Position numbers and translations under genes: made by a program | Assembly: GCA_018378775.1 (NCBI GenBank) | Contig: JAGZWV010000003.1 | Coordinates: 26,898 to 90,897, forward strand | DNA: 64,000 nucleotides | Reading direction: 5' to 3' | Source: Collinsella sp. | GTDB lineage: Bacteria > Actinomycetota > Coriobacteriia > Coriobacteriales > Coriobacteriaceae | Shown here: piece by piece, positions 1 to 64,000 of the stretch | Layout of the letters: every line of letters begins with the position of its first letter | Position numbering within the stretch: position 1 is the stretch's first letter | Notes under the pieces: model-generated | Databases searched by the model: none | What the model was told of the DNA's origin: nothing | Seen by the model: the letters and a program-made list of their open reading frames with translations, nothing else

Positions 1-147
1 GCGATGAGTGTCTGTTCGGCATCGGAATCGGTCGAGATATTGCGCTCGGGAATGGTCACGCCGTTATCGGCCAAAAAGTGCTTGACCTTTATGCAATACG
101 GGCAGCCGGTCATAACGTACAGCTCGAGCTCATGATCAGTAGCCATA
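1..147 (-). CDS. glutaredoxin-like protein (NrdH/Grx family), N-terminal part; C-terminus lies outside the window
   Basis: Minus-strand translation from ATG at 147: MATDHELELYVMTGCPYCIKVKHFLADNGVTIPERNISTDSDAEQTLI... with CPYC redox motif typical of glutaredoxin/NrdH. Runs off the window start. Confidence 0.55.
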
Positions 148-197
148 GGTCTCCAATCGGTTGAGGTTTTGATTGAAATACCCAAAGCCGCCGCGGT

Positions 198-1025
198 CTA
201 TGCGCGCGTCAACGACGACTCGATGGCCTGTACCAGAAACGCCGTGGCTCCGGTGCCGCAGGGCTTGTCGTAGTAGTCGATAAAGCGCTGATCGGCAAGA
301 TAGCCGTGGGCGAGGCCCAGGTGTGCTTCGTCCTGGGGTTCGCGTCCCCAGTTGAGACCAATCCAACGACGATGTATCGCGACAAGCTTGCGAGCCTCGC
401 TTCCATCCGCATCGCCGTCGCCCATGGCAATCGAGAGCTGACCCAGAATAGCGCGTTCAAGTTCCTTCATGTCGTTCCATGTCTGAGGATCCATGTCCAG
501 TAACGTTTCGTTTGCTGCATCGATAGCCTCATCGCCATAGCGCGCCCGCGCCTCGGCACCGTAGCGCTCCTCGTTTTCCTGCACGGTGCGCCAGCGCTCC
601 AGTTGCGGCAGGACGGCACCCATGAGCGAGACGGCTTCGTCGAGCGACATGCCGGTGTTTTGCGCCAGCCGCGGGGCGCAATCTTCAATCATCGCCTCCA
701 TGGTGGTGTCGTAGGTGTACTTGCCGTGGTCGTAGCACCACTTGCAGTAATGGTCGGTCGTGGCGCCCGTGGCGTCGGTGCCGCAGTCGTCGGGCGTGAG
801 TATCATGCCGCAGCTCTGGCAATAATGCTCGGGCATTTCGAGCAGGTGGGGCAGCGGCTCTCCAGTTACGGCGGCAATGAGCTTCATCATGTCGATACCC
901 GGGGTGACTTCGCCGCGCTCCCAACGGCTGACGGCTTGGCGTGTGACGAAGAGCTTGGCGGCGAGCTGCTCCTGGGTAAGGTGATGGGCGCGACGGATGG
1001 CAATGAGCTTTTCTGCAAAGGCCAT
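198..1025 (-). CDS. XRE-family HTH transcriptional regulator with internal Cys-rich zinc-ribbon segment and C-terminal effector-like domain
   Basis: N-terminus LIAIRRAHHLTQEQLAAKLFVTRQAVSRWERGEVTP is a canonical XRE/Cro HTH. Followed by CQSCG...CKWC Cys pairs. 275 aa ORF. Confidence 0.6.
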   Translation of the reverse strand: MAFAEKLIAIRRAHHLTQEQLAAKLFVTRQAVSRWERGEVTPGIDMMKLIAAVTGEPLPHLLEMPEHYCQSCGMILTPDDCGTDATGATTDHYCKWCYDHGKYTYDTTMEAMIEDCAPRLAQNTGMSLDEAVSLMGAVLPQLERWRTVQENEERYGAEARARYGDEAIDAANETLLDMDPQTWNDMKELERAILGQLSIAMGDGDADGSEARKLVAIHRRWIGLNWGREPQDEAHLGLAHGYLADQRFIDYYDKPCGTGATAFLVQAIESSLTRA

Positions 1026-1156
1026 AGCGGCTCCTTTCTGCTGGTTGATGGCTTAAGCATATGCGGCCGCAGGTGCCCTTCCAAGCAACCGTTGGTTGCA
1101 CGACGGGGACCGCGGCGAAGAATTGCGCGCAACGCCCCACACCTCCATGCCGTACA

Positions 1157-1903
1157 ATGACCGGCATGGAACCTATCGCACACATACATACCGACCTGCC
1201 GCAGAAGTTCGGCATTCCGCGCAACAGCTTTTTGGCGCCTCATCTGCAGGGACACATCGTCTTTGAGCCGGAATTTGCCTCCAATGCAGCGGTTGAGGGC
1301 CTGGACTCCTTCTCTCACCTATGGCTGTTGTGGCGCTTCGAAAATGGAACGCCCGGCGGCACGGCAAACGACATAGCTGCCGATGCCAAGTCGCAGGACA
1401 GGTCTGGCACCAACGTCAAGTGGTCGAAGACCGTGCGCCCGCCGCGTCTGGGCGGAGCCGAACGCGTGGGTGTCTTTGCCACGCGCAGTCCGTTTCGCCC
1501 TAATCCCATCGGGCTCACCTGCGTTAAGCTCGACCGCGTGGAGCTTAACGACGACGGCCCCATCATCCATGTGCTGGGGGCCGATCTGCGCGACGGCACG
1601 CCCATCTACGATATCAAGCCCTACATCCCGTTTGCGGACTGCCACCCGGATGCGACCGGCGGCTGGATTGAGGGTGCTCCGTGGCAAGAGCTCGATGTTG
1701 AGTTTCCACAAGCGCTGCAGGACATGGTCCCGCCCGCAAAGCTCCCCGGCTTGGTCGAGGTCCTTTGCCAAGATCCGCGCCGCGCGGGCAGCAAGCACGA
1801 GCCAAACCGCGTTTACCACTTAGCTTATGCTGGGCTCGACATATCTTTTACGGTCGATAAAACCCAGCTAACCGTAGTCGCCGTCAACGACGCGCAAGAC
1901 TAA
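1157..1903 (+). CDS. tsaA: tRNA (adenine37-N6)-methyltransferase TsaA/YaeB family
   Basis: MEPIAHIHTDLPQKFGIPRNS...FSHLWLLWRF...RSPFRPNPIGLTCVKLD matches the TsaA (YaeB/VirR-like) fold signature. Start at ATG 1157 or 1166, both in frame. Confidence 0.7.
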   Translation: MTGMEPIAHIHTDLPQKFGIPRNSFLAPHLQGHIVFEPEFASNAAVEGLDSFSHLWLLWRFENGTPGGTANDIAADAKSQDRSGTNVKWSKTVRPPRLGGAERVGVFATRSPFRPNPIGLTCVKLDRVELNDDGPIIHVLGADLRDGTPIYDIKPYIPFADCHPDATGGWIEGAPWQELDVEFPQALQDMVPPAKLPGLVEVLCQDPRRAGSKHEPNRVYHLAYAGLDISFTVDKTQLTVVAVNDAQD

Positions 1904-2015
1904 CCAGCCATTCGTCTGAACCCGTCAAATTAAGCGCCAAACCCCATGTCAAAATCGCCCATACTGGTGGACAATAACGCCTACCAAAATAGTCCGCTTT
2001 GCATGGGAGCTCAGC

Positions 2016-3227
2016 ATGAAATACGACTTTAGCTCGCTTATCGACCGCCACGGCATGGACTCCATCGCCGTTGACTCTTGGGGCGAGATCCCCGGTATGG
2101 CTCCGAACGCACCAGACGAGGGCTTCGACCGCATTCCCATGTGGGTGGCCGACATGAATTTTGCTACGGTGCCCACGGTTCAGGAGTACATCATCAAGCG
2201 CGCTCAGCACCCCATGTTTGGCTACTTCAATCCGCGTCCCGAGTACTTCGACCACATCATCGAATGGCAGAGCCGTCGCAACGGCGTTGAGGGCTTGGCG
2301 CCGGAGCATATCGGCTACGAAAACGGCGTGCTGGGCGGTGTCGTGTCGACGCTGCGCGCGTATGTCCAGCCAGGCGATGCGGTGCTGGTCCACAGCCCTA
2401 CCTACATCGGCTTTACCAAGTCCATCGAAGCCGCGGGTTATCGTATTGTCCACAGCCCGCTTAAGCTCGACGACCAGGGCGTGTGGCGCATGGACTTTGA
2501 GGACATGGAGTGCAAACTCGCCCAAAACCACATTCATGCCGCGGTGTTCTGCTCGCCGCACAATCCCTGCGGCCGCGTATGGGAGCGCGACGAGATCGAG
2601 CGCGCCATGGACATCTATCGCCAGCACGATTGCGTGGTGATCTCGGACGAGATTTGGTCCGATATCATCCTGCCGGGACACAAGCATATCCCGACGCAGT
2701 CGGTGAGCGAGGATGCTCGCATGCGCACGGTCGCCCTCTATGCGCCGAGCAAGACGTTTAACCTGGCGGGTCTGGTCGGCAGCTACCACATCATCTACAA
2801 CGAGACGCTGCGCGACCGCGTGTGCGCCGTGTCCAACAAGACTCACTACAACGAGATGAACGTCCTCTCCATGCATGCGCTTATCGGTGCCTACCAGCCG
2901 CAAGGCTACGAGTGGGTGGACGAGCTCAACGAGGTCATCAAGGGCAACGTCGACTATTTCTGCGATTACGTTGACGAGCATTTTAAGGGCGTGGCCTATT
3001 CGCGCCCGCAGGGCACCTATATGGTGTTCCTGGACTGCACCAAATGGTGCCGCGCACACGGTCGCGACATTCAGTGGCTGCTCGACGAGGGTGCGCGCGT
3101 GGGCGTAGGCTATCAGGACGGCCGCCCATTCCACGGCCCCTGTCACATTCGCGTGAACTTGGCGCTGCCGCTTTCGCGTGTAAAGGAGGCGTGCGACCGC
3201 CTGGATCGTTACGTTTTTAATGCATAG
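2016..3227 (+). CDS. MalY/PatB-type PLP-dependent C-S lyase (aminotransferase class I/II, cystathionine beta-lyase-like)
   Basis: 403 aa. PLP-lysine region YAPSKTFNLAGLVGSY; overall MalY/PatB-like pattern (GYFNPRPEYF..., HSPTYIGF). Confidence 0.8.
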   Translation: MKYDFSSLIDRHGMDSIAVDSWGEIPGMAPNAPDEGFDRIPMWVADMNFATVPTVQEYIIKRAQHPMFGYFNPRPEYFDHIIEWQSRRNGVEGLAPEHIGYENGVLGGVVSTLRAYVQPGDAVLVHSPTYIGFTKSIEAAGYRIVHSPLKLDDQGVWRMDFEDMECKLAQNHIHAAVFCSPHNPCGRVWERDEIERAMDIYRQHDCVVISDEIWSDIILPGHKHIPTQSVSEDARMRTVALYAPSKTFNLAGLVGSYHIIYNETLRDRVCAVSNKTHYNEMNVLSMHALIGAYQPQGYEWVDELNEVIKGNVDYFCDYVDEHFKGVAYSRPQGTYMVFLDCTKWCRAHGRDIQWLLDEGARVGVGYQDGRPFHGPCHIRVNLALPLSRVKEACDRLDRYVFNA

Positions 3228-3374
3228 CAAACGTTCTCTGTGTATAGGGGCCTTTTGGTCAGATTGGCCAGAAGGCCCCACATGGTAAGGCGTTCGTAAT
3301 CATTGGGCGGTTCTCGTATGCCGCCTGCTATTATTAGCCCATTGCTGCCAACAAACAGGACCGTCAGGAGCTTG

Positions 3375-4247
3375 ATGAAAGGACCCCGCCGCCCGGTTGC
3401 CATAACGTTATTGCTTGCGCTCGCGATAGTGGGTGTATTTGGCGTGGCGATAACGGGTTGCTCTGGGTCGAGCAACGGCGCCTCGGCCTCTTCGGCAAAA
3501 AGCACGGCCTCGCAGGCAAAAGGCGATGACGATGGCCTCAAGACCCTCAACGTCGGCAGCGACCTTTACCCGCCGTTTGTGTATAGCGACGAATACGGCG
3601 AGACGGTCGGCCTGGATGTCGAGATTCTGACCGAAGCCCTGGCCCGCATTGGCTACAAGCCAAAATACCAGCTGATTGACTGGGAAAAGAAGAAAGATAT
3701 GCTGGCGAGCGGCGAGCTCGACTGCGTTATGGGCAGCTTTAGCATGACGGGCCGCGAGGACGAGTATCGCTGGGCCGGCCCGTATCTTGCAAGTCGCCAA
3801 GTGGTCGCGGTCAATCCCGAGAGCGACATCTATACGCTTGCCGATCTGGAGGGCAAGGTCGTAGCGGTGCAGTCTACCACCAAACCCGAGACGATTCTGC
3901 TCAATCGACTGAACGAAAACGTCCCGCAGATTAAAGAACTGTATAGCTTTTCGGACCGTTCCTATCTAAACCCGGCGCTCGTCGAAGGTCTGGTCGATGC
4001 TATTGCCTCGCACGAGTCTTCGCTGCTCACGTACGAAAAAGACTACGGCGTAACATATCGCATCCTAAACGAACCGCTGCTGGAGGTTGGCCTGGGCACC
4101 GCCTTCGATATTAACGATACGCGCGGAATCGACGTCAAGCTCACGCGCGCTTACCAAGAGATGCTTGCCGACGGCACCATGGAGCGCCTGGTGTCCAAGT
4201 ACTTTGACGACCCTTCACCATTCTTGAACGTGGAGGGGCTGTCATGA
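3375..4247 (+). CDS. periplasmic substrate-binding protein (SBP family 3, amino-acid-binding type) lipoprotein
   Basis: SD caggag 5 nt before ATG 3375. Signal peptide plus lipobox LALAIVGVFGVAITGCSGSS. SBP_bac_3-like body (DLYPPFVY..., DWEKKKDMLASGELDCVMGSFSMT). Stop overlaps the start of the downstream hybrid kinase (ATGA). Confidence 0.75.
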   Translation: MKGPRRPVAITLLLALAIVGVFGVAITGCSGSSNGASASSAKSTASQAKGDDDGLKTLNVGSDLYPPFVYSDEYGETVGLDVEILTEALARIGYKPKYQLIDWEKKKDMLASGELDCVMGSFSMTGREDEYRWAGPYLASRQVVAVNPESDIYTLADLEGKVVAVQSTTKPETILLNRLNENVPQIKELYSFSDRSYLNPALVEGLVDAIASHESSLLTYEKDYGVTYRILNEPLLEVGLGTAFDINDTRGIDVKLTRAYQEMLADGTMERLVSKYFDDPSPFLNVEGLS

Positions 4248-6436
4248 TCGATATGCCTGATCACGTCGCAGAGGAGCAGGGCAATCGTGTGGCGTGGATG
4301 TGGCCGCTTATCGCCCTGCTGGGGATAGCACTTTCTGTTGCAGCCGGCATGGCAAGTTATGGTTACACGACCGTTCAGGCCGAGCAGCGCTTTTCCGACG
4401 TTGTCGACTACGTGGCAACGCAGAGCCTCTCCTACGATGCGTTCAACAGCGCCTATGCGACCAAAAATCTAATCCGCGTAATGGAGATTGCCGGCGAGGT
4501 GGCGCGCGATATGGAGCGCGACGGCTCAGCGGATGGTGTCACGCTGGAGCAATATACTGACCAGTTTAACGTGAGCGCGCTCATCGTGATGGACGCGTCG
4601 GGCAACCTGGTGGCAGAGGCTTCGACGGATGATGTGAACTACGAGTCACTCGCAACGTATCTCAAAGAAGCGCCCGTGCTGGAAGTGGCGAGCTATCCGC
4701 TCAAGTCCTATAGCGCTCGCATCACGCTTGCGGATGATTCGGTCGCGGACATTGGTTGCGTCGCCCGTCAGGATGGCGACGGTATCGTTGTCGCGGTGAG
4801 GCACCAGAGCGCTAAAGCGGTTGCGAGCAATACGCTCAAGCTGCAGAGCTTGCTCGATGGCTACGAGACCATCGACAGCGGCGATATCGTGATCGAAAAC
4901 GACGGCAAGGTTGTTGCGACCAATGCCGTCGAGCCCACCGTGTTGGGCGTGTTTGAATTGCCTGCGACGGATGCCCTCATTGTTGACGGAATTAAGGAAC
5001 GCTGCCTGGCCGGCGAGGTTCGACTGGTCAATGTCGACGGCGAGTGGTTTTTGGGCTCGTATGGTAAAGCGCGAAAGTTTTACGTGTATACCTATGCGCC
5101 GGCACAGCGCTACTTCGAGACTGTCGCCGCCGTTGTTGCCTGCGTGCTGGTGCTCTACGGCGGTGCCGTAACCGCTGTTGTGCTGATTCGTCGCCGCGCC
5201 GACCGCCGGCGCTTGACGGATCTGCTGCAGCAGGAGCGCGACTACGGCGACAAGCTGGCAAAGGCAGCGCGTGAGGCCTCGTCCGCTAACTCCGCAAAGA
5301 CGGAGTTTTTGCGTCGCATGAGCCATGACCTGCGCACGCCCATCAACGGCATTCGCGGCATGGTCGAGGTGGGCGACGCCAATGCGGGCGATCTGCAAAA
5401 GCAGACCGAGTGTCGCTCAAAGATTTGGACGGCATCGGGGCTACTGCTCGACCTTGCCAATGAGGCGCTCGACATGAGTCGCCTGGAGAGCGGTCAGGTC
5501 GACCTGGAGCTCGTGCCCACAAACTTGGTGACCCTCAACCGCGAGGTGCAAGACATCCTGGAGCGTCAGGCAGATGAGCGTTTGGTAACCATCATCTGCG
5601 ACCAGCAGGCCCTGGACCATCCCTATGCCCGAGTAAGTGTGACGCATCTTAAGCGTTTGCTGGTCAATATCGCCGGCAATGCCGTTAAGTACAACCGACA
5701 AGGCGGTTACGTTCGCCTGGTGTGCCGCGAGGTGGAGCCGGTGGACGGCGTCCCCGTCTATGAATACACGATTGCCGATAACGGCATCGGCATGAGCGAG
5801 GAGTTCCAGCAGCACCTCTACGAGCCGTTTAGCCGTGAGGAGCAGCAGGTGGAAGGCGCTTCGTCGGGAACCGGCCTGGGTGCCTCCATTGCGAAACAGC
5901 TGGTCGAGCTTATGGGCGGAACCATGAGCTTTACGAGCACCTTGGGACAGGGGACGACCTTTACCATTCGCCTGCCGCTTAAGAAGTGCAAGCGCTCCGA
6001 GATTCCCCAGGCCGTTCGCGTGGATGCGGGCGATGACGATGCGCTCCAAGGCCTGCACGTCTTGCTGGTCGAGGATAACGACCTGAATGCTGAGATCGCG
6101 CAGTTTACGCTCGATCGTGCCGGTGCCATCGTGACGCATGCCAAGGATGGTGAGACTGCCGTCGAGACGTTTGCCACGAGCGCGCCGTATGAGTACGACG
6201 TGGTGCTCATGGATATCATGATGCCCGGCATCGATGGCCTCGAGGCCACGCGCCAGATCCGAGTGCTCAATCGCGAGGACGCCGCGACCACGCCAATCAT
6301 CGCCGTGAGCGCCAATGCCTTTGCGGACGATCGCAAGCTCTCGCGCGAGGCGGGCATGAACGCGCACCTGAGTAAACCCGTGAGTTCACAGGAGCTTGTT
6401 GAGGCCCTTGCCCACATCGCCGCCGACGCATCGTAA
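4244..6436 (+). CDS. hybrid sensor histidine kinase/response regulator (2 TM + periplasmic sensor, HisKA, HATPase_c, C-terminal REC)
   Basis: H-box AKTEFLRRMSHDLRTPINGIRGM; G-boxes DNGIGM / GTGLGASI; receiver LHVLLVEDNDLNAEIAQ...VVLMDIMMPGIDG...IIAVSANAF. Translationally coupled to the upstream SBP. Confidence 0.85.
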   Translation: MIDMPDHVAEEQGNRVAWMWPLIALLGIALSVAAGMASYGYTTVQAEQRFSDVVDYVATQSLSYDAFNSAYATKNLIRVMEIAGEVARDMERDGSADGVTLEQYTDQFNVSALIVMDASGNLVAEASTDDVNYESLATYLKEAPVLEVASYPLKSYSARITLADDSVADIGCVARQDGDGIVVAVRHQSAKAVASNTLKLQSLLDGYETIDSGDIVIENDGKVVATNAVEPTVLGVFELPATDALIVDGIKERCLAGEVRLVNVDGEWFLGSYGKARKFYVYTYAPAQRYFETVAAVVACVLVLYGGAVTAVVLIRRRADRRRLTDLLQQERDYGDKLAKAAREASSANSAKTEFLRRMSHDLRTPINGIRGMVEVGDANAGDLQKQTECRSKIWTASGLLLDLANEALDMSRLESGQVDLELVPTNLVTLNREVQDILERQADERLVTIICDQQALDHPYARVSVTHLKRLLVNIAGNAVKYNRQGGYVRLVCREVEPVDGVPVYEYTIADNGIGMSEEFQQHLYEPFSREEQQVEGASSGTGLGASIAKQLVELMGGTMSFTSTLGQGTTFTIRLPLKKCKRSEIPQAVRVDAGDDDALQGLHVLLVEDNDLNAEIAQFTLDRAGAIVTHAKDGETAVETFATSAPYEYDVVLMDIMMPGIDGLEATRQIRVLNREDAATTPIIAVSANAFADDRKLSREAGMNAHLSKPVSSQELVEALAHIAADAS

Positions 6437-6438
6437 AG

Positions 6439-6480
6439 ATACGCCCCGGTCCCAACGTCGGTTGGGACCGGGGCGTATTG
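6439..6480. terminator. bidirectional rho-independent terminator hairpin between convergent genes
   Basis: ACGCCCCGGTCCCAACGTCGGTTGGGACCGGGGCGT perfect 14-bp stem directly after the kinase stop, flanked by A/T runs. Confidence 0.7.
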
Positions 6481-6506
6481 CTATTTGCAAGAGCCTGCTT
6501 CGGGGT

Positions 6507-6986
6507 TTACTTTTCGTGAATCTGCTTGCCGCAGAGATGCTCAATCGTAATTTCGTACAGCTGAACGCCCTTGATGTCCTTGGCGATTTCTTCCTCGACC
6601 TCTTCGGCGGTGGGGTAGTACTTGAGCGCGAGCTCACGGACCTTGTCCTCGATAAATGCGGGGGTGTCATTCGCTAGGCGGCAACGGCCAAAGACAACGG
6701 TGCTCTGCACGTAGGGAGCCCAGTCGTCATCCTTGTACCAGTCGTTGCCGTAAACGGTAAAGCAGACCTTGTCATCGCGCTTGAGTGCGTCGACCTTGTG
6801 GCCAGCCTTGGCGCCATGGAAATAAATCTTGTCGCGCTCGGCGTCAAAGAAGTAGTTGACGGGGATGGCGTACGGGTAGCCATCGTCGCCGTTGACGGCA
6901 AAGACGCCGCGCTTGCAGGTGGCGAGCAGTTTGCGCGCTTCCTCGTCGGTGATGGCGCGTTTCTTTCGACGTAAGGGCCTAAACAT
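6507..6986 (-). CDS. pyridoxamine 5'-phosphate oxidase family FMN-binding protein (split-barrel)
   Basis: 159 aa. GVFAVNGDDGYPYAIPVNYFFDAERDKIYFHGAKAGHKVDAL pattern typical of PNPOx-like/general stress protein 26 family. Confidence 0.65.
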   Translation of the reverse strand: MFRPLRRKKRAITDEEARKLLATCKRGVFAVNGDDGYPYAIPVNYFFDAERDKIYFHGAKAGHKVDALKRDDKVCFTVYGNDWYKDDDWAPYVQSTVVFGRCRLANDTPAFIEDKVRELALKYYPTAEEVEEEIAKDIKGVQLYEITIEHLCGKQIHEK

Positions 6987-7026
6987 CGTTGGCTTCCTTT
7001 CTGGTCGTGCGTGGTTGCTGCAAAAA

Positions 7027-9837
7027 CTATAGCGAAACGGATCCGTTTTTCTTGATGCGGGCGAGTATGTTTTTGAGCTTGTTAAAGTCGAGCGGTTTGG
7101 ACAGATGGGCGTTCATGCCGGCATCGTGTGCCGCCTTGGCGTCCTCGGCAAAGGCATTGGCGGTGAGCGCGATGATGGGGATATCGGCTGCATCGACCTT
7201 CTCGCTCAGACGAATCGTGCGGGTTGCCTCATAGCCGTCCATGCCCGGCATCATAATGTCCATCAGGATCGCATCGAAGCTGCCGGCGGGATGCGACAGG
7301 TACAGATCGACGACCTCGTTGCCGTTGGCGGCGCGGGTGACCACGACGCCCTCGGATTCTAGCAGCGTCTGGGCAATTTCGGCATTCAATTCGTTGTCTT
7401 CGGCGAGCAGCACGTTCATGTCGGCGAGCGAGCAGTCGGGCGCACTCTCAACCGTATTCGCCCGCGCCTGGGGATTCTCGTCGATATCGAGCGGAATCTC
7501 CACGTAGAACGAGGTGCCCACATGGAGTTCACTGGTGACTTCGATGGTGCCGCCCATCAGTTCAATAAGCGACTTGACGATTGGCATGCCCATGCCGGTT
7601 CCTTGGAACTTGCTGCGCGCATCGTCACCTTCTTGGGCAAACGGCTCATAGATATGCTTTAAAAACTTGGGAGTCATGCCAATGCCGGTATCCGAAACGC
7701 TAAAGCAAAAGAGCGCGCGCCCGTTATCGAGTGGCTTGGTCTTTGAACTAAAGGTGACGGAGCCGCCGTGCTTGTTGTACTTAATGCTGTTGTCTAACAG
7801 GTTGATCATGATCTGTCGGATATGGGTGGGACTGCCGATCATGTATGGCCCCGTGGCGTACGGCAGACTATTGTCCTGCATGGTGATGCCGTTACTGGAC
7901 GCGCGGAGCTTGCACAGCACCAGTGTATCGTCACAGAGCTCTTTGAGGTTAAAAGGCGTATGCTCCAGTGTTAGCTTGCGGTCTTCGATTTTGCCCATCT
8001 CGAGGATGTTGTTGATCAGCGAGAGCAGGTGATTGGCGGCAACGCGCGCCTTGGCACGGCTCTCGCGGGCGACCTGGATATCGCCTTCCTTCAATTCCTC
8101 GATCTCGATAAGGCCCAGGATACCGTTGAGCGGCGTACGGATGTCGTGGCTCATACGCGTGAGGAATGCCGTCTTAGCGGCGTTGGCAGCATCGGCTTTT
8201 TTGCGCTCGGTTCGAGCGCGCACGAGTGCCCAGATGAGCAGGACGATGCCGACCGACAACATACCGATGAGGGTAGCGGCAATGGCGGTGCGGTTGCGAA
8301 AAAGGAATTGAAGCGTGTCTGATTCCTGGGTCGTGTACGACGTGGATGAGTAATTGCTTGCGGAGAGCGATTCTCCGGCATTGATGATGCCCTTGTTGAT
8401 GATTCCCAGCAGCTCGGGCTTTCCGCGCGAAATCCAGCACGAGAGCTCACAGGTGTCAGGGAGCTCGACCGTCTCGTAGTCCTTGAGATCATGACGGTCG
8501 CCGATGGTTTTTAAGCGTGAGCTGGGAGCGACGATGCAGTGCGCCGTTCCCTTTCTGAGGGCGTCGAACGCTTCATCGTCGGATTGGTATTCGGTCACGG
8601 TCGCTGTGGGGAACAGGCTTTCAAGTGCATTTTTGTTGACAAACGATGATTTGGTACAGGCGATGTTCTGAAGGTCTTTGTTCAGGTCGCTGCCGGTGTG
8701 GATGGCGGTGAGGGATATGGTCCCCAACGATACCGACTGCACAACGCCTGATTGCTCGGCAAACCAGTAATCTCGGTATACCGGCAGCACAACGTCTATG
8801 CTTCCCTTTGACAGGGCCTTTGACATCATCTTGTAGCTATCAAAGGCGACGGTTTTGACCGTAATGCCAAATTTATCGTGCAACGTCGTCGCAAGCGATG
8901 CGAGCGAGCCTTCCATTTCGCCGTTTTCGTCTTCGTTGCAGTAGGGGAGTCTGCCCGTAATGTAGCCGAGCGTGATGGTGTTGTCATTTGTTTTGAGCCA
9001 GGAACGTTCGGGGCCGTTGAGCGATGATGAACCGCTGTTTTGGGCCGAGTAGTTAGATTTGACTTCGTCGATATAGCGTGGGTTGACGCGGGCGATTGCC
9101 GACATGGCGGCATTGATGTCGTCCATCAGGTCGGGGCGGCTTTTGGGGACGGCAAAAAAGTAGTCGCTCGAACCAATGTAGAACATGGGGGAGGCGCTGG
9201 GCGACGAGGTCGTGTCGTTCATGATGATGGCATCGACCTCGTTGTTTGCGAGCGCGTCAAAGAGGGCACCGCCAGTGTCGATTTCTTTATAGGTGCAGGT
9301 AATGCCTTCGTTGGCGAGCCACTGCTGGCCAACGAAGGTTTGCATAACGTCGGGGTTGCAGCCGATGGTAAGGCCTTGGAGCGCTCGGGGGTCGCCCTTG
9401 GCCAGATCGTCGCGATCGGGCTTGGCGTAGATGTAGTAGCGCTCGGTGCCCTCGGGGTTCGAGGAAAAGAGCAGCTTTTGGGCGCGTTCCTCGGAGTAGG
9501 AGATGTTAGGCATAAGGTCGATTTCGCCTGCCTCGAGCATGTCCATAAGCTCGGTGAAGGTGCCGGAGACGTATTCGTACCGCCAGTCGGGCGTGTAGTA
9601 CGACAGGGTCTGGAGGTACTCGTAACCCCATCCCGAGAGACGCTCGCCGGGGGTGCCGTCCTGGAAGCCCTCGTTGTTGACGAGCCAGCCGACGCGGACC
9701 GTTTTGACCTGCTGATCGGAGTCGGCGGCAAAGGCAGGGGCGGGCGCGACGGCGCTCAGTACGGCGAGCGCGGTAAGCGCGGCGGCCAGGGTGCGACATA
9801 TAACTGAACGAAGGACAGTGGCAGCTCTCACATGCAA
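7027..9837 (-). CDS. hybrid sensor histidine kinase with two fused periplasmic SBP (family 3) domains, TM, HisKA-HATPase_c and C-terminal REC (BvgS/EvgS-like architecture)
   Basis: 936 aa. Signal peptide; two SBP-like repeats; H-box AKTAFLTRMSHDIRTPLNGILG; GTGMGMPIV; REC MNVLLAEDNELNAEIAQ...ILMDIMMPGMDG. Confidence 0.85.
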   Translation of the reverse strand: MHVRAATVLRSVICRTLAAALTALAVLSAVAPAPAFAADSDQQVKTVRVGWLVNNEGFQDGTPGERLSGWGYEYLQTLSYYTPDWRYEYVSGTFTELMDMLEAGEIDLMPNISYSEERAQKLLFSSNPEGTERYYIYAKPDRDDLAKGDPRALQGLTIGCNPDVMQTFVGQQWLANEGITCTYKEIDTGGALFDALANNEVDAIIMNDTTSSPSASPMFYIGSSDYFFAVPKSRPDLMDDINAAMSAIARVNPRYIDEVKSNYSAQNSGSSSLNGPERSWLKTNDNTITLGYITGRLPYCNEDENGEMEGSLASLATTLHDKFGITVKTVAFDSYKMMSKALSKGSIDVVLPVYRDYWFAEQSGVVQSVSLGTISLTAIHTGSDLNKDLQNIACTKSSFVNKNALESLFPTATVTEYQSDDEAFDALRKGTAHCIVAPSSRLKTIGDRHDLKDYETVELPDTCELSCWISRGKPELLGIINKGIINAGESLSASNYSSTSYTTQESDTLQFLFRNRTAIAATLIGMLSVGIVLLIWALVRARTERKKADAANAAKTAFLTRMSHDIRTPLNGILGLIEIEELKEGDIQVARESRAKARVAANHLLSLINNILEMGKIEDRKLTLEHTPFNLKELCDDTLVLCKLRASSNGITMQDNSLPYATGPYMIGSPTHIRQIMINLLDNSIKYNKHGGSVTFSSKTKPLDNGRALFCFSVSDTGIGMTPKFLKHIYEPFAQEGDDARSKFQGTGMGMPIVKSLIELMGGTIEVTSELHVGTSFYVEIPLDIDENPQARANTVESAPDCSLADMNVLLAEDNELNAEIAQTLLESEGVVVTRAANGNEVVDLYLSHPAGSFDAILMDIMMPGMDGYEATRTIRLSEKVDAADIPIIALTANAFAEDAKAAHDAGMNAHLSKPLDFNKLKNILARIKKNGSVSL

Positions 9838-9900
9838 TCCTAACGAATCGAGACATTACCGCATAAGGATACCAGCTCAGCCTGCCCAGGCGGCAGCTGG

Positions 9901-10010
9901 TAGTCATTGGGGACGTTCTTAAACGACTAGTCATCGGGGACGTTCTTGTTTGACTAGTCATTTAAGAACGTCCCCGATGACTAGTTCCGTTTGCGGGGGA
10001 GGCGTGGGAC
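9901..10010. promoter_or_regulatory. composite palindromic cis-element: three copies of 20-bp unit TAGTCATYGGGGACGTTCTT (two direct, one inverted) plus GGCGTG-GACAAT box
   Basis: Units at 9901-9920(+), 9928-9947(+), 9965-9984(-); the second and third form a perfect 20-bp inverted repeat. Followed by GGGGAGGCGTGGGACAAT ~45 bp before the K+ channel ATG. Near-identical element at 23866-23945. Confidence 0.5.
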
Positions 10011-10053
10011 AATACCGAGCGAACGTGATTGGTTGTCCGTGGAAAGGGTCGCG

Positions 10054-10479
10054 ATGAAAAAGCTCAGGACGCTTGCTGACGTGTTACGCCAGGCGGGCTT
10101 CGTGCGCATTACGGAGCTATTCCTCGTCTTTTACTTGCTGTGCTCGACGGCCGTCTGGCTGTCCGAGCCCACGACCCTCACGTTTGGCGATGGCCTGTGG
10201 TTTAGCTTTGAGACGGTCTCGACCATCGGCTTTGGCGACATTCCGGCCGAGACAACGGTTGCCCGCGCCATTACCGTCATTCTGAGCGTCATCAGCATCT
10301 TCTACATCGCCATGCTCACGGGCGTGGCGGTGAACTACTGCAATACGCTAATCAAGATGCGTCAAAAGGACACCATGGCGCGCTTTATGGATGATCTGGA
10401 GCATTTGGAAGAGCTCGATCGCGACGAGCTTGCCGATCTTTCGCGTCGCGTGCGCGAATATCGCCGCCGCCAACGCTAG
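10054..10479 (+). CDS. two-TM potassium channel (ion_trans_2 family)
   Basis: K+ selectivity filter TVSTIGFGD between two hydrophobic helices; 141 aa from ATG 10054. Confidence 0.75.
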   Translation: MKKLRTLADVLRQAGFVRITELFLVFYLLCSTAVWLSEPTTLTFGDGLWFSFETVSTIGFGDIPAETTVARAITVILSVISIFYIAMLTGVAVNYCNTLIKMRQKDTMARFMDDLEHLEELDRDELADLSRRVREYRRRQR

Positions 10480-10515
10480 GACGGGCGCCGCGCGTCACGA
10501 TGAGGGGGACTGAAT

Positions 10516-11049
10516 ATGAATATCACCGTGTATCTGGGTGCCAGTGCCGGCAATGACCCGGCGTTTCTGCCCGCGGTGCAGGAGCTGGGCAACTGGATTG
10601 GCGCCAACGGACACGCGCTGGTATACGGCGGGTCCAAATCGGGCCTGATGGGTGCGCTCGCCGATAGCGTGCTCGATGCTGGCGGACACGTGACGGGTGT
10701 GGAGCCGAGCTTTTTTATCGAGGCCGAGTTTCAACATGACGGTATCGACGACCTCATCGTGACGAGTGATATGGCGGAGCGCAAGGCCAAGATGATTGAG
10801 CTCGGCGATGCGTTCATCGCCTTTCCCGGTGGCACGGGCACGCTCGAGGAGATTGCCGAGGTCATGTCCGCGGTGTCATTGGGGCACCTGAGCGCTCCGT
10901 GCATCCTGTATAACCTGGGCGGTTACTACAACGACCTCAAGGCGCTGCTCGGGCACATGATCGATAAGGGTTTATCGAGCCCGCAGCGCCAGCAAGGCAT
11001 TTACTTTGCCGACGATTTGCGCGAGATTGCCTCGATTATCAACGGATAA
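10516..11049 (+). CDS. LOG family protein (cytokinin riboside 5'-monophosphate phosphoribohydrolase-like, TIGR00730)
   Basis: ITVYLGASAGNDPAF...ALVYGGSKSGLMGALADSVLDAGGHVTGV...GDAFIAFPGGTGTLEEI: PGGxGTxxE motif of LOG family. Confidence 0.8.
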   Translation: MNITVYLGASAGNDPAFLPAVQELGNWIGANGHALVYGGSKSGLMGALADSVLDAGGHVTGVEPSFFIEAEFQHDGIDDLIVTSDMAERKAKMIELGDAFIAFPGGTGTLEEIAEVMSAVSLGHLSAPCILYNLGGYYNDLKALLGHMIDKGLSSPQRQQGIYFADDLREIASIING

Positions 11050-11174
11050 GTCTTGAGCCTGTCCCACTATGACTCCCAATGGTGCCGTTTGCGGCGCAGA
11101 CGGTTGGCTCGTTCGAGCAACGCTCGCTCTACAATAAAACATAACTATGTCGACTTTGACCGCGGGAGGACCCG

Positions 11175-12464
11175 ATGGATAACCTTGCCAAACCCACAAA
11201 CCGCGCGCTGTTTTTAGCTAGCGTTGCCGTGACCGGTGCGTTCGCAGGTGCCGCGGTCTGGCTGTTCTTTTTTGCGATGGAGCACGGTATCGACTATCTA
11301 TGGACCGAGATTCCGTACGCGCTGGGCGTCGCTTCGCCCGAGCTTGCCAGCGGCCCGTTTGGCTTTTTGCCGTACCCGTTTTTTGTCTGCCTGCTGGGCG
11401 GCCTGTTAATCGGTCTGTACGAAAAGATGACAGGCACCAAGACCGATGACCTCAATCAGGTCATGGCCAAGGTCAAGCAAGACGGGCACTACCCGTACGA
11501 CAACCTGGGCAAGCTTTCGCTCGCGGCGTTGCTGCCGCTGCTGTTTGGCGGAAGTATTGGACCGGAGGCCGGCCTGACCGGCGTTATCGCTGGTCTGTGC
11601 AGCTGGGTCGGCGACCGCATGCGTCGCTTTGGCGCCGAGTTTAGGGAGCTCACGCTGCTGGGCACCCAGGCCGCGCTGACGGCGCTCTTTACCGCGCCCG
11701 TCTTTGGTTTTGTGGCACCGCTTGCCGGTAGCGCCGACGGCGACGAGGGCTCTGCGTCCGGCGAGATCACCATCAAGCTGCCCAAGGCGCAAAAGACGGT
11801 GGTCTACGGTATTGCGATTGCCGGCGGTCTGGGTGCCTACCTGCTGCTTGGCCAGCTTGTGGGCGGCGGCATGGGCATGCCCAGGTTCGAGGCTGCCGTG
11901 GTGGGCAACTTGGAGCTTACCTGGCTCGTCCCTCTGTCGCTGATCGGAACAATCTGCGGCTGGCTGTACTTTGTCTCTGAGCACGCGAGCGAAGCGCTTG
12001 CCCATGCCATAGGGGAGCGTCCTGTCGTCAAGGCCATGCTAGCCGGTCTGGCGCTCGCCATCTGCGGCACGGTCCTGCCCTACACCATGTTTGCCGGCGA
12101 GACTCAGGCCGACGTGCTCATGGAAACCTACCTGACCATTCCCGCTGGCGTGCTTATCGCGACCGGTCTTGTTAAGGCCATGCTGACGCCCGCCCTCATC
12201 AACCTTGGTTGGCGCGGCGGCCACTTCTTCCCGGTTATCTTCTCAGGCGTAAGCTTGGGCTATGGCCTTGCCATCCTCACCGGCGCAGATCCGGTCTTTT
12301 GCGTCGCCGTCTGCACGGCATCGACGATGGGCGCGGTCATGCGTCAGCCGGTCATGGTCGTGGGCCTGCTGCTCATGTGCTTCCCACTCAAGGGTATCGT
12401 CTGCATGATCATCGCCGCCGTTATCGCCGCCGGCATTCCGCTGCCCAAGCCGCTGCGCAAGTAG
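11175..12464 (+). CDS. ClC-family chloride channel-like membrane protein
   Basis: GSIGPEAGLTGVIAGLCSWVGDRMRRF resembles ClC GREGP-TVQIG-GNIGRM selectivity region; later GHFFP resembles the GxFxP motif. Multiple TM helices; 429 aa. Confidence 0.6.
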   Translation: MDNLAKPTNRALFLASVAVTGAFAGAAVWLFFFAMEHGIDYLWTEIPYALGVASPELASGPFGFLPYPFFVCLLGGLLIGLYEKMTGTKTDDLNQVMAKVKQDGHYPYDNLGKLSLAALLPLLFGGSIGPEAGLTGVIAGLCSWVGDRMRRFGAEFRELTLLGTQAALTALFTAPVFGFVAPLAGSADGDEGSASGEITIKLPKAQKTVVYGIAIAGGLGAYLLLGQLVGGGMGMPRFEAAVVGNLELTWLVPLSLIGTICGWLYFVSEHASEALAHAIGERPVVKAMLAGLALAICGTVLPYTMFAGETQADVLMETYLTIPAGVLIATGLVKAMLTPALINLGWRGGHFFPVIFSGVSLGYGLAILTGADPVFCVAVCTASTMGAVMRQPVMVVGLLLMCFPLKGIVCMIIAAVIAAGIPLPKPLRK

Positions 12465-12558
12465 CACGGCAGCGCGCGGTCAGTACAAACATCTCAAGTC
12501 CGGTGCGGGCGCTGTGTCACGGATTTGCGGGTGGACTGGATTTCGTTCGGTATCGGCG

Positions 12559-13434
12559 CTACTTCCAAATTGCAAGCGCGGCGGTGCCCAGTACGATGAG
12601 GGCGAGACCGATGGCGCTGCGTCGTGAGAGTTTTTCGTTGAATGCCAGGCGCGCAAATAGTACTGATACGACAATCGATAGTTTGTCGATCTGCACCACG
12701 ACGCTCACCTGGCCTGTGGCGATGGCGTAGTAATAGAGCAGCCACGATGCTCCGGTCGCGATGCCCGATGTTGCGAGAAATGTGAGTTCGCGCCGGTCAG
12801 CGTGCGCGACCTGATCCAGTTTTCCCTTGGCTGCCACGATCGCCCATGCCATAACCAGTACCACGCAGGTGCGGATTGCCGTGGCCAGGTTTGACTCGAC
12901 GCCTTCGATGCCAACCTTGGCAAGGATGGACGTGAGCGCCGCGAACACGGCGGCGCCGAGGGCGTAAGCGAGCCAGGTCCGGTCTTGCTGCTGCTCGGGT
13001 CCGGCAGACTGCTTCTTCTCGATCATTAAAAACGTGCCGAGGGTGATGACAGCGGTTCCCACGAGCTTAACCGCAAGGTTGCTCGTCTCGCCAAAAAGCA
13101 CGATGGCGATCAGTGCGGCGAGTACGGTGCTCATCTTGTCGACCGGTACGACCTTATTGACGTCTCCGATGCCCAACGCCTTAAAGTAACAGATCCACGA
13201 AGCACCGGTAGCGAGTCCCGAGAGGACGAGAAAGAGCCAAGATCTGGGTTCGATGCTGCCGATGGTTCCAATGGATCCAGAAATGCCCGCCATTGCCCAG
13301 GCGAAAACGAGCACCACGCAGGTGCGAATGGCCGTCGCGATATCGGAGTCAGTCTGCTTGATGCCGCATTTGGCCAGGACAGATGTGACGCCGGCAAAGA
13401 AAGCTGACACAAATGCTGCTGCGACCCACGACAC
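12559..13434 (-). CDS. EamA/DMT-superfamily transporter (two EamA repeats)
   Basis: Ten predicted TM helices, internal duplication (ATAIRTCVVLVFAWA... twice), typical of EamA. Confidence 0.75.
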   Translation of the reverse strand: MSWVAAAFVSAFFAGVTSVLAKCGIKQTDSDIATAIRTCVVLVFAWAMAGISGSIGTIGSIEPRSWLFLVLSGLATGASWICYFKALGIGDVNKVVPVDKMSTVLAALIAIVLFGETSNLAVKLVGTAVITLGTFLMIEKKQSAGPEQQQDRTWLAYALGAAVFAALTSILAKVGIEGVESNLATAIRTCVVLVMAWAIVAAKGKLDQVAHADRRELTFLATSGIATGASWLLYYYAIATGQVSVVVQIDKLSIVVSVLFARLAFNEKLSRRSAIGLALIVLGTAALAIWK

Positions 13435-13577
13435 GGGTGAAATGCCTCCCCAAAGAACGACCGCGCCAGATTTACGGCGCTCGTCCGATGATACCGTCCC
13501 GCCATGAAGCTTTGATATCGCTGTGGTGAGACAGGGGCCATAGTTCGAGAGGGCATTTGGTTAAGGCTCGAATCGAA

Positions 13578-13753
13578 GGTGAATGGTTTTCCGCGAAGTG
13601 AACGAGTAAATCTGGACCCCTGGAACATGCGCACTTTTTTCGAACAAAACTGCAGGATTCTTAGACAAAACCGCAGGAATTGAGTCCTTAAAAATGTCGA
13701 TGCTACAGGGCGCTGTTTTTACTCGTTCACTTCTCGGAAAAGTATTCACCTTC
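13578..13753. repeat. ~176-bp element bounded by ~57-bp imperfect terminal inverted repeats (MITE-like / long hairpin)
   Basis: Arm 13578-13634 versus reverse complement of 13697-13753 (~80% identity; core CGAAGGTGAAT(G/A)(G/C)TTTTCCG(C/A)GAAGTGAACGAGTAAA). Central 60 bp contains direct repeats AAAACTGCAGGATTC / AAAACCGCAGGAATT. AT-richer than surroundings. Confidence 0.5.
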
Positions 13754-13883
13754 GATATGCTGACGGTGTCTTTTTGGTTGCCAAGAGCTAGACGGCCTGC
13801 TGTGAAGGGCGGTGGTGACGCTATGCCGCCTCGTTTCGTTGAAAAAATAAGCGGGGTACCACCTAAGCTTTTTTAGCCGTCGA

Positions 13884-14582
13884 TTACAGATCGCGTGCTC
13901 GGTAAACCTTGGTGCTGACGGTGCAGCTGATTGCACATAGCGCGAGGGCAAGTGCGGCGATGCCCGCGCACAAGCAGCCGAGGACGGCAGGATCGGGATT
14001 CGCCCCAGCAATCGACATGAGCCAGTTGCTGATGGGGTTGGAGGAGCTCAGCGTGGCCATGGCAAGGCATCCGAGCAGGGCAAACAAGGCAACGGATAGG
14101 CGCAGCGCCTCCATGCGTCCAAATCGAAAGAACAACGGCTGTGCCAAAAACACCATCATGAGGGAGATGAGCATCGATGCTGCCGAGGCTATTGCAATCT
14201 CAAAGACGATCTGTCCCGTCAACGGAATACCCGCGCTGTTGAAGAGCGGGAAGGAGACGACGCTCAGAAGCGCGGCGGCGCACGCCATGACAGCCGAAAA
14301 GACAATGATGCTCAGGTAGCGTGCGCAGATGATGTCTTTACGAGAAAGAGGCAGCGTTGCGCGATAGCGCTCCCAACCGTTTTGATTGTCGAAACCGGCC
14401 AGTGAGTTCATGAATATGATGGGTGACATGGCACTGACGGCGCAGGCGCCGGCGCTCATACCGGAATCGCCATCCGACGCGTTGGCGAGCGTCAGCACGA
14501 CGAAGATGAACAGGCCGACGCCTGCAATGCTCGGAATAAGCGAGCGAGCGATGGCGAGCTCGGACATAAAGGCGCGTTTCAT
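13884..14582 (-). CDS. ABC-2 type transporter permease (membrane partner of the adjacent ATPase)
   Basis: 232 aa, six hydrophobic helices, 4-bp overlap with the upstream ABC ATPase; ytrB-like position in a GntR-ABC operon. Confidence 0.6.
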   Translation of the reverse strand: MKRAFMSELAIARSLIPSIAGVGLFIFVVLTLANASDGDSGMSAGACAVSAMSPIIFMNSLAGFDNQNGWERYRATLPLSRKDIICARYLSIIVFSAVMACAAALLSVVSFPLFNSAGIPLTGQIVFEIAIASAASMLISLMMVFLAQPLFFRFGRMEALRLSVALFALLGCLAMATLSSSNPISNWLMSIAGANPDPAVLGCLCAGIAALALALCAISCTVSTKVYRARDL

Positions 14583-15460
14583 TTCGAAGCCCCTTTCAGC
14601 GTGAGGCGCAGGTAGTCATCAATGGTTGCCCGATCGCAGGGAATCTCGGGGAAGGCCTCGAGCGTTTCGCAACGGTTGGGCACGAGCACGTCCACGCTAT
14701 AGGCGTGGTGGACGGCACGGGCGCCTTCGACGCAAGCCATAAGCTCGGCGGCCTGTGCTTGGGTGCAGTGGGCGATGCCGGCGCGGTCGGTAATGTCCTC
14801 GCGCGGCAGGTCAAAAATAATCGAGCCATTATCGATGCAGATGACGCGATCAGCGGTGCGATCGAGGTCGGACGTAATGTGGCTCGAGAGTAACACGCTG
14901 TGCTGGCCGTCGGCGACAAAGGCAAGCAGCTCATCAAGCAGTTCCTCGCGTGCCATGGGATCGAGGCCCGCGGTGGCTTCGTCCAAAACGAGCAGTTTGG
15001 CCTTGTGGCTGAGCGCGCAGGCAAGCTGCAGCTTCATGCCCATGCCGCGGGAGAGGTCCTTGACCTTTGCCTTGGGATCGAGGCCAAATCGGTCGATGAG
15101 GCTGGAGAAGGTGTCGTGGCTCCAGGTGGGGTATGCCGGGCTTACGAGTGCCTCAACTTCGGTCACCTTGAGTGTGGAAGGGAAGGGGCATGTGTCCAGC
15201 ACGAGGCCGACACGAGTGCGCAGGCAACGCTGCGTTTCATCGGGCGCGTCGGCGCCACAGTGCTGCCCAAACAGGTGCACTTCGCCGGCATCGAGCTTTA
15301 TAAGCCCAAGCGCGGCGCGAATCGTCGTGGTTTTGCCGGCGCCGTTTGCGCCCACAAAGCCAACAATCTGGCCGGGCTCCACGGCGAGCGTGACATCGCG
15401 TAGTGAAAAGCGGTCGCTCACACGGCGTGAGATACCTTTGAGTTCTAGCAAGTTCTGCAT
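14579..15460 (-). CDS. ABC transporter ATP-binding protein
   Basis: Walker A GANGAGKTT; signature LSRGMGMKLQLA; Walker B LLVLDEATAGLD; H-loop. Confidence 0.85.
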   Translation of the reverse strand: MQNLLELKGISRRVSDRFSLRDVTLAVEPGQIVGFVGANGAGKTTTIRAALGLIKLDAGEVHLFGQHCGADAPDETQRCLRTRVGLVLDTCPFPSTLKVTEVEALVSPAYPTWSHDTFSSLIDRFGLDPKAKVKDLSRGMGMKLQLACALSHKAKLLVLDEATAGLDPMAREELLDELLAFVADGQHSVLLSSHITSDLDRTADRVICIDNGSIIFDLPREDITDRAGIAHCTQAQAAELMACVEGARAVHHAYSVDVLVPNRCETLEAFPEIPCDRATIDDYLRLTLKGASK

Positions 15461-15483
15461 GGTATAGCCTTTCTTGCAGATGA

Positions 15484-15864
15484 CTACTGCATGGTTTCGG
15501 GGGCTACCAGGTCGAGCATCTCGTGCAGTTTGTCGCGCGTGACGCCCAGGGTTTCGGCTTGGCTCGCCGCTTTCGCAAGCAACTCTTCGATATGGCAGAG
15601 CTGACTTTCGCGTAAGAGTTCTTGGTTGCCCTCAGCGACAAAGCACCCCTTGCCCTGCACGGTGCAGATAAACCCGAGCTGCTCCAAGTCGGCGTAGGCG
15701 CGCTTGGTGGTGATAACGCTCACACTCAGGTCGCTGGCAAGCGCACGGATACTGGGGAGTTTGGCTCCCGCAGCGAGTGCGCCCGATAGGATCTGAGCTT
15801 TGACTTGCGAGGCTATCTGCTCGTAGATGGGCTTGTCGCTCGAATTGGATAGGATGATGTCCAC
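15484..15864 (-). CDS. GntR-family (YtrA-subfamily) transcriptional regulator
   Basis: 126 aa; PIYEQIASQVKAQILSGALAAGAKLPSIRALASDLSVSVITTKRAYADLEQLG is a canonical GntR wHTH; short C-terminus typical of YtrA. Confidence 0.8.
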   Translation of the reverse strand: MDIILSNSSDKPIYEQIASQVKAQILSGALAAGAKLPSIRALASDLSVSVITTKRAYADLEQLGFICTVQGKGCFVAEGNQELLRESQLCHIEELLAKAASQAETLGVTRDKLHEMLDLVAPETMQ

Positions 15865-15975
15865 AGCGGCTCCTTAGCTGTTGGGCTACACGTGTATATA
15901 ACCGGTAAGCACAGTATATATACACTATGCACAGTTACGCAAGAGGTAAATAGGGATTGTCCGCTCGTTCATTCA

Positions 15976-16273
15976 TCTCAATCTGTAACATCTGGAACCG
16001 ATATGGACGGCTACCTGTTACAGATTGAGATTTTGCTGGCGGGCCCCACCTGGTTGTCTCAATCTGTAACAACTGGAGAAGATTTTGGCTGCTAGATGTT
16101 ATAGATCGAGACATTGGCCGCCCGTCTATCCTTATATCTCAATCTGTAACAGATGGACCCGTTTTGAGTGGCTAGATGTTACAGATCGAGATCTTTCTGG
16201 GACGCCCACCTGTTTGTCTAAATCTGTAACAGGTAGAGGTTCAAAAACCGTCTAGATGTTACAGATCGAGACA
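15976..16273. repeat. array of 8 copies of ~20-bp motif TCTC(A/G)ATCTGTAACA.. in alternating orientation forming four ~80-bp palindromic units
   Basis: Copies at 15976(+), 16011(-), 16058(+), 16094(-), 16134(+), 16168(-), 16216(+), 16251(-). 15-bp arms TCTCAATCTGTAACA/TGTTACAGATTGAGA with 20-25-bp loops; units 1 and 3 and units 2 and 4 are similar (~160-bp higher-order period). Region ~45% GC versus ~63% flanks. Confidence 0.7.
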
Positions 16274-16416
16274 AGCTGCTGCAGAGTGCCGCCGCCGATC
16301 GGCAACCAAAGCCCCAACTGATGAATTTGTCCTGATAGGCGCCCTAGAGCGAGATTTCGCGGCTACAATAGTGCGGTTACAACGACGTAATGCACTCAAT
16401 GCAAGAAAGGATCCGC

Positions 16417-18030
<1,614 letters not shown>

Positions 18031-18130
18031 TGCGCCGGCGCGGTGGCCTGGCGGGGCTGCCGCGCCGTTTGCTTGCCTGATGCCGTGTGAGCGGCTATCA
18101 TACCCACCGTCGTCTCAAGACCGGGGCGTC

Positions 18131-18180
18131 CGAGCAGTTCGGGTCCGATATCCTGCTCGTTAAACCTAAAACCAAAGGAG
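18131..18180 (+). ncRNA. candidate preQ1-I-like riboswitch (hairpin + A-rich tail overlapping SD) in yhhQ leader
   Basis: CGAGCAG-ttcgggtccgatatc-CTGCTCG hairpin then UUAAACCUAAAACCAAAGGAG ending in the SD 7 nt before the yhhQ ATG; resembles preQ1-I aptamer tail (UUAACAAAACAAGG). YhhQ/COG1738 genes are classic preQ1-riboswitch targets. Confidence 0.3.
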
Positions 18181-18186
18181 TACATA

Positions 18187-18909
18187 ATGATCAAGAAGGT
18201 CATGGAGGACTATAAGGTCCTGTTGCGGAGCATTCCCGCGGCAACGGTTTCGCTGTTTTTCGTGAGTGTCATCATGATGAACCTGCTGGCCAACAAAGAG
18301 CTCATCAGCCTGCCGTATCTGGCACTCGATTGCGGCTTTGTGGTGAGCTGGGTTTCGTTTTTGTGCCAGGACATGATCTGCAAGCGCTTTGGCGCCAAGG
18401 CATCCATCAAAATCTCTATCCTCGCGCTGCTGGTCAACCTGGCCGTGAGCCTGTGCTTTTGGGCATGCTCGCTCACGCCCGGTATGTGGGGCGCCTACTA
18501 CGACACGGGCATGATCGAGGTTAACACTGCCCTTAACGCCACCATCGGCGGCACCTGGTACGTGGTGCTGGGCTCTTCGCTGGCAATGCTCGTTTCTGCC
18601 GTGGTTAATTCCACGCTCAACCAGTCGCTCGGCCGTATGCTCAAAAAGAATAACTTTGCGAGCTTCGCCTTCCGCTCCTATGTGTCCACGGGTGTTGGCC
18701 AGTTTATCGACAACCTGGTCTTTGCCATTGTGGTGAGCCACACGTTCTTTGGTTGGACCTGGGTGCAGGTCCTTATGTGCTCGCTGACCGGCGCTGTTGC
18801 CGAGCTGCTGTGCGAGGTCTTCCTGAGCCCCGTGGGCTACAAGGTCGTGCGCGGCTGGGAGCGCGAGAATGTGGGCTCCGAGTACCTCGAGCGCCACGCA
18901 ACCGCCTAA
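18187..18909 (+). CDS. yhhQ: queuosine precursor transporter (YhhQ/VUT family, DUF165)
   Basis: 240 aa, six TM; conserved YLALDCGFVVSWVSFLCQDMICKRFG and GQFIDNLVFAIV motifs typical of YhhQ. Confidence 0.75.
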   Translation: MIKKVMEDYKVLLRSIPAATVSLFFVSVIMMNLLANKELISLPYLALDCGFVVSWVSFLCQDMICKRFGAKASIKISILALLVNLAVSLCFWACSLTPGMWGAYYDTGMIEVNTALNATIGGTWYVVLGSSLAMLVSAVVNSTLNQSLGRMLKKNNFASFAFRSYVSTGVGQFIDNLVFAIVVSHTFFGWTWVQVLMCSLTGAVAELLCEVFLSPVGYKVVRGWERENVGSEYLERHATA

Positions 18910-18918
18910 GGAGCAAGT

Positions 18919-19599
18919 ATGCGGGTTTTGATCACGGGCGCTTCGGGCGGTATCGGAGCCGCGTGCGTGCAGCGCTTTTTGGACGAGGGCCACGAGGTCG
19001 TGGGCTTTGATCTGCTGCCGGCGGCGATCGAACACGAGCGCTACCGCCATCTGATTGTTGATGTCCGCGAGCCTAACTCGTTTCCAGGCGACCTTGAGCC
19101 TCAGGTGATCGTGAACGTTGCCGGTACGCAGGATTCGGCCGACGACATCGCCGCCAACCTGTATGGCACCATCAACGTGACCGAGCGCTACGCCTTTGCG
19201 GGGGAGGGGCTTGCCGCCAAGCCGGCGCCTGCTATCCAATCCGTGGTCAATGTGGGGTCGGCGAGCGGGCATACGGGATCGGAGTTTCCCGCCTATGCCG
19301 CCAGCAAGGGCGGCGTTATCGCCTATACCAAGAACCTTGCAAACCGCTTGGCACCGCAGGCCATCGCCAACAGTGTGGACCCGGGTGGCGTTGTCACGCC
19401 GCTCAACCGTTGTGTGATGGAAGACGAGCACCTGTGGAACCAGATTATGGAGCTCACGCCGCTTAAGCGCTGGGCCACTGCCCAAGAGATCGCCGAGTGG
19501 ATCTACTTTGTGGGCGTGACCAACCGGTTTATGACCGGGCAGAGCCTGTTGATCGATGGCGGCGAGGCCGGCCGCACACAATTTATTTGGCCCGAATAG
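18919..19599 (+). CDS. SDR-family NAD(P)-dependent oxidoreductase
   Basis: TGASGGIGAA Rossmann motif; catalytic YAASK; NSVDPGGVVTP. Confidence 0.8.
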   Translation: MRVLITGASGGIGAACVQRFLDEGHEVVGFDLLPAAIEHERYRHLIVDVREPNSFPGDLEPQVIVNVAGTQDSADDIAANLYGTINVTERYAFAGEGLAAKPAPAIQSVVNVGSASGHTGSEFPAYAASKGGVIAYTKNLANRLAPQAIANSVDPGGVVTPLNRCVMEDEHLWNQIMELTPLKRWATAQEIAEWIYFVGVTNRFMTGQSLLIDGGEAGRTQFIWPE

Positions 19600-19600
19600 G

Positions 19601-19636
19601 AAACGCGCCCGATGGAAAGCCGTCGGGCGCGTTTTT
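19601..19636. terminator. bidirectional rho-independent terminator
   Basis: AAACGCGCCCGATGGAAAGCCGTCGGGCGCGTTTTT between convergent SDR and ung. Confidence 0.75.
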
Positions 19637-19649
19637 GATGTATCGATTT

Positions 19650-20375
19650 TTAGCCGATGCAAGTCCAGTTGACGGGGGTCGAGCCGTGCTGTTCGAGTAG
19701 CCGATTGGCAGCGGAGAAGGGGCGCGATCCCATAAAGGCCGGGAGCTCCGCCGTGGCTCGGTTGGCCGAAAGCGGGGAGGGATGCGTGGACGCCAGGCAG
19801 AACTTACCGGTCGCTTCGCCAGCCCCGGTCGCGACGAGCTTGCCTTCGACCATCTGCTGGGCAAAGCGGCCCCATGCCAAAAAGACTATCGGTTGGGGCA
19901 ACTGGCAGCAGCGTTCGATAACATAGTTGGTGAGCGTGCTCCAGCCCAGTTTGGCATGCGAGTTGGCGGCATGCTCGCGCACGGTGAGCGTAGTGTTGAG
20001 GAGCAGGACGCCCTGCAGCGCCCATGGGGTTAGGTCTCCCGTGGCGGGAATGGGGCAGCCCAGATCGGCTTTGAGTTCCTTGAAAATGTTGCGCAGGCTC
20101 GGCGGCAACTTGGTTTGCGTCGCGGGGACCGAGAACGACAGTCCCATTGCCTGGTTGGGTCCGTGATAGGGGTCTTGACCCAAGATGACAACCTTGACCT
20201 GGTCGGCCGGCGTGTAGGCGAGGGCATTGAGGATGTCGTCTTGTGCCGGGTAGATGGTCTGCTCGGCACGCAAAAGGGCGATGCGCTCGAGCAGCTGGTT
20301 CGTAGTGTCACGTACCGACTGCGGCGCATCGCCCAACCAAGTTGCTATGTTGCGGTCGCGGGTTACGGTGTCCAT
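19650..20375 (-). CDS. ung: uracil-DNA glycosylase (family 1)
   Basis: VVILGQDPYHGPNQAMGLSFSV (GQDPYH water-activating loop), LLLNTTLTV, HPSPLSA: UNG signatures. Confidence 0.85.
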   Translation of the reverse strand: MDTVTRDRNIATWLGDAPQSVRDTTNQLLERIALLRAEQTIYPAQDDILNALAYTPADQVKVVILGQDPYHGPNQAMGLSFSVPATQTKLPPSLRNIFKELKADLGCPIPATGDLTPWALQGVLLLNTTLTVREHAANSHAKLGWSTLTNYVIERCCQLPQPIVFLAWGRFAQQMVEGKLVATGAGEATGKFCLASTHPSPLSANRATAELPAFMGSRPFSAANRLLEQHGSTPVNWTCIG

Positions 20376-20463
20376 GGGGCTCCTTTATGGCAGATGCTCT
20401 GTTGGCATCTATTGTAAAGGCGCACCGGTTGCCTTTATGCCGCGGCTGCATAAGGAGTGGGGT

Positions 20464-21366
20464 CTACGAGACGTGCTCGGGCGCTCCTGCCATGCGAGCC
20501 TGTCCATGTGCGCGGAGGCGCGGAAGCTCGACGGTTGCCACCATGACGCCGGTGAGGATGAGAGCGGCGCCAAAGAAGGCGATGGGGCTCAGGACTTCGC
20601 CAACCAAGAAGAACGAGAAGACCGCGGAGCAAACCGGCTCCAGCGAGAAGGCAAAGCCCGTGGTCTCGGCGGGAACATGGGGCTGCACGATTGTTTGGGT
20701 AATGAAGCCGTAGGCAGAGCAGATGAGTGCGAGTGCGACGACAACGACGATCTCGCTCGGCGTGCCGGGAAGCGTGAAACCGCCAAAGGTGAATGCGGCG
20801 ATACCCGAGAACAAGCCTCCGAAGCCCAACTGCCAAACGCCCAGAGCCAGCGGGTCGACATCTTCGACAAAGCGCTTCGCCACAATGATATGGCCGGCAT
20901 AGACAAAAGCGGAGAGCAGCATGATGAGCGCGCCCGGGTTCAGGCTGGTAAAGTCGGCGCCCGAGAGCAGCAACATACCGCAGGTGACGATGGTAGTGCC
21001 GACGAGCACTTTGCGTTCGGGGGCGCGGCGCAGCAAGGCGGCGTTGGCAAACGGCACGATCACGACCGTCAGGCTCTGCAAAAAGCCGGCAGTGGAGGCA
21101 GAGGTGAGGCTGGAGCCCAGGCACATGCAGGTGAGTTCGGTTGCCATAATGGCGCCGATGATGGCGGCGCGGACCATAAGGTCGCGGTTAATGCGGAAAG
21201 CGCGCTTGTGGAAGAGCAATAGGCAGGCCACAAAGGCGATGATGCAGCGTAGCGCGACGATGCTCGTGGCGTTCATGCTGTCCATGCCGATCTTCATGAG
21301 GGGGTACGAAAAGCCCCATGCGACGGGAACGGAAAATGAGAGCGCGATTGCTTTTTTGCGATCCAT
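20464..21366 (-). CDS. EamA/DMT-superfamily transporter
   Basis: 300 aa, 10 TM, two EamA-like halves; divergently paired with a LysR regulator. Confidence 0.75.
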   Translation of the reverse strand: MDRKKAIALSFSVPVAWGFSYPLMKIGMDSMNATSIVALRCIIAFVACLLLFHKRAFRINRDLMVRAAIIGAIMATELTCMCLGSSLTSASTAGFLQSLTVVIVPFANAALLRRAPERKVLVGTTIVTCGMLLLSGADFTSLNPGALIMLLSAFVYAGHIIVAKRFVEDVDPLALGVWQLGFGGLFSGIAAFTFGGFTLPGTPSEIVVVVALALICSAYGFITQTIVQPHVPAETTGFAFSLEPVCSAVFSFFLVGEVLSPIAFFGAALILTGVMVATVELPRLRAHGQARMAGAPEHVS

Positions 21367-21524
21367 GGGATTCCTTTTGTTACAGAACGGTTTCGTAAAA
21401 AGGATTCTGCTCCCAGATGTGGATGTAGTAAAGCGAATGTATCTTCAGTATGATTAAGAAACGCTAATGTTGACAGAGAAAAGCCTGGCAAAACGTTTTA
21501 CGGCTACATCGATGTGGAGGCACG

Positions 21525-22391
21525 ATGGCATCGCGGTACCAGATTGTTTGTATGGTGGTCGATCGCGGCAGTCTGAAACGTGCTGCGGACGAGCTGGGCT
21601 ATACGCAAAGTGCGGTGAGCCAGGCCGTCAAGGCGCTCGAGCGCGAGCTGGGCACCACGATTATCGAGCGTGGCAAGCAGGGTGTGTCGCTTACGCGCGA
21701 CGGCAAGCAGTACCTGCCGTATCTGCGCCAAATCGTAACTGCCGAGGCCGAGCTTGAGGGCAAGCGCCAGGAGCTGCTGGGCCTTTCGTCGACCGATATT
21801 CGTATCGCGACGTTTACCAACGTGAGTCGCACCGTGCTGCCGCGTGTGATCCGCGACTTTGGGGCGCTGCACCCGGGCGTGCGCTTTACCCTCAAGCAGG
21901 GCGATTACACGCGCAACGCCCAGTGGGTGCACGATGGCGTGGTTGATTTTTGTTTTACGGCACGCGGATTTACCACTGGGCTCGAGAAGCGCGTGGTCTA
22001 TCACGACGAGTTGGTGGCACTGTTGCCTGTCGGGCATCCGCTGGCGGCAAAGGAAAAGATGACGCTCGCCGACCTGGCGTCCGAGCCGTTTGTGCTGCTG
22101 GATGAGGGCGAACAGAGCCTGGTGCTCGATGCATTCGCAACGCACGGGCTGTCGCCGCACGTGACGAGTGAGGTGACCGATGACTACACCATCATGGCGA
22201 TGGTGGAGGAGGGCCTAGGCGTGAGCATGCTCTACAGTCGTACTGTGGAGGGCATGCGAGCCGATATTTGTGTGCGGCCCATCGTGCATGCCCCCTCGCG
22301 CGACGTGGTGGCTGCCTGGCGCAGCTGGGACACCATGCCCATCGCCACGAGGCGCTTTATCGACTATATGAGCTCACATATTGTCAATTAA
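21525..22391 (+). CDS. LysR-family transcriptional regulator
   Basis: MASRYQIVCMVVDRGSLKRAADELGYTQSAVSQAVKALEREL N-terminal HTH plus LysR substrate-binding domain. Confidence 0.85.
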   Translation: MASRYQIVCMVVDRGSLKRAADELGYTQSAVSQAVKALERELGTTIIERGKQGVSLTRDGKQYLPYLRQIVTAEAELEGKRQELLGLSSTDIRIATFTNVSRTVLPRVIRDFGALHPGVRFTLKQGDYTRNAQWVHDGVVDFCFTARGFTTGLEKRVVYHDELVALLPVGHPLAAKEKMTLADLASEPFVLLDEGEQSLVLDAFATHGLSPHVTSEVTDDYTIMAMVEEGLGVSMLYSRTVEGMRADICVRPIVHAPSRDVVAAWRSWDTMPIATRRFIDYMSSHIVN

Positions 22392-22418
22392 TGACTGGCG
22401 TGGCGTTGAGTGCGGTGT

Positions 22419-23801
22419 TTAGCGGGCTGTCGCTTTGGCTTGGGTGGCGCGATAGGTGCGTGCCGGGTGGCAGAGTAGTACCGCCACGACCATAAAGAAC
22501 GCCGTGGTGCCCAGGCTGATGGGATAGACCATCATGATGTTCGCAAAGGTGCGGAAGTGCGGGAACACGCAGAACACCCAATAGAAGCGGATGCCACAGA
22601 CGCAGATCATGGTGATGAGGGCGGGCGTGAGCGAGATACCAAAGCCGCGCAGGTAGCCTGACATGTTTTCGTAGAACATGCTAAAGGCGTACGCCGGGAA
22701 GATCGAGCACACGCGGATATAGCCGATCGAGACGATATTGGGATCGCTGTTGAACAGCGATAGGATCTCGCGCCCCAAGCCGACAATAACGATAATTGTG
22801 GTGAGCGCGACGATACCACCTTCGACCAGGCAGACCTTGAGCGTTTTGGTGCAGCGGTCGATCTGGCGGGCACCGTGGTTTTGTCCCACAAAGGTGGTGC
22901 AAGCCTGGCTAAAGCTGTTGAGCAGGTTGTAGCACACATACTCTAGACTCATGGCGGCGCTCGATGCCGCCATGACTTCGGTGCCCAGGCTGTTGATGGC
23001 AGACTGGATGATGATGTTGGCGACGGCAAAGACGGCGCTTTGGATGCCGGCGGGCAGGCCGATCTTGACGATGCGCTTGAGGGCGACGGGGTCGATAGCC
23101 AGGTCGCGTAGGGTGACGCGGACGACGGAGTCGGTCTTGAGCAGGCGGATAAAGAGTGTAGCGGCACTGACGGTGTAGGCGATGGCGGTGGCGATGGCGA
23201 CGCCCGCGACGCCCCAGTGGAGTACGGGGACAAAGATGAGATCCAGACCAATGTTGAGGACGGTGGACACTGCAAGCGCCTGCAGCGGCATGCGGGTGAT
23301 GCCGACGGAGCGGAAGATCGCGGCCTCAAAGTTGTAGAGCAAGATCGAGGGCATGCTCAGCAAAAAGACGCGCAGGTAGAGCGAAGCGAGCGGCATGGTC
23401 TCGGCGGGAACGTTGAGCGCGGCGAGCATGGGCTCGGCAAAGATCTCGCCCAGTGCGATGACGACAAAGCCCACGAGCGCCATTAAAATCGAGGTATGGA
23501 CGGCGCGTTTGACCATGTTCTGATCGTTGCGGCCGATAGCGTTGGCGATGACCACGTTGGAGCCAAGCGACATGCCAATAAACAGGTTGAGCATAAGACT
23601 GGTAAGCGGAACATTGGAGCCAACTGCCGCCATGGCGAGGGTTCCCTGGTCGCCCGAGAAGTTACCGATGATGACCGTGGCGATGAGGTTCGACAGCTGC
23701 TCCAAGATGCTCGTGGCGGCCACGGGGAAGGCGAATAGGGGAATATTGCGCCACAGCGAGCCGGTGGTCATGTCAATGTGCTTAGATACGGTGTCAGCCA
23801 T
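22419..23801 (-). CDS. MATE-family multidrug efflux transporter
   Basis: 460 aa, 12 TM; N-terminal LWRNIPLFAFPVAATSILEQLSNLIATVIIGNFSG typical of MatE/NorM. Confidence 0.85.
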   Translation of the reverse strand: MADTVSKHIDMTTGSLWRNIPLFAFPVAATSILEQLSNLIATVIIGNFSGDQGTLAMAAVGSNVPLTSLMLNLFIGMSLGSNVVIANAIGRNDQNMVKRAVHTSILMALVGFVVIALGEIFAEPMLAALNVPAETMPLASLYLRVFLLSMPSILLYNFEAAIFRSVGITRMPLQALAVSTVLNIGLDLIFVPVLHWGVAGVAIATAIAYTVSAATLFIRLLKTDSVVRVTLRDLAIDPVALKRIVKIGLPAGIQSAVFAVANIIIQSAINSLGTEVMAASSAAMSLEYVCYNLLNSFSQACTTFVGQNHGARQIDRCTKTLKVCLVEGGIVALTTIIVIVGLGREILSLFNSDPNIVSIGYIRVCSIFPAYAFSMFYENMSGYLRGFGISLTPALITMICVCGIRFYWVFCVFPHFRTFANIMMVYPISLGTTAFFMVVAVLLCHPARTYRATQAKATAR

Positions 23802-23865
23802 ACGCTCTCAATCTCTAACATGCTATTTCGTGCTTATTTGCGCAGACGATGATACTCCTAATCGA

Positions 23866-23945
23866 CTAGTCATTGGGGACGTTCTAAAACGATTAGTCAT
23901 TCAAGAACGTCTCCAATGACTAGGTGGGGAAGGCGTGCGACAATG
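23866..23945. promoter_or_regulatory. second copy of the TAGTCATTGGGGACGTTCT palindromic element with GGCGTG-GACAAT box
   Basis: TAGTCATTGGGGACGTTCT-aaaacgat-TAGTCATTCAAGAACGTCTCCAATGACTA then GGGAAGGCGTGCGACAAT, 37 bp before the RlmA-like ATG and divergent from the MATE gene. Confidence 0.5.
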
Positions 23946-23979
23946 GTGGGCGTTGTGTAGTTCGCGCTAAGGAGTTGCC

Positions 23980-24795
23980 ATGTTGTTGTGTCCTGTTTGC
24001 CATGAACCGTTGGTGGATGACGAACGTGGTGCTGCATGCGCGGGCGGACACCGGTTTGACCGTGCGCGCGAGGGCTATCTATATCTGCTGCGCTCGTCCA
24101 AGAGCGGCGACTCCATGGGCGATCCCAAGTCGCAGGCGCGCAGTCGTCGTGATTTTCTGAACCGTGGATACTACGCGCCGTTGCGCGATGCGATGGTTGA
24201 GCTGGTGCGCAAGCAGGTGTCTGGGCGTGCCACGTCTACGGATGGTTCCATGACGCTGCTCGATATTTGCTGCGGTGAGGGCTATTACACGAGTGCCCTG
24301 GGCGCGGTGCCGGGCGTGGACGCTTACGGGTTCGACTTGGGCAAAGAGATGGTGCGCCTGGCCGCCAAGCGCGGCGATGCGACCTACTTCGTGGCCAACA
24401 TGAAGGACATCCCCGTGGCCGATGGCGCCTTCGATATGGTGACCGAACTCTTTGCTCCCTTTAACGAGCGCGAGTTTGCCCGCGTGCTGGCGCCAGAGGG
24501 TTCACTCTATACCGTGGTACCGGGTGCTCGTCATCTCTTTGGGCTCAAAGAGGTGCTCTACGACACGCCGTACCTTAACGATGAGAAGCTGCCGAAGACC
24601 ACCGAGCTCGAGTTGGTCGGAACGCAGCGGGTATCTGCGAATATTACGCTTCAGACCCAGGCCGACATCGAGGCGGTGTTCCAGATGACGCCGTACTACT
24701 ACCGCACACGCCCTGCCGATAAAGAGCGTCTGGCAAACCTCGATACTCTTCAGACCGACATCGACTACATCATCGCCGAATACCGCCACAGCTAA
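23980..24795 (+). CDS. rlmA: 23S rRNA (guanine745-N1)-methyltransferase RlmA/RrmA-like (Zn-ribbon + class I SAM MTase)
   Basis: N-terminal CPVCHEPL...CAGGHRFD zinc ribbon, YLYLL, DICCGEGYY SAM motif I; RlmA family layout. Confidence 0.7.
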   Translation: MLLCPVCHEPLVDDERGAACAGGHRFDRAREGYLYLLRSSKSGDSMGDPKSQARSRRDFLNRGYYAPLRDAMVELVRKQVSGRATSTDGSMTLLDICCGEGYYTSALGAVPGVDAYGFDLGKEMVRLAAKRGDATYFVANMKDIPVADGAFDMVTELFAPFNEREFARVLAPEGSLYTVVPGARHLFGLKEVLYDTPYLNDEKLPKTTELELVGTQRVSANITLQTQADIEAVFQMTPYYYRTRPADKERLANLDTLQTDIDYIIAEYRHS

Positions 24796-24830
24796 CCTAC
24801 CAAAAAGGGACAGGTTTATTTTGGTAGGTT
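24796..24830. terminator. AAAGGGACAG-core palindromic hairpin (terminator-like) after rlmA
   Basis: ACCTACCAAAAAGGGACAGGTTTATTTTGGTAGGT immediately after the stop; second conventional terminator hairpin at 24847-24885 (GGGCCGACCGCGG...CGCGATCGGCCC TTTTT). Confidence 0.6.
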
Positions 24831-24920
24831 TTATCTGGGCAAACGTAAAGGGCCGACCGCGGAGATGCGCGATCGGCCCTTTTTAGTTGCTTGGCTGCAG
24901 AGGTTATGAGAAGCGAGCGC

Positions 24921-25322
24921 TTACAGGCGGTCCTTGTTCTCGGCCTTAACGGCGTGTGCCTGCTGGACAAAGAACAGGTCGTACACCACGATGACAAAGG
25001 CGCCAAAGTTGATGGCGTCGCCGCCAAACGCGGGAAGCGTGGGCACCGCTTGGGCAAGCGTGGCGACCGCGGCAACAATACCGAGCTTAAACGCGCCGTC
25101 CACCTGCGAAGGCTTGTTGGCGCCCTTGACACCGGCGACGCCTGCAGCAAGGTCGACGAGACCCTTGGCGATAAGCACGACCGCTGCGAGCGTGGCGTAC
25201 GAACCGTACGTGGAATCGAGACCGCCCGTGGCGATACCGACGCCGGCGGTGACGAGGCTGGCGATGCCCAAAACAAAGTAGATGAGAGCAAGGATTTTGA
25301 GAGTCTTGCGAGTGAAGCTCAT
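24921..25322 (-). CDS. hypothetical small membrane protein (4 TM)
   Basis: From internal ATG: MSFTRKTLKILALIYFVLGIASLVTAGVGIATGG...; hydrophobic, no recognisable family from sequence alone. Confidence 0.4.
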   Translation of the reverse strand: MSFTRKTLKILALIYFVLGIASLVTAGVGIATGGLDSTYGSYATLAAVVLIAKGLVDLAAGVAGVKGANKPSQVDGAFKLGIVAAVATLAQAVPTLPAFGGDAINFGAFVIVVYDLFFVQQAHAVKAENKDRL

Positions 25323-25549
25323 GGCTGGTCCTTTCGATACGAGTACGCCAACTTGGCGCACCCAATGTACTGCACATATGGTGAAGCACATTGTAGTTCA
25401 ACGGGGCGATGCATGCGTTTGAAAGCGTCTCTTGCCTGTGCGGTCCAACCTTTCAAAAAGGAAAGCTGGGCGTAAGCCAAATCGATGGCAGCGTATGCGC
25501 GGCGCTGCGATGATGGGGCCATGGTAAGAGCTAGACCGAAGGAGGAACC

Positions 25550-25693
25550 ATGATGTACGGAGCAGGGCAGGTACGTGAGGCGCGGTCGTTGGGAAGGCGC
25601 ATGAGTGATTCCGTGATCGCTACTGTGTGCACGGGATTGATGGCGGTGCTTTGTATTGCGATGCTGTGGGCCATGTCGCATGTGGGACAATAG
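25550..25693 (+). CDS. unannotated small ORF, 47-aa single-TM peptide
   Basis: Perfect SD GAAGGAGGA 5 nt upstream of ATG. MMYGAGQVREARSLGRRMSDSVIATVCTGLMAVLCIAMLWAMSHVGQ*; ends 60 bp before rsmJ-like gene (possible operon). Below the 60-aa cutoff of the supplied ORF track. Confidence 0.35.
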   Translation: MMYGAGQVREARSLGRRMSDSVIATVCTGLMAVLCIAMLWAMSHVGQ

Positions 25694-25756
25694 CGGACGG
25701 TTGGGTGCCGACACAAACGGCGCTCACGTATTCGTTTTGCTTGCTAAGGAGTACCC

Positions 25757-26461
25757 ATGGGCGTCGTCGATCCCTTTTCTGTTGCTCGGTCCGCGGGGCT
25801 TGAGCTGATCGGGAAGTCCGAGGGCCTCACACTCACCGATGGCACGATGGAGCTGCGTGCCGATTTTGGCCGCATGCTTCCACGGCTCAAGCAGGGCCGT
25901 CTGCAGCAAGAACTGCTGGTAAAGGCTGCGCGCGCAAAAGGCATCGAGAGCCCATGGGCGATTGACGCCACGGCAGGCTTTGGCGAGGATTCGCTGCTGC
26001 TGGCGGCCGCGGGCTTTACCGTCGATCTGTATGAGCAGGATTGCGTGATCGCGGCGCTCCTCAAGGATGCTTTGGATCGCGCGGCAGATGATCCGGCGCT
26101 TGCGACAGCCGTGGCGCGCATGCGCTTACATGCGGGCGAGGACAGCATTGCCGGCCTTCGCCATACGGCTGAGTTGATCGGGCAGGGCGAGCTTGCCGCT
26201 CCCGACGTGGTGTATCTGGACCCCATGTTTCCCGGGCGCACCAAGAGCGCGGCGGTTAAAAAGAAGTTCCAACTCTTGCACCATCTGGAACAGCCGTGCA
26301 CCGATGAGGAGACGCTGGTCGAAGCTGCGCTTGCGGTGCATCCGCGCAAGGTGGTTATCAAGCGACCGGTGAAGGGGCCGCTGCTTGCCGGCGTTAAGCC
26401 GAGCTATCAACTTGCGGGCAAGGCCGTTCGCTACGATGTTTTGGTGCCGCCGCGCCCGTAG
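25757..26461 (+). CDS. rsmJ: 16S rRNA (guanine1516-N2)-methyltransferase RsmJ-like class I SAM methyltransferase
   Basis: AIDATAGFGEDSLLLAAAGFTVDLYEQDCVIAALLKDAL matches RsmJ (YhiQ) motif VxDATAGLGRDAFxLA...ERNPVVAALL; VYLDPMFP. Confidence 0.65.
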   Translation: MGVVDPFSVARSAGLELIGKSEGLTLTDGTMELRADFGRMLPRLKQGRLQQELLVKAARAKGIESPWAIDATAGFGEDSLLLAAAGFTVDLYEQDCVIAALLKDALDRAADDPALATAVARMRLHAGEDSIAGLRHTAELIGQGELAAPDVVYLDPMFPGRTKSAAVKKKFQLLHHLEQPCTDEETLVEAALAVHPRKVVIKRPVKGPLLAGVKPSYQLAGKAVRYDVLVPPRP

Positions 26462-26509
26462 CTTGCGCGCGATAGGCGCCGCTCCGTCAGTGCCGTGCCG
26501 AAGCGGCGC

Positions 26510-26806
26510 CTATTTCCAAGGGTGCGACGTCAGGTGCCATCCGCCGCAGTATTCGCATTTGTAGCAGGCCAGCCCGCGGCGTCCGCGGTTTTCGCAGTCG
26601 GCCATAACTGCCTCGGCCTCGGCACGCGTGTCGTAACGGTTTTTGCGCTCGCACGACTTGTAGCGCCAGGCTTCATCGCGCTCGGCGTCCAGGGCGTCGC
26701 GGCGCTCGTCCTCGCGTGCAAACAGGTCGCTCATATCGCCGCCGGTGGCAGCGCCTAAAAACTCGCTTTTGGCCTTTGACCAGGCGGCTCGCTTTTTGCT
26801 TCCCAT
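26510..26806 (-). CDS. hypothetical Cys-rich small protein
   Basis: 98 aa from ATG 26806; C-terminal CYKCEYCGGWHL plus upstream Cys residues suggest a zinc-ribbon; no family assignable. Confidence 0.35.
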   Translation of the reverse strand: MGSKKRAAWSKAKSEFLGAATGGDMSDLFAREDERRDALDAERDEAWRYKSCERKNRYDTRAEAEAVMADCENRGRRGLACYKCEYCGGWHLTSHPWK

Positions 26807-26880
26807 CTGCTTCGCGCCCCTCTGCAAACGTTGGTATCATTGCTCAATCAAAGTGATACCAATAAACGTGAGGTCGCCGC

Positions 26881-27372
26881 GTGATGATCAGAAAAACCCT
26901 CGATACCGACACTCCCGCCGTCATGGCTATCTATGACGTGGCCCGCGCCTTTATGCGCGCGCATGGCAACGCCACGCAGTGGCCCGAGGGCACGCCTTCG
27001 GCCGAGCAGCTGGCTGCCGATATTGCCGCTGGTGGCAGTTACGTGTGCGAAGTCGACGGCCGCGTGGTGGCGACGTTTGCCTTTTTACCGGGTCCGGACG
27101 AGTGCTATGACGTCATTGAGGACGGTCAATGGCGCAGCGACACTCCGTATGCCGTGCTGCATCGCGTGGCATCCGACGGCACCGTGCACGGTATCGCGGC
27201 GGCGATGTTTGCCTTTGCCAAGGAATGCGCCGACCATCTGCGTATTGACACGCACGAGGACAACTTGCCCATGCAGGGCGCCATCGCCAAGGCGGGGTTC
27301 GAGCGTGTCGGTATCGTCTATGTGTCCGACGGCACGGCGCGTGTCGCGTTTGATTGGCTGCGCGAGGCGTAG
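26881..27372 (+). CDS. GNAT-family N-acetyltransferase
   Basis: 163 aa; acetyl-CoA binding region HRVASDGTVHGIAAAMFAFAKEC and C-terminal GFERVG typical of GNAT fold. Confidence 0.75.
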   Translation: MMIRKTLDTDTPAVMAIYDVARAFMRAHGNATQWPEGTPSAEQLAADIAAGGSYVCEVDGRVVATFAFLPGPDECYDVIEDGQWRSDTPYAVLHRVASDGTVHGIAAAMFAFAKECADHLRIDTHEDNLPMQGAIAKAGFERVGIVYVSDGTARVAFDWLREA

Positions 27373-27403
27373 GAGCCAAGGCACGTATCATCACCCAGCT
27401 CAA

Positions 27404-27436
27404 ATAAAAAATGGCCCCGAGTGGGGCCATTTTTGG
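27404..27436. terminator. rho-independent terminator
   Basis: AAAAAATGGCCCCGAGTGGGGCCATTTTTGG perfect hairpin flanked by A and T runs after the GNAT gene. Confidence 0.8.
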
Positions 27437-27678
27437 TAAAACGCGTCGTTGTGGGACTCGCATTGTTACCGCCCCAGATGAACCCGGGCAGACAAAAAGG
27501 GGAGGTGCCGGCTTTCGCAAGGCGCGAACCTACGAAAATCGCCGCGCGGCAACGCGGGGCGATGAGCTCGGTCGGGGGATAGGGCCCGCTTCGCCCACCG
27601 GCCCGTAAATTGTATCATCCAGTGTGGAGCGTGAACGCCCGTTGCCGCGTGCGATGGGCTTGCAATAAGAGGAGAGCC

Positions 27679-29682
27679 ATGTCGAAGCAAGCGGTCGTTG
27701 GAATCTTGGCGCATGTCGATGCCGGCAAGACCACGTTGGCCGAGGCCATGCTGTTCAACGCGGGCCGCATTCGCAAGCGTGGCCGCGTGGACGATGGCGA
27801 TTCGCATCTGGACACTAACACGATCGAGCGCGAGCGCGGCATCACGATTTTCTCGTCGCAGGCCGTGCTCGACCACGGCGATACCCACGTCATACTCGTG
27901 GATGCTCCCGGCCATGTCGATTTTTCTGCCGAGGCGGAGCGCACACTGCGTGCCCTGGACTACGCGATTCTGGTGGTGGGCGCCAACGATGGCGTGCAGG
28001 GGCACACCGAAACCCTGTGGCGCCTGCTTGCACGCTATGACATCCCGACGTTCATCTTCATCAACAAGATCGATTTGGAGAATCCCGGCCGCGATGTTTT
28101 GCTGGCACAGCTTGGGCAGCGTCTTTCCGAAGGCTGCCTGGATGCCAACGAACTGCTGGCGGGCGGTGCCGTTCAGGAGGACGCTGCTGCGTTGGACGAG
28201 GCGGCGCTCGAGGAGTTTCTTGAAGCGGGTGAGCTTTCCGTTGCAACGCTGTCGCGCATGGTTGCCGAGCGCAAGCTCTTTCCCTGTTTTGCCGGCTCGG
28301 CGCTCAAGGACCAGGGCGTGGACGAGCTGCTGGATGGTATATGCGCACTGATGCGTGAACGGGCATGGCACCCGGAGTTTGCCGCGTGCGTCTACCGTGT
28401 GAGCCGCGGGGATCGCGGCGAGCGCTTGGCATGGGTTAAAGTGACCGGCGGCACGCTGCATGCCAAACAGCTGATTAACGGACGTTCCGGCGCCGAGGCG
28501 TGGGAGCAAAAGATCGACCAGGTGCGCATCTATAACGGCGAGAAATACGAGCTTGCCCAGGAAGTTGCCGCTGGCGGCATCTGCACCGTGACGGGTCTTG
28601 CGCACGTTCGCCCGGGTGATGCCCTGGGCGCGGAGCCCGCGGGCGATACGCCCGTCATTGCGCCGGTCCTCACCTATACGGTGCTTCCGGGCGAACACGA
28701 TGTCCACGCGGTGTTCAAAGCGCTGACTGAGTTGGCGGACGAAGATCCCATGCTCGGCGTAAGCTGGAACACGCATCTTGAACAAATACATCTGCAGCTC
28801 ATGGGAGCGGTGCAGCTCGAGGTCGTGCAGCGCGTGCTGGCCGATCGTTTTGGCCTTGCGGTCGAGTTTGAGCCCGGCGGCATCCTCTTTAAGGAGACCA
28901 TTTCGCAGCCGGTCGAGGGCGTGGGCCACTTTGAGCCGCTGCGCCACTATGCCGAGGTACATCTGCGCTTGGAGCCGTTGTCGGCGGGCTCGGGCGTGCA
29001 GTTTGGCACCGTGACCTCGACCGACGAGCTCGATCTTAACTGGCAGCGTTTGGCGCTCACCAACGCTATGGAGCGCGATCACCTGGGCGTGCTGACCGGC
29101 TCGCCCATCACCGATGTGCGCATTACGCTCACAGGTGGTCGCGCGCATGCCAAACACACCGAGGGCGGCGATTTTCGCCAGGCCACGTACCGCGCGATTC
29201 GCCAGGGGCTCATGCAGGCGCGTGAAGCCGGCGCGGCGGTGCTGTTGGAGCCGTGGTATCGCTTTGAGCTCGAGGTGCCGGGGGAGTGCGTGGGCCGGGC
29301 GCTCTCGGATGCCACGCGCATGGATGCCGAGTACGAGCCGCCGGCGATGGCGGGGGACCGGGCGAAGCTTGTGGGTCGCGTGCCGGCATCCGAGGTGCAG
29401 GACTATGCCCTGGAGGTGGCTGCCTACACGAGCGGTCGCGGACATCTGTACCTGGAGTTCGCCGGCTATGCGGCTTGTCATGATGCCGAGCGCGTCATCG
29501 AGACTGCCGCCTATGAGCCAGAGGCCGATCTGCCCAACACGCCCGATTCGGTCTTTTGCTCTCACGGCGCCGGTTACACGGTCAAATGGTGCGACGTCCC
29601 CGCCGCAGCGCACGTAAAGGTCGATCCCGCCACCTTTCGCCCCTGGCGAGCAGCAGACGCGGAGTTTTTCGGCCACATGTAA
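27679..29682 (+). CDS. Tet(M)/Tet(O)-like ribosomal protection protein (translation-factor GTPase paralog)
   Basis: VGILAHVDAGKTTLAEAMLFNAGRIRKRGRVDDGDSHLDTNTIERERGITIFSS...DAPGHVDFSAEAERTLRALDYAILVVGANDGVQGHTETLWRLLARYDIPTFIFINKID closely parallels the Tet(M) G-domain; length 667 aa (TetM 639). Native-like GC. Preceded by a ~240-nt leader. Confidence 0.65.
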   Translation: MSKQAVVGILAHVDAGKTTLAEAMLFNAGRIRKRGRVDDGDSHLDTNTIERERGITIFSSQAVLDHGDTHVILVDAPGHVDFSAEAERTLRALDYAILVVGANDGVQGHTETLWRLLARYDIPTFIFINKIDLENPGRDVLLAQLGQRLSEGCLDANELLAGGAVQEDAAALDEAALEEFLEAGELSVATLSRMVAERKLFPCFAGSALKDQGVDELLDGICALMRERAWHPEFAACVYRVSRGDRGERLAWVKVTGGTLHAKQLINGRSGAEAWEQKIDQVRIYNGEKYELAQEVAAGGICTVTGLAHVRPGDALGAEPAGDTPVIAPVLTYTVLPGEHDVHAVFKALTELADEDPMLGVSWNTHLEQIHLQLMGAVQLEVVQRVLADRFGLAVEFEPGGILFKETISQPVEGVGHFEPLRHYAEVHLRLEPLSAGSGVQFGTVTSTDELDLNWQRLALTNAMERDHLGVLTGSPITDVRITLTGGRAHAKHTEGGDFRQATYRAIRQGLMQAREAGAAVLLEPWYRFELEVPGECVGRALSDATRMDAEYEPPAMAGDRAKLVGRVPASEVQDYALEVAAYTSGRGHLYLEFAGYAACHDAERVIETAAYEPEADLPNTPDSVFCSHGAGYTVKWCDVPAAAHVKVDPATFRPWRAADAEFFGHM

Positions 29683-29702
29683 CAAAGGGACAGCCCCTTT
29701 GT
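29682..29702. terminator. AAAGGGACAG-core hairpin after the Tet-like gene
   Basis: ACAAAGGGACAGCCCCTTTGT starting at the stop codon. Confidence 0.55.
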
Positions 29703-29775
29703 CATATGCTATTGGTATAACTCGGTACAAGTTGGTATAACTATTACCGGGGTTTGCCAATCCGAGGAGGCCGAC

Positions 29776-30894
29776 ATGAATCCAAATCCCTTTAAGCCCA
29801 CGGCTGGCAAGCGGCCTCCGATACTCATCGGCCGCGAGTCGGTCATCGAAGATTTCGAGGAAGGACTCGATAACGGCGCCGGAGCGCCGGGTAGGCTCAT
29901 GCTCATTACGGGAAACCGCGGCTGTGGCAAGACGGTTCTCCTGCGGGAACTGCAACGTCTCGCCAACGAGCGCGGATGGGCGGTTGTCTCCGATTCCGCC
30001 TCGCTTGGCTTATGCGACCGCTTGGCCGACGCGCTTCGCTCGAATAAACCCGTTGTGACGTCAATGGAGTTTGGGCCGTCGTTTGGCCGGATGTCGGTCG
30101 AGGCGGCGCGAGCAAAGGGCGAAACGTTGCGAGGGCTGGTCAACGAGCGCCTCAAGAAACTCGGGCCGGGAAAGGGCTTACTGTTTGCGATTGACGAGGC
30201 CCAATCTGCGTCTATCGAGGAACTGGCGGCTCTTGCCGTTCTCTATCAGCAAGTGCTCGGAGATCAAGATGCCACGGGCTTGTCCGATAGCGACCAGCGC
30301 GGTCTTGCGCTGGTGTTCGCCGGCTTACCCAGTATGGTTGATGACTTGCTCGAAGAGCCGAGCGTGACGTTTTTGCGGCGTGCTCAGCAGCGTACGCTGG
30401 GGGCGATTTCTTTGCCCAAAGTGCGCGATTCGTATATCCAGACGGTCAAAGACGCTGGCCTTTACGTTGATGCGGAGATGGCAGACCTCGCGGCGCGCAA
30501 GAGCATGGGGCATCCCTATATGGTTCAGCTGGTGGGATATTACATGTGGCGCTCTGCTGTCCGGCGTGACTCGCGGGTCATTGAAGAGCGCGATGTTGAG
30601 GCTGGGCACGCGGATGCCGTCTCCGAGTTCTACGAAGCGGTTGACGCGCCTCTGTATTACGGGCTGCACAGTCCGCAGCGCCTCTTTATCGAGGCCATGG
30701 CGGCTGACGGGGGCAAACCGACTCGCATGGCGGATATCATTGAGCGTTGCGATCGCACCCAAAGCTGGGCGAGCAAATATCGCGCAAGCCTGATTCGCGA
30801 GCGCGTCATCGAGGCTGCCGGATACGGCCTCGTCCGGTTTACCGTGCCCATGCTGGGCGCGTACATTCGCGATCGAGTTATATGGCATGAGTAG
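29776..30894 (+). CDS. AAA+/STAND-like P-loop ATPase with C-terminal wHTH-like region (Arch_ATPase/AAA_16-like)
   Basis: SD gaggagg before ATG; KRPPILIGRESVIEDFEEGLDNGAGAPGRLMLITGNRGCGKTVLLREL Walker A; Walker B LLFAIDEAQ; 372 aa. Confidence 0.6.
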   Translation: MNPNPFKPTAGKRPPILIGRESVIEDFEEGLDNGAGAPGRLMLITGNRGCGKTVLLRELQRLANERGWAVVSDSASLGLCDRLADALRSNKPVVTSMEFGPSFGRMSVEAARAKGETLRGLVNERLKKLGPGKGLLFAIDEAQSASIEELAALAVLYQQVLGDQDATGLSDSDQRGLALVFAGLPSMVDDLLEEPSVTFLRRAQQRTLGAISLPKVRDSYIQTVKDAGLYVDAEMADLAARKSMGHPYMVQLVGYYMWRSAVRRDSRVIEERDVEAGHADAVSEFYEAVDAPLYYGLHSPQRLFIEAMAADGGKPTRMADIIERCDRTQSWASKYRASLIRERVIEAAGYGLVRFTVPMLGAYIRDRVIWHE

Positions 30895-30919
30895 GGTGAT
30901 AAAGGTGACGGAACAGAAG

Positions 30920-33400
30920 ATGAACCCGCAGGCTATCGAGGTGCGTGGCGCGCGCGTCCATAACCTCAAAGACATCGATATCGATATTCCGCTGGGAAAG
31001 CTCGTGGGCATTGCCGGCGTGTCGGGTTCGGGCAAGAGTTCGCTGGCGCTCGGGGTTCTTTATGCCGAGGGCTCGTGCCGCTATCTGGAGGCGCTCAGCA
31101 CCTATACCCGCCGTCGTCTGACGCAGGCCGAGCACGCCCAGGTGGACGAGGTGCTGCACGTGCCAGCGGCGCTCGCATTACATCAGCGCCCCAGCGTACC
31201 GGGCGTGCGCTCGACCTTTGGTACCATGACCGAGCTCAACAATAGCCTGCGTCTACTCTTTAGCCGTTGCGCCCATCACGTGTGCCCGCATTGCGGGGCG
31301 CGTGTGGAGCCGAGCCTTAACGTGGCTGCGGGCCTGTCGCTCACGTGTCCGACATGCGGCCGCGAGTTCTACGCGCCGAGTGCCGAGGATTTGGCTTTCA
31401 ATAGCGGCGGTGCGTGCCCTACCTGCGGCGGCACCGGTGTCATGCGCGAGGTAGACGAGGCGAGCCTGGTGCCCGACGAGTCAAAGACCATCAACGAGGG
31501 TGCGGTGCTTCCCTGGGGCACGCTCATGTGGGACCTGATGAAGCAGGTGGCCGGCGAGATGGGCGTGCGCACCGACGTGCCGTTTAACCAGCTCACGCCT
31601 CAAGAGCGCGACATCGTGTTTCACGGCCCGGCGGTTAAGAAGCACATTCTCTACGTTCCCAAAAACGGCGAGGGCGCCACGCCGCTCGACTTTACCTATT
31701 ACAACGCCGTCTATACCGTTGAGAATGCGCTCGCCAAGGTTAAGGACGATAAGGGGCTTAAGCGTGTGGCTCGCTTTTTGCGCGAGGGACCATGCCGTGA
31801 CTGCGCCGGCACGCGTCTCTCCGAGGCTGCGCGCCAGCCCCAGGTGCGCGGTATCAATCTGGCTCAGGCCGCGGCCATGACGCTTGGTGATGCGATCGAG
31901 TGGGTGCGCGGGGTGCCCGCATCCTTGCCGGCCGAGATGCGGCCCATGGCGACGGATATCTGCGATTCGTTTTTGAGCACGGCTCGTCGTCTGGTCGACC
32001 TGGGTCTCGATTACCTTTCGCTCGATCGCGCCGGTGCCACGCTCTCCACGGGTGAGCGCCAGCGCGTGCAACTCGCCCGCGTGGTGCGCAACCGATCGAC
32101 AGGCGTGCTCTATGTGCTGGACGAGCCCTCAATTGGCTTGCATCCTGCCAATGTCGACGGCTTGGTGGGCGTAATGCGCGACCTGGTGGATGACGGCAAT
32201 ACCGTGGTTGTTGTCGACCACGATACACGTGTGCTGGCGGAGGCTGATTATCTGGTCGAGATGGGCCCCGTTGCCGGAGCAGGCGGCGGCAACGTAATCG
32301 CCGCTGGTACGGTAGAGGAGGTCGAGCAATCGCAGGACAGCCGTATCGCGCCGTTTTTGCGCGCCGAGCCCAAGCGCTTGCGTCCGCAGGTGACTGACGA
32401 CGAAATGTTCGACCAGGGCCATATCCGCATGGCGACCGATACCATCCATACCGTCAAGCCGCTCGAAGTCGATATTCCGCGCGGTCGCTTGGTCGCGGTT
32501 ACGGGTGTTTCGGGTTCGGGCAAGACGACGTTGGTGCTCGAGACGCTCATCCCGGCGCTTAAGGCGCAGGCAGCTGGCGAGCGCTTGCCACGCCACGTGC
32601 GCTGGATCGATGCCGAGGGCATTGCGCGTGCCAACCTGATTGACGCCACGCCCATCGGTGCCAACGTGCGCTCGACGGTGGCAACCTATGCCGACATCCA
32701 TGATGAGCTGCGCCGCGCCTTCGCCCGTACGCCCGAGGCCAAGGCAGCCGGCTGCAAGGCGGGCGCATTTAGCTACAACACTGGCGCCTTGCGCTGCCCT
32801 ACGTGTGATGGCACGGGCTCGATATCGCTCGACGTGCAGTTTTTGCCCGATGTCGAAATCGTCTGCCCGGCATGTCACGGCTCACGTTATGCAGACGCGG
32901 CTTCGCATATCCATCGCGAGGGCAAGGACGGGAGTCTGCTTACGTTGCCGCAGCTCATGGACATGAGTGTGGACGAGGCCATCGACGCCACGGTGGGGCT
33001 CAAGAAAGTTCAGACGCGCTTGCAGACCTTGCACGACCTTGGCTTGGGCTATCTCACGCTCGGTGAGCCCACGCCGGCGCTTTCGGGCGGCGAGGCTCAG
33101 CGTCTTAAGCTTGCGAGCGAGATGGGTCGCGTGCAGGATGATGCCGTGTTTGTGTTTGACGAGCCCACGATCGGACTACATCCGCTCGATGTTCAGGTGT
33201 TGCTGAGTGTGTTCGACGGCCTTGTTGCCAAAGGCGCCACGGTTATCGTGATCGAACACGATCTCGACCTTATCCGTAACGCCGATTACGTGATCGACAT
33301 GGGCCCGGGCGGTGGCGACGCCGGCGGGCAAATCGTCTGCGCCGGCACGCCAGACGACATCGCAGCCTGCTCCGCAAGCATCACCGGCCGCTACCTATAA
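30920..33400 (+). CDS. class-II UvrA paralog (UvrA2/DrrC-like ABC ATPase, lacks UvrB-binding domain)
   Basis: AIEVRGARVHNLKDIDIDIPLGKLVGIAGVSGSGKSSL aligns with UvrA N-terminus; zinc modules CPHCG...CPTCG, CPTCDGTG...CPACHG; second ABC VTGVSGSGKTTL, LSGGEAQRL. ~826 aa versus ~940 for canonical UvrA. An in-frame ATG at 30887 overlaps the upstream stop by 8 nt. Confidence 0.8.
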   Translation: MNPQAIEVRGARVHNLKDIDIDIPLGKLVGIAGVSGSGKSSLALGVLYAEGSCRYLEALSTYTRRRLTQAEHAQVDEVLHVPAALALHQRPSVPGVRSTFGTMTELNNSLRLLFSRCAHHVCPHCGARVEPSLNVAAGLSLTCPTCGREFYAPSAEDLAFNSGGACPTCGGTGVMREVDEASLVPDESKTINEGAVLPWGTLMWDLMKQVAGEMGVRTDVPFNQLTPQERDIVFHGPAVKKHILYVPKNGEGATPLDFTYYNAVYTVENALAKVKDDKGLKRVARFLREGPCRDCAGTRLSEAARQPQVRGINLAQAAAMTLGDAIEWVRGVPASLPAEMRPMATDICDSFLSTARRLVDLGLDYLSLDRAGATLSTGERQRVQLARVVRNRSTGVLYVLDEPSIGLHPANVDGLVGVMRDLVDDGNTVVVVDHDTRVLAEADYLVEMGPVAGAGGGNVIAAGTVEEVEQSQDSRIAPFLRAEPKRLRPQVTDDEMFDQGHIRMATDTIHTVKPLEVDIPRGRLVAVTGVSGSGKTTLVLETLIPALKAQAAGERLPRHVRWIDAEGIARANLIDATPIGANVRSTVATYADIHDELRRAFARTPEAKAAGCKAGAFSYNTGALRCPTCDGTGSISLDVQFLPDVEIVCPACHGSRYADAASHIHREGKDGSLLTLPQLMDMSVDEAIDATVGLKKVQTRLQTLHDLGLGYLTLGEPTPALSGGEAQRLKLASEMGRVQDDAVFVFDEPTIGLHPLDVQVLLSVFDGLVAKGATVIVIEHDLDLIRNADYVIDMGPGGGDAGGQIVCAGTPDDIAACSASITGRYL

Positions 33401-33403
33401 CCG

Positions 33404-33438
33404 AATGTGACAAAGGGACAGTTCCTTTGTCACATTCC
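33404..33438. terminator. AAAGGGACAG-core palindromic hairpin between convergent genes
   Basis: GAATGTGACAAAGGGACAGTTCCTTTGTCACATTC after uvrA2 stop. Confidence 0.6.
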
Positions 33439-34029
33439 CGGAAAGCCTGTTTGGCGCAGGGCTTCGTAGAGGACGATGGCGGCGCTGTTGGAGAGGTTGA
33501 GTGCGCTGATGCGGTAGTCGTCCGGGTTGACGAAGTTGCCGCAGATGTCTTGTTGAAGGATGGCCTCGTGGCCGTCCTCGGTATGCCCCAGCGATTCCTC
33601 GTGAGCTTCCCAAGCCTCGGCGTTATCGAGCGAGTCGCAATCGCGCAGCATGGGGATGCGCTCGCAGCGCTCGGGCGCCGCGGCAAGCAGAGGCTCGGGA
33701 ATGCCCGAGCTCTCGCTGCCAAAGACCAAGTAGTCGCCGTCGTGGTAGGTACTCTGCGCATAGGTGCGGCGTGCCTTTTTGGTCAGCAGATGTAGGCGCT
33801 CGTCGGCAGGGGAGAGACCGTTGCGTGCAAGGAAATCCTCCCAGCCGGCATAGGTCGTCACGTCCAAGTTTTGCCAGTAGCCCAGGCCGGCGCGGCGTAC
33901 CGTCTTGTCGTCGAGCGAAAAGCCCAGAGGCTCCACCAGATGCAGGCGGGCGCCGGTGACCACGCAGGTACGGCCGATATTGCCCGTATTGGCCGGAATC
34001 TCGGGCGCATACAGCACGATATTGAACAT
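33430..34029 (-). CDS. trmL: tRNA (cytidine/uridine34-2'-O)-methyltransferase TrmL (SpoU/TrmH family)
   Basis: MFNIVLYAPEIPANTGNIGRTCVVTGARLHLVEPLGFSLDDKTVRRAGLGYWQ aligns with E. coli TrmL N-terminus; C-terminal SPOUT knot motif NLSNSAAIVLYEALRQ. Confidence 0.75.
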   Translation of the reverse strand: MFNIVLYAPEIPANTGNIGRTCVVTGARLHLVEPLGFSLDDKTVRRAGLGYWQNLDVTTYAGWEDFLARNGLSPADERLHLLTKKARRTYAQSTYHDGDYLVFGSESSGIPEPLLAAAPERCERIPMLRDCDSLDNAEAWEAHEESLGHTEDGHEAILQQDICGNFVNPDDYRISALNLSNSAAIVLYEALRQTGFPGM

Positions 34030-34124
34030 GAATCTCCTTGGCTCAGAACGAAAAACCACCACGAAGAGCACCTTCGTGGTGGTTTAGCGGTTACATAGGC
34101 GGAAAAATGCCCGCTTGGATAAAC

Positions 34125-35276
34125 CTAGGCGCGGTGCCAGTCGGTCAGGCAGGCATCGAGGGAGGCGATGAGCGCATCCTTGTCCATGTGACGGCCGATG
34201 ATGCACAGGCTCGTCATGCGGTCGCCTGTCTCGTCGTCCCAAATCTGCATGATCTCGGGGTTCTCGTCGATGATCTTCTGCTTCTCGCCCTCGGGCGCCG
34301 AATCGACAAACAGGCCGTTCTCCATCAGGCGCATCTGGTGGCCGGCCTGCTCAAACATGTAGCACATGTCCGGATCGCCGGTCTGCCACAGCGGACCCTT
34401 GACGCGGATGACCTCGTCGGGCCACTCCTGCTCAACAAAATTGGTGAACTTCTGCAGGTCAAACGGCTTGCGGCGCGAGTACACAAAGGTCTCGATGTCG
34501 TACTCGAGCACCTCGGGGTCGTCGTGCTCCTCGGGATGCTCCATGGCCTCGATCCAGGCGGCGGAGTTGTAGGCGCGCATAAAGTCGAAGCGGTCGGTGT
34601 CGAGCAGCTCCTCCATGGGGACCTCGCCGTTTTGGGCCTCGACAATCACGGCGTCCTTCTGCAGGCTGCGCACGATGGCCTTGAGCTCGGCGATCTGCTC
34701 GGGCGTCACGGTATCGGTCTTGTTGAGGATCAGCGTGGAGCAGAATTCGATCTGCTGGATGAGTAGGCTTTCGATGTCGTCCTCGTCGATATCCTCGGCC
34801 AGCAGGTCGCGACCGCCGTTGAACTCGTCGTACATGCGGGCGCAGTCGACCACGGCCACGATGTTGTCGAGCGCGAGCTTGGGCTCGCCGCCCACCTTGG
34901 CCTCGTCGCAGAAGCTCGAGATGGTGTAGGCGATGGGGATAGGCTCGCAAATACCCGATGCCTCGATGATGATGTAGTCGAAGTTGCCCGAATCGGCGAT
35001 GCCCTGCAGCTGGTTGGCCAGGTCGTCCGAAAGCGTGCAGCAGATGCAGCCGTTGGTGAGCGGGATGAGGTCGTCGGTCTCGGAAAGGCCGCCGTCGGCG
35101 ATGAGGCTGGCGTCGACATTGATCTCGCCGATATCGTTGACGATCACGGCGGCGCGTATACCGCCATCGTTAGCGAGGATGTGGTTGAGCAGCGTGGTCT
35201 TGCCGGCACCGAGGTATCCGGTAAGCATGATGATCTTCACGGGTTTGTTGGGCATGTGCCCTCCTTTGTTAGACAT
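34125..35276 (-). CDS. COG0523/CobW-family GTPase (putative zinc metallochaperone)
   Basis: GYLGAGKTTLLNHIL P-loop; GCICC metal-binding motif (LTNGCICCTL); Asp/Glu/His-rich linker; CobW_C-like tail. Confidence 0.85.
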   Translation of the reverse strand: MSNKGGHMPNKPVKIIMLTGYLGAGKTTLLNHILANDGGIRAAVIVNDIGEINVDASLIADGGLSETDDLIPLTNGCICCTLSDDLANQLQGIADSGNFDYIIIEASGICEPIPIAYTISSFCDEAKVGGEPKLALDNIVAVVDCARMYDEFNGGRDLLAEDIDEDDIESLLIQQIEFCSTLILNKTDTVTPEQIAELKAIVRSLQKDAVIVEAQNGEVPMEELLDTDRFDFMRAYNSAAWIEAMEHPEEHDDPEVLEYDIETFVYSRRKPFDLQKFTNFVEQEWPDEVIRVKGPLWQTGDPDMCYMFEQAGHQMRLMENGLFVDSAPEGEKQKIIDENPEIMQIWDDETGDRMTSLCIIGRHMDKDALIASLDACLTDWHRA

Positions 35277-35341
35277 GGCTTACAGTTGAATCTTATGCCA
35301 AACGCCTGCTCTTATACCCACGCGCCGGCAAATAACACAAG

Positions 35342-35683
35342 CTACTCCCAGGCTCCCCATACATCGGGGCAATAACCGACGGTGGCCTTTTTGCCGTTGC
35401 GCACGATGGGCTCAGCTAGAACCTGCTGGTTCTCGAGCAGCTTGTCGAAGCGCTGACTAGGGGTGAGGTGCTGGATGAGCGCGAGCGTCTCCTCGTCCCT
35501 GGCCTTGGGGTTGAGCAGCTTGTCGATGCCGCCGACCGCCTGCATCACGCTCGTGAGCTCGCCCTTGCTCATCTCCTTTTCCTTAAGGTCAATAAACTGC
35601 ACCTTAATGCGGCGCTCCTTAAAATAGCGCTGGGCCTTTTTGGTGTCGAACGACTTCTTAGTCCCGAAGATTTGAATATTCAT
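35342..35683 (-). CDS. ArsC/Spx-family protein (arsenate reductase-like thioredoxin fold)
   Basis: MNIQIFGTKKSFDTKKAQRYFKERRIKVQFIDLKEK typical of ArsC/Spx/YffB family N-terminus. Confidence 0.7.
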   Translation of the reverse strand: MNIQIFGTKKSFDTKKAQRYFKERRIKVQFIDLKEKEMSKGELTSVMQAVGGIDKLLNPKARDEETLALIQHLTPSQRFDKLLENQQVLAEPIVRNGKKATVGYCPDVWGAWE

Positions 35684-35867
35684 TTATTGTTCCGCCGTTC
35701 TAACGAACGGCGGTCACCTCGACGCTGCAAAGCCATCTGATGGGCAATCTGCCTTTCAATCGTCGGGCGCGGGCAAAAGCCCAGCGCCCTCCTCTTTCAA
35801 GGCACCTTGCCTCATCAGCTGGCTTTTCGCTGACATTGATAGGACATCGAGGTTACCGCCGCTGGAC

Positions 35868-36491
35868 TTATCGAATGAAGTTGGTCGTTGCGTGATCTGC
35901 CTCGGGTGCGTTGATACCGGCGGCCTGTCCTGCCTCGATGCAGCGCAGGAGCCACGCCATGTTTTTGCCGATATTTCGCATGGTGGCAAGGCCCTCGGCA
36001 TCCCCATCGGCGTCGCCGGGCACGCGGCCAAACACGTTGTTCCAGTAGGTGGAGGCAACTACGGGCATTTGCTTAATGGTGAAGTACTTGTTGAGCACAT
36101 CGAAGGTGGTCGAGGTGCCGCCGCGACGGGCGACGGCGACCGCGGCGCCGGGTTTGTGCTCAAAGGCATGCCCGCCTGCATAGAAGGCGCGATCGAGGGC
36201 CGAAAGGATGCGTCCGCTGGGGTGCGCATAGTAGACGGGTGAGCCAAAGACAAAACCATCTGCCTGCTCGGCGGCAGCGATGAGCTCGTTCACCACGTCG
36301 TCGTCAAAGGTGCAGCGACCGCCAAGCTTGCCGCACAGGCCACAACCGATGCAATCGCGAATGGGCTTGGCGCCCAGCTGAAACACCTCGGTATCAATGC
36401 CTTCTGCATTAAGTTGCTCGGCGACCTCGGCGAGTGCGCGGGCGGTGTTGCCGTTTGCCTTGGGACTGCCATTGACCAAAAGAACCTTCAT
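35868..36491 (-). CDS. flavodoxin-like iron-sulfur flavoprotein (NADPH-dependent FMN reductase family)
   Basis: MKVLLVNGSPKANGNTARAL flavodoxin_2 start; CIGCGLC Cys cluster typical of Isf-type proteins. Confidence 0.7.
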   Translation of the reverse strand: MKVLLVNGSPKANGNTARALAEVAEQLNAEGIDTEVFQLGAKPIRDCIGCGLCGKLGGRCTFDDDVVNELIAAAEQADGFVFGSPVYYAHPSGRILSALDRAFYAGGHAFEHKPGAAVAVARRGGTSTTFDVLNKYFTIKQMPVVASTYWNNVFGRVPGDADGDAEGLATMRNIGKNMAWLLRCIEAGQAAGINAPEADHATTNFIR

Positions 36492-36565
36492 CACAAACTC
36501 CCTCTGCTTTTGGTGACTTCTGCAGAGGATTATCGCACGATGGGGGAGGCGGTGCGGGCGCGGTG

Positions 36566-38122
36566 CTAATCCAGTTTGGTACCTGGCACCTGCACGGCTT
36601 TCCCGAGCAACGCTTTAAGCTCGTTCAAAATGGAAACAGGCTGACGGTCGACGCCGTCCAGATGGAGCGTGGCCACGCGAATGGGCGGCTGATATTCAAG
36701 CGAGCCGATGAGCACGGGAGAACCCAGGAACCGTTCGATGTCGCTTGCGATCTCATCGATTGCCTCGGGGCCGAGCTCATCGAAGAGTGCCACGAATGTC
36801 GGCCCCGTCGAGCGGAACAGGCGACCCTTGCCGCGCGAGCATTCCATGAGGCAGGCGGCGCTTTCTGCCAAAACGCGGTCGCCCGCATCAAAGCCAAAGC
36901 GGGCATTGACCTGAGCGATATCGTCGATTTTGATGGCGATCAAACCAGCCTTGCGCGCCACGCGACGCATTTCGCCAATGGCGTTGACCAGGGCGTGAAT
37001 ATCGCCCAAGCCGGTCACGGAATCGGTTGTATCTGCCAAGCTTCGGTTGATGATAATGCCCACATACATGCCGGGCTCGGTATCGGTGCCGTCCAAGCGG
37101 TAGCCCGTGCAGTCGCAAAGCACGTATTTTCCGGTGGCATCCATTACGCGATACTGCATGTAGTGGAAGTGCCACGTGCCGTTTATCACCATGTCGAGCT
37201 CGGCGCGTACGTTGTCGCGGTCCTCGGGATGAACGCGGGCGAGCCACATGTCGAGTGAGTTAAAAGGGTGCTGGGAAGGCAGGTCAAAATCGCGCACGGC
37301 GTTAACCGACCATTGCGATTCTCCAGTATCGAGGTTAAGGATGAACGGATAGCGCGTCTCGGAGCTCATGGAGATCGCTTGGAACACCCGGTCGTTGCAG
37401 GGAAGCTGATCGACGATTGGGCGTTGCGGCGCGTCATTGTTTTCCGGTTGCTGTACACGATGCATAAGCTTATAGCGATACATCTTGCGATCGGCGTCCA
37501 TCGTCATCTGGCGACGCGTGTCGCCGGCAAGTGGATCGACGCGCGAGCAGCCAAAGCTAAAGCTGGCGATCATGGGCGCCTTGCCATCTGAGCTCGCCTC
37601 GATCAGCCCGGCACGTACCTGCTCCAAGCGCTGCTCGAGTTCAGTCTCGTTTGCGGAGAGCGAGATAAGCACAAACTCGTCTCCACCGATACGGAACAGC
37701 ATCTCATCGTGCTCCATGGTTTCGGAGAGCGTGCGGCAGATGCTCAGAATATAGCGATTGCCTTCGGCGTGGCCAAACCTATCATTGCAATGCTTGAGAT
37801 GGTCGATGTCAATATAGGCGCAGGTGAAGGGGTCGCCTTTGCGCCAGAGCTGCTCGACGTGACGGTCGAGTCCGCTGCGGTTGCCCAAGTTGGTGAGCGG
37901 GTCGATATAGGCGTTGCTCTCAAGCAGCCGGCGCTCTTGTTGCAGGATGGCATGCGTCTTTTGCAGTTGCTCGCCAACGGCGCGTAGTTCAGCAGGCAGC
38001 GCGGCAACATCGAGTTCGGCGGTCGAGATGCCATTCGCAAGTCGCTGAAGATAGGCAATAATCGATTGCTCACCCAGGCGATATGACTCGTTCATGATGG
38101 ATAACCTCCTTGGGCGGAACAA
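36566..38122 (-). CDS. diguanylate cyclase (N-terminal GGDEF, PAS, C-terminal degenerate GGDEF)
   Basis: DPLTNLGNRSGLD...RIGGDEFVLIS (GGDEF, with inhibitory-site-like RxxD context). Central PAS-like region. Second GGDEF-like domain with degenerate motif. Confidence 0.8.
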   Translation of the reverse strand: MFRPRRLSIMNESYRLGEQSIIAYLQRLANGISTAELDVAALPAELRAVGEQLQKTHAILQQERRLLESNAYIDPLTNLGNRSGLDRHVEQLWRKGDPFTCAYIDIDHLKHCNDRFGHAEGNRYILSICRTLSETMEHDEMLFRIGGDEFVLISLSANETELEQRLEQVRAGLIEASSDGKAPMIASFSFGCSRVDPLAGDTRRQMTMDADRKMYRYKLMHRVQQPENNDAPQRPIVDQLPCNDRVFQAISMSSETRYPFILNLDTGESQWSVNAVRDFDLPSQHPFNSLDMWLARVHPEDRDNVRAELDMVINGTWHFHYMQYRVMDATGKYVLCDCTGYRLDGTDTEPGMYVGIIINRSLADTTDSVTGLGDIHALVNAIGEMRRVARKAGLIAIKIDDIAQVNARFGFDAGDRVLAESAACLMECSRGKGRLFRSTGPTFVALFDELGPEAIDEIASDIERFLGSPVLIGSLEYQPPIRVATLHLDGVDRQPVSILNELKALLGKAVQVPGTKLD

Positions 38123-38222
38123 TGGTTTGTATCATATCTCCAATTCGGTTTGAATTGGGGATATAAGTTAGCTAATGGGGACAAACGCGTCCCTCAACGG
38201 CAGCGGCCTGCCTGTGAACGCA

Positions 38223-40940
38223 TCAATCCTCGCCATCGCCATCGAGCAATGCCTCAAAATCTGCCGCCGGCATGGGACGGTAGTAGAGGAAGCCCTGTGC
38301 ATAGCGTGCGCCCATCTGACGCAGCAGCTGAGCCTGCGCCTCCGTCTCGACGCCTTCGATCACAACGGGCAGCTCGAGCGATTGCGCCATCCCGAGCATC
38401 GACGAAATGATTTGCGTGCTACGGCCTTGGTCGCCGTCGACGGGCACAAACGTGCGATCGAGCTTGATGACGTCGACGTTGACGTTTTTGAGCATCGCGA
38501 GCGTGGACTGGCCGGTGCCAAAATCGTCCATGTAGGTCGAGAAGCCGCGGGTGTGCAGGTCGGCCGTCAGTTTATCCACAGCCTCGGGCTCTCCGGTATA
38601 GGCAGTCTCGGTAATCTCGATGCGCATGAGCTCGGGCGATAGATTGTAGCTGGCGGCAAGCGCGCTCATATGCTCGGCGACATCGCAGGCAAGGATATCC
38701 ACGCGCGACACATTAAGCGAGATCGGAACCACGCGAAGCCCCTGGTCAAGGCGCTTGCACAGCCACAAGGCAACGCCCTGCCAAATATATTTGTCGAGCG
38801 TCACCACAAAACCGCTTTCCTCGAGCGTCGGGATAAAGGAAACGGGCGGAATGAGGGTGCCGTCATTACCAATCCAGCGCGTGAGCGCCTCGGCACCAAC
38901 AATCTCGCCGGTTTCCATGTCCACCTGGGGCTGCAGGTAGTAGGTGATACGATCGTTGGAGAGCGCATATTGGAACTCGGTGAGGGTGTTGTGAAACGCA
39001 ACCTCGTGGGCGTACTCTTCGGGGCGGAAAATGGCGATGCGCTCCTTAAAGTCGTTTTTTGCGCGCCGATTGGTAAACATGGCCTTTGCCTGCGCATCGA
39101 TGGTGATTTCCTCACTGGAGTCGATGGGGTAAACGCCCATGGACGGCCAGAAACCTACGCCGTCGTCGTGCCTGGCAACCGCTTCGCGCACGCCGGCATA
39201 AATTCGATGAATCGTATCGCGGTCAAAGGGAGCAAGGATGCAAAAGTCGTCCATGCCCCAGTAGCCCGCAACGCCCATGCCCGCGTTCTCGATATCCTTA
39301 AGCACCGTGCCCACATCGGCAAGCACGCGGTCGCCCTCGGTTTGTCCGTGCCATTCGTTAAACAGGCGCATGTGTCCCATGTCGACGGTGGCAATGCACC
39401 ATGCGCTGCCTTGTGCCGTCGACAGAAAGGCATTGGCGCGTCGCATAAACTCACTGGGGCGGTAGAGGCCGGTGAGCGGGTCGATGCGCTCGGCGATTGC
39501 GCCTTTGCGCTTGATTTCGGGAATGCAGGGACTGTCGTTGTGGAACGGTCCGTTTATGGCGCGAATGCGGCGGTCGAGTTCGTCCAAAACGGCCGGTGCC
39601 TGGTTAACAAGGCGCTCGTAGTAGACAGGCACGACCAGGCATGTGGGGGTGATGACGTCGCCGGCAATCTGGATGGGTTTTGAGACAACATGTTCCAAAT
39701 CCCCAACGAGGTGATCGAAGGCATTGCGGTCAAAACTATCGGTAAGTACAACGAACTGCGCGCTGCGCGAGCGGAATACACGGCTTCTGCCGCGGATGAG
39801 CGAGAGCATGCGGCCGGCATACTCGGAAAGCATGGCATCGACGGCGTCGGCCCCATAGCGTTCATTGAGCTGCGTTGTACCGCGAACACGCACGGCGGCA
39901 AGGCCCATCCCGCGGTTATCGCGGCGGCAAGTATCAATGGCGCCGATCAACATGCGCTGGGTTCCAAGCCCTGTTGCGGGGTCAATCGTCTCGACCAGAG
40001 CGTGATTGACGAGTTCGCCAACGTAGAGCGAGGGCGTGTCTCCGTTTCCGTCGATGCGATAGCCTCGGACGCGACAAAGCACGTAATCGCCAGCAGCGTT
40101 GCGCACTCGATACTGCATGACGCGATAGTGCTTGGAGCCGTTGTAAATCTGGTTGATATCGTTGATATAGGCCTCGAGGTCATCGGGATGGACGCGCGTT
40201 TTCCAGTAATCGTGGCAGTTGTCTATATGCTCCGAAGGAAGACCGAAATCGCGCAAGGCGCCTTGTGACCAAAGGGTGCGATGCTTGTCCAAGTTCTCGA
40301 TAAAGAAATATCGTCCCTCGTCAAGCATCGAGAAGGCGTCGAAGACACGGTCGCTGACTTCAAAATCGTCTGCATGAACTTGTTTGATATTGCGACGATC
40401 CAGGTGTACGGCATGGCGCAGCTTGTAGTCGTACATGCGGTGGTCGGCATCGAGCGTCATACGATCGGACGTTTCGCCCAGTTTTGGGTCGGCATGCGAT
40501 ACGCCATAGCTAAACGAGTGAGGCATCTCGGCGTCGTTGTTTTTGAGCAGCACCGAGCGGCAATGCTCAAGGCGCTCGGCAAGGTCGTCTTCGGTCGCGA
40601 CGGTGGACAAGATTGCGAACTCGTCGCCACCCAGGCGAAACACCGCCTCGTCAACTTTGATATAGAGCTTAAGGTACAGGCTCACCTGCATAATGTAGCG
40701 GTTACCCTCGTCGTGACCGAAGGCGTCGTTGCAGTGCTTGAGGTTATCGATATCGATAAACGCCATGGTGACCGGCGTGCCCTGCTCCCAGAGCTCTTCC
40801 AACGAGCGGGTAAAGCCGCCGCGGTTGCCAAGGCCGGTAAGTTGGTCGGTAAAGGCTGTTCTTACCAGGTCTTCCGGGCGCTCGAACAGGTCTTGAACGA
40901 TCTTTTCGAGCGTCTTTGTATAGGTGTTGGCTGTGTCCAT
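38223..40940 (-). CDS. c-di-GMP signalling protein GGDEF-PAS-GGDEF(degenerate)-EAL
   Basis: N-terminal DQLTGLGNRGG...RLGGDEFAILS; second GGDEF-like with GMDDF; EAL domain EALTRW...MDDFGTGQSTLAML...VIEGVETEAQ. Confidence 0.85.
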   Translation of the reverse strand: MDTANTYTKTLEKIVQDLFERPEDLVRTAFTDQLTGLGNRGGFTRSLEELWEQGTPVTMAFIDIDNLKHCNDAFGHDEGNRYIMQVSLYLKLYIKVDEAVFRLGGDEFAILSTVATEDDLAERLEHCRSVLLKNNDAEMPHSFSYGVSHADPKLGETSDRMTLDADHRMYDYKLRHAVHLDRRNIKQVHADDFEVSDRVFDAFSMLDEGRYFFIENLDKHRTLWSQGALRDFGLPSEHIDNCHDYWKTRVHPDDLEAYINDINQIYNGSKHYRVMQYRVRNAAGDYVLCRVRGYRIDGNGDTPSLYVGELVNHALVETIDPATGLGTQRMLIGAIDTCRRDNRGMGLAAVRVRGTTQLNERYGADAVDAMLSEYAGRMLSLIRGRSRVFRSRSAQFVVLTDSFDRNAFDHLVGDLEHVVSKPIQIAGDVITPTCLVVPVYYERLVNQAPAVLDELDRRIRAINGPFHNDSPCIPEIKRKGAIAERIDPLTGLYRPSEFMRRANAFLSTAQGSAWCIATVDMGHMRLFNEWHGQTEGDRVLADVGTVLKDIENAGMGVAGYWGMDDFCILAPFDRDTIHRIYAGVREAVARHDDGVGFWPSMGVYPIDSSEEITIDAQAKAMFTNRRAKNDFKERIAIFRPEEYAHEVAFHNTLTEFQYALSNDRITYYLQPQVDMETGEIVGAEALTRWIGNDGTLIPPVSFIPTLEESGFVVTLDKYIWQGVALWLCKRLDQGLRVVPISLNVSRVDILACDVAEHMSALAASYNLSPELMRIEITETAYTGEPEAVDKLTADLHTRGFSTYMDDFGTGQSTLAMLKNVNVDVIKLDRTFVPVDGDQGRSTQIISSMLGMAQSLELPVVIEGVETEAQAQLLRQMGARYAQGFLYYRPMPAADFEALLDGDGED

Positions 40941-41255
40941 ATGTGAGTGGCTTTCTGGGGTCGAGATGGCTTGCGTCGGATGTTTTTCTTGTCAATGTGA
41001 CCTTCTGCGGTCTATGGACGCGTGAACTTTCGTCCCCGCCTTGTTTCATCGATGGGCTAGATTGTTGTCTACTGTTTGGTTCTGTTGCCTAATGATACGA
41101 ACATCATTATAGGGGCGTTTTTGTTTAAACAGCTCAGTCGTTAATGATAATCGCCGAGTGGTAGTGTTTAGTTTGCATCGGCAAATGTGACCGAGACGGT
41201 ATATGTTGACGGGTATACTTGTTCCGTTTAAATTTGCGGGGACGGAGATGGTCGC

Positions 41256-42125
41256 ATGGCACAGTCAAATATGACGCGCACGGTGGGGCTGGCGCTCGAG
41301 GGAGGCGGCTACCGCGGTATGTATACGGCGGGCGTGCTCGACGTTTGGATGGAGCACGGTTTGACCTGCGACCATATGGTGGGCGTCTCGGCGGGCGCGG
41401 CGTTTGGCTACAACTTTAAATCGCGCCAGATCGGCCGCGCCATTCGCTATAACAAGGCCTATTGCGCCGACAAGCGCTATGCGAGCGTGACCAGCTGGCT
41501 GCGAACCGGCGATATGTACAATGCCGACTTTGCTTATCACGAGGTGCCTATCGAGCGCGATCCTATCGACTTGGAGGCGTATCGCACCTGTCCCATGCGA
41601 TTTACGTGCGTGTGTACCGATATCGAGACGGGCAAGGCCGTCTATCACGATCTGCCGTATGGCGACGAGCGCGATATCGAGTGGATTCGGGCGTCGTCGG
41701 CAATTCCCGTGGCGACGCGTCCCGTTGCTATTGACGGGCATAAGTATCTGGATGGTGGCGTGGCTGATTCTATTCCCAGCGCGTGGCTGTTTGCGCAGGG
41801 GTATGACCGCAATATCGTGGTACTCACGCAGCCGGCGGGCTTTGTGAAGCAGCCCAACAGCGTGATGCCCATGCTGCGGCGCTTGTTCCGTCACTATCCG
41901 GAGTTTGTCGCAGCGCTTGAGCACCGGCATGAGGTCTACAATGCCACGCTCGATGACCTGGCACGTCGCGAGGCTGCCGGCGAGATCTTTGTGGTGCGTC
42001 CGAGCGAATCGGTGAAGGTGCCGTCGCTGTGTCGCGAGCCCGATGAACTTGAGCGCATCTACCAGATTGGTCGCCGCGATGCGGAGGCGACCTTGCCGGA
42101 ACTGGAGGCATATCTGGCAGGGTAG
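41256..42125 (+). CDS. patatin-like phospholipase
   Basis: GLALEGGGYRGMYTAGVL (GGxR oxyanion hole), GVSAGAA (GxSxG nucleophile), DGG catalytic Asp. Confidence 0.8.
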   Translation: MAQSNMTRTVGLALEGGGYRGMYTAGVLDVWMEHGLTCDHMVGVSAGAAFGYNFKSRQIGRAIRYNKAYCADKRYASVTSWLRTGDMYNADFAYHEVPIERDPIDLEAYRTCPMRFTCVCTDIETGKAVYHDLPYGDERDIEWIRASSAIPVATRPVAIDGHKYLDGGVADSIPSAWLFAQGYDRNIVVLTQPAGFVKQPNSVMPMLRRLFRHYPEFVAALEHRHEVYNATLDDLARREAAGEIFVVRPSESVKVPSLCREPDELERIYQIGRRDAEATLPELEAYLAG

Positions 42126-42147
42126 AGGCTGCTGCCGCCATCTCGGC

Positions 42148-42193
42148 GGAAAGCGCATCCCGGAATGGAGGCTCAAACTGGGATGCGCTTTCC
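42148..42193. terminator. bidirectional terminator hairpin
   Basis: GGAAAGCGCATCCCGG...CTGGGATGCGCTTTCC between convergent patatin and thiE. Confidence 0.6.
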
Positions 42194-42237
42194 ATTGCTG
42201 AAGATATGAGGCTGCGAATCAGCTGCTCGGCCTAGAC

Positions 42238-42933
42238 TTACGCCTGCTGCCAGGTGTCGACGAGCTCCTTGGCCGCGGCGTAGGGGTCATCGGCGCTGCA
42301 GACGGCGCTCACCACGAAAAAGCCGTCGACGCCGGTGGCCTTGAGCTGTGGCAGGTCGGCCGTCTTGACGCCGCCGCCCACCACGATGGGCACGGGGCTT
42401 GCCGCGTGGAGGGCGGCCAGGTCCTCAAAGCTCTTGGTGATGATAGAGCCGTCGGCCGCGCGTCCGCAGTCGCGCTTGGTCTCGGTCTCGTGGAGTGGGC
42501 CGATGCCCAGGTAGTCGACTAGGCTCATGTCGGCGGTCTTGACGTACTCGAGCATCTCCTCGCAACGGGCGGAAAGGCCCACGATGGCGTTGGGCCCCAG
42601 CAGCTTGCGACAGACCTCGACGGGAATGTCGCTCTGACCCACGTGCACGCCGTCGACAGCAATGCCCTGCTCGCGCGCGGCGAGTACGCAGTCCAGGCGG
42701 TCGTCAATCAGCAAAGCGACCTGACCGGTCTTGCCGGCCTGTGCGATTGCCTGCGCGGCGTCGCCGGTCAGCGCAATGATCTCGCGGGCGCTTGCCACCT
42801 TGGAGCGCACCTGGATGCAGGTAAAGCCGGCGTCGAGTGCCTGGGCCACCACATCGCCCACGGGGCGCCCGAGCGTGTTTTCGGGGCCGAGCACCAGATA
42901 GGCCGAGATATCAAGGTTGTCGCGGATACTCAT
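42238..42933 (-). CDS. thiE: thiamine-phosphate synthase
   Basis: YLVLGPEN...CIQVRSK...LIDDRLD...GVHVGQSD...LGIGPLHETETK...VVGGGV: ThiE signature blocks. Confidence 0.85.
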   Translation of the reverse strand: MSIRDNLDISAYLVLGPENTLGRPVGDVVAQALDAGFTCIQVRSKVASAREIIALTGDAAQAIAQAGKTGQVALLIDDRLDCVLAAREQGIAVDGVHVGQSDIPVEVCRKLLGPNAIVGLSARCEEMLEYVKTADMSLVDYLGIGPLHETETKRDCGRAADGSIITKSFEDLAALHAASPVPIVVGGGVKTADLPQLKATGVDGFFVVSAVCSADDPYAAAKELVDTWQQA

Positions 42934-43271
42934 CGTGTTTCCTCCTGCTTTTTGATCTGAGCTTCCATGCGCTCGAGCTTGCCGGTCATGGTGTCGGTAA
43001 ATCCGGGTCGAATATCGGCTTTGAGCACGACTTCGGTGCGGATGCCCTTGCTCGCCAACACAAAGGTTGCGTCGCGCACGACCTGCATGACCTCGTCCCA
43101 GTCGCCCTCGATCTCGGTGAACATCGAGGTGGTGCGGTTGGGAAGGCCGCTCTCGCGAATGACGCGCACGACCTCGGCGACCTCGGCGGACAGCTCATCG
43201 CCGGTGCCGCACGGGGCGATGGCCACGGCGACGAGCGTATTCATGCCGGCATTGGTTGCGGGCTCGGACAT
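42930..43271 (-). CDS. MTH1187/YkoF-family small thiamine-binding-like protein (DUF77)
   Basis: 113 aa; VAVAIAPCGTGDELSAEVAEVVRVIRESGLPNRTTSMFTEIEGDWDEVMQVV matches the MTH1187 fold pattern (xGxWDEVM). Located inside the thi operon. Confidence 0.6.
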   Translation of the reverse strand: MSEPATNAGMNTLVAVAIAPCGTGDELSAEVAEVVRVIRESGLPNRTTSMFTEIEGDWDEVMQVVRDATFVLASKGIRTEVVLKADIRPGFTDTMTGKLERMEAQIKKQEETR

Positions 43272-43274
43272 GGC

Positions 43275-44115
43275 CTATGCCTCCTCGAGGTCGAGCTGGT
43301 TGTTGGCGATGTCCTGGGCGGTTGCGCGGTAGAGCTCGTCGATAAAGGCGACCTTAAAGCTTGCCGGGGCGTCGGCGACAGCGGCGGCACGCGAGCCGGC
43401 AACGTTGTAGACGGCGGTGCCGCAGACGGCGGCCGTAAACGGGTCGGCAGCGCAGGCGTACACAGCCAGCACGCCGCCTTGCGAGCAGCCGCAACCGGTG
43501 ATCTTGGACATGAGCGGGCTGCCGCCGTGGGACTTGGCCACGGTCATGCCGTCGGTGATCAGGTCGACTTCGCCCGAGACCACAACGGCGCCGCCGGTGT
43601 AGCGGGCGAGCGCCACGGCGGCATCGCGGGCGGCGTCTACCGTGTCGGTGGTATCGACACCGCGCACGCGGCTCAGATCGGCCGCCTCGCCCTCAAGACC
43701 CCACAGGCCGGCGAGCGCGATGATCTCGGAGGCGTTGCCGCGCACGATGGCGGGCTTGTACTGCTTAAGCTCGTTTACCAACTGGGTGCGCAGACTGCCG
43801 ATGCCCAGGCCCACCGGATCGAGCACCCAGGACTTGCCGGCGTCGTGTGCCGCCTTGGCCGCGCGGGGAATCGTCTGCTCGTAGATGGGGAAGAGCGTGC
43901 CCATATTGAGATAGATGGCGCCGCCGCCGGCAACGAGCGCCTCGCCCTCGTCGGGCAGATAGACCATGGCGGCCGATCCGCCCACGGCGAGCTGCGCGTT
44001 GGCGACAAAGTCGATCGTCACCGTGTTGGTGATGGAGCCGGCCATCGGATTGGTGGTGCGAATCTCCTCCACGGCCTTGACCATATGTTGCTTAAGCTGT
44101 TCCGAATCAATCACT
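43275..44115 (-). CDS. thiM: hydroxyethylthiazole kinase
   Basis: GTG start 44115 preceded by SD aaggagg (8 nt); ITNTVTIDFVANAQLAVGGSAAM, GCGCSQGGVLAVYA typical ThiM blocks; 280 aa. The longer 317-aa ORF in the track runs into the riboswitch. Confidence 0.8.
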
Positions 44116-44136
44116 GCACATGCCTCCTTGGCATAG

Positions 44137-44275
44137 AAAAGGGGCGCTGTGCATAGACAGCGCCCCTGTAAAGGCGGCATGCTCCCTACGCCAGCATTAA
44201 CTGACAGGTTCAAAGGATTGGGCCCCATGCCCTCTCAGCCTTGTGGTTTGCACCGCCGGCACTCCCGCATCGAAT
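44137..44275 (-). ncRNA. TPP (thiamine pyrophosphate) riboswitch with terminator expression platform
   Basis: Minus-strand reading: GGGAGTGCCGG...GGCTGAGAGGG...CCTTTGAACCTGTCAGTTAATGCTGGCGTAGGGA (THI-box: CUGAGA + ACCUG-N-UAAUGC(C/U)AGCGUAGGGA) followed by terminator CAGGGGCGCTGTCTATGCACAGCGCCCCTTTT and the SD/GTG of thiM. Confidence 0.85.
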
Positions 44276-44297
44276 CTGTTGTTCCCTATACTAGCGC

Positions 44298-44399
44298 ACC
44301 TGCCAAAAAGGGACAGGTTTATTTTGGCAGGTAACAACTGGGACTTTGCGTTTTCCCAGATGAAACCTGCCGAAATAAACCTGTCCCTTTTTGGCAGGT
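44298..44399. repeat. pair of AAAGGGACAGGTTTATTTT-core palindromic elements in inverted orientation
   Basis: ACCTGCCAAAAAGGGACAGGTTTATTTTGGCAGGT (44298-44332) and its near reverse complement ACCTGCCGAAATAAACCTGTCCCTTTTTGGCAGGT (44365-44399); same motif as 24796-24830. Confidence 0.6.
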
Positions 44400-44439
44400 C
44401 GGTACAATAGATGGGATTAAGAATGACCGAGGGGACTCT

Positions 44440-45348
44440 ATGATCAAACTTGTGCTGACCGATATGGACGATACGCTGATTCCAGCCGGGCATGACGGCG
44501 CCAGCGACTACGCCATTGAGGGTATTCATGCCATGCAGGCGGCGGGTTTGCACTTTGGGCCGGTTTCGGGTCGTCAGCCGTCCGCGATGGGCTGGATGTT
44601 CAAAAACCGTTCCGGGTGTTATTCGACCGGTGCGTTCTGTAACGGCCAGGTGATGTTTGTTGACGGCGAAGTAGTCGCCTCGCGCGCAATCGACAACGAT
44701 GCTCTGATGCGTTTGGCCGACTATCTGGAGCAAGAGACCGACGATACATTTCTAAAAGTCTACAGCCTGGGCGATGACTTTTGGGGCAACGATGCCCATT
44801 GTGTGACGAGTGACCCCGAGCGCGTTCGTCGCGCCATGGAGTCGGGCGGCAACGCGTGGCTCAAAGGCGAAGAGGCCCCATGTCGTCCCGTCGTCGATGA
44901 CGCGTCGGTGTTTAAGGCGAATATCTGGAGTGCCCGTTCGCGTGAGGAGCTCGCGGAGCTACGTGAGCGCGTTGCCGCTGAGGTGCCGGAACTCTCGCTT
45001 GTGTTTCCCAACAACCGAGTGCGCCTGTTCGACATCCTTCCGGCTGGTTGGGACAAGGGCTGCGCTGCGCTGGAGCTGGCGCGCGCTTTGGGCCTGACGC
45101 CCGACGAGGTGGCCGTATTCGGCGATTCTGATAACGATTTGCCCATGATCGATGCCGTTCCTAACTCCGTTGCAGTCGCCAATGCCAACGAGGCCGTCAC
45201 GGCTGCCGCACGCTGGCATATTGGCGCTGCGGCAGATGATGCGGTTGCCGGGGCTCTGCATCAGATTGCCGCCTGCGCCGCGACGGGGGAGATGCCGTCG
45301 TTTATGCGTCAAATGGACGCGGCAGGTTTTGGCGTCACGAACGTCTAG
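44440..45348 (+). CDS. Cof-type HAD-IIB family hydrolase (sugar-phosphatase-like)
   Basis: MIKLVLTDMDDTLIP (DxD motif I), GDSDNDLPM (motif IV), Cof/YidA-like cap. Confidence 0.8.
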   Translation: MIKLVLTDMDDTLIPAGHDGASDYAIEGIHAMQAAGLHFGPVSGRQPSAMGWMFKNRSGCYSTGAFCNGQVMFVDGEVVASRAIDNDALMRLADYLEQETDDTFLKVYSLGDDFWGNDAHCVTSDPERVRRAMESGGNAWLKGEEAPCRPVVDDASVFKANIWSARSREELAELRERVAAEVPELSLVFPNNRVRLFDILPAGWDKGCAALELARALGLTPDEVAVFGDSDNDLPMIDAVPNSVAVANANEAVTAAARWHIGAAADDAVAGALHQIAACAATGEMPSFMRQMDAAGFGVTNV

Positions 45349-45358
45349 GGAGAAGGCT

Positions 45359-46255
45359 ATGAAGCTTCAGCAGCTCAGATATGTTGTTAAGGTTGCCGAA
45401 TGCGGTAGCATCACCGAGGCCTCGCGCCGGCTCTTTGTGTCGCAGCCCTCGATTACCGCGTCGATTCGCGATCTCGAAAACGAGATGGGTGTGCATATCT
45501 TTGAGCGCACCAACAAGGGCGTCATTGTGTCCGAGGAAGGCGAGACCTTCTTGGGCTACGCGCGCCAGGTGCTCGACCAGGCCGACCTGCTCGAGGGCAA
45601 GTACAAAGGCACGTCCGAGCAGGTGCCGCACTTTAGTGTGAGCTGCCAGCATTATTCCTTTGCCGTTAATGCGTTTGTCGATGTGATCCGCGAGTTCGAT
45701 GCCGCGCGCTACGACTTTACCCTGCGCGAGGAGCAGACCCACGAAATTATCGAGGATGTCGCGCATATGAAAAGCGAACTCGGCATCCTGTATCTGTCGG
45801 AGCACAATCGCGAGGTCATCGAGCGCATGCTTGCCGCCAACGAGCTCGTGTTCGAAGGGCTCTTCTGCGCCACGCCGCATGTCTTCGTCTGCGCCGACCA
45901 TCCGCTGGCGGGCCGCTCCAGCGTGACGCTCGAGGATCTGGAAGACTACCCGTTCCTGTCCTACGAGCAGGGCAGCTACAACTCGTTTTACTATTCCGAG
46001 GAGCTGACCTCGACGTTCGAGCGTCGCAAAAATATCCGCGTGCGCGATCGTGCGACGTTGTTCAATTTGGCCATGGGCCTCAACGGCTACACGGTATGCT
46101 CGGGCGTGATCAGCCACGAGCTCAACGGCCCCGGCATTATCTCGATTCCGCTCGACGTGGACGAGTACATGGAGATTGGCATCATCACGCGCAAGAACAC
46201 GACGCTCACGCGCTACGGTCGGGCCTATATCGACGCGATTCGTCAGCATATCTAG
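45359..46255 (+). CDS. LysR-family transcriptional regulator
   Basis: MKLQQLRYVVKVAECGSITEASRRLFVSQPSITASIRDLENEMG canonical LysR HTH. Confidence 0.8.
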   Translation: MKLQQLRYVVKVAECGSITEASRRLFVSQPSITASIRDLENEMGVHIFERTNKGVIVSEEGETFLGYARQVLDQADLLEGKYKGTSEQVPHFSVSCQHYSFAVNAFVDVIREFDAARYDFTLREEQTHEIIEDVAHMKSELGILYLSEHNREVIERMLAANELVFEGLFCATPHVFVCADHPLAGRSSVTLEDLEDYPFLSYEQGSYNSFYYSEELTSTFERRKNIRVRDRATLFNLAMGLNGYTVCSGVISHELNGPGIISIPLDVDEYMEIGIITRKNTTLTRYGRAYIDAIRQHI

Positions 46256-46410
46256 GCTGCTGTGCTCCGCACGGTTCAAGTCTCTTTATGACAGTCCAGA
46301 CTGATATAGGAAGCATCTATATCAAACTGTTATAAACGTATATTTTACGATGACCATATGAGCGCTCATACTCTGTCCCAGTAAAGCAACCGATGCAAAG
46401 GGAGATATCT

Positions 46411-47544
46411 ATGAGCACTTCGATTCAACCGAACGCGCCGTTTCGCGCCGATATCGTCGGCAGTTTTCTTCGTCCGCAGGCTGTAAAGGATGCCCGTGCC
46501 GCCTATGTCGCGGGTAAACTCGACGCTTCCGGCCTTAAGGCCGTCGAGGACGAGGCCATCCGCGACTTAGTGGCCAAGCAGAAGGCTGCCGGCCTGCAGG
46601 TGATTACCGATGGCGAGTTCCGCCGCAGCTACTGGCACCTCGATTTTATGTGGGGACTCAACGGCATTGAGCGCCGCGCCTCGCGCACGGGCTACATGTT
46701 TCACGATGAGGAGACTACCGCCGACACCGCCGCGGTAACCGGTCCCATTAGCGGCGAGAACCATCCGTTCGTCGAGCACTTCAAATTTGTCAAGTCGCTC
46801 GAGGGTGAGGGCCAGATCGCGCGCCAGACCATTCCGGCGCCGATCCAGACGTTCTCCGAAGTCACACTCGACCGCTGTGATGGCCAGCAGGAGAGCCTGC
46901 GTGCCGTCTATAAGACCGACGAAGAGCTCGCCGATGCCATTGCCGCAGCATACCGCACCGTGATTGCCGACCTGTATGCCGCGGGCTGCCGCAACATCCA
47001 ATTTGATGACTGCACCTGGGGCATCTATTGCGATACCGACTTTGTGTCCAAGACCGGCATGAGTCCGGTTGACCTGCAAAAGGTGAGCGAGATGGGCGTG
47101 GCGCTCAACAATGCTGCCATCGCGGGCAAGCCCGACGATCTGGTTATCAATACGCACGTGTGCCGCGGCAACTATCACTCCACGTATGCCTTCGAGGGTG
47201 GTTACGATCCCATTGCACCGTACCTGTTTGCGCACGAGGATGTCGACGCGTTCTACCTTGAGTTCGATACGCCGCGCGCCGGTGGCTTTGAGCCGCTCAA
47301 GTATGCTGCTCCCGGCAAGAAGGTCGTGCTGGGCCTGGTGACCACCAAGGCCGCTGAGCTCGAGGACGAGGATGCCATCGTCGAACGTATCCACGAGGCC
47401 GCAAAGTATGTGCCGCTCGAGAACCTGTACCTGTCGCCCCAGTGCGGCTTTGCCAGCTGTGAGATTGGCAACAAACTGACCGAGGACGAACAGTGGGCAA
47501 AGATCGCGCTGGTCAAGCGCATTGCCGAGCGCGTTTGGAAGTAA
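46411..47544 (+). CDS. MetE C-terminal-domain-like protein (cobalamin-independent methionine synthase II family)
   Basis: SD agggag before ATG 46411; FRADIVGSFLRP...GLQVITDGEFRRSYWHLDF...VCRGNY...LYLSPQCGFAS typical of MetE-C/YxjG family (Zn ligands H, C, E, C context). Confidence 0.75.
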   Translation: MSTSIQPNAPFRADIVGSFLRPQAVKDARAAYVAGKLDASGLKAVEDEAIRDLVAKQKAAGLQVITDGEFRRSYWHLDFMWGLNGIERRASRTGYMFHDEETTADTAAVTGPISGENHPFVEHFKFVKSLEGEGQIARQTIPAPIQTFSEVTLDRCDGQQESLRAVYKTDEELADAIAAAYRTVIADLYAAGCRNIQFDDCTWGIYCDTDFVSKTGMSPVDLQKVSEMGVALNNAAIAGKPDDLVINTHVCRGNYHSTYAFEGGYDPIAPYLFAHEDVDAFYLEFDTPRAGGFEPLKYAAPGKKVVLGLVTTKAAELEDEDAIVERIHEAAKYVPLENLYLSPQCGFASCEIGNKLTEDEQWAKIALVKRIAERVWK

Positions 47545-47667
47545 CGCTACCGTTTGCAGGTGACGGCGCGTGCGAGACATGGCGTATCACGTACAATGGT
47601 TCGGATCGTATCGTTCGGGCAGGTTATCCGATATGCCTGATCGCCCTTCCATCATGAAAGGACTTCC

Positions 47668-49002
47668 ATGTCCCAATCCTCGACGCCCGCCGTCACCGAT
47701 GCCATCTACGATGCATCGTCGCTCGGCCGCCCGCGCATGTTTGTGTTGGGTTTGCAACACATGTTTGCGATGTTCGGAGCCACGGTGCTCGTGCCTGTGC
47801 TCACCGGCCTTTCCGTTTCGGCGACGCTTCTGTTCGCCGGCATCGGCACGCTGCTGTTTCATTTTCTATCGCGCGGTAAGGTGCCCGCGTTTCTGGGCTC
47901 GTCGTTTGCCTTTATCGCGGGTTATGCCGCCATTGCACCCAACGGCGAGGCCGAGCTTTTGCCTTACGCTTGCCTGGGCGTTGCCTGCGCCGGCCTGCTC
48001 TATCCGGTGCTGGCGGCGCTGTTCCGCGCATTTGGCGCCAAGCGTGTCATGCGCTTCTTTCCGCCGGTGGTGACCGGTCCCATCGTCATTTCCATCGGCC
48101 TGATCCTGGCGAGCTCTGCCATTGCCAACTGCCAGACCAACTGGCTTGTCGCCGTTATCGCTGTGGCCGTGATCGTCATCTGCAACATCTGGGGCCGCGG
48201 CATGGTCAAGATCGTGCCGATTTTGCTGGGCGTTGTGGTGAGCTATGCCGTCGCGGCGGTGCTGGGCGAGGTTGATTTTTCGGGCGTTGCCGCCGCTCCG
48301 TGGGTCGGTCTGCCCATCGTGTGGGACAACACCGTGTTTGCGCTCTTTGGCCCGCAGTTCGATAGCGGTCTTGCCACGACGGCTATCATCACCATCATGC
48401 CGCTGGCCTTTGCGACCATGATTGAGCACATTGGCGATATCTCCGCCATTGGCTCTACCTGCGAACGCAATTACATTGCCGATCCCGGTCTGCACCGTAC
48501 CCTGCTCGGCGATGGCCTGGCGACCATCTTGGCGTCGCTCTTTGGCGCTCCGGCCAATACGACGTATGGCGAGAACACCGGCGTGCTTGCCCTGACGCGC
48601 GTGTTCGACCCGCGCGTGATTCGCATTGCCGCGTGCTGTGCCATCGTGCTTTCGTTCTGCCCCAAGTTTGCTGCTGTGATCGCTGCTATGCCGGCGTGCG
48701 TTATCGGCGGTGTGTCACTCGTGCTCTACGGCATGATCAGCGCCGTTGGCGTGCGTAACCTCATCGAGAATCAGGTTGATTTCCAGAACAACCGCAACGT
48801 GCTGGTGGCGGCTCTGGTGCTCGTGCTTTCGCTCGGCATTGCCTACAGTACCGCCGGTGCCATCGTGCTGGAGCTGGGCGGCGTGACGATTTCGCTTTCG
48901 GGCCTTGCCGTGGGCTCGCTGGTGGGAATTGTGCTCAACGCTATCCTGCCCGGTAATGACTTTGAGTTCGATACTTCCGAGCTTGAGGAGACTGCTGAAT
49001 AG
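47668..49002 (+). CDS. uracil permease (NCS2/NAT family)
   Basis: 444 aa, 12-14 TM; LGLQHMFAMFGATVLVPVLTG and TYGENTGVLALTRV NAT signatures close to UraA/PyrP. Confidence 0.8.
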   Translation: MSQSSTPAVTDAIYDASSLGRPRMFVLGLQHMFAMFGATVLVPVLTGLSVSATLLFAGIGTLLFHFLSRGKVPAFLGSSFAFIAGYAAIAPNGEAELLPYACLGVACAGLLYPVLAALFRAFGAKRVMRFFPPVVTGPIVISIGLILASSAIANCQTNWLVAVIAVAVIVICNIWGRGMVKIVPILLGVVVSYAVAAVLGEVDFSGVAAAPWVGLPIVWDNTVFALFGPQFDSGLATTAIITIMPLAFATMIEHIGDISAIGSTCERNYIADPGLHRTLLGDGLATILASLFGAPANTTYGENTGVLALTRVFDPRVIRIAACCAIVLSFCPKFAAVIAAMPACVIGGVSLVLYGMISAVGVRNLIENQVDFQNNRNVLVAALVLVLSLGIAYSTAGAIVLELGGVTISLSGLAVGSLVGIVLNAILPGNDFEFDTSELEETAE

Positions 49003-49062
49003 CAGCTGCGTTCAGCCAAATTAAAAATGGCGTCCATGCGTATGTACGCGTGGACGCCATTT

Positions 49063-49776
49063 TTAATGCGTCAGTATCCAGTGGATGCCGCGCGCCATGC
49101 GCAGGTCAGTTTGGGCAAAGTGATTGCCGGGGTTGAGCTCCAGCGTTGTTGGAATGTCACGCTCGATAAACAGCTCTTCCATCGCACGCGTATCGTCGAG
49201 TACGTGCCGCATCATGCGGTTGGGCGTCTTGGTTTCCTTTTTACCGAGCGACAGATAGGCGGCGTCGGGCGTAGCTGTCATCGTGCGCTCGCGCGCGTAG
49301 TCGATAAAGCCGGGGAACCACAGCGACCCCGACGCACTCGCCGCGCGCTCAAAGACATCTGTTTGCCAAAGTGCCCACAGTGCAAAAAGACCCGCCAACG
49401 AGTAGCCGGCAACGCCGCGCCAGGCGGGCGGTTGCGGGAGCGATGATTCGGCCTGGGGGATTATCTGCTTCAACAACTCGTCAAGAAAACCAGCAGCCTG
49501 TCCGCCAAAGGGCTCAGCATCTCGTATAGTTCCGTCACATTCCCAGGGGCTCAGCTCGCGATTCCAATCGAGCCCTCCAATGGCGACAAGGGTGAAGGGT
49601 GGGCAGTCGAGCTCTCGGCAGCGCTCGTAGACTTCGCTACCGTCGCCCATGACAACGGGGAGGTAGATGACGGGCGCGCCTTCCGCACACTCTGAATAAA
49701 CGGTTATCTGCTTATGATGCGCTTCCAAGGCAGGCTTCTCTCGGTGTTGTGATATTGACAGCCTCAATTGTCGCAC
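49063..49776 (-). CDS. alpha/beta-hydrolase, esterase-family protein
   Basis: 237 aa; nucleophile elbow VAGYSLAGLFAL; resembles 'putative esterase' (PF00756-like). Confidence 0.55.
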   Translation of the reverse strand: MRQLRLSISQHREKPALEAHHKQITVYSECAEGAPVIYLPVVMGDGSEVYERCRELDCPPFTLVAIGGLDWNRELSPWECDGTIRDAEPFGGQAAGFLDELLKQIIPQAESSLPQPPAWRGVAGYSLAGLFALWALWQTDVFERAASASGSLWFPGFIDYARERTMTATPDAAYLSLGKKETKTPNRMMRHVLDDTRAMEELFIERDIPTTLELNPGNHFAQTDLRMARGIHWILTH

Positions 49777-49865
49777 GCTGGCACGGGGGCAGACGCTAAA
49801 AGAAAGGCGCGGAGCCGCTCGATGCGATTCCGCGCCTTGTTGTTTTGTTTTAGCAGACTATGCCG

Positions 49866-51176
49866 TTACGCCACGAAGAAGTAGACGAGGAAGGCAAGGG
49901 CTGCGATCCACATAAGCGGCTTGATCTTGGAGGCCTCGCCCTTAAAGAGCGCGACGATCACGTAGGCGATGAAGCCCAGGCCAATGCCGGCAGAGATGGA
50001 GTAGGTGAAGGGCACGCCGGCGACGATCATGAACGCCGGGAAACCCTGCGACACGTCGGACCAGTCGATCTCGGAGGCTTCGCTCATCATGAGGTAGCCG
50101 ACGTAGACCAGAGCACCGCAGGTGGCGGCGCTGGAAACGATGGTGACGATGGGGGAGAAGAACGCGGCGAGAATGAACAGCACGCCGGTGGTGACGGAGG
50201 TGAGGCCCGTGCGGCCACCGTCGGCGGCGCCGGAAGTGGACTCGACGAAGGTGGTGATGGAGGAGACGCCCATGAAACCGCCCACAGCAGCGGCGGCGGA
50301 GTCGACGATCAGGATCTCCTTGATATTCTCGACGTTGCCGTCGTCGGTGAGGAACTCGCCCTGCTTGGCCACGGCCATCGCGGTGCCCATGGTGTCGAAG
50401 AAGTCACTCATGAGCAGCGAGAACGAGATGACGAGGAGCGTGGGGTCGGTAAGGACCTTGACGATGGCAGGCACGCCGCCGGCGTCGGCGATGGGGCCAC
50501 CGATGCTCGAGAAATCGAGCGGGGCGATGATACCGGTCGGAGCCTGGGTCACACCTAGGGGGATACCGGCGATGACGGCGACGACGATGCCGATGAGCAG
50601 CGAGCCGGGGACGTTGCGGCAGGCGAGGGCGACTGTCACCAGGATGGAGATGATGCCGACGATGAAGGTGGGGGAGGTGATGTCGCCCAGACCGACGAGT
50701 GTACCGGCGCCAGCGGTGATAATGCCGGCATCGCACAGGCCAATCATGGCGATGAACAGGCCCAGACCCACCGAGATGGCGTGACGCAGGACAACCGGGA
50801 TGGCGTCCATGATGGCCTCGCGCAGGCCACAAAGCACGAGCAGCAAGATGACGACGCCCTCAAGGAAGATGACGCTCATGGCCACGTGCCAGTCACCGCC
50901 GCAGACGGTGGTGGTGATTCCGGCGATCATCGCGTTGACGCCTAAGCCCGACGCGCAGGCGAGCGGGCGGTTGGCGAAGATGCCCATGCAGATGGTCATG
51001 ATGCCGGCGCCCAGGCAGGTGGCGCAGGCGAGCGCTCCCGCATCGATGCCGGCGCCCGAGAGCACCGCAGGGTTGACGGCGATGATGTAGGCCATCGCCA
51101 GGAATGTTGTCAGTCCAGCGCGAAGTTCGGTCCCGATTGTGGACTTGCGCTCACTGACGTGAAAAAGTTCGTCCAT
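49866..51176 (-). CDS. NCS2-family purine (guanine/hypoxanthine, AzgA/PbuG-like) permease
   Basis: MDELFHVSERKSTIGTELRAGLTTFLAMAYIIAVNPAVL is the hallmark AzgA-like N-terminus; 436 aa. Confidence 0.8.
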   Translation of the reverse strand: MDELFHVSERKSTIGTELRAGLTTFLAMAYIIAVNPAVLSGAGIDAGALACATCLGAGIMTICMGIFANRPLACASGLGVNAMIAGITTTVCGGDWHVAMSVIFLEGVVILLLVLCGLREAIMDAIPVVLRHAISVGLGLFIAMIGLCDAGIITAGAGTLVGLGDITSPTFIVGIISILVTVALACRNVPGSLLIGIVVAVIAGIPLGVTQAPTGIIAPLDFSSIGGPIADAGGVPAIVKVLTDPTLLVISFSLLMSDFFDTMGTAMAVAKQGEFLTDDGNVENIKEILIVDSAAAAVGGFMGVSSITTFVESTSGAADGGRTGLTSVTTGVLFILAAFFSPIVTIVSSAATCGALVYVGYLMMSEASEIDWSDVSQGFPAFMIVAGVPFTYSISAGIGLGFIAYVIVALFKGEASKIKPLMWIAALAFLVYFFVA

Positions 51177-51357
51177 GCATACCCTTTCCTTGTTCGGCCC
51201 CGAGTTTAGGCCGATTGACACGAACTCAACTACTATATCGCCTTTGAAAGGTTGATGTTCCTCGCATGTTGATGTTCGGCGCTTTGTAGCAGACGGACGG
51301 TATTTTTCGCATGAAAATGTGTGGGTACCGTATACTTAAGCAGTTACAACGACCCCT

Positions 51358-51789
51358 ATGGAGGAACGTATGATTAAAGAGCTCTGCCACGACGAGGCTA
51401 TTCTGTCCCAGCGTTGCGAGGTCGCGACCGTCGAGGACGAGTCGGTGGCACAGGACCTGATCGATACCATCAAGTCGCTCGACGATGCCGGCTGCCTTGC
51501 CGCCAACCAGATCGGCGTCACCAAGAAGGTCTGCGTCTATCTGGACGACGCCGGCGAGCCCCATGTGCTGTACAACCCCCGTCTGGTGTTTGGCCTGGGT
51601 GCCAGCAAGATGGAGGAGAGCTGCCTGACGCACGAGGAGGTCACCAAGTCCACGCGCTATATCAAGTGCAAGGTTGCCTTTGACCAGATTGTCGACGGCA
51701 AGATGAAGGAGTGCCGCCGCGACTACGCGGGCTTTGAGGCACAGATGATCCAGCATATGATCGATCACTGTCTTGGAAAGTTGGTCTAA
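51358..51789 (+). CDS. peptide deformylase-like protein with catalytic Glu replaced (QHMIDH instead of QHEMDH)
   Basis: Motif I GCLAANQIGV, motif II EESCLT (Cys ligand present), motif III QHMIDHCLGKL: metal ligands conserved but the general-base Glu is Met; 143 aa (short). Confidence 0.55.
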   Translation: MEERMIKELCHDEAILSQRCEVATVEDESVAQDLIDTIKSLDDAGCLAANQIGVTKKVCVYLDDAGEPHVLYNPRLVFGLGASKMEESCLTHEEVTKSTRYIKCKVAFDQIVDGKMKECRRDYAGFEAQMIQHMIDHCLGKLV

Positions 51790-51936
51790 GGGGACCAAAG
51801 CACCGCACCTTGCCGCTCAATCGTCGCTCGCGTACCTTAAGTACGCTTCGCTCCTCTTTCGTGGCAATCTGCGGCACTTTGACCCCTTAGACGACCTGCG
51901 GGGTTAACTTGGTTGAGTTTATCCTGTTTGAATAGT

Positions 51937-51970
51937 CCGGGCATGACATTGTTGTCATGTCCGGGCTTTT
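51937..51970 (+). terminator. rho-independent terminator
   Basis: CCGGGCATGACATTGTTGTCATGTCCGGGCTTTT perfect hairpin + T-run after the def-like gene. Confidence 0.8.
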
Positions 51971-52033
51971 GTGTTTAGCGCCTTTTTGTTTGGAGACAAT
52001 GAAATTAGCAAGAACGTAAAGCTAGGAGGCGCT

Positions 52034-52999
52034 ATGTGTACGAGTATTCGATTTACCGATAATTCTGGCCACATGTATCTGGGCCGCAATCTCGACTGGA
52101 GCTTTGACTACGGCCAACAGGTTCGCGTGATGCCGCGCGGGTTTCACATTCCGTATTCGTTTATCGACGACGCGACAGCGGCGCACGCGGTGATCGGTAT
52201 GTGCATCGATTACAGGAACTACCCTATGTTCTTCGATTGCGGCAACGATGCGGGCCTCGCCGTGGCGGGTCTCAATTTCCCGGGTTATGCCGAGTATGCC
52301 GAGGGCCCTGTCGACGGCAAGACCAATATCGCGGCCTATGAGTTTCCCCTGTGGGTGGCAGCGACGTTCTCGACGGTCGATGAGGTCGAGGCCGCGCTGC
52401 GCGACACGGTGATTGTCGCCAAATCTGCCGGAGAGGGGCTGGGCGTGTCACTGCTCCATTGGATTATCGGCGACAGCCAGCGCAGCATCGTGGTCGAGAT
52501 GATGACTGACGGCCTGCATGTATACGACGATCCGGTCGACACCCTTGCCAATCAGCCGACCTTCCCGTGGCATATGGAAAACCTACGCACCTATATCACC
52601 GCCACAAGCGATTTTCCGCAGACGGCGACATGGCGTGGCGCCGAGCTCAAGCCCTATGGAGCCGGTGCCGGCATGCGCGGCATTCCGGGCGATTGCTATT
52701 CGCCGAGCCGTTTTGTAAAGGCGGCGTACCTCAATGCCAATTACCCGCAAAAGGAGAGCGAGACCGAAAACGTCGTTCGCATGTTCCGCTCGCTCGAGGG
52801 CGTGGTGATGATCGAGGGAGCGTCCAGGATGGGCGATGGCAAGTTCGAGAAGACTATCTACACCGGATGCTTTAGCGCGCGCACGGGCAATTATTACTAC
52901 GCGATGTATGGGGATCCGTCGATTCGCTACGTGAGCCTGATGGATGCCGAGGGCGCGAGCCCCGATAGACTCGTGGTTCCCGAGCCGCGTCGTTCGTAG
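52034..52999 (+). CDS. choloylglycine hydrolase / bile salt hydrolase (Ntn-hydrolase, linear amide C-N hydrolase family)
   Basis: SD aggagg then MCTSIRFTDNSGHMYLGRNLDWSFDYG: N-terminal Cys2 nucleophile and RNLDW block are BSH/penicillin-V-acylase hallmarks; 321 aa. Confidence 0.8.
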   Translation: MCTSIRFTDNSGHMYLGRNLDWSFDYGQQVRVMPRGFHIPYSFIDDATAAHAVIGMCIDYRNYPMFFDCGNDAGLAVAGLNFPGYAEYAEGPVDGKTNIAAYEFPLWVAATFSTVDEVEAALRDTVIVAKSAGEGLGVSLLHWIIGDSQRSIVVEMMTDGLHVYDDPVDTLANQPTFPWHMENLRTYITATSDFPQTATWRGAELKPYGAGAGMRGIPGDCYSPSRFVKAAYLNANYPQKESETENVVRMFRSLEGVVMIEGASRMGDGKFEKTIYTGCFSARTGNYYYAMYGDPSIRYVSLMDAEGASPDRLVVPEPRRS

Positions 53000-53024
53000 C
53001 CGATAGCTTTACCGCAATGCAAAG

Positions 53025-53058
53025 CGGCCCTGCATCTCCCGTGAGGTGCAGGGCCGCT
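53025..53058. terminator. bidirectional terminator hairpin
   Basis: GCGGCCCTGCATCTCCCGTGAGGTGCAGGGCCGC between convergent BSH and kup. Confidence 0.7.
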
Positions 53059-53078
53059 GTCGTTGATTTGTGACGTCG

Positions 53079-55328
53079 CTAGAAGTTGGCGTCGTTGAGT
53101 TGTTCGTTCTCGAGGCCGTCGAGCTGTTGCTGTTCGGGCGTATCGGCGACGCTCTCGAGCAACTCGGTGGGATCGACGTTCATGTCCTTACCGGCTTCGT
53201 TGCCGTTGACCAAGTCGTCCGAGAAGATGTCGACTTCCATTTCCTCGGCCTCTTCGATCTGAACCTCGAGCGGCACCTGGGTGCGCACGAGCTTAACGGC
53301 CGGGCGCATGCGGGCAAACAGCGGCACGTACTCGATGATGATGGCCGAGTTCTCGAGACCGTACCAGCGTGCCGGGCTTCCGCAGGCGCGGCGGACGGCG
53401 TACTTGATGGCCATCACGCGGTGGTCATTGCGGTTGATGTCCGTTTCGGGGGCAAGCATCTTGCGCAGCATGCAAAAGCGGAAGTCACCCACGTTGCCGC
53501 GTGTCTCGTAGATGGAGTAGGTGTGATGTTGCGGCGGCAGCTCGCCCGATGCCATCAAGTCGCCGACGATCTGACGCAGATAAGCGTTGACGCGCTGGTT
53601 GACTTTAAAGCCCAGGTCCAGGCGAACGCGGAAGAGGAAGTCCGTGCCAAAGGTCTCGACGGAATACTCGTGCGTATAGGGTTCGTCGGTAACGTGCACG
53701 TTAATGAACCAATATGCCTTGGCGCGCTTGGGATGCTTATCCAGGATGGAATAGAGCACGTCGCGGTCGAGCGTGAGCGGGTCGGGGCTGTTGGTGAGAA
53801 ATACCAGATTGTCGGCGAGCACGGGATAGGTCTCGTCGTTGCGCAGGCGGTTGAGCTGATCGATGTACTTGGAGACGGGCAACAGAATCGTCTGCGTGCG
53901 CTCGATGGCGGTGCCACGGCGCCACACGTACATAAGGCCAAACAGCAGTGCGGCCAGGAAGATCATCACATAGCCGCCGTCAAAGAACATGGTGAGGCAC
54001 GAGGCAAAGAAGCACAGCTCAATGGCACCGAAGAGCAGGGCGAAGACGCAGGCGCCCAGCTTGTGCTTGAGAATGCCAGCGATATAGCTCGTCAAAAGCG
54101 TCGTGGTCATGAGCATGGTCACGGTAATGGCGAGGCCGTAGGCGCTCTCCATGCGCTCGGAGTTTTGGAACAGCAGCACGATGAAGATGCAGCCGACCCA
54201 CATGATGTTGTTGACGAGCGGAATATAGAGCTGGCCCTTGGTGTCGCTGGGGTAGTGGATGCGCAGATGCGGCATAAGGTTGAGGCGCGTGGCCTCGGAT
54301 ACCAGCGAGAACGAGCCGGTGATGAGCGCCTGCGAGGCGATGATGGCCGCTACGGCCGAAAGCACGATGGCAAAGGGGCGCAGGGGCTCGGGAAGCATCA
54401 TATAAAACGGGTTGACGATATCCATCGCGAGCATCTGGGGGTTGGAGTTATTGGCGAGCAGCCAAGCTCCCTGACCCAGATAGTTGAGGATAAGGGCCGC
54501 CTTAACAAACGGCCAGGATGCATAGATGTTGGCCTTGCCAACGTGGCCCATGTCCGAGTAGAGGGCCTCGGCGCCGGTCGTCGACAGGAAGACAAAGCCG
54601 AGCACCATGATGCCCGAGTGGTTGATGGGCGAGAACAGGAACATGATGCCGCGGATGGGGTTGAGCGCGCGCAGGATGGACAGGTTGCCGAGCATGTTGA
54701 ACAGGCCGGCGCCTGCCAGGAACAGGAACCACAACGTCATGAGCGGGCCGAACAGCTTGCCGATCGACGAGGTACCGGCGCGCTGCATGGCAAATAGGCC
54801 GCAGATAATGATGATGGTGATGATGATGACGTTGGTCTGGCCGTCGCCAAGCAGCGCGTGGCCCCACTCGATGGTACGCAGGCCCTCGATGGCTGTGGTG
54901 ACCGTGACCGCGGGAGTGAGGATGCCGTCGGCGAGCAGCGCCGCGCCGCCGATCATGGCAGGTAGGATCAGCCATGGTGCCACTTTTCGCACCAGGCTAA
55001 ACAGGGCGAAGATGCCGCCTTCGTTGTGGTTGTCGGCCTTCATGGCGATTACCACGTACTTGACCGTGGTCACGAGTGTCATGGTCCAGATGACGAGCGA
55101 AAGCGCGCCCAGGATCATGTCCTCGCTGACGGTACCGATGCCGCCGTTGTTGGCGACGATTGATTTCATGGTGTACATGGGGCTCGTGCCGATGTCGCCA
55201 TAGACGACGCCGAGCGTTACAAGCAGCATGCCAGCGGAGAGGGGGATGGCTCCGTGCCCGCCTTGACCACGCTGGTCTTGGGGGCTTGCCTCCAGTTTGT
55301 TGTGTGCCACGTGGACTCCCTTAGACAT
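53079..55328 (-). CDS. kup: KUP/HAK/KT-family potassium uptake protein
   Basis: LLVTLGVVYGDIGTSPMYT and ADNHNEGGIFALFSL are diagnostic Kup motifs; 749 aa with acidic C-terminal tail. Confidence 0.9.
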   Translation of the reverse strand: MSKGVHVAHNKLEASPQDQRGQGGHGAIPLSAGMLLVTLGVVYGDIGTSPMYTMKSIVANNGGIGTVSEDMILGALSLVIWTMTLVTTVKYVVIAMKADNHNEGGIFALFSLVRKVAPWLILPAMIGGAALLADGILTPAVTVTTAIEGLRTIEWGHALLGDGQTNVIIITIIIICGLFAMQRAGTSSIGKLFGPLMTLWFLFLAGAGLFNMLGNLSILRALNPIRGIMFLFSPINHSGIMVLGFVFLSTTGAEALYSDMGHVGKANIYASWPFVKAALILNYLGQGAWLLANNSNPQMLAMDIVNPFYMMLPEPLRPFAIVLSAVAAIIASQALITGSFSLVSEATRLNLMPHLRIHYPSDTKGQLYIPLVNNIMWVGCIFIVLLFQNSERMESAYGLAITVTMLMTTTLLTSYIAGILKHKLGACVFALLFGAIELCFFASCLTMFFDGGYVMIFLAALLFGLMYVWRRGTAIERTQTILLPVSKYIDQLNRLRNDETYPVLADNLVFLTNSPDPLTLDRDVLYSILDKHPKRAKAYWFINVHVTDEPYTHEYSVETFGTDFLFRVRLDLGFKVNQRVNAYLRQIVGDLMASGELPPQHHTYSIYETRGNVGDFRFCMLRKMLAPETDINRNDHRVMAIKYAVRRACGSPARWYGLENSAIIIEYVPLFARMRPAVKLVRTQVPLEVQIEEAEEMEVDIFSDDLVNGNEAGKDMNVDPTELLESVADTPEQQQLDGLENEQLNDANF

Positions 55329-55538
55329 CCGGTTATCTGTTTAGGACAGATAATCTTTATGCCGTCTTTATACATACAAGAGCAGTTTGGCACATCAGGT
55401 TATTTTAGACAATAATCCTCAGCTGGGGATTATTTATCTACGCAGGTAGCATTTCAAAGCAGGGGCATATCCACTGAATGGCTTGCTGCAATGTGATAAC
55501 CGCGGACGCGCCCCTGCTTCAAAACTGAAGAGGGGCTT

Positions 55539-56450
55539 TTAAGCACGTGCTGTCTGGGCGATGCCAGCCTTGGCATTTGCGCGTTTGCCGGCGAGTTCGC
55601 AAAAAATTGCGCCGCCGATGATAAGTGCGGCTCCCATTAGGCGGATTGGTGTTATGGCTTCGCCTAAAAGGACGGCGGAGAATACAACGGCCGAAAGCGG
55701 CTCGAGGTAGCCGACAACCGCGACGGTCTGGACGGGCAGCTTGGCGACGGCACTAAAGTAGAGCAGGCAACCGATGCCAGTGTTGACGACGCCGAGCATG
55801 GCGACGGCGCGCCAATCAATACCGGCGGCGACGCCGGCGGACAGGAATAAGGGAGCGCCCTGCGTGATGAGCGTAAGGACCAGCGCGGTCACAAAGGCGG
55901 CGCTCACCTGGAGCGTGGAGTTCTCGAGGCCTTCGATGTGTGGCGCACCCTTGCTAGCGATGACCATCAGCGCATAGCAAAATGCCGAGGCGATGCCGCA
56001 GGCGATACCCGCAATGGGCATATTGCCGCCTAGACCTTGTGCTGCAATGAGAAAAGCACCGCAAGCAACGGCGATAAAGCCGGCGATTTTGCCACCGGTC
56101 AGCTTTTCGCCAAAAATGAGCGGGGAAAGGGCCATAACGATGATGGGGCCGCAGTAATACAGCAGCGAGGATACGCCGACGCCGATCGTCTGGTAGGCGC
56201 GGAACAGAAAAATCCAGCTGGCGCCCAGCGCGGCTCCCGAGAGGAGGAGGGCTGCGGCTTCGCGGGGGCGAGATGGCGCCTGCAACTTATGGCGTTGCGT
56301 AGTGACGAGGATGACAACGAGTGAGAGCGCACCCAAAAACGTGCGCAGGAGCACGATGTCGGAGCTCGGCAGCGCGATGGTGGCGGCGATGATGCCGTTG
56401 GAGCCAAACAATAGCAATGCTGCTAAGTACGTAAACAGTCCGTTGTTCAT
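55539..56450 (-). CDS. EamA/DMT-superfamily transporter
   Basis: 303 aa, 10 TM; divergent from a LysR gene. Confidence 0.75.
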   Translation of the reverse strand: MNNGLFTYLAALLLFGSNGIIAATIALPSSDIVLLRTFLGALSLVVILVTTQRHKLQAPSRPREAAALLLSGAALGASWIFLFRAYQTIGVGVSSLLYYCGPIIVMALSPLIFGEKLTGGKIAGFIAVACGAFLIAAQGLGGNMPIAGIACGIASAFCYALMVIASKGAPHIEGLENSTLQVSAAFVTALVLTLITQGAPLFLSAGVAAGIDWRAVAMLGVVNTGIGCLLYFSAVAKLPVQTVAVVGYLEPLSAVVFSAVLLGEAITPIRLMGAALIIGGAIFCELAGKRANAKAGIAQTARA

Positions 56451-56589
56451 GCGCTGACATCCCCTCTATATCCGAGCATGTTCACTATGGGTGAACTGGC
56501 TTTAGAAGAAAAGCGAATATAATGCATGGATAACATGACAAAGACTCATGCAAAGGTGGAGGGGTGCCGTGGAAACGAATATTCAAAAG

Positions 56590-57426
56590 ATGCAGGTGCT
56601 GCTCGAGACCGTGCGTGCCGGCAGTTTTACGCGCGCCGCCGAGCGCCTGAGCTATTCGCAGTCGGGCGTGAGCCGTATGGTGGCCGATCTCGAGGCCGAC
56701 TGGGGCTTTAAAGTGCTCGATAGAAGCCGCGAGGGCGTAGTGCTTTCTGCCGATGGGCGGCAAATTATGCCGGCGGTCGAGGCGTTATGCGAGGAATTTG
56801 TTCGTTTGCAGCGACGGGTGGATGAGATGCGTGGGCTCATGCGCGGCAAAATCTGCATCGGTACGTTTTCGAGTGTGGCGACCCACGTGCTGCCGCCGGT
56901 GATTGCGCGCTTTCGTGCCGATTACCCGGATGTCGATTACGAGCTACTGATGGGCGATTACTCGGAGATTGAGCAATGGGCGGCGGAAGGGCGCTGCGAC
57001 CTGGGCTTTATCCCGCGTGAGCCACGAGAAAACGGCATGGCATCGCGGTCTTTGGTGCGTGATGAGCTGATGGCGGTGGTGCCAGCAGATTCGTTGCTTG
57101 CCGCGGCGGAGGTCGTCTCTCTTGTCGATTTGGCAAACGAGCAGTTTATTCTGCTGGAACGAGGTACCGATGACGAGATTACGCCGCTGTTCCGTCAGGC
57201 GGGGCTGACGGCGCGCTCCAAGCTGTTGACCTGGGATGACTATGCGATTATGGCTATGGTCGAGGACGGCCTGGGCGTGAGCATTCTTCCGGCGCTCATC
57301 TTGCGTCGCTGCCAGTTCGATGTTGCCGTGCGTCCGCTCGAAGGGCATCCCCATCGGCAGATCAACGCCATATATCGAACGGCCGATGTTTCGCTTGCCG
57401 CCGCTCGATTCCTTGAATACCTCTAA
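56590..57426 (+). CDS. LysR-family transcriptional regulator
   Basis: MQVLLETVRAGSFTRAAERLSYSQSGVSRMVADLEA LysR HTH; in-frame alternative starts GTG 56569 (SD ggtggagg) / ATG 56548. Confidence 0.8.
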   Translation: MQVLLETVRAGSFTRAAERLSYSQSGVSRMVADLEADWGFKVLDRSREGVVLSADGRQIMPAVEALCEEFVRLQRRVDEMRGLMRGKICIGTFSSVATHVLPPVIARFRADYPDVDYELLMGDYSEIEQWAAEGRCDLGFIPREPRENGMASRSLVRDELMAVVPADSLLAAAEVVSLVDLANEQFILLERGTDDEITPLFRQAGLTARSKLLTWDDYAIMAMVEDGLGVSILPALILRRCQFDVAVRPLEGHPHRQINAIYRTADVSLAAARFLEYL

Positions 57427-57486
57427 ATGAGCGCACACCGTTGTCGCTTTGGGATAAATCTCGAGGTTTGGCTCATTTTATTTTTG

Positions 57487-57570
57487 AAATTGAACTTTCA
57501 AATGAGGTGCCGCGCTATACTGCTTGCTAAATTGAACTTCGGTTCAATTCGTGTTCTATAAATTGAACTT
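57487..57570. promoter_or_regulatory. three direct AAATTGAACTT repeats, middle one embedded in perfect palindrome AATTGAACTTCGGTTCAATT (putative operator)
   Basis: Copies at 57487, 57529, 57560 in an AT-rich stretch immediately upstream of the HTH-aminotransferase start. Confidence 0.5.
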
Positions 57571-57589
57571 TGCCAGCAAGGAGGTTCTA

Positions 57590-59110
57590 GTGGCCCAAGA
57601 GACGTTTAGCGATCGCCTGCGACAGGCTATGTCCGATCGCGACGTTCGACAGTCGGACGTGATTCGTGCATCGGAGATGCTCGGCAAAAAACTCGGCAAG
57701 AGTCAGATGAGCCAATATGTGAGCGGCAAGACGATCCCGCGGCGCGATGTGGCAGAGCTGCTCGCCCGTATTTTGGAGGTCGATGTTACCTGGCTGCTCG
57801 CCGGTGACGCCGATCAAGGCGAGACATCATCGCCCCGCAACGATTCCAAGCCCGAACACCATCCCTCAGCTCAAATTGCAAGGAGCACCACCATGCGTAC
57901 TTTTTCTAAATCCACCAAGCTCGATAACGTCCTGTATGACGTGCGCGGTCCCGTCGTCGACGAGGCCGCCCGTATGGAGGACGAGGGCGAGCGCATCCTC
58001 AAGCTCAATATCGGCAACCCGGCGCCCTTCGGTTTCCGCACGCCCGATGAGGTCATCAAGGACATGCGCCAGCAGCTGCCCGACTGCGAAGGCTATTCCA
58101 ACTCGCGTGGCCTGTTCTCCGCGCGCAAGGCGATCATGCAGTATTCGCAGATCAAGGGCTTGCCCAACGTTCAGATGGAGCATATCTACACAGGCAACGG
58201 CGTATCCGAGCTCATTCAGCTTTCGATGAACGCGCTGCTCGACAACGGCGACGAGATTCTGATCCCCAGCCCCGACTATCCGCTCTGGACGGCGTGCGCA
58301 ACCCTTGCCGGCGGTCATCCCGTGCACTATCTGTGCGATGAGCAGGCGGATTGGTATCCCGACCTGGAGGATATGGAGTCCAAGATCACGAGCGCGACCA
58401 AAGCCCTCGTCATCATCAACCCCAACAACCCCACGGGTTCCGTCTATCCGCGCGAGGTGCTCGAGGGCATCGTCGAGGTTGCACGCAGGCATCAGCTGAT
58501 GATCTTTGCCGATGAGATCTACGACCGCCTGTGCATGGACGGTTACGAGCACGTCTCGATTGCCTCGCTCGCTCCTGATCTGCCCTGCGTCACCTTTAGC
58601 GGCCTTTCCAAGTCGCACATGATCGCGGGCTATCGTATTGGCTGGATGGTGCTTTCGGGCAACCAGCGCTGCATGAGCGACTTCATCATGGGCATTAACA
58701 TGCTCTCCAACATGCGCCTGTGCTCCAACGTGCCGGCTCAGTCGATCGTTCAGACGGCACTCGGTGGTCATCAGTCCGTTAACGACTACATCCGTCCCGG
58801 CGGCCGCGTCTACGAGCAGCGCAACTTTGTGTATGAGGCGCTCAACAAGATTGACGGCATCTCGGTGGTTAAGCCGCGCGCGGCGTTCTACATCTTCCCC
58901 AAGATGGATGTGAAGAAGTTCAACATCACCGATGACGAGCAGTTCGCCCTTGACCTGCTGCACGAGAAGAAGATCCTGATCACGCGCGGCGGCGGCTTTA
59001 ACTGGGCTGAGCCCGACCACTTCCGTATCGTGTACCTGCCGCGCATGGAAGTGCTCAAAGAGTCCCTCGAAGACCTCGCCGACTTCTTTGACCATTACCG
59101 CCAGGCGTAA
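57590..59110 (+). CDS. XRE-type HTH domain fused in frame to AlaA-like alanine aminotransferase (class I/II PLP aminotransferase); aminotransferase part also has its own SD+ATG at 57893
   Basis: GTG 57590 with SD aaggagg; HTH LRQAMSDRDVRQSDVIRASEMLGKKLGKSQMSQYVSGKTIPRRDVAELLARIL; low-complexity linker; then aaggag-N7-ATG MRTFSKSTKLDNVLYDVRGPVV...NIGNPAPFGF...SGLSKSHMIAGYRIGW (PLP Lys), 405 aa = AlaA length. No stop between the two parts. Confidence 0.6.
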   Translation: MAQETFSDRLRQAMSDRDVRQSDVIRASEMLGKKLGKSQMSQYVSGKTIPRRDVAELLARILEVDVTWLLAGDADQGETSSPRNDSKPEHHPSAQIARSTTMRTFSKSTKLDNVLYDVRGPVVDEAARMEDEGERILKLNIGNPAPFGFRTPDEVIKDMRQQLPDCEGYSNSRGLFSARKAIMQYSQIKGLPNVQMEHIYTGNGVSELIQLSMNALLDNGDEILIPSPDYPLWTACATLAGGHPVHYLCDEQADWYPDLEDMESKITSATKALVIINPNNPTGSVYPREVLEGIVEVARRHQLMIFADEIYDRLCMDGYEHVSIASLAPDLPCVTFSGLSKSHMIAGYRIGWMVLSGNQRCMSDFIMGINMLSNMRLCSNVPAQSIVQTALGGHQSVNDYIRPGGRVYEQRNFVYEALNKIDGISVVKPRAAFYIFPKMDVKKFNITDDEQFALDLLHEKKILITRGGGFNWAEPDHFRIVYLPRMEVLKESLEDLADFFDHYRQA

Positions 59111-59131
59111 CGGCAAAGGTAGCCTGTAATG

Positions 59132-59169
59132 AAACGGTCGGCCCGCAACGGATGCGGGCCGACCGTTTT
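59132..59169 (+). terminator. rho-independent terminator
   Basis: AAACGGTCGGCCCGCAACGGATGCGGGCCGACCGTTTT after the aminotransferase stop. Confidence 0.8.
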
Positions 59170-59336
59170 CTGTCTAAGCCCGTGCTGTTAGCGCTTGTCT
59201 CGTTGAGCGGGCGAGGTTCGCGCGTGAGCGGCTAGTTCTATTCCAAAATGGAATACAATGGGCTTAAGCTGGAATTGATGTCCGGGTACCTGCTTTTCTA
59301 GAATGTTTTCAACAAGATGAAAGGCGGTTCCAACCA

Positions 59337-60371
59337 ATGATTATCGATGCAAATTCCTACTGGTTCGACGAGCGCATCTTTCATGACGAGACGCTCTGCG
59401 AACAGTTTTTGGCCGAGGTACCCCGCGCCTATGACACCGAAGGCTATCTGACCATGAATTCCGCCGGCAAACGACAGATCGTGATCGAGATGCCCGCCGG
59501 TTCTCCGGGTCTTAACTACATTGAGGGCGACTACACCCTCGAGAAGCGCTTGGCCGATATGGATGAGGCGGGGGTCGACAAGGCGATCCTCAAGCTCCCC
59601 GGCTGTCACGAGTGGATGTCGCTCGAGATGTGCCGGCGTTTCAACGACGGTATGGCTGCTGACGCGAAGGCGTCAAGTGGCCGTCTGATTCCGCTTGTCG
59701 CTGTGCCGCCCTTTGGCACCAAAGCGAATTTGGAGGAGCTCGACCGCAGGCTCGACGATGGTTTTGCGGGTGTGCAGCTCTGTGCTCACTACGGCAAGCG
59801 CTATCTCGACGACCAGGTCTTCTCGAGCTTTTTCGAGCACCTGAACGAACGCCATGTCACCGTTTACGTGCACCATGTTCCCGTGCCGGTCGAGAACGAG
59901 TCGCTTCTCGCGTACGACAACCTTCGCCGCTCTTATGGCCGCTGCGTCGACCAAACTACGGCGATCGGCCGAGAGATCTTTGGTGATTTCTTTGAGCGCT
60001 ACCCCAATATCAAGATGGTCCACTCCATGCTCGGCGGCGCATACTTTGCGTTCAAGGAGATGCTGCTGCCTCATGGCCCCAAGCGCCCTGATGCTTCTGG
60101 CCGTTTTCAGGTCGATACCGAGACCGTTTCCAGGCACCTCGAGAACAACATCTATTTCGACATGTCCCATGCTCAGCCTTGGGGCAAGACACTCCTCGCC
60201 TGTGCGGTTGACGTGCTGGGTGCAGACCATATTGTTTTTGGCACGAGCTATCCCGTTAAACGCGAGTGGCTCACCGAGGGTGTCGCCTGCGTTCGCGCTG
60301 CAAATCTGAGCGATACAGACAGCGACCTTGTGCTTGGCGGTACAGCGCAGCAACTGTACGGTGTCGAGTGA
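59337..60371 (+). CDS. amidohydrolase-2 family metal-dependent hydrolase (ACMSD-like TIM barrel)
   Basis: MIIDANSYWFDE...HHVPVPV...HSMLGGAYFA...DHIVFGTSYP: metal-binding His/Asp pattern of PF04909-type amidohydrolases. Confidence 0.65.
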   Translation: MIIDANSYWFDERIFHDETLCEQFLAEVPRAYDTEGYLTMNSAGKRQIVIEMPAGSPGLNYIEGDYTLEKRLADMDEAGVDKAILKLPGCHEWMSLEMCRRFNDGMAADAKASSGRLIPLVAVPPFGTKANLEELDRRLDDGFAGVQLCAHYGKRYLDDQVFSSFFEHLNERHVTVYVHHVPVPVENESLLAYDNLRRSYGRCVDQTTAIGREIFGDFFERYPNIKMVHSMLGGAYFAFKEMLLPHGPKRPDASGRFQVDTETVSRHLENNIYFDMSHAQPWGKTLLACAVDVLGADHIVFGTSYPVKREWLTEGVACVRAANLSDTDSDLVLGGTAQQLYGVE

Positions 60372-60397
60372 GCGGCAATCAGAGGGGAGTATCTGCC

Positions 60398-61645
60398 ATG
60401 GACGAAGGAGAGATGAGGGCTGGGGCCGCTCGTGTGGCCATCGATCTTGGGGACGTGTTGCCGTTCGACGGTTTCGACGAACTCCGTCATGAGGTCTTCG
60501 CCCGTGCCCTTATCATCGAGGGAACGGGGCGACGCGCCTGCGTCCTTTCGCTTGAGGTCACCTCGATCGCTCCGGCTCTACTCGCCGATCTGCGTGAGAT
60601 TGTTGAGGATGCCGCCAATTGCAGCGGTGCTTATTCTTGGGTGGTTCCTACCCACACGTTTTCCATGCCTCACGTCCGCACTCCCGGGCATCTTGCCGAC
60701 GATGCTACCCGCAATCGCAACGAGCGCTATCGCGCAGCACTCGTCGCTGCCGCCCGCACGGCTGTCGAGCGCGCTGTTGCGGGCATTCGCTCCGTCACTC
60801 TCGCCACTGTGGAGGGCGAATGCCCCGTGAACGTTAATCGCGACATCGAGACGCCTGCCGGCTGGTGGTTGGGCTCGAATCCCAGGGGGTTTGCCGACCA
60901 CACGATGCCCGTACTCGCCATAAGGGATGCCGGGGGCGAGTATGTTGCCGTGCTCGCGACGGCGGACGTTCAGTCCTCCGTGCTCGACGGGTCGCGCGAC
61001 TCCGAGGGGAGGCGCATGGCGAGCGGAGACCTCTTTGGTTTTGCCGCCATGTCACTCGAGCGCGAGCTGGGCGGCGTTGCCCTGTTGCTGCCAGGCGCCG
61101 CGGGCGACCAAAGTCCGGCGGAGCGCGCCATGAACGTCATGTTCGATGCGGCCGGCGTTAAGCAGACGGTCGATGCCCATGAGGACGGATACCGCATGTT
61201 GCACCAGCAGGGGCAGGCCTTGGGCGATGCTTTAATCGAGACCGCTCGCATGGCGCGTGAGGATGACGCTACCGGCATCGATGCCCGCACGGTCGACGTT
61301 CTCCTGCCCGCTCAGACACGCGCCGATTTTCACTCTTTGGCTCCGCACCGAACGTATGAGTTTCATGCCGCTGGCGAGCAGCGCACGAGGGTCTATCTGC
61401 TCCGGCTGGGAAACGTCGAGCTTGTCGGCGTACAACCCGAGGTCTCGAGTGCATTCGGCGCCACTGTGCGCGCCGCTCGGTCCGGCTCTGTGTTCTTTGC
61501 CACGCTCGTCAACGGCGGACAGAAGTACCTACCGGCTCCCGACGCGTACGAAAAGATCACCTATGAGGCCATGAACTCCGGTTTTGCCGCCGGATCCCAT
61601 GAGCGCCTCGTCGAAATTATCATTGCCGCCTTGAATGCGGCGTGA
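60398..61645 (+). CDS. neutral/alkaline ceramidase-like (Ceramidase_alk N-domain-like) hydrolase, paralog 1
   Basis: VVPTHTFSMPH resembles the THTHSGP zinc-site block; overall weak similarity; 415 aa. Confidence 0.3.
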   Translation: MDEGEMRAGAARVAIDLGDVLPFDGFDELRHEVFARALIIEGTGRRACVLSLEVTSIAPALLADLREIVEDAANCSGAYSWVVPTHTFSMPHVRTPGHLADDATRNRNERYRAALVAAARTAVERAVAGIRSVTLATVEGECPVNVNRDIETPAGWWLGSNPRGFADHTMPVLAIRDAGGEYVAVLATADVQSSVLDGSRDSEGRRMASGDLFGFAAMSLERELGGVALLLPGAAGDQSPAERAMNVMFDAAGVKQTVDAHEDGYRMLHQQGQALGDALIETARMAREDDATGIDARTVDVLLPAQTRADFHSLAPHRTYEFHAAGEQRTRVYLLRLGNVELVGVQPEVSSAFGATVRAARSGSVFFATLVNGGQKYLPAPDAYEKITYEAMNSGFAAGSHERLVEIIIAALNAA

Positions 61646-61663
61646 CACAGAAGGAGAACGTGC

Positions 61664-62782
61664 ATGAACATTGGACACGCGCGCCGCAAAATCACCCCAC
61701 AGGGCGACATCTACCTGATTGGCTACCGCAATCTTCCCAACCGTCTTGAACCTGCGACGGGCGTCCATGACGACGTCTTCGCCAACGCCATTCTCTTCCA
61801 GCAAGGCGAACGTGAAGTGTTTCTCTTTAATGCCGATGTCCTCGAGTTCGAGGAAAGCATGGCCGAGGAAGTCAAGACAATGCTCGCCGAGCGCTACGGC
61901 ATTGACCGTGATTGCGTCCTGCTCTCGGCGACGCACGACCATACTTCAATCGTCGCTTACCACCGCAGCTGGTGGACGGGAAAATTCGACGAGAACTACT
62001 ACCGCTGGTTCCTCGATACCATTTGCCAATGCTTTGAGGAGTGCCGCGCCAACGCACAGCCCGCGATTTGTCGCTTGGGCAAGCGGGTCATCACCGGTTT
62101 CTACGACAACCGCATCATCCCAGGTGAACTCGCCGACAATGAGGTCATTGTCGTATCGTTCTTCGATACCGAAGGCAAGCCATTTGCGGGCTTTGTGAAC
62201 TGGGCGGTGCATTCCGCTTGCGTCGGACCCGACTGCACGGAGCTCACGAGCGAACTCGCCGGTCTCACCGGCAAAAAGCTCGCTCAGAGTCTTGGTTACT
62301 ATCCGGCCATGGTCGTCGGTGCTGCTGGCGACTGTAGCGACCGCAATTTTCGCCAGGGACGCGGCATTCCCGAGATCGAGCGCGTTTCGACCGGTCTTGC
62401 CGAGGCGATTTCCCAGATCAAGCTCGATCGCGAGGTCGTTCTCGACCGCATCGAGCCTCAGACGTTCTATCACACCGTTGCCCATGACGACTTTTCGCTC
62501 ACGCTTAAGTGTGCCGTCATCAGTTTGGGCGGCCTGCATCTCTTTGTGTTCCCGAGTGAGCTCGGCAGCGACTTGGGTATTCGCATGAAGCGCGAATGCC
62601 CGGTCGAGGGAATAGTTTGCGGTTACACCAACGGCTATTTCGAGTATTTTCTTCCGGCACGCGAGTACGGCCTCTCCTTTGAGACCGAGCGTACTCAGAT
62701 TCCCCAGGGCGAACCGGAACGTCTGTGTGACAAGTTCTGCCAGACGACGAGACTTCTCGGCGCAGCAGATTCGCGTTTGTAG
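61664..62782 (+). CDS. neutral/alkaline ceramidase-like hydrolase, paralog 2
   Basis: KITPQGDIYLIGYRNLPNRLEPATGVHDDVFANAILF...VLLSATHDHTSIV parallels ceramidase N-terminal blocks (GY...G.H..L.A.A / SxTHTHS). Confidence 0.35.
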   Translation: MNIGHARRKITPQGDIYLIGYRNLPNRLEPATGVHDDVFANAILFQQGEREVFLFNADVLEFEESMAEEVKTMLAERYGIDRDCVLLSATHDHTSIVAYHRSWWTGKFDENYYRWFLDTICQCFEECRANAQPAICRLGKRVITGFYDNRIIPGELADNEVIVVSFFDTEGKPFAGFVNWAVHSACVGPDCTELTSELAGLTGKKLAQSLGYYPAMVVGAAGDCSDRNFRQGRGIPEIERVSTGLAEAISQIKLDREVVLDRIEPQTFYHTVAHDDFSLTLKCAVISLGGLHLFVFPSELGSDLGIRMKRECPVEGIVCGYTNGYFEYFLPAREYGLSFETERTQIPQGEPERLCDKFCQTTRLLGAADSRL

Positions 62783-62975
62783 ACCTGATTGCGTGACATG
62801 GGCCAATGAGGCTCGCCGCCATGTGATCGGCATCTTCCATCTTCTCTGCCGTTTCGCATCCCGGGCGTACGTGCGTCCGCGGATTTCAAAGGGGGAAGCG
62901 GGTTCCTTGCCCTCCCACGTCGACTACGGAGGCATGAAATCGATGCTATACCCCGCTCAGAAAAAGGAGAATTCC

Positions 62976-64000
62976 ATGAAATACCAGAAGCTTTGCGATG
63001 AAATCATCACAAAGGTCGGTGGTCGAGACAATGTGTTAGACGTGAGCCACTGCATTACGCGTCTCCGCTTCCACCTCAAGGATGAATCGCTCGCCCAGAC
63101 CAATGAGCTTAAGGCGACGAAGGGCGTCGTTGACGTCATCCAGGCCGGCGGACAGTATCAGGTCGTGATTGGTGCCACTGTCGAGGCCGTCTACAACGAC
63201 CTTGTTCAGATTGGCGGGTTCGACTCCAAACCCGCACTCGATATCGATGAAGGCGACGACGTCAAAAAGGGCGATCCATTCTCGCGTCTGCTGGCCATCA
63301 TCTCCGAGATTCTGCAACCGGTTCTTGGCGTGCTTATGGCCGGTGGCTTTATCAAGTCGATGCTCGCGCTCTGCACGGTTGCCGGTTGGCTTGCCAAGGA
63401 CAGCAATACGTATGTGACGCTCTCGGCAATCGGAGATTCGGTCTTCTATTACTTTCCGCTAATCATTGGCTGGACGTCGGCCAAGAAGTTCGGACTTAAG
63501 CCCGTTATGGGAATGGCGCTCGGCGGTATCCTCGTCTATCCGACGCTCGTTGCCCTTATGGGCGGAGATCCGCTCTACACGCTCGGCGCCGGTACGGTCT
63601 TCGAGTCCAATGTCTACGGTGATATTTTTGGCATCCCGCTGATCATGCAGAATTACTCATCGACGATTCTGCCTGCGATCTTTATCGTCTGGATTGCCTC
63701 CAAGGTGCACAAGGCCCTTTCTAACGCGCTGCCCGCGCTTGTGAGCTCGTTCTTCTCCAACATCCTGACGCTCCTCATTTGCGGCATCCTTGGCCTGCTT
63801 GTGGTCGGTCCGGTCATGACGGTCCTCTCCAACATCGTTGCCCAGATCATTCTGATGCTCATCAACTTCCAACCCGCCATCGCCGGCTTCGTCATCGGCA
63901 CGTTCTGGAGCCTGCTCGTCATGTTCGGCCTGCACTGGGGCATCATCCCGCTGTGGTTCCTCGATGTCGCAACCTACGGCTATGACCTCATTAACCCGCT
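62976..64000 (+). CDS. PTS beta-glucoside/glucose-family EIIB-EIIC component, C-terminus outside the window
   Basis: SD aaaaaggag; EIIB Cys site VSHCITRLRF; followed by EIIC helices (GFIKSMLAL..., GIPLIMQNY). No stop before window end. Confidence 0.8.
   Translation, partial: MKYQKLCDEIITKVGGRDNVLDVSHCITRLRFHLKDESLAQTNELKATKGVVDVIQAGGQYQVVIGATVEAVYNDLVQIGGFDSKPALDIDEGDDVKKGDPFSRLLAIISEILQPVLGVLMAGGFIKSMLALCTVAGWLAKDSNTYVTLSAIGDSVFYYFPLIIGWTSAKKFGLKPVMGMALGGILVYPTLVALMGGDPLYTLGAGTVFESNVYGDIFGIPLIMQNYSSTILPAIFIVWIASKVHKALSNALPALVSSFFSNILTLLICGILGLLVVGPVMTVLSNIVAQIILMLINFQPAIAGFVIGTFWSLLVMFGLHWGIIPLWFLDVATYGYDLINP

What the first reader, a model, noticed from the sequence alone, without database searches (positions are those of the whole stretch)
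15976..16273. AT-rich array of eight alternating-orientation 20-bp motifs (four ~80-bp palindromic units) between the GntR-ABC operon and prfC; not CRISPR
Eight copies of TCTC(A/G)ATCTGTAACA... alternate + / - orientation with ~80-bp periodicity. Each +/- pair forms a perfect 15-bp-stem palindrome (TCTCAATCTGTAACA ... TGTTACAGATTGAGA) with a 20-25-bp loop. Units 1 and 3 and units 2 and 4 are more similar to each other, giving a ~160-bp higher-order repeat. GC drops to ~45% in a ~63% genome. No cas genes, and the repeats are inverted rather than direct, so it is not a CRISPR array. It could be an iteron/centromere-like protein-binding array (e.g. for the adjacent GntR/YtrA regulator), a tandem REP/BOX-like element, or a structured small-RNA locus.
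Basis: seen in the sequence. Interest (0 to 1): 0.75.

Follow-up and report, generated by a model that had tools for sequence, protein, structure and literature searches.

The report
Collinsella interspersed palindromic tandem repeat
The array is one copy of a previously undescribed family of 80-bp hairpin-type repeats found between genes at dozens of conserved sites in gut Collinsella genomes; it resembles the REP/BIME/REPIN repeats of proteobacteria and has nothing specific to do with the neighbouring GntR regulator.

Summary
Eight copies of TCTCRATCTGTAACA alternate in orientation at 15976-16271. They form four 55-bp palindromic units (15-nt arms, 25-nt core) with an 80/81-bp period.

It is not a local operator. 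The same unit occurs in at least 120 loci, essentially all from Collinsella genomes: 144 arrays of 1-8 units in at least 58 different gene contexts. Arrays sit at orthologous intergenic sites, and the unit number varies between species.

Arm positions are 93-100% conserved except positions 4 and 5. Core length is 25 nt in 369 of 372 units, and linkers are 24-26 nt. Solo arms are almost absent.

The variable stem positions show no compensatory change. Orientation shows no bias relative to transcription. There is no Rfam match, no target-site duplication, no cas gene and no array-flanked Y1 transposase. A separate conserved palindrome at 15892-15930 is the likelier YtrA operator.

Best reading: a Collinsella-specific REPIN/BIME-like (also MIRU-like) interspersed repeat. 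It is constrained at the DNA-sequence level, probably because an unidentified protein recognises it, and it grows and shrinks by unit-wise recombination. I found no description of it in the searchable literature. It is a new variant of a known kind, of moderate interest.

The parts
15976..16271 (.). Whole array: four tandem 80/81-bp units. Weak palindromic extension (YAWW / WWTR) reaches about 15972-16275.
   Evidence: nhmmer with a family HMM finds only these four units in the 64-kb window
15976..16030 (.). Unit 1: arms 15976-15990 (+) and 16016-16030 (-), 25-nt core 15991-16015. Perfect 16-bp inverted repeat.
   Evidence: I6; ssDNA MFE -15.5 kcal/mol, z -7.5
16031..16056 (.). Linker 1 (26 nt), T-type (TTTTG...GGTTG). 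Homologous to linker 3.
   Evidence: (D2)
16057..16111 (.). Unit 2: arms 16057-16071 (+) and 16097-16111 (-, 2 mismatches), core 16072-16096.
16112..16136 (.). Linker 2 (25 nt).
16137..16191 (.). Unit 3: arms 16137-16151 (+) and 16177-16191 (-, 1 mismatch), core 16152-16176.
   Evidence: (I8)
16192..16216 (.). Linker 3 (25 nt), T-type.
16217..16271 (.). Unit 4: arms 16217-16231 (+, 1 mismatch) and 16257-16271 (-, 1 mismatch). The core is in the opposite (A-tract) orientation and is itself nearly palindromic. This is the unit best conserved among the orthologous arrays.
23806..23820 (+). Solo 14/15 match to the arm motif with no partner arm, 5 bp upstream of a MATE-like ORF start. Possible relic; membership uncertain.

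Best explanation
The array is one locus of a Collinsella-specific family of interspersed intergenic palindromic repeats.

Anatomy. The unit is about 80 bp. Two inverted 15-nt arms (TCTCRATCTGTAACA, weakly extended by WWTR/YAWW) flank a 25-bp semi-conserved core (consensus G-CTAGA-CCCG-TTTTT-GGCG-CCTAGA, with a central T/A tract). A 25/26-bp polar linker follows.

Shown:
- Arrays of 1-8 units sit at orthologous intergenic sites.
- They gain and lose whole units, which fits unequal recombination or slippage between units.
- Only the arm sequence and the spacing are tightly kept, without base-pair compensation.

Inferred:
- The arms are recognition sites for a trans-acting, sequence-specific DNA-binding or DNA-processing protein. 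It would read them as an obligate inverted pair at fixed distance.
- That protein either mobilised the element originally (REPIN-like) or uses it as a host nucleoprotein site (BIME-like).
- In this window the array is a passenger between the divergent ytrA and prfC promoters, not their operator.
For: Distribution:
All are Collinsella or unnamed gut bins, apart from one bin labelled Acutalibacteraceae.
- These loci hold 144 arrays and 372 units, with 1-8 units per array.
- All arrays are intergenic, in at least 58 contexts (26 tandem, 20 convergent, 12 divergent) beside unrelated housekeeping genes.
- An 890-kb C. aerofaciens replicon holds 12 arrays and 29 units.

Unit-wise turnover:
- Unit number differs at the same site: 2, 2, 3, 4, 4, 4, 4 at ytrA-prfC.
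- Length differences between orthologous arrays cluster at multiples of about 80 bp.

Constraint on sequence and geometry:
- Arm positions are 93-100% conserved except positions 4 and 5.
- The core is 25 nt in 369/372 units. Linkers are 25 nt (134), 26 nt (86) or 24 nt (7).
- Only 2 unpaired arms occur in about 0.9 Mb of loci.
- In orthologous comparisons arms diverge 3-4%, against 8-16% for cores and 8% for linkers. This holds after removing one possible ascertainment unit per locus.

No pairing constraint:
- Pair 5/51 counts are GC 94, AT 77, GT 76, AC 74. Pairs 4/52 and 15/41 show no double changes.
- Chimeric units fold as well as real ones.

Linkers are homologous between loci and are co-oriented with cores about 2.5:1, so the repeated entity is a polar 80-bp unit.

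The architecture matches published descriptions of REPINs and their tandem clusters (PMC3116915) and of BIMEs (PMC2817692).
Against: - No cognate enzyme was found. tblastn finds no Y1 transposase next to arrays in about 1 Mb of loci. The 890-kb replicon holds only two identical canonical IS200/IS605 tnpA copies.
- REP hallmarks are missing: no GTAG/CGTC tag at the arm ends, and the stems are AT-rich rather than GC-rich.
- REPINs show compensatory changes. These units do not.
- No empty site or excision product was seen, so mobility is unproven.
- Arm conservation is partly inflated by how the loci were ascertained.
- Protein binding is inferred only. No protein was identified.
Confidence: 0.6

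Rival explanations
1. RNA-level element. The units are transcribed as parts of mRNAs and act as hairpins: bidirectional terminators, 3'-end stabilisers or RNase III sites, or as small RNAs.
For: - Each unit can fold into a stable hairpin (ssDNA MFE -6 to -16 kcal/mol, z -1.8 to -8.3).
- Arrays typically start 4-80 bp after a stop codon, and convergent contexts are somewhat enriched: 20/58 against about 21% expected.
- Some arrays lie between co-directional genes with no room for a promoter.
Against: - There are no compensatory changes at the variable stem positions, and G-U and A-C mismatches are equally frequent (76 vs 74).
- Chimeras fold as well as real units.
- Orientation shows no bias relative to transcription.
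- There is no U-tract terminator or promoter signal and no Rfam family.
- 12 of 58 contexts, including this window, are divergent promoter regions.
- A strictly fixed 25-nt loop is not expected for a simple hairpin.
Confidence: 0.17
2. Purely host-functional architectural array. It would be a phased binding platform for a chromosomal protein (insulator, gyrase/topoisomerase site or domain marker) and was never a mobile element.
For: - Arm sequence and spacing are conserved at orthologous sites over many species.
- The distribution in one replicon is regional: 12 arrays in 406-877 kb and none in 1-400 kb, P about 0.002-0.003.
- There is no TSD and no transposase.
Against: - Unit number is freely variable (1-8).
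- Placement next to unrelated genes looks opportunistic.
- No candidate protein was found.
- The regional bias rests on 12 arrays in one strain.
- This reading overlaps the best explanation rather than excluding it.
Confidence: 0.15
3. Operator or iteron array for the adjacent GntR/YtrA regulator of the ABC-transporter operon.
For: The array lies in the 553-bp divergent region next to a YtrA-type GntR gene.
Against: - The same arrays occur in at least 57 other contexts without a GntR gene.
- Array size varies from 2 to 4 units at this very site. In contrast, a separate palindrome (15892-15930, GTGTATATA/TATATACAC) close to the ytrA start is invariant in all 7 orthologous loci.
- That palindrome resembles the AGTGTA...TACACT YtrA box that I recall for Bacillus subtilis. 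This is from memory and was not checked.
Confidence: 0.03
4. Classical MITE: a miniature derivative of a DDE-transposase insertion sequence, with the 15-19-nt arms as terminal inverted repeats.
For: It has terminal-inverted-repeat-like architecture, with outward flanks that often read TG...CA, and it is intergenic and dispersed.
Against: - No target-site duplication appears at any offset or length tested.
- The units form regular 80/81-bp tandem arrays with homologous linkers rather than independent insertions.
- No full-length element with these ends was seen in about 1.9 Mb of Collinsella DNA.
Confidence: 0.04
5. CRISPR-like array or assembly artefact.
For: The region shows regular spacing of a repeated motif.
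Against: - The motif copies are inverted, not direct.
- Linkers are homologous between loci, not unique.
- Adjacent genes are GntR, ABC transporter and prfC.
- The arrays are present in more than 100 independent assemblies, including isolates.
Confidence: 0.01

Closest known systems
REPINs and tandem REPIN clusters of Pseudomonas (Bertels & Rainey 2011, PMC3116915)
   Same: [quoted passage not shown]
- Doublets vastly outnumber singlets.
- Extragenic and dispersed.
- Ordered tandem clusters in which the flanking sequence is repeated as well.
   Different: - No RAYT (Y1 transposase) was found next to the arrays.
- No compensatory changes.
- AT-rich arms.
- A much shorter unit (55 bp against about 90-130 bp).
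- Tandem arrays are the rule here (126 of 144 loci have at least 2 units) rather than the exception.
- The host is an actinobacterium.
REP/BIME elements of enterobacteria, especially BIME-2 (PMC2817692, PMC3333891; gyrase cleavage at BIMEs, PMC6379681)
   Same: - Regularly spaced copies of one motif in alternating orientation, with two alternating kinds of linker.
- Variable number of repeats.
- Intergenic, often at gene 3' ends.
- Sequence-level rather than pairing-level conservation would suit protein (IHF, gyrase, Pol I) binding.
   Different: - Each REP is itself a GC-rich imperfect palindrome with a GTAG/CGTC tag. Here the 15-mer is not self-complementary, and the palindrome is formed only by two neighbouring copies.
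- Binding of any protein is untested.
MIRU-VNTR loci of Mycobacterium (from my own knowledge: Supply et al. 1997, 2000; not checked here)
   Same: - An actinobacterial host.
- 40-100-bp units in tandem at dozens of conserved intergenic sites, with copy number varying between strains.
- Potential use for typing.
   Different: - MIRUs are not built from a long inverted repeat.
- MIRUs carry short ORFs that overlap neighbouring genes. The 80/81-bp period here is not a multiple of three, and arrays also occur between divergent genes.
Correia and other MITEs (PMC3184786)
   Same: A small intergenic element with terminal inverted repeats and an A/T-rich centre that could bend DNA.
   Different: No target-site duplication, regular tandem organisation, and no parent IS.

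Membership tests
REP/BIME | High-copy, extragenic, dispersed over the chromosome | tested here: met
   144 arrays in 120 loci, all intergenic, in at least 58 contexts. 12 arrays and 29 units in 890 kb of one strain. Copy number (about 30 arrays per genome by extrapolation) is lower than for typical REPs.
REP/BIME | Regularly spaced copies in alternating orientation (BIME definition, PMC2817692) | tested here: met
   Strict +/- alternation at 40/40-41 bp in all arrays.
REP/BIME | Each repeat is itself a 20-40-bp GC-rich imperfect palindrome | tested here: not met
   The 15-mer TCTCRATCTGTAACA is not self-complementary and is AT-rich.
REP/BIME | GTAG or CGTC tetranucleotide tag at one end (PMC3733652) | tested here: not met
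   Arms start with TCTC and end with ACA. An NTAG lies inside the core at positions 17-20 and is GTAG in only about a quarter of units.
REP/BIME | Bound by IHF, DNA gyrase or Pol I | not testable with these tools
   Needs ChIP, Topo-seq or EMSA.
REPIN-RAYT system | Two invariant ~16-nt sequences, inverted, around a less conserved spacer of conserved length; doublets outnumber singlets | tested here: met
   core length is 25 nt in 369/372 units, and there are 2 orphan arms against 372 pairs.
REPIN-RAYT system | Compensatory changes that keep the hairpin | tested here: not met
   Pair 5/51 counts are GC 94, AT 77, GT 76, AC 74. No double changes at 4/52 or 15/41. Chimeras fold as well as real units.
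REPIN-RAYT system | A single-copy RAYT (Y1/HUH transposase) gene flanked by the repeats | tested here: inconclusive
   tblastn with an IS200 TnpA finds none next to arrays in about 1 Mb of loci. The 890-kb replicon holds only two identical canonical IS200/IS605 copies. No complete genome could be scanned, and BLAST may miss a distant RAYT.
MIRU-VNTR-like repeats | 40-100-bp units in tandem at many conserved intergenic loci, with copy-number polymorphism | tested here: met
   Examples of unit counts at one site across species: 2, 4, 2, 4, 3, 4, 4; 4, 8, 3; 5, 2, 1, 5.
MIRU-VNTR-like repeats | Units carry short ORFs in phase with or overlapping neighbouring genes (from my own knowledge) | tested here: not met
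   The 80/81-bp period is not a multiple of 3. Arrays also lie between divergent and convergent genes.
CRISPR | Direct repeats separated by unique spacers; cas genes nearby | tested here: not met
   The repeats are inverted. Linkers are homologous between loci. Neighbouring genes are GntR, ABC transporter and RF3.
MITE | Terminal inverted repeats plus target-site duplication | tested here: not met
   TIR-like arms are present, but there is no duplication at offsets 0-4 and lengths 2-5 beyond the shuffled control.
GntR/YtrA operator | Sites co-occur with the regulator gene or its regulon | tested here: not met
   The ytrA-prfC site is only one of at least 58 contexts. A separate invariant palindrome lies at the ytrA promoter.
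Structured RNA (any Rfam family) | Match to a covariance model; covariation; consistent strand | tested here: not met
   Only sub-threshold chance miRNA hits appear. The whole window has just a TPP riboswitch elsewhere. No covariation and no strand bias.

The most novel reading that the evidence does not exclude
The arrays are phased, high-affinity loading platforms for an as yet unknown Collinsella DNA-binding protein. That protein would organise or insulate a chromosomal domain. The inverted 15-mers at exactly 40-bp intervals would nucleate a regular nucleoprotein filament. Restriction of arrays to one (inferred origin-proximal) part of a replichore would mark a macrodomain, by analogy with matS/MatP or with parS clusters.
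Probability: 0.15. Interest if true: 0.8.

Novelty: new variant of a known kind. Interest (0 to 1): 0.45.

Why it matters
Collinsella is an abundant human gut genus that is hard to resolve taxonomically.

A genus-specific repeat at about 30 conserved loci with variable unit number offers three things:
- A ready-made VNTR typing system.
- A likely cause of contig breaks and false CRISPR calls in metagenome bins.
- An actinobacterial counterpart of REP/BIME/REPIN elements that apparently lacks a RAYT.

Identifying the protein that reads the 15-mer would show whether such repeats are domesticated architectural sites or relics of a new mobilisation mechanism.

Tried and rejected
- Rfam at permissive and gathering thresholds: nothing relevant.
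- Promoter and terminator scan: no sites.
- Covariation, three ways: pair tables, mutual information and chimeric-unit folding. A weak excess of pairing at core positions 23-24/34-35 is not unit-specific, so I rejected it as structural evidence.
- In-situ inversion of cores between orthologues: none found.
- Palindromy of linkers: absent; the linkers are polar.
- 10-bp A/T phasing as a sign of curvature: no clean periodicity.
- Target-site duplications: none.
- Empty sites: none. The one candidate (L093) is a truncated half unit.
- Phage and plasmid databases: no phage hits. The single 'plasmid' hit is a mislabelled chromosome piece.
- IMG/VR hits: these are host flanks next to a prophage integration site. 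The roughly 75-bp shared flank is probably a tRNA, which I did not verify.
- IS200/IS605 tnpA beside a truncated unit in L137: an incidental insertion, because the same truncation exists without the IS.
- The 356-aa gene bracketed by arrays, as a possible cognate enzyme:
  - It gives only a weak DUF559 hit.
  - Its close homologues are all from Collinsella.
  - However, it belongs to a widespread uncharacterised family with 4443 cluster representatives.
  - Distant members have no Pfam domains, there is no PDB relative, and the AF2 model is unusable at pLDDT 43.
  - I dropped this lead.
- Literature searches for a description of the repeat in Collinsella or Coriobacteriia: none found.

Full report
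**Observation**

The window holds eight copies of TCTCAATCTGTAACA with 0-2 mismatches at 15976-16271. They alternate strictly in orientation. The whole window has 9 matches with up to 3 mismatches against 0.52 expected, and no shuffle out of 100 reaches 9.

The copies pair into four 55-bp units, each with 15-nt arms and a 25-nt core. The units are separated by linkers of 26, 25 and 25 nt. Tandem Repeats Finder reports period 80, 3.2 copies and score 231.

Only unit 1 is a perfect palindrome. GC is 0.45-0.475 in the array against about 0.55-0.65 in the flanks. Linkers 1 and 3 are clearly homologous, which confirms the 160-bp higher-order repeat.

The array lies in the 553-bp divergent region between two genes:
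- a 126-aa YtrA-type GntR gene (15484-15864, minus strand), which is followed by an ABC ATPase gene and an ABC-2 permease gene;
- prfC (16417-18030, plus strand).

**It is a family, not a local site**

I scanned one genome per species for ATCTGTAACA-N18-35-TGTTACAGAT. Every hit had a 25-nt gap. All records are Collinsella or unnamed gut bins, apart from one bin labelled Acutalibacteraceae.

- These loci hold 144 arrays and 372 units. Eighteen arrays have 1 unit, 55 have 2, 46 have 3, 22 have 4, two have 5 and one has 8.
- Flank clustering and crude gene calls give at least 58 different gene contexts: 26 tandem, 20 convergent and 12 divergent.
- The neighbours are unrelated housekeeping genes. 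They include Nramp, gltB, clpB, tuf, dxs, glgP, coaX, LacI/PTS/GH1 clusters and P-type ATPases.
- Arrays usually begin 4-80 bp after a stop codon and usually stay about 90 bp or more from start codons.
- The same site carries different unit numbers in different species. For ytrA-prfC the counts are 2, 2, 3, 4, 4, 4, 4. Other sites give 4, 8, 3 or 5, 2, 1, 5.
- Length differences between orthologous arrays cluster at multiples of about 80 bp.

I read 890 kb of a C. aerofaciens replicon from PLSDB. It is labelled a plasmid but carries recA, ftsK, dnaE and ribosomal operons. It holds 12 arrays and 29 units. By RefSeq annotation, 5 are convergent, 5 tandem and 2 divergent. That density extrapolates to about 30 arrays per genome, which agrees with one array in this 64-kb window.

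**What is conserved**

- Arm positions are 93-100% conserved across 369 aligned units. The exceptions are position 4 (C 79%) and position 5 (A/G about 50:50).
- The palindrome extends weakly outwards by about 4 nt (YAWW).
- The core is 25 nt in 369/372 units. It has a symmetric skeleton (TAG ... central TTTT/AAAA ... CTA) over otherwise variable sequence.
- Linkers are 25 nt (134), 26 nt (86) or 24 nt (7), with one of 37 nt.
- Linkers are not palindromic but polar. They are homologous between unrelated loci: 840 pairs share at least 16 of 25 positions, against 18 pairs after shuffling. They are co-oriented with the cores about 2.5:1.

The repeated entity is therefore a polar ~80-bp unit whose arms evolve slowest.

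- Unpaired arms are nearly absent: 2 in about 0.9 Mb.
- In orthologous comparisons arms differ at 3.0% of positions, linkers at 8.0% and cores at 13.7%.
- After removing one possible ascertainment unit per locus, the figures are 4.1% for arms and 16.3% for cores. For unambiguously orthologous units they are 3.8% and 7.6%.

**DNA sequence or folded strand?**

Each unit can fold, but the variation does not behave like a stem.

- Pair 5/51 counts are GC 94, AT 77, GT 76 and AC 74, which is independence.
- Pairs 4/52 and 15/41 show single-sided changes only. G-T and A-C mismatches are equally common, so neither strand is favoured.
- Mutual information flags a small excess of pairing at core positions 23-24/34-35. 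Cores fold 1.3-2.4 kcal/mol better than shuffled cores.
- However, chimeras made from the left half of one unit and the right half of another fold at least as well as real units: -23.9 against -22.5 kcal/mol. The palindromy is therefore a property of the consensus, not maintained unit by unit.
- Core orientation is mixed within arrays and did not flip in situ between orthologues.
- Orientation shows no bias relative to flanking transcription.
- There are no promoter-like or terminator-like sites and no Rfam family.

Three features stand together: invariant arm sequence, fixed spacing despite substitution-rich cores, and an obligate inverted pair. I infer that a sequence-specific protein recognises the element. 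It would most simply be a symmetric binder on duplex DNA. Alternatively it could be an enzyme that reads a folded strand but tolerates mismatches.

**Mobility**

Direct evidence for mobility is lacking.

- There is no target-site duplication.
- There is no empty site. The one candidate is a truncated half unit.
- No Y1 transposase lies next to arrays in about 1 Mb of loci.
- The replicon holds only two identical canonical IS200/IS605 copies. One sits beside that truncated unit by coincidence.
- IMG/VR hits are host flanks next to a prophage integration site, probably a tRNA (unverified). Phage genomes have no match.

A 356-aa gene is bracketed by arrays at 10 and 22 bp in at least 9 genomes, so I examined it as a possible cognate enzyme.
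- It gives only a weak DUF559 hit.
- Its close homologues are all from Collinsella.
- It belongs to a widespread uncharacterised family with 4443 cluster representatives.
- That family has no Pfam model and no PDB relative, and the structure prediction failed at pLDDT 43.
- I do not count it as evidence.

**The neighbouring regulator**

Array size varies from 2 to 4 units at the ytrA-prfC site. The palindrome GTGTATATA-N16-TATATACAC at 15892-15925, which overlaps a second palindrome at 15909-15930, is unchanged in all seven orthologous loci and lies next to the ytrA start. It is the likelier YtrA operator. It resembles the AGTGTA...TACACT box that I recall for Bacillus subtilis YtrA, but I did not check that. 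The array is a passenger between the two promoters.

**Comparison with known systems**

The published description of REPINs matches this architecture closely. It lists two invariant 16-nt ends in inverted orientation, a less conserved spacer whose length matters, few singlets, and ordered tandem clusters that include the flanks (PMC3116915). BIMEs are defined as regularly spaced REPs in alternating orientation that serve as protein-binding sites (PMC2817692).

Several defining features fail or remain untested:
- The 15-mer is not itself a palindrome.
- There is no GTAG/CGTC tag (PMC3733652).
- There are no compensatory changes.
- No RAYT was found.

MIRU-VNTR loci share the actinobacterial host, unit size, multi-locus tandem organisation and copy-number variation. 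They do not share the inverted-repeat design or the coding phase. I therefore describe the element as working like a REPIN/BIME but do not file it as a member.

Full-text searches found no description of it in Collinsella or Coriobacteriia.

**Unexplained**

In the one replicon read in full, all 12 arrays lie between 406 and 877 kb and none in the first 400 kb. Given the number of intergenic regions of at least 100-150 bp, P is about 0.002-0.003.

GC skew is monotonic across the record and most genes are on the minus strand. I infer that the record is one replichore arm replicated from high to low coordinates. On that inference the arrays sit in the origin-proximal part. This rests on one strain and 12 arrays.

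**Verdict**

This is a real and reproducible feature. It is a new, apparently undescribed, genus-specific interspersed palindromic tandem repeat. It is not a CRISPR array, not a YtrA operator, and not supported as a structured RNA. The mechanism is only partly resolved:
- Unit-wise expansion and contraction and sequence-level constraint are shown.
- Protein recognition and the original mode of spread are inferred.

Noticed in passing
window 9901-9983 and 23866-23923: A second, unrelated repeat family. The 19-mer TAGTCATYGGGGACGTTCT occurs 5 times (0.03 expected): + + - at 9901, 9928 and 9965, and as a 27-nt-arm palindrome at 23866-23923 between a MATE-like gene and a methyltransferase-like ORF. 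It could be an operator or another dispersed repeat.
   Followed up: partly
window 15892-15930: A conserved palindrome (GTGTATATA ... TATATACAC, overlapping GCACAGTATATATA/TATATACACTATGC) lies next to the ytrA start. It is invariant in all seven orthologous loci. It is the likely YtrA operator and is distinct from the array.
   Followed up: partly
window 23806-23820: A solo 14/15 match to the array arm with no partner, 5 bp upstream of the MATE-like ORF start (23801, minus strand). Unpaired arms are otherwise almost absent from the family.
   Followed up: partly
window 44166-44276 (-): A TPP riboswitch at 55.9 bits, above the gathering threshold.
   Followed up: no
L137 21634-22460 (NZ_OY725717.1 about 422,700-423,500); L093 about 300-600: Downstream of the Nramp gene, one lineage keeps only a half unit (one arm plus core). 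In C. aerofaciens TSDC17.2-1.1 an IS200/IS605 element is inserted right after it, at a target ending AAATCA. L093 has the same half unit without the IS.
   Followed up: yes
L137 10941-12479; also L013, L019, L041, L054, L056, L072, L076, L088, L103, L155: A 356-374-aa hypothetical protein (weak DUF559-like C-terminus, member of a large uncharacterised family) is bracketed by arrays only about 10 and about 22 bp from its stop and start codons in every genome seen. The Nramp gene, an AAA ATPase gene and a 228-aa gene are bracketed in the same way.
   Followed up: yes
NZ_OY725717.1 (L137-L154), 1-890,000: This record is labelled 'plasmid 6' in PLSDB but is a chromosome arm (recA, ftsK, dnaE, rpoBC, ribosomal operons). 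Its 12 arrays all lie at 406-877 kb and none at 1-400 kb, P about 0.002-0.003.
   Followed up: partly
L121, L124, L127, L129, L131, L135 (IMG/VR contigs): Several predicted proviruses share an 800-bp host flank plus the array on one side and only about 75 bp on the other. This suggests a prophage integration site, probably a tRNA gene (unverified), directly beside one of the conserved arrays.
   Followed up: partly

Follow-up and report, generated by a model that had tools for sequence, protein, structure and literature searches.

Three neighboring NTPase genes in a recombination-prone Collinsella locus are probably independent rather than one target-protection system

INTRODUCTION

Do three consecutive NTPase genes on a Collinsella chromosome form one system that shields drug targets, or do independent genes merely share an address? 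The genes encode a Tet-like translational GTPase, an AAA+ ATPase, and a UvrA paralog. A preliminary description of the 64,000-nucleotide stretch of DNA analyzed here (the window) had read them as a functional target-protection cluster that includes a previously undescribed ATPase/UvrA2 pairing. Gene calls across the window confirm that all three lie on the plus strand where that description had placed them.

Here, we find that the region is probably a part of the Collinsella chromosome that is prone to recombination and holds three independent genes, and not one system. The three genes appear to be controlled separately and to belong to blocks that have been shuffled, and do not look like a new drug-target-protection system. 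Our results concern gene families, domain content, distribution, junction variants, the distribution of repeats and palindromes, and RNA covariation. All statements on biochemical activities and transcription units are interpretations of these results.

RESULTS AND DISCUSSION

The GTPase belongs to a distinct Tet-like subfamily

The first gene (27679..29682, plus strand) encodes a Tet-like translational GTPase of 667 amino acids, recognized by Pfam and NCBIfam profiles as a short form without an NYN domain. Its ATG at 27679 is preceded by AGGAGA, and an alternative, longer reading frame that opens with a TTG at 27610 is probably spurious. Pfam recovers a complete EF-G-like architecture of domains G and II to V (GTP_EFTU, EF-G_D2, EFG_III, EFG_IV, and EFG_C), and the top NCBIfam model is tet_protect (NF012153). 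The original family call thus holds. The score against this model is 419.7 bits, however, below the curated cut-off of 775 bits for ribosomal protection proteins (RPPs), and eight relatives score 370 to 423. The YSPVST motif of loop III, which reaches the tetracycline site in Tet(M)/Tet(O)-type RPPs, is missing from the GTPase, which has AHAKHTEGG at the aligned positions. This stretch falls within a domain IV tip motif of its own subfamily, G(R/K)AHxKHTEGGDFR, which is kept in 133 to 149 of 151 sequences.

Bit scores against TetO (244), TetM (229), and EF-G (215) contrast with 530 to 795 within the subfamily. The nearest family comprises Tet-like translational GTPases fused to a YacP-like NYN RNase (42 to 58% identity), a fusion noted earlier (Atkinson 2015, PMC4342817). 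Among the 150 nearest cluster representatives, 118 are at least 800 amino acids long and 26 have the short-form length of 600 to 720. PF05991 (NYN_YacP) was present in all three long forms tested (cluster representatives P0242 and P0245, and the Collinsella homolog P0400), while a Pfam search did not find it in the 667-amino acid GTPase.

On these comparisons, we place the GTPase in a distinct Tet-like subfamily, apart from both validated RPPs and EF-G, in which proteins fused to a YacP/Rae1-like NYN RNase predominate. The contrary outcome named in the preliminary description, a grouping with housekeeping factors and not with RPPs, is therefore half borne out: The protein stands apart from validated RPPs, but also from EF-G. 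It would be expected to bind the ribosomal A-site region like EF-G and Tet(M). Given the ribosome-dependent RNase domain of its relatives, ribosome-associated surveillance or rescue seems a more likely role than tetracycline removal.

A conserved RNA core precedes the GTPase gene

Upstream of the GTPase lies a GNAT acetyltransferase gene (26881..27372, plus strand; 163 amino acids, PF00583 match). This is the true reading frame. An overlapping open reading frame at 26933-27439 is a wrong-frame artefact whose translation is full of Arg, Pro, and Cys. We accordingly dropped an apparent “hypervariable 168-aa gene upstream”, which had been read in the wrong frame; the actual GNAT is conserved at 88 to 99% amino acid identity across strains of the C. 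aerofaciens group. An intrinsic-terminator-like hairpin (27407..27434) with fully (100%) complementary 12-nt arms and A/T runs on both sides ends the GNAT gene. Since the upstream gene is the GNAT in another frame, the spacer before the GTPase is 306 nt.

Within this spacer is a structured leader of 100 nt, R1 (27506..27605, plus strand), predicted to form a four-way junction with an invariant loop, AAGGCGCGAACCU. Across 72 loci, its columns are conserved at about 90% or more, mostly about 99%. R1 stays with the GTPase gene across three distinct upstream contexts and shows six compensatory pairs, with 95% of cells paired versus about 40% in slid controls. Covariance-model matches in the roughly 1 Mb searched lie solely upstream of Collinsella GTPases, and no Rfam family matches the leader at E ≤ 1. 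In the preliminary description, the leader had been about 240 nt long and rich in hairpins. Neither its length nor “many hairpins” stands: The spacer is longer, and the fold of the whole 251-nt leader is no better than that of shuffled sequence (z = 0.03), so that we retain only the 100-nt core. A functional 5′ leader nevertheless gains support because this core is conserved and covaries. A tRNA-like reading of R1 was rejected, as ARAGORN predicts no tRNA anywhere in the window, and mimicry of rRNA by the invariant loop was dropped as well.

The ATPase is a stand-alone accessory gene

The second gene (29776..30894, plus strand) encodes an AAA_16, ORC/Cdc6-like AAA+ ATPase of 372 amino acids. 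It exceeds the Pfam AAA_16 cut-off (51.9 versus 32.6 bits), and its Walker A (GNRGCGKT) and Walker B (FAIDE) motifs are invariant in 52 sequences. In an AlphaFold model built on 52 sequences (pLDDT 87; a 10-sequence version reached 63), the AAA+ core is joined by a lid and by a winged helix at the C-terminus. These data uphold the original call of an AAA+ protein with a C-terminal winged helix-turn-helix and assign it to class AAA_16. A second AAA_16 paralog matches HTH_24. The protein ends after the winged helix, with no C-terminal sensor repeats of the STAND type (TPR, WD40, or LRR).

Three tandem repeats of about 10 nt (TTGGTATAACT, CGGTACAAG, and again TTGGTATAACT; 29712..29742, plus strand) precede the gene and are its probable promoter/operator. 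Every ATPase gene of the family that we examined has 3 to 9 such repeats in front of it, in surroundings that are otherwise unrelated, and no further instances turned up in 217 loci. An AT-rich repeat/promoter-like region and a strong ribosome binding site are kept at the gene in every context. At least four independent frameshift alleles of the ATPase gene occur while uvrA2 remains intact, and one GTPase::ATPase deletion fusion was found. The ATPase is a multi-copy, stand-alone, often inactivated accessory gene. It may bind its upstream repeats in an ATP-dependent manner and regulate its own promoter.

The UvrA paralog lacks the UvrB-binding domain but is closer to class I UvrA than to UvrA2 or Ecm16

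The third gene (30920..33400, plus strand) encodes a UvrA paralog of 826 amino acids (831 from a GTG at 30905), identified by Pfam, NCBIfam, and alignment to Bacillus UvrA. It has two ABC modules and an insertion domain (ABC_tran in three stretches plus UvrA_DNA-bind) and scores 712.6 against TIGR00630. Residues 6-130 align with residues 24-148 of Bacillus UvrA, and residues 142-826 with 269-952; the UvrB-binding domain of about 120 amino acids (Bacillus 149-268) is therefore replaced by 11 residues. UvrA2, DrrC, and Ecm16 also miss this domain, and class IIa UvrAs are defined by the absence of zinc module 1 (PMC9328131, PMC10192343). The Collinsella paralog keeps that module: Its CPHC and CPTC motifs align to the class I CxxC pairs that flank the UvrB-binding domain. 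It scores higher with class I UvrA (597 bits) than with Deinococcus radiodurans UvrA2 (477) or Ecm16 (407). The genes around the trio (GNAT, SpoU, CobW, FMN reductase, and GGDEF/EAL genes) include no biosynthetic cluster for a DNA-binding drug. The domain loss noted in the preliminary description is thus confirmed, but its likeness to DrrC/Ecm16 is not. Having kept both ABC modules, the insertion domain, and all zinc cysteines but not the UvrB-binding domain, the paralog could bind distorted DNA without starting excision repair.

The ATPase-uvrA2 junction is a deletion scar

Three palindromic elements punctuate the locus. A 31-nt palindrome, ATGTAACAAAGGGACAGCCCCTTTGTCATAT (29677..29707), holds the GTPase stop codon within its left arm. 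A second copy with a 14-bp stem (33403..33437) lies between the convergent uvrA2 and spoU genes, and its right arm contains the stop of spoU, which encodes a SpoU-family RNA methyltransferase (33430..34071, minus strand). Between the ATPase and uvrA2 lies only the left half of the palindrome, in degenerate form (GGTGATAAAGG; 30895..30905). The family is dispersed: In 120 metagenome loci we count 163 copies, which occupy at least 37 distinct sites, and for 118 of the copies a stop codon is no more than 30 nt away. The copies at the locus have no U-tracts and might not act as terminators; the whole array could be co-transcribed.

The start of uvrA2 had been thought to abut or overlap the ATPase stop. 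A GTG at 30905 or an ATG at 30920 is likelier than the ATG at 30887, which puts the start 10 to 25 nt past the ATPase stop (30892-30894), with no overlap. In 80 close genomes, this junction takes three forms: the scar (64), an intervening GNAT gene (13), or an intervening palindrome (3). The uvrA2 start lies 2 to 28 nt past the ATPase stop in the same number of close genomes (64 of 80) and in L086. The tight junction of the window is a deletion scar that has lost the rest of the palindrome and the GNAT gene found there in other strains. Transcription from the ATPase promoter probably continues across the scar into uvrA2, as a strain-level accident and not as designed coupling.

Other rearrangements affect the same locus. 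The second AAA_16 paralog (32% identity to the ATPase) is inserted after uvrA2 in 51 of 73 genomes. At L218, the ATPase, GNAT, UvrA2, and SpoU proteins are 94 to 97% identical to those of the window, but the GTPase is just 70% identical and other genes lie upstream, with the breakpoint at a palindrome. We rejected L218 as proof of deep conservation of the cluster, since it reflects an allele swap inside one species group in which the GTPase block alone is divergent. Overall, blocks edged by dispersed 31-nt palindrome copies appear to be inserted, deleted, permuted, and swapped around these palindromes. An integron-like reading was set aside; 31 nt is not the size of an attC, and the palindromes occupy at least 37 unrelated, dispersed sites.

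In the loci sampled, the trio occurs only within Collinsella

A scan of genome contigs gave near-identical Collinsella loci only, and distant contexts were drawn from 12 single-protein look-ups. In the sampled loci, the three genes occur together only within Collinsella, namely in the C. aerofaciens group, in L086, and in L092, where the order is permuted (uvrA2-GTPase-ATPase) and the ATPase-uvrA2 adjacency is absent. At L217, the same locus holds a GTPase-NYN fusion with neither ATPase nor uvrA2 after it. Our sampling outside Collinsella is small, with four ATPase contexts, one UvrA2 context, and three GTPase contexts. The four ATPase relatives (76, 72, 59, and 53% identity) are each single genes beside housekeeping genes, in contexts unrelated to one another, a UvrA2 relative (80%) stands alone in its single context, and GTPase relatives (67 to 69%) in Enorma and Thermophilibacter-like genomes adjoin neither of the other genes. 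The adjacency is thus confined to one genus, broken in 16 of the 80 close genomes, and absent from L092 and from all sampled outside relatives, an outcome that the preliminary description had itself named as speaking against its reading, and we do not retain the proposal of a functional cluster with an ATPase/UvrA2 pairing. The three genes do share one locus in several Collinsella lineages, and so there may be weak selection for their proximity.

Ribosome-related and resistance-type genes are also abundant nearby, which counts against our reading: a MATE pump, RlmA-like, RsmJ-like, and SpoU methyltransferases, and GNATs.

Competing explanations

A resistance or self-protection cluster, in which the GTPase would guard the ribosome against tetracycline-like drugs, the UvrA paralog would guard DNA against intercalators, and the ATPase would be a partner or regulator of UvrA2, co-expressed by way of the tight junction, is decidedly unlikely. 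The top-scoring tet_protect model, the missing UvrB-binding domain shared with UvrA2, DrrC, and Ecm16, the short ATPase-uvrA2 distance in 64 of 80 genomes and L086, the persistence of all three genes in the permuted L092, and the MATE, rRNA methyltransferase, and GNAT genes close by all speak for it. Yet the GTPase reaches half the RPP cut-off and has no YSPVST loop, the UvrA paralog is nearer to class I than to UvrA2 or Ecm16 and has no biosynthetic cluster around it, and the tight junction arose by deletion. The ATPase gene possesses an operator of its own and has suffered repeated frameshifts, whereas uvrA2 has stayed intact. Adjacency is genus-bound, interrupted in 16 of the 80 close genomes, and lost through permutation in L092, and each sampled relative outside the locus stands alone. 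An ordinary operon is quite unlikely too. It would yield one transcript from the GTPase leader to uvrA2, stabilized by REP-like palindromes and co-regulated under translation or DNA stress. Shared strand, short spacers, palindromes free of U-tracts, and the failure to detect any sigma-70-like promoter in 26800-34200 fit such a transcript, whereas the promoter-like region and strong ribosome binding site that travel with the ATPase, the exchange of GTPase and leader in L218 with the rest untouched, and the permuted order in L092 do not.

We regard as very improbable a defense or accessory hotspot in which AAA_16 ATPases sense invading DNA in a STAND/ORC-like manner and the UvrA-like ABC ATPase is a DNA-directed effector or partner. 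Variable blocks (the second paralog in 51 of 73 genomes, the GNAT block, allele swaps, and frameshifts) would suit it, as would weak PADLOC matches of the ATPase to the BrxD N-terminus (18.9 bits over 53 residues) and of the second ABC half of UvrA2 to mad3 (230 bits). These matches, however, are confined to the P-loop region or to generic ABC folds, and we set them aside as too weak or too generic; the NCBIfam BREX BrxD model (NF033438) scores 20.1 against a cut-off of 350. The flanks examined hold no nuclease, other effector, or mobile-element genes, and the ATPase family consists of single genes beside housekeeping genes. Independent genes in a recombination-prone region thus remain our preferred reading. 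A bolder extension of it, which we consider unlikely, is that R1 represents a new class of cis-regulatory RNA that governs the GTPase under translation stress or ribosome-targeting drugs and that palindrome-bounded blocks are reassorted in gut Coriobacteriia in a cassette-like manner, without an integrase.

Implications

At least two source annotations name the GTPase a “TetM/TetW/TetO/TetS family tetracycline resistance protein”. Being below the curated RPP cut-off and without the drug-displacing loop, it should not count as a resistance gene without a test. This avoids the mis-annotation of an abundant gut-commensal GTPase as tetracycline resistance. Our results also show that two genes may look tightly and translationally coupled because a recent deletion has brought them together. 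They further provide testable by-products: a candidate leader RNA for the GTPase gene, a self-contained ORC-like ATPase whose putative operator resembles an iteron array, and a Collinsella-specific palindrome that marks recombination boundaries.

Comparison with known systems

The GTPase shares with Tet(M) and Tet(O) the five-domain, EF-G-like build and aligns with TetO and TetM end to end in a single alignment. In contrast to these proteins, whose domain IV loop III is YYSPVSTPADFR, it has AHAKHTEGGDFR there, its C-terminus differs and is longer, and it is chromosomal, in a syntenic locus. Relative to the NYN-fused form, which its Collinsella homolog at the same locus (L217) represents, it stops about 20 residues past the shared region, and its C-terminal third is a mosaic.

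The three-part fold of the ATPase (core, lid, and winged helix) is that of Aeropyrum pernix ORC2 (1w5t), PAB2304 (2qen), SSO1545 (2fna), and RuvB. Query-normalized TM-scores against Orc1/Cdc6 initiators, archaeal PF01637-type ATPases, and RuvB are 0.59 to 0.63, at just 13 to 16% identity. The direct repeats recall origin or iteron arrays but sit in the gene's own promoter region. Unlike Orc1/Cdc6, the ATPase is bacterial, multi-copy, and stand-alone; the likeness observed is one of fold, not of a role in replication.

D. radiodurans UvrA2, Ecm16, and DrrC resemble the UvrA paralog in having two ABC modules and an insertion domain but no UvrB-binding domain. Unlike these class IIa proteins, the paralog retains both CxxC pairs of zinc module 1, and it sits outside any antibiotic biosynthetic cluster, where self-resistance class IIa UvrAs are found. 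Finally, the palindromes share with REP-type elements a short, GC-rich, near-perfect form, many copies per genome, and a position mostly just past stop codons. They differ in that their sequence family is Collinsella-specific and that the copies here mark the edges of inserted, deleted, and swapped blocks.

Gene organization of the locus

The window DNA is Collinsella aerofaciens-like (GC about 59%). The same locus is carried by dozens of Collinsella genomes, and the ATPase is 100% identical, over the best tblastn segment, to a copy in a C. aerofaciens MAG. All three genes of the preliminary description are present at the described place on the plus strand. The Tet-like GTPase gene (27679-29682, +) starts at ATG 27679 with AGGAGA ahead of it and encodes 667 aa; tens of thousands of database members are called in this form too. 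The gene for an AAA_16/ORC-like ATPase follows (29776-30894, +), with a strong ribosome-binding site and an AT-rich region upstream, and then a uvrA paralog (uvrA2, +) that ends at 33400. Its start was earlier sought at ATG 30887, among other candidates. The homologous start is more likely GTG 30905 or ATG 30920, because the segment further upstream is non-contiguous in strains with a junction insert and because only a few residues precede the IxVxGAR motif in canonical UvrA.

The gene upstream of the GTPase encodes a 163-aa GNAT protein (26881-27372, +) and has a putative terminator at its 3' side (27407-27434). The ORF that gene callers place there (26933-27439) was rejected as wrong-frame; public-assembly gene callers appear to report a wrong-frame ORF of 162-168 aa, with no Pfam match, over this GNAT gene. 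Ribosome- and drug-related genes are abundant around the trio: a MATE pump (22419-23801, -), an RlmA-like methyltransferase (23980-24795), an RsmJ-like SAM_MT (25757-26461), and a SpoU methyltransferase (33430-34071, -). These flanks (22419-26461 and 33430-34071) are syntenic across Collinsella. GC is 0.618-0.629 over the GNAT-GTPase-ATPase-uvrA2 stretch (26001-34000) versus 0.57-0.60 in its flanks, and 0.661 at 42001-44000, also above flanks of 0.57-0.60. Elsewhere, the window holds a TPP riboswitch (44166-44276, -; Rfam RF00059, 55.9 bits versus a gathering score of 54.3) and a long palindrome (9926-9985) with 34-nt arms, 91% complementary, and ACTAGTC repeats inside.

Probable palindrome-bounded shuffling of autonomous genes

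The trio had been read as a putative target-protection cluster with a new ATPase/UvrA2 pairing. Its distribution argues against a conserved unit. The trio is present in the C. aerofaciens group and at two further loci, in the window order in L086 and as uvrA2-GTPase-ATPase in L092. Among 80 close genomes, the ATPase-uvrA2 junction is of the window type in 64, interrupted in 13 by an Acetyltransf_3 GNAT gene of 179-184 aa (e.g., L017 7170-7724 and L218 10276-10815), and occupied only by a palindrome in 3; adjacency is thus broken in 16 of the 80. A second AAA_16 ATPase paralog with a wHTH (32% identity, HTH_24 match; e.g., L003 9687-10760, -) separates uvrA2 from spoU in 51 of 73 genomes, in minus-strand orientation, and is missing from the window. 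In the limited number of contexts sampled outside Collinsella, relatives stand alone. ATPase relatives with 76% (L085), 72% (L088), 59% (L081), and 53% (L082) identity are single genes amid unrelated housekeeping genes, an 80%-identity UvrA2 relative is alone in one context, and GTPase relatives in Enorma and Thermophilibacter-like genomes (67-69% identity) have neither partner. At L217, a Collinsella locus with the upstream synteny of the window, the GTPase gene is NYN-fused and the next gene encodes a nucleoside phosphorylase.

The edges of these inserted, deleted, or swapped gene blocks are marked by a 31-nt palindrome (TGTGACAAAGGGACnGnnCCTTTGTCACA), a copy of which occurs at every block boundary in related loci. 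The window has exactly two copies of ATGTGACAAAGGGACAGyyCCTTTGTCACAT, with zero expected by chance: one overlaps the GTPase stop codon (29677-29707), and the other sits between the ends of uvrA2 and spoU and includes the stop codon of the latter (33403-33437). A metagenome scan found at least 163 copies in at least 120 loci (L093-L212). They fall at 37 or more distinct sites, and this locus accounts for about 15 of the 120 loci listed. The palindrome is therefore not locus-specific but a dispersed Collinsella element, REP-like or terminator-like and lacking a U-tract. A stop codon often falls within an arm, and for 118 of the 163 listed copies an ORF of 120 aa or longer ends no more than 30 nt away.

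In L218, the ATPase, GNAT, UvrA2, and SpoU proteins are 94-97% identical to those of the window, whereas the GTPase is just 70% identical, has other upstream genes, and lacks the conserved leader; the breakpoint falls at the palindrome. Junction alignment shows that just a degenerate left palindrome arm (GGTGATAAAGG) remains at 30895-30905 of the window, joined to the uvrA2 5' end, which identifies the abutment of ATPase and uvrA2 as a deletion scar and a derived state. The functional target-protection reading gives way to the best-supported one: three autonomous genes in a stretch that is prone to recombination and punctuated by palindromes, within a syntenic region of Collinsella. The three genes may have a weak functional link within that genus. 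The interest of the locus lies mainly in this block shuffling, in a candidate leader RNA, and in an ATPase with its own repeat array.

The ATPase and its repeat array

The description of a P-loop ATPase with a C-terminal wHTH-like region was borne out by a significant AAA_16 match (Pfam) and by a winged helix in the predicted structure. Walker A and Walker B are invariant in a 52-sequence set, and the AlphaFold model from that alignment (pLDDT 87, pTM 0.84) has the predicted fold of an AAA+ core, lid, and winged helix. Foldseek matched it to RuvB, Orc1/Cdc6, and two archaeal PF01637-type ATPases, with query-normalised TM-scores of up to 0.59-0.63 (1w5t, 2qen, and 2fna). The protein reached no curated NCBIfam or PADLOC family; its own family is multi-copy and widespread in Coriobacteriia.

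Just 5' of the gene are three tandem 10-nt repeats, TTGGTATAAC / TCGGTACAAG / TTGGTATAAC (29712-29742). Arrays of 3 to 9 copies with an RGTRYAA core precede every family member examined (the window, L081, L082, L085, L086, L088, and L092), in unrelated contexts; examples are at L082 7866-7952, L085 about 7911-7945, L088 about 7283-7315, and L081 about 7940-7975. The pattern forms a single site in the 64-kb window (0.01 chance matches expected) and was not found away from ATPase family genes among 217 loci. Thus, the ATPase gene brings its own cis element. The repeats are likely an iteron-like operator, and the simplest reading is that the ATPase regulates itself through its winged helix.

At least four independent frameshift alleles, shifted at residues of about 199, 209, 245, and 257, enter one common alternative frame and all end at 338 aa. 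In one metagenome allele, a deletion has fused the two genes as GTPase(1-175)::ATPase. These aberrant forms of window 29776-30894 (P0025, P0034, P0070, P0104, and P0028) may represent genuine inactivations, although assembly errors could account for some of them.

A candidate leader RNA

Hairpins had been proposed for the GTPase leader. The whole spacer folds no better than shuffled sequence (z = 0.03) and has no Rfam match, but a 100-nt core within it, R1 (27506-27605, +), is conserved and covarying. Conservation over 27507-27678 is at least about 90%, and mostly ~99%, in 72 C. aerofaciens-group loci. R1 is also found ahead of the GTPase in two further species of Collinsella, L086 (5438-5536) and L092 (11738-11836), and recurs in L217 (6828-6927). 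It is independent of the upstream gene: L086 has a divergent mscL there, and L092 has uvrA2. RNAalifold predicts a four-way junction in which helix 2 (UUUCG/CGAAA, CCCAC/GUGGG, or CCUGC/GCAGG) closes an invariant loop, AAGGCGCGAACCU. Six pairs are maintained through two-sided changes, versus 0-2 in controls with partners slid, and paired cells amount to 95% versus about 40%. Searched against about 1 Mb of Collinsella sequence, the R1 covariance model matched these GTPase leaders and nothing else; it gave no match 5' of the GTPase in L218 or in other genera. Support is moderate because the covariation comes from only three sequence types, and we consider R1 a candidate conserved RNA of ~100 nt with a four-way junction.

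Comparison with known resistance and repair proteins

The label "Tet-like" is fair by similarity: the GTPase has a full EF-G-like architecture (Pfam), the ribosomal protection model tet_protect is its top NCBIfam match, ahead of EF-G models (254-305 bits), and solved structures rank as TetO (244 bits), TetM (229), EF-G (about 215), and TetQ (125). However, the tet_protect score is 419.7 bits versus a curated cut-off of 775, and the domain IV tip, YYSPVSTPADFR in TetO and TetM, reads AHAKHTEGGDFR at the same positions. In TetO/TetM, this tip loop displaces tetracycline (PMC4342817). These comparisons place the GTPase outside the validated ribosomal protection group.

Among 1.84 billion cluster representatives searched, at least 150 related clusters were listed at 530-795 bits (42-58% identity), with further clusters at lower scores, which places the GTPase in a large subfamily of its own. 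Its tip motif, G(R/K)AHxKHTEGGDFR, is nearly invariant among the best 150 representatives and the query, and eight members score only 370-423 bits with tet_protect. Length is at least 800 aa in 118 of the 150 nearest representatives listed, and each of the three long forms that were tested (two of the 150 and the Collinsella homolog P0400) has a C-terminal YacP-like NYN domain (PF05991). Atkinson (2015) had already recorded Tet proteins that carry an extra YacP-like NYN RNase domain, grouping them within a broad "Tet" subfamily (PMC4342817). The relatives of the window GTPase suggest that it may serve an RNA function associated with the ribosome. P0400 (L217 7001-9640) is almost identical to the window GTPase to about residue 520 and strongly divergent beyond it, with roughly half of positions identical. 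The pattern is that of a mosaic gene and recalls the mosaic tet genes. In the Thermophilibacter-like loci L214/L215, a 498-aa protein (5095-6591, -) with two ABC_tran domains, a suspected ABC-F-like ribosome factor by domain content, is encoded divergently from the GTPase.

The UvrA paralog scores 712.6 bits with TIGR00630, just below the cut-off of 729.8. Its residues 6-130 and 142-826 align with Bacillus UvrA 24-148 and 269-952, leaving 11 residues in place of the UvrB-binding domain. The proposed kinship with DrrC/Ecm16 holds for this absence, but class I UvrA scores higher (597 bits) than DrUvrA2 (477) or Ecm16 (407), and no biosynthetic cluster was found among neighbouring genes. A DNA-shielding role is no more than a possibility. 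Class IIa UvrA (DrUvrA2 and Ecm16) is defined by the absence of both the UvrB-binding domain and zinc module 1 (PMC9328131, PMC10192343). The window paralog likewise lacks the former, whereas it retains CPHC and CPTC, the pairs on either side of the UvrB-binding domain in class I UvrA; together with its class I-leaning scores, this suggests a UvrB-independent UvrA-like protein of slightly different make.

Follow-up and report, generated by a model that had tools for sequence, protein, structure and literature searches.

What is a repressor-like DNA-binding domain doing at the head of an alanine aminotransferase, and is the arrangement real? The question is raised by a single gene in a 64-kb stretch of Collinsella DNA (the window), which the original prediction described as an in-frame fusion of an XRE-type helix-turn-helix (HTH) domain with an AlaA-like enzyme. 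Our computational analysis points to a bifunctional HTH-AlaA protein that probably represses its own gene and is made in two forms, acting like the MocR/GabR regulators without being a member of that family.

The long-form coding sequence, HTH-linker-AlaA, occupies 57590..59110 on the forward strand (506 aa plus stop). As had been predicted, it starts with a GTG at 57590 behind a Shine-Dalgarno (SD) sequence, AAGGAGG, read from the sequence at 57578..57584 (+; predicted anti-SD duplex, -11.9 kcal/mol), and it continues uninterrupted to the TAA at 59108-59110. The reading frame is open from 57551 onward; 57590 is considered the true start because orthologues begin at the equivalent MAQETF... 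position. The encoded protein consists of a five-helix XRE/Cro-C1 HTH, a disordered linker rich in Ala, Ser, Thr, and Pro, and a complete AlaA-type aminotransferase. The gene is monocistronic; its upstream neighbor, on the same strand, is of LysR type, and downstream lies a probable intrinsic terminator (59131..59169, +), a 17-bp GC-rich hairpin ending in UUUU. A terminator consensus scan gave no match at the locus, and the hairpin came instead from folding of the region 59111-59185 (-39.8 kcal/mol, z = -5.0).

Residues 1-72 (57590..57805, +) are an XRE/Cro-C1 domain, a classification on which Pfam and the AF2 fold concur and with which the PDB relatives agree. Taken alone, the domain exceeds the gathering cut-offs for both HTH_31 (28.8 bits vs. 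27) and HTH_3 (25.5 bits vs. 23); within the full-length protein the scores lie slightly under the Pfam cut-offs. HTH_3 is matched by the HTH domains of 17/17 orthologues. There is no match to PF00392, which bears out the prediction that the domain is not of the GntR type and places the protein outside MocR. Five helices are modeled in a compact fold at residues 6-16, 21-30, 37-45, 52-62, and 66-70 (pLDDT 78-95), the second and third making up the HTH, and the probable recognition helix is KSQMSQYVSG (residues 37-46). The closest PDB relative is the N-terminal domain of CI from lactococcal phage TP901-1 (E 1.4e-14, 38% identity); the profile of the domain also matches solved CI and 434 repressor domains.

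The nested aminotransferase comprises 405 aa from Met102 (57893..59110, +). Pfam assigns it to Aminotran_1_2 (E 1.8e-54), and query residues 101-505 align with E. coli AlaA (PDB 4cvq) over its full length at 56% identity (E 1.2e-165), with Met102 opposite Met1 of the E. coli enzyme. The prediction of a full-length class-I aminotransferase carrying a PLP-Lys motif was correct: the motif, SKSHMIAGYRIGW, spans residues 340-352, and the codon for Lys341 is at 58610-58612. Residues N277, N280, D308, Y311, S340, K341, R349, and R479 are unchanged in 20 orthologues, and the invariant motifs include the PLP-Lys, the phosphate-Arg, DEIY, and the C-terminal Arg of the enzyme. The moiety is an AlaA-type alanine aminotransferase with intact catalytic motifs and predicted activity. 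The best NCBIfam match is PRK08363 (alanine aminotransferase), which is not an AlaA-specific equivalog and whose cut-off of 534 bits is missed (342 bits), so that substrate specificity is judged from the 56% identity to E. coli AlaA. AF2 run on a 20-sequence alignment gave a confident HTH and a poor enzyme domain (mean pLDDT 53); this model and the disordered linker lend no support to allostery linking the active site with the HTH.

The original prediction called for a comparison of orthologous loci. Every evaluable relative proved to be an in-frame fusion, both among the best matches and in 34/34 evaluable lineages; these relatives comprise Collinsella, Enorma, Olsenella, Thermophilibacter, and Eggerthellaceae as well as the 34 diverse lineages, and the fusion is genuine, in that in none of them does a stop codon set a small HTH gene apart from alaA. 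Among the best 120 homologues of the window protein, which belong to Collinsella, Enorma, Olsenella, and Thermophilibacter, all but four outliers of 430-610 aa are ~500-546 aa long, and the best 120 homologues of a divergent member, with Eggerthellaceae, Gordonibacter, and Arabiibacter among them, are 500-560 aa. The identical protein sequence is present on 30 contigs from public assemblies, and one 90% cluster of the fusion protein contains 14,636 sequences. The linker (residues 73-101; 57806..57892, +; AF2 pLDDT <45) varies from 20 to 108 aa across 34 lineages, is unalignable, and is 54% Ala/Ser/Thr/Pro. Its frame is free of stops in 34/34 lineages, while the other two frames are stop-free in 21/34 and 7/34.

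Scope differed among the searches. A scan of a genome collection gave near-identical Collinsella loci only, and these served for fine footprinting rather than for diversity; the diverse loci came from eight look-ups and a metagenome scan. Searches with the HTH alone (a word-index search and a scan of 1.84 billion representatives) returned for the most part either contig-end pieces of this fusion or small XRE proteins of ~50% identity. Several of the HTH-only matches carry aminotransferase remnants according to Pfam, and two were confirmed as fragments; these searches do not delimit the breadth of the fusion family. Both the fusion and its conservation, apparently throughout the class Coriobacteriia, are real. 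The idea that an XRE-type HTH is unusual in this position holds in that the domain is confirmed as XRE and lies outside MocR, but the architecture is not rare: HTH-AlaA is the standard form of alanine aminotransferase in Coriobacteriia.

Literature searches returned no paper on an XRE-aminotransferase fusion or on this protein. The NCBI CDD presumably contains an entry, PRK13355, named “bifunctional HTH-domain containing protein/aminotransferase”; it is absent from the best 25 NCBIfam matches of the protein, and none of the papers found mentions it. In databases the fusion is labeled only “aminotransferase class I/II-fold PLP-dependent enzyme,” and its annotation should carry both the HTH and the internal start.

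Four boxes with the consensus AAATTGAACT lie upstream of the gene, in an array that extends from the -35 region across the probable transcription start to the SD. Each is a sharply defined 10-nt element with the core AATTGAAC, and the four occur in a 100-nt promoter. Three direct repeats had been predicted, and they are present, as AAATTGAACTT[TC] starting at 57487, 57529, and 57560; a fourth, inverted copy, GTTCAATT at 57542-57549, had been missed. Box 1 (AAATTGAACTT; 57487..57497, +; PWM 21.7) overlaps the -35 region of the probable promoter, and in every orthologous locus an equivalent box precedes the -10. Box 2 (AAATTGAACTT; 57529..57539, +; PWM 21.4) is 7 nt downstream of the -10, over the probable start. 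The inverted box 3 (57540..57550, -; PWM 13.5) reads GAATTGAACCG on the minus strand, and box 4 (AAATTGAACTT; 57560..57570, +; PWM 22.1) adjoins the SD on its upstream side, as a box directly 5' of the SD does in most orthologues. The middle repeat was also said to lie within a perfect palindrome. Its 8-nt arms do pair, but the 4-nt spacer between them is not palindromic and differs among Collinsella strains (CTTC, CCTT, CTCA, CCAT, CCCT), which makes the box, not the palindrome, the conserved unit.

Computation shows that the boxes are conserved, co-occur with the gene, and are helically phased. They are unchanged across 80 Collinsella loci while the flanks drift, and 2-6 of them stand upstream of the gene in 35/35 clusters (GC 0.43-0.68) with unrelated neighbors; at the same loci there are almost no boxes away from the upstream region. 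Among orthologues, boxes 2 and 3 are separated by anything from 10 to ~31 nt, and the spacings of adjacent boxes peak at 11, 18-21, 30-32, 42, and 52 nt, with a period of 10.5 bp (R = 0.59, n = 101). Within the window, ATTGAAC/GTTCAAT occurs 7 times vs. ~3.8 expected from base composition, and four of these are found here within 80 nt. A search of the window for a second target, by PWM and 7-mer scan, yielded nothing beyond isolated single boxes, as many as chance would give. One isolated box, at 46060, is located inside an ORF. Outside the window, in L156, there is a possible second site before a tRNA-Val gene. The OR half-site of TP901-1 is AGTTCACG (PMC7250872), and the reverse complement of the box, AGTTCAATT, has an AGTTCA core in common with it. 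A conserved array that is linked to the gene and whose core matches this half-site upholds, on computational grounds, the prediction that the repeats are an operator, and we infer that the fused HTH binds them.

The promoter itself is a candidate. A -10-like hexamer, TATACT (57516..57521, +), is unchanged in Collinsella loci, and in loci L081-L088 one of TATACT, TAGACT, TACTCT, TAGAGT, or CATACT is placed between box 1 and box 2, often after TGn. A scan for the sigma-70 consensus found no promoter at the locus, and the -10 and the transcription start are for this reason placed from conservation only; TATACT went unflagged because there is no canonical -35 at 16-18 nt.

As predicted, the aminotransferase portion is preceded by an SD-like sequence of its own, AAGGAG (57880..57885, +; anti-SD -7.5 kcal/mol), 7 nt before the ATG at 57893, and computation shows that both elements are conserved at the nucleotide level, beyond amino-acid need. 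The ATG is at the junction or no more than 5 codons from it in 32/33 clusters, and a GGAG-like run stands 5-9 nt upstream of the ATG though the encoded amino acids vary (RS, GS, GG, RE, KG). Where Arg is encoded at the SD position its codon is AGG in 19/19 lineages, vs. 6/295 Arg codons elsewhere (2%; nine orthologous genes), and Gly at this position is GGG or GGA, vs. an 18% background. Sites of SD strength occur in 3% of zones elsewhere in the linkers, and few 50-nt segments of the gene are less structured than the one around the ATG (median 7th percentile, 29 lineages). The internal start probably also makes the plain 405-aa enzyme.

Four other explanations were weighed. That the long frame stems from a sequencing or assembly error, or from a recent pseudo-fusion in which alaA was joined to a small HTH gene, has a negligible chance of being right. 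It can draw on a metagenomic locus (L162) with a stop after the HTH and on the 405-aa product given by some gene callers (P0313), but L162 is frameshifted throughout the aminotransferase too and is a poor assembly, identical or near-identical 506-aa proteins are found on many independent contigs, and all other lineages, in two orders of Coriobacteriia, have in-frame fusions despite their unalignable linkers. With orthologues fused, linkers free of stops, and the lone “split” locus a frameshifted assembly, this explanation was rejected. A more substantial doubt concerns the internal start: fusion and autoregulation could both be real while the internal SD and ATG survive only as a relic, left over from the start codon region of an ancestral alaA, and the 506-aa protein alone is made. 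We regard this as possible, though as the less probable course of events. The alignment of Met102 with Met1 of E. coli AlaA fits a relic, as do the stronger predicted pairing of other SD-like sites in the gene with the anti-SD and three exceptional lineages, two with weak SDs (L108, L167) and one (L168) with neither Met nor SD at the junction, so that one lineage or more can do without the internal start; the start of an ancestral, unfused alaA could likewise be the source of both the ATG and the weakly structured RNA around it. A relic would, however, be expected to decay at a divergence where linkers can no longer be aligned, yet the purine run is kept by rare codons over different amino acids and the site is still unusually unstructured.

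The boxes, too, can be read differently. If the inverted repeats worked in RNA, alternative 5'-UTR hairpins (box 2:box 3 vs. box 3:box 4) would control translation or mRNA stability, and boxes 2 and 3 could indeed pair over 8 bp in a hairpin where the predicted transcript begins, with box 4 adjoining the SD. Such a role is very improbable: it is the sequence and not the pairing that stays conserved, the -10 always has one box upstream of it, the boxes of many lineages are arranged as direct and not as inverted repeats, and the spacing fits the helical repeat of DNA. An RNA element was rejected after an Rfam E-value scan of 57300-58000 gave no match and the predicted leader proved no more stable than shuffled sequence (z = -0.74). 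Somewhat less improbable, but still unlikely, is that the boxes are real cis-elements for another regulator, or promoter or UP-like elements, and that the HTH acts elsewhere or otherwise. TTGAAC does look like a -35 hexamer, and since box and recognition helix are both invariant, no covariation test can link the two. Against this, the boxes accompany the fusion gene in at least 35 lineages with unrelated neighbors, a -35 or UP role misfits boxes that are found in either orientation and also beyond the -10 on its downstream side, and the AGTTCA core is that of the operator half-site bound by the nearest homologue of known structure, whose recognition helix is near-identical.

The autorepressing enzyme that we favor would work as follows. 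A flexible linker would connect a phage-CI-like XRE HTH with an AlaA-type enzyme that is still catalytically competent. CI repressors normally dimerize through their own C-terminal domain; class I aminotransferases are obligate homodimers, so that the enzyme moiety would provide dimerization in its place. Each dimer would then carry two HTH heads on long tethers, able to bind an array of single boxes in either orientation, whole helical turns apart. With boxes over the -35 region and the transcription start and another just 5' of the SD, negative autoregulation is likely, and the HTH head most likely shuts off the enzyme's own promoter. The internal RBS and ATG (57880/57893) would supply free 405-aa enzyme, one ORF thereby giving both a regulator-enzyme and a plain enzyme. 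More speculatively, the two forms might constitute a self-measuring circuit, a proposal we consider tentative: made from one mRNA, they would assemble into mixed dimers with two, one, or no heads, and box occupancy would read how much enzyme there is in total, in what ratio the two starts are used, and possibly the state of the active site with respect to substrate or PLP/PMP.

The gene matters as the standard alanine aminotransferase of an abundant human gut class (Collinsella, Olsenella, Eggerthellaceae), and fusions of enzymes with DNA-binding domains let metabolism regulate genes without a separate sensor. It is also a tractable case, being a single gene with defined boxes, an HTH homologue with a solved protein-DNA complex, and an enzyme homologue of solved structure. 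If the model of two products and autoregulation is true, the gene would be a second, independent example of MocR logic in which the domain is still catalytic, a natural case of nested translation setting the stoichiometry of regulator to enzyme, and a compact repressor/operator pair for Actinomycetota genetics. With the self-measuring circuit, if it exists, the MocR design would have been reinvented independently, without GntR and with a sensor that is still a working enzyme, and transcription in dominant gut Actinomycetota would be tied directly to the balance of alanine, pyruvate, and glutamate.

Among known systems, the GntR subfamily of MocR, GabR, and PdxR is alike in having an N-terminal DNA-binding domain, a long flexible linker, and a dimerizing aminotransferase domain of fold type I. 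A MocR operator has two to four boxes, direct and/or inverted, at whole helical turns from one another, and the regulators are usually autoregulated (PMC5320631). The fusion gene has a similar multi-box, helically phased array near itself, a likeness in working and not in membership, as the DNA-binding domain of MocR is a GntR winged helix and that of the fusion a five-helix XRE/Cro-C1 HTH. In characterized MocR proteins the aminotransferase domain is a sensor of PLP and effector; the fusion enzyme, in contrast, is a close orthologue of housekeeping AlaA with its internal start kept. Given the different DNA-binding fold and the housekeeping enzyme, the likeness to MocR is convergent, not homologous. 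In one Collinsella-like contig (L085) a canonical MocR gene lies <3 kb from the fusion gene.

The repressor TP901-1 CI (PDB 3zhm, 5a7l, 6tri) is the closest solved homologue in the DNA-binding domain, with KSTLSQYVNS as its recognition helix vs. KSQMSQYVSG in the fusion. Its half-site shares the AGTTCA core of the fusion-gene boxes, which the fused HTH would recognize in turn, and a flexible linker joins its HTH to an oligomerization module, several operators being bound cooperatively. In the fusion, the C-terminal helical dimerization/hexamerization domain is replaced by a metabolic enzyme. No MOR-type antirepressor, prophage, or divergent small repressor gene was found near the fusion gene; the locus has a chromosomal housekeeping context and variable box spacing, whereas TP901-1 CI has a fixed palindrome.

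On the enzyme side, E. coli AlaA (glutamate-pyruvate aminotransferase) has the same PLP-Lys motif and full-length similarity to the fusion enzyme; it lacks a DNA-binding domain, and Lrp controls it in trans. The alaR-alaT operon of B. subtilis couples a dedicated regulator genetically to an alanine aminotransferase gene, but AlaR is a separate protein of the Lrp/AsnC type, while the XRE domain of the fusion is in the same chain as the enzyme. The trigger enzymes PutA, BirA, and NadR, a concept reportedly due to Commichau and Stulke, combine an active enzyme and a DNA-binding domain in one chain and regulate their own pathway or gene. We know of no such trigger enzyme described with a conserved nested start that gives the enzyme minus its DNA-binding domain. 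Their DNA-binding folds and enzymes differ from those of the fusion, which, like them, unites both parts in one polypeptide.

The fusion gene reads as a single forward-strand ORF, open from 57551, with its start at GTG 57590 and its stop, TAA, at 59108–59110 (506 aa, no internal stop). GTG 57590 was taken as the start because it is preceded by a strong Shine-Dalgarno (SD) sequence, AAGGAGG (57578–57584), and because the N-termini of orthologues agree. As the original prediction had it, the frame stays open through the linker into a class I aminotransferase with the PLP motif SKSHMIAGYRIGW at residues 340–352 of the long form, and a second SD, AAGGAG (57880–57885), lies 7 nt before ATG 57893, the potential start of a nested 405-aa product on the same strand. 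Just past the stop codon, a 17-bp GC-rich hairpin followed by UUUUCU (59131–59169; -39.8 kcal/mol and z = -5.0 by folding) is probably the terminator of the gene, which looks monocistronic; a terminator scan did not pick up this hairpin. Directly upstream is a LysR-type regulator gene (56548–57426, +), divergent from an EamA-family transporter gene (55539–56450, -). This pair (55539–57426) is common only to the closest relatives (locus L085) and is probably an independent regulator-transporter unit outside alaA control. High GC and codon bias most likely account for an antisense ORF of 416 aa (57866–59116, -) that covers the whole aminotransferase coding region.

When the N-terminal 76 residues are scanned by themselves, they exceed the gathering thresholds for both HTH_31 and HTH_3; the orthologous N-termini (17/17) all match HTH_3, in keeping with an XRE-type rather than a GntR-type domain. 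An AF2 model predicts five helices with confidence for residues 1–72 (pLDDT 78–95) and disorder for the ~30 residues that follow; it was used for the HTH and linker, and its enzyme part, poor because of the shallow alignment, was left out. The enzyme moiety matches Aminotran_1_2 at residues 136–485 (Pfam, E 1.8e-54). Among solved structures it is closest to E. coli AlaA (4cvq; E 1.2e-165, residues 101–505, 56% identical), with whose start Met102 of the long form is aligned. Twenty orthologues share, without exception, the hallmark residues of an active class I aminotransferase: Asn of NPNNPTG, Asp and Tyr of DEIY, Schiff-base Lys341, phosphate Arg349 and carboxylate Arg479. Against the best NCBIfam model (alanine aminotransferase, PRK08363) the protein reached 342 bits, under the model's equivalog cut-off of 534, and the putative substrate is therefore assigned by similarity to AlaA.

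By tblastn, two loci match the fusion protein at 100% identity, and the exact protein is present on 30 contigs; judged by sequence, the window is from the Collinsella aerofaciens group. The best 120 homologues are full-length proteins of ~500–546 aa, four outliers of 430–610 aa aside, from Collinsella and Enorma (Coriobacteriaceae) and from Olsenella and Thermophilibacter (Atopobiaceae, the family being confirmed for Thermophilibacter). Markedly longer homologous proteins with partial query coverage (P0001, 610 aa; P0120, 599 aa; P0072, 574 aa; P0378, 565 aa) may reflect additional N-terminal sequence, wrongly called starts or chimeric assembly. A divergent metagenome member used as query retrieved proteins of 500–560 aa from Eggerthellaceae, Gordonibacter and Arabiibacter, members of Eggerthellales, the second order in the class. 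As sampled so far, the fusion appears to be present throughout the Coriobacteriia.

The loci compared came from eight look-ups and a single scan of metagenomes and form 35 clusters (GC 0.43–0.68); every evaluable cluster has the fusion in frame. The linker is 20–108 aa long (median 43), 54% Ala/Ser/Thr/Pro and essentially unalignable. Its reading frame is free of stops in 34/34 lineages, vs. 21/34 and 7/34 for the other two frames, which is direct evidence of selection for read-through. Together, the in-frame clusters and stop-free linkers rule out a fusion created by artefact. A stop between HTH and alaA in orthologues had been named as the observation that would count against the fusion; the single locus with one is L162 (VOFG01004805.1, 2501–4040), which has frameshifts all along the gene. 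Considered as a natural split gene, L162 was rejected because its aminotransferase is spread over at least three frames, as in a frameshift-ridden assembly. These sequences indicate that the fusion is neither artefact nor rare: the domain type given in the original prediction stands, and the architecture it called unusual is ordinary in distribution.

An ATG lies at the junction, or at most five codons from it, in 32 of the 33 clusters with a readable junction, and a GGAG-like run is found 5–9 nt upstream of it even though the encoded residues vary (R-S, G-S, G-G, R-E, K-G), locus L168 excepted. Arg at the SD position is AGG in 19/19 lineages (17 R-S clusters and the window, plus locus L086 with R-E), compared to 6 of 295 Arg codons at other positions of nine orthologous genes, and Gly at this position is always GGG or GGA (18% elsewhere). 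Comparable anti-SD strength is rare in the rest of the linkers (~3% of equivalent zones). For RNA structure, the 50-nt stretch around the ATG ranks near the bottom of the gene (median 7th percentile, 29 lineages), due in part to Lys-rich codons inherited from AlaA. Stronger SD-like sites are present elsewhere in the coding region, and two lineages besides L168 have weak SDs. On balance, the internal start is fairly likely to be used. The low-GC lineage L168, whose junction ~125 codons into the gene reads ...STTQTREFKKS with neither Met nor an SD-like run, has apparently lost it while retaining the fusion and upstream boxes.

Upstream of the gene, AAATTGAACTT[TC] occurs at 57487, 57529 and 57560, as originally predicted; an inverted copy, GTTCAATT (57542–57549), raises the count from three to four boxes. 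The 7-mer ATTGAAC/GTTCAAT, expected ~3.8 times per 64 kb, is found seven times in the window, four of them inside the 80-nt box region; the remaining three are scattered singles, with the one at 46060 inside an ORF. The four boxes and a TATACT hexamer do not vary across 80 near-identical Collinsella loci, unlike the 4-nt spacer between boxes 2 and 3 and the stretch from box 1 to TATACT, which drift. In distant orthologues the neighbours are unrelated (uvrA/nth, ligT, ABC transporter, MFS transporter, aldehyde dehydrogenase), and in every one of the 35 clusters two to six boxes (consensus AAATTGAACT) precede the fusion gene, mostly within ~60–170 nt of the start (up to ~310 nt in L108, L153, L159 and L168). 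Boxes are almost absent from the rest of the 5–7.5 kb fetched per locus. Read 5' to 3', the usual layout starts with a box in the -35/spacer region, followed by a -10-like hexamer (TATACT, TAGACT, TACTCT, TAGAGT or CATACT, often with TGn in front), a box ~7–9 nt on, one or two further boxes and the SD.

Adjacent boxes are paired in all orientations (-+ 43, +- 28, ++ 24, -- 13), the central inverted pair is spaced by 10 to ~31 nt, and adjacent-box distances peak at 11, 18–21, 30–32, 42 and 52 nt. The spacing has a period of 10.5 bp with phase near zero (resultant R = 0.59, n = 101, which for related lineages is not an exact probability). An RNA structure formed by the boxes is argued against by conservation of sequence rather than pairing, the box upstream of the -10, the mix of direct and inverted copies and the helical phasing; the leader folds no better than shuffled sequence, and Rfam gave no match. 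The same four features point to a protein bound along one face of the DNA, and box conservation and phasing upstream of the gene lend computational support to the autoregulatory operator that had been proposed. In the L153/L156 clade (7 Eggerthellaceae-like loci), the operator/promoter cluster is ~190–290 nt upstream of the start (e.g., 2207–2310 for a start at 2498 in L156), implying a long leader, and the SD-proximal box is missing. L156 (metagenome contig OGYO01001750.1) also has two direct boxes, GAAATTGAACCAAAAATTGAACC, at 1798–1820, distinct from this cluster; downstream of them, a TATAAT follows after ~55 nt and a tRNA-Val(tac) gene (2079–2153) after ~260 nt. These two boxes may be a second target of the regulator.

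The recognition helix, KSQMSQYVSG (KSQ[VLM]SQYVSG is invariant across the fusion family), closely matches KSTLSQYVNS of TP901-1 CI, a lactococcal phage repressor. The TP901-1 OR half-site is AGTTCACG (PMC7250872), and the reverse complement of the box in the window is AGTTCAATT. TP901-1 CI also combines a flexible linker with cooperative binding of several operators (PMC4941734). This analogy is independent support for the inference that the HTH recognises the boxes. In the mechanism we propose, the aminotransferase dimer would be the oligomerisation module in place of the CI C-terminal domain, and the two tethered HTH heads per dimer could bridge boxes separated by one to four helical turns, whichever way the boxes face. 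Occupied boxes over the -35/spacer region, transcription start and SD-proximal region would exclude RNA polymerase, resulting in negative autoregulation of the monocistronic gene. The nested start would yield enzyme that lacks the DNA-binding head; dimers of one long and one short form would carry one head and hence bind the operator array with lower avidity.

In the literature that could be searched, no paper on an XRE-aminotransferase fusion was found, and public annotation gives aminotransferase only. NCBI CDD presumably holds a provisional entry, ‘bifunctional HTH-domain containing protein/aminotransferase’, and the architecture has therefore probably come to the notice of curators. The analysis defines the operator array, its phasing by helical turns and the conserved nested start. 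The observation behind the original prediction is confirmed, and its interpretation gains computational support. The fusion protein can be counted among trigger enzymes in the broader sense, in which, as in PutA, BirA and NadR, a DNA-binding domain is fused to the enzyme. By mode of working, the closest system is MocR/GabR/PdxR, in which a flexible linker likewise joins a DNA-binding domain to a dimeric aminotransferase fold; MocR-type operators have two to four direct and/or inverted boxes phased by helical turns (PMC5320631). At L085, the region 5742–7542, 1.2–3 kb downstream of the fusion gene, has pdxT/pdxS (SNO, SOR_SNZ) and next to them, 3 kb from the fusion gene, a canonical MocR-type gene in divergent orientation (GntR + Aminotran_1_2), probably PdxR, and both HTH-aminotransferase designs therefore coexist in these bacteria. 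The fusion protein falls outside MocR because it lacks the defining GntR winged helix, and its enzyme domain is a close AlaA orthologue, in contrast to the sensor of MocR proteins. Computational evidence supports a regulator-enzyme analogous to MocR, built from a phage-CI-like HTH.
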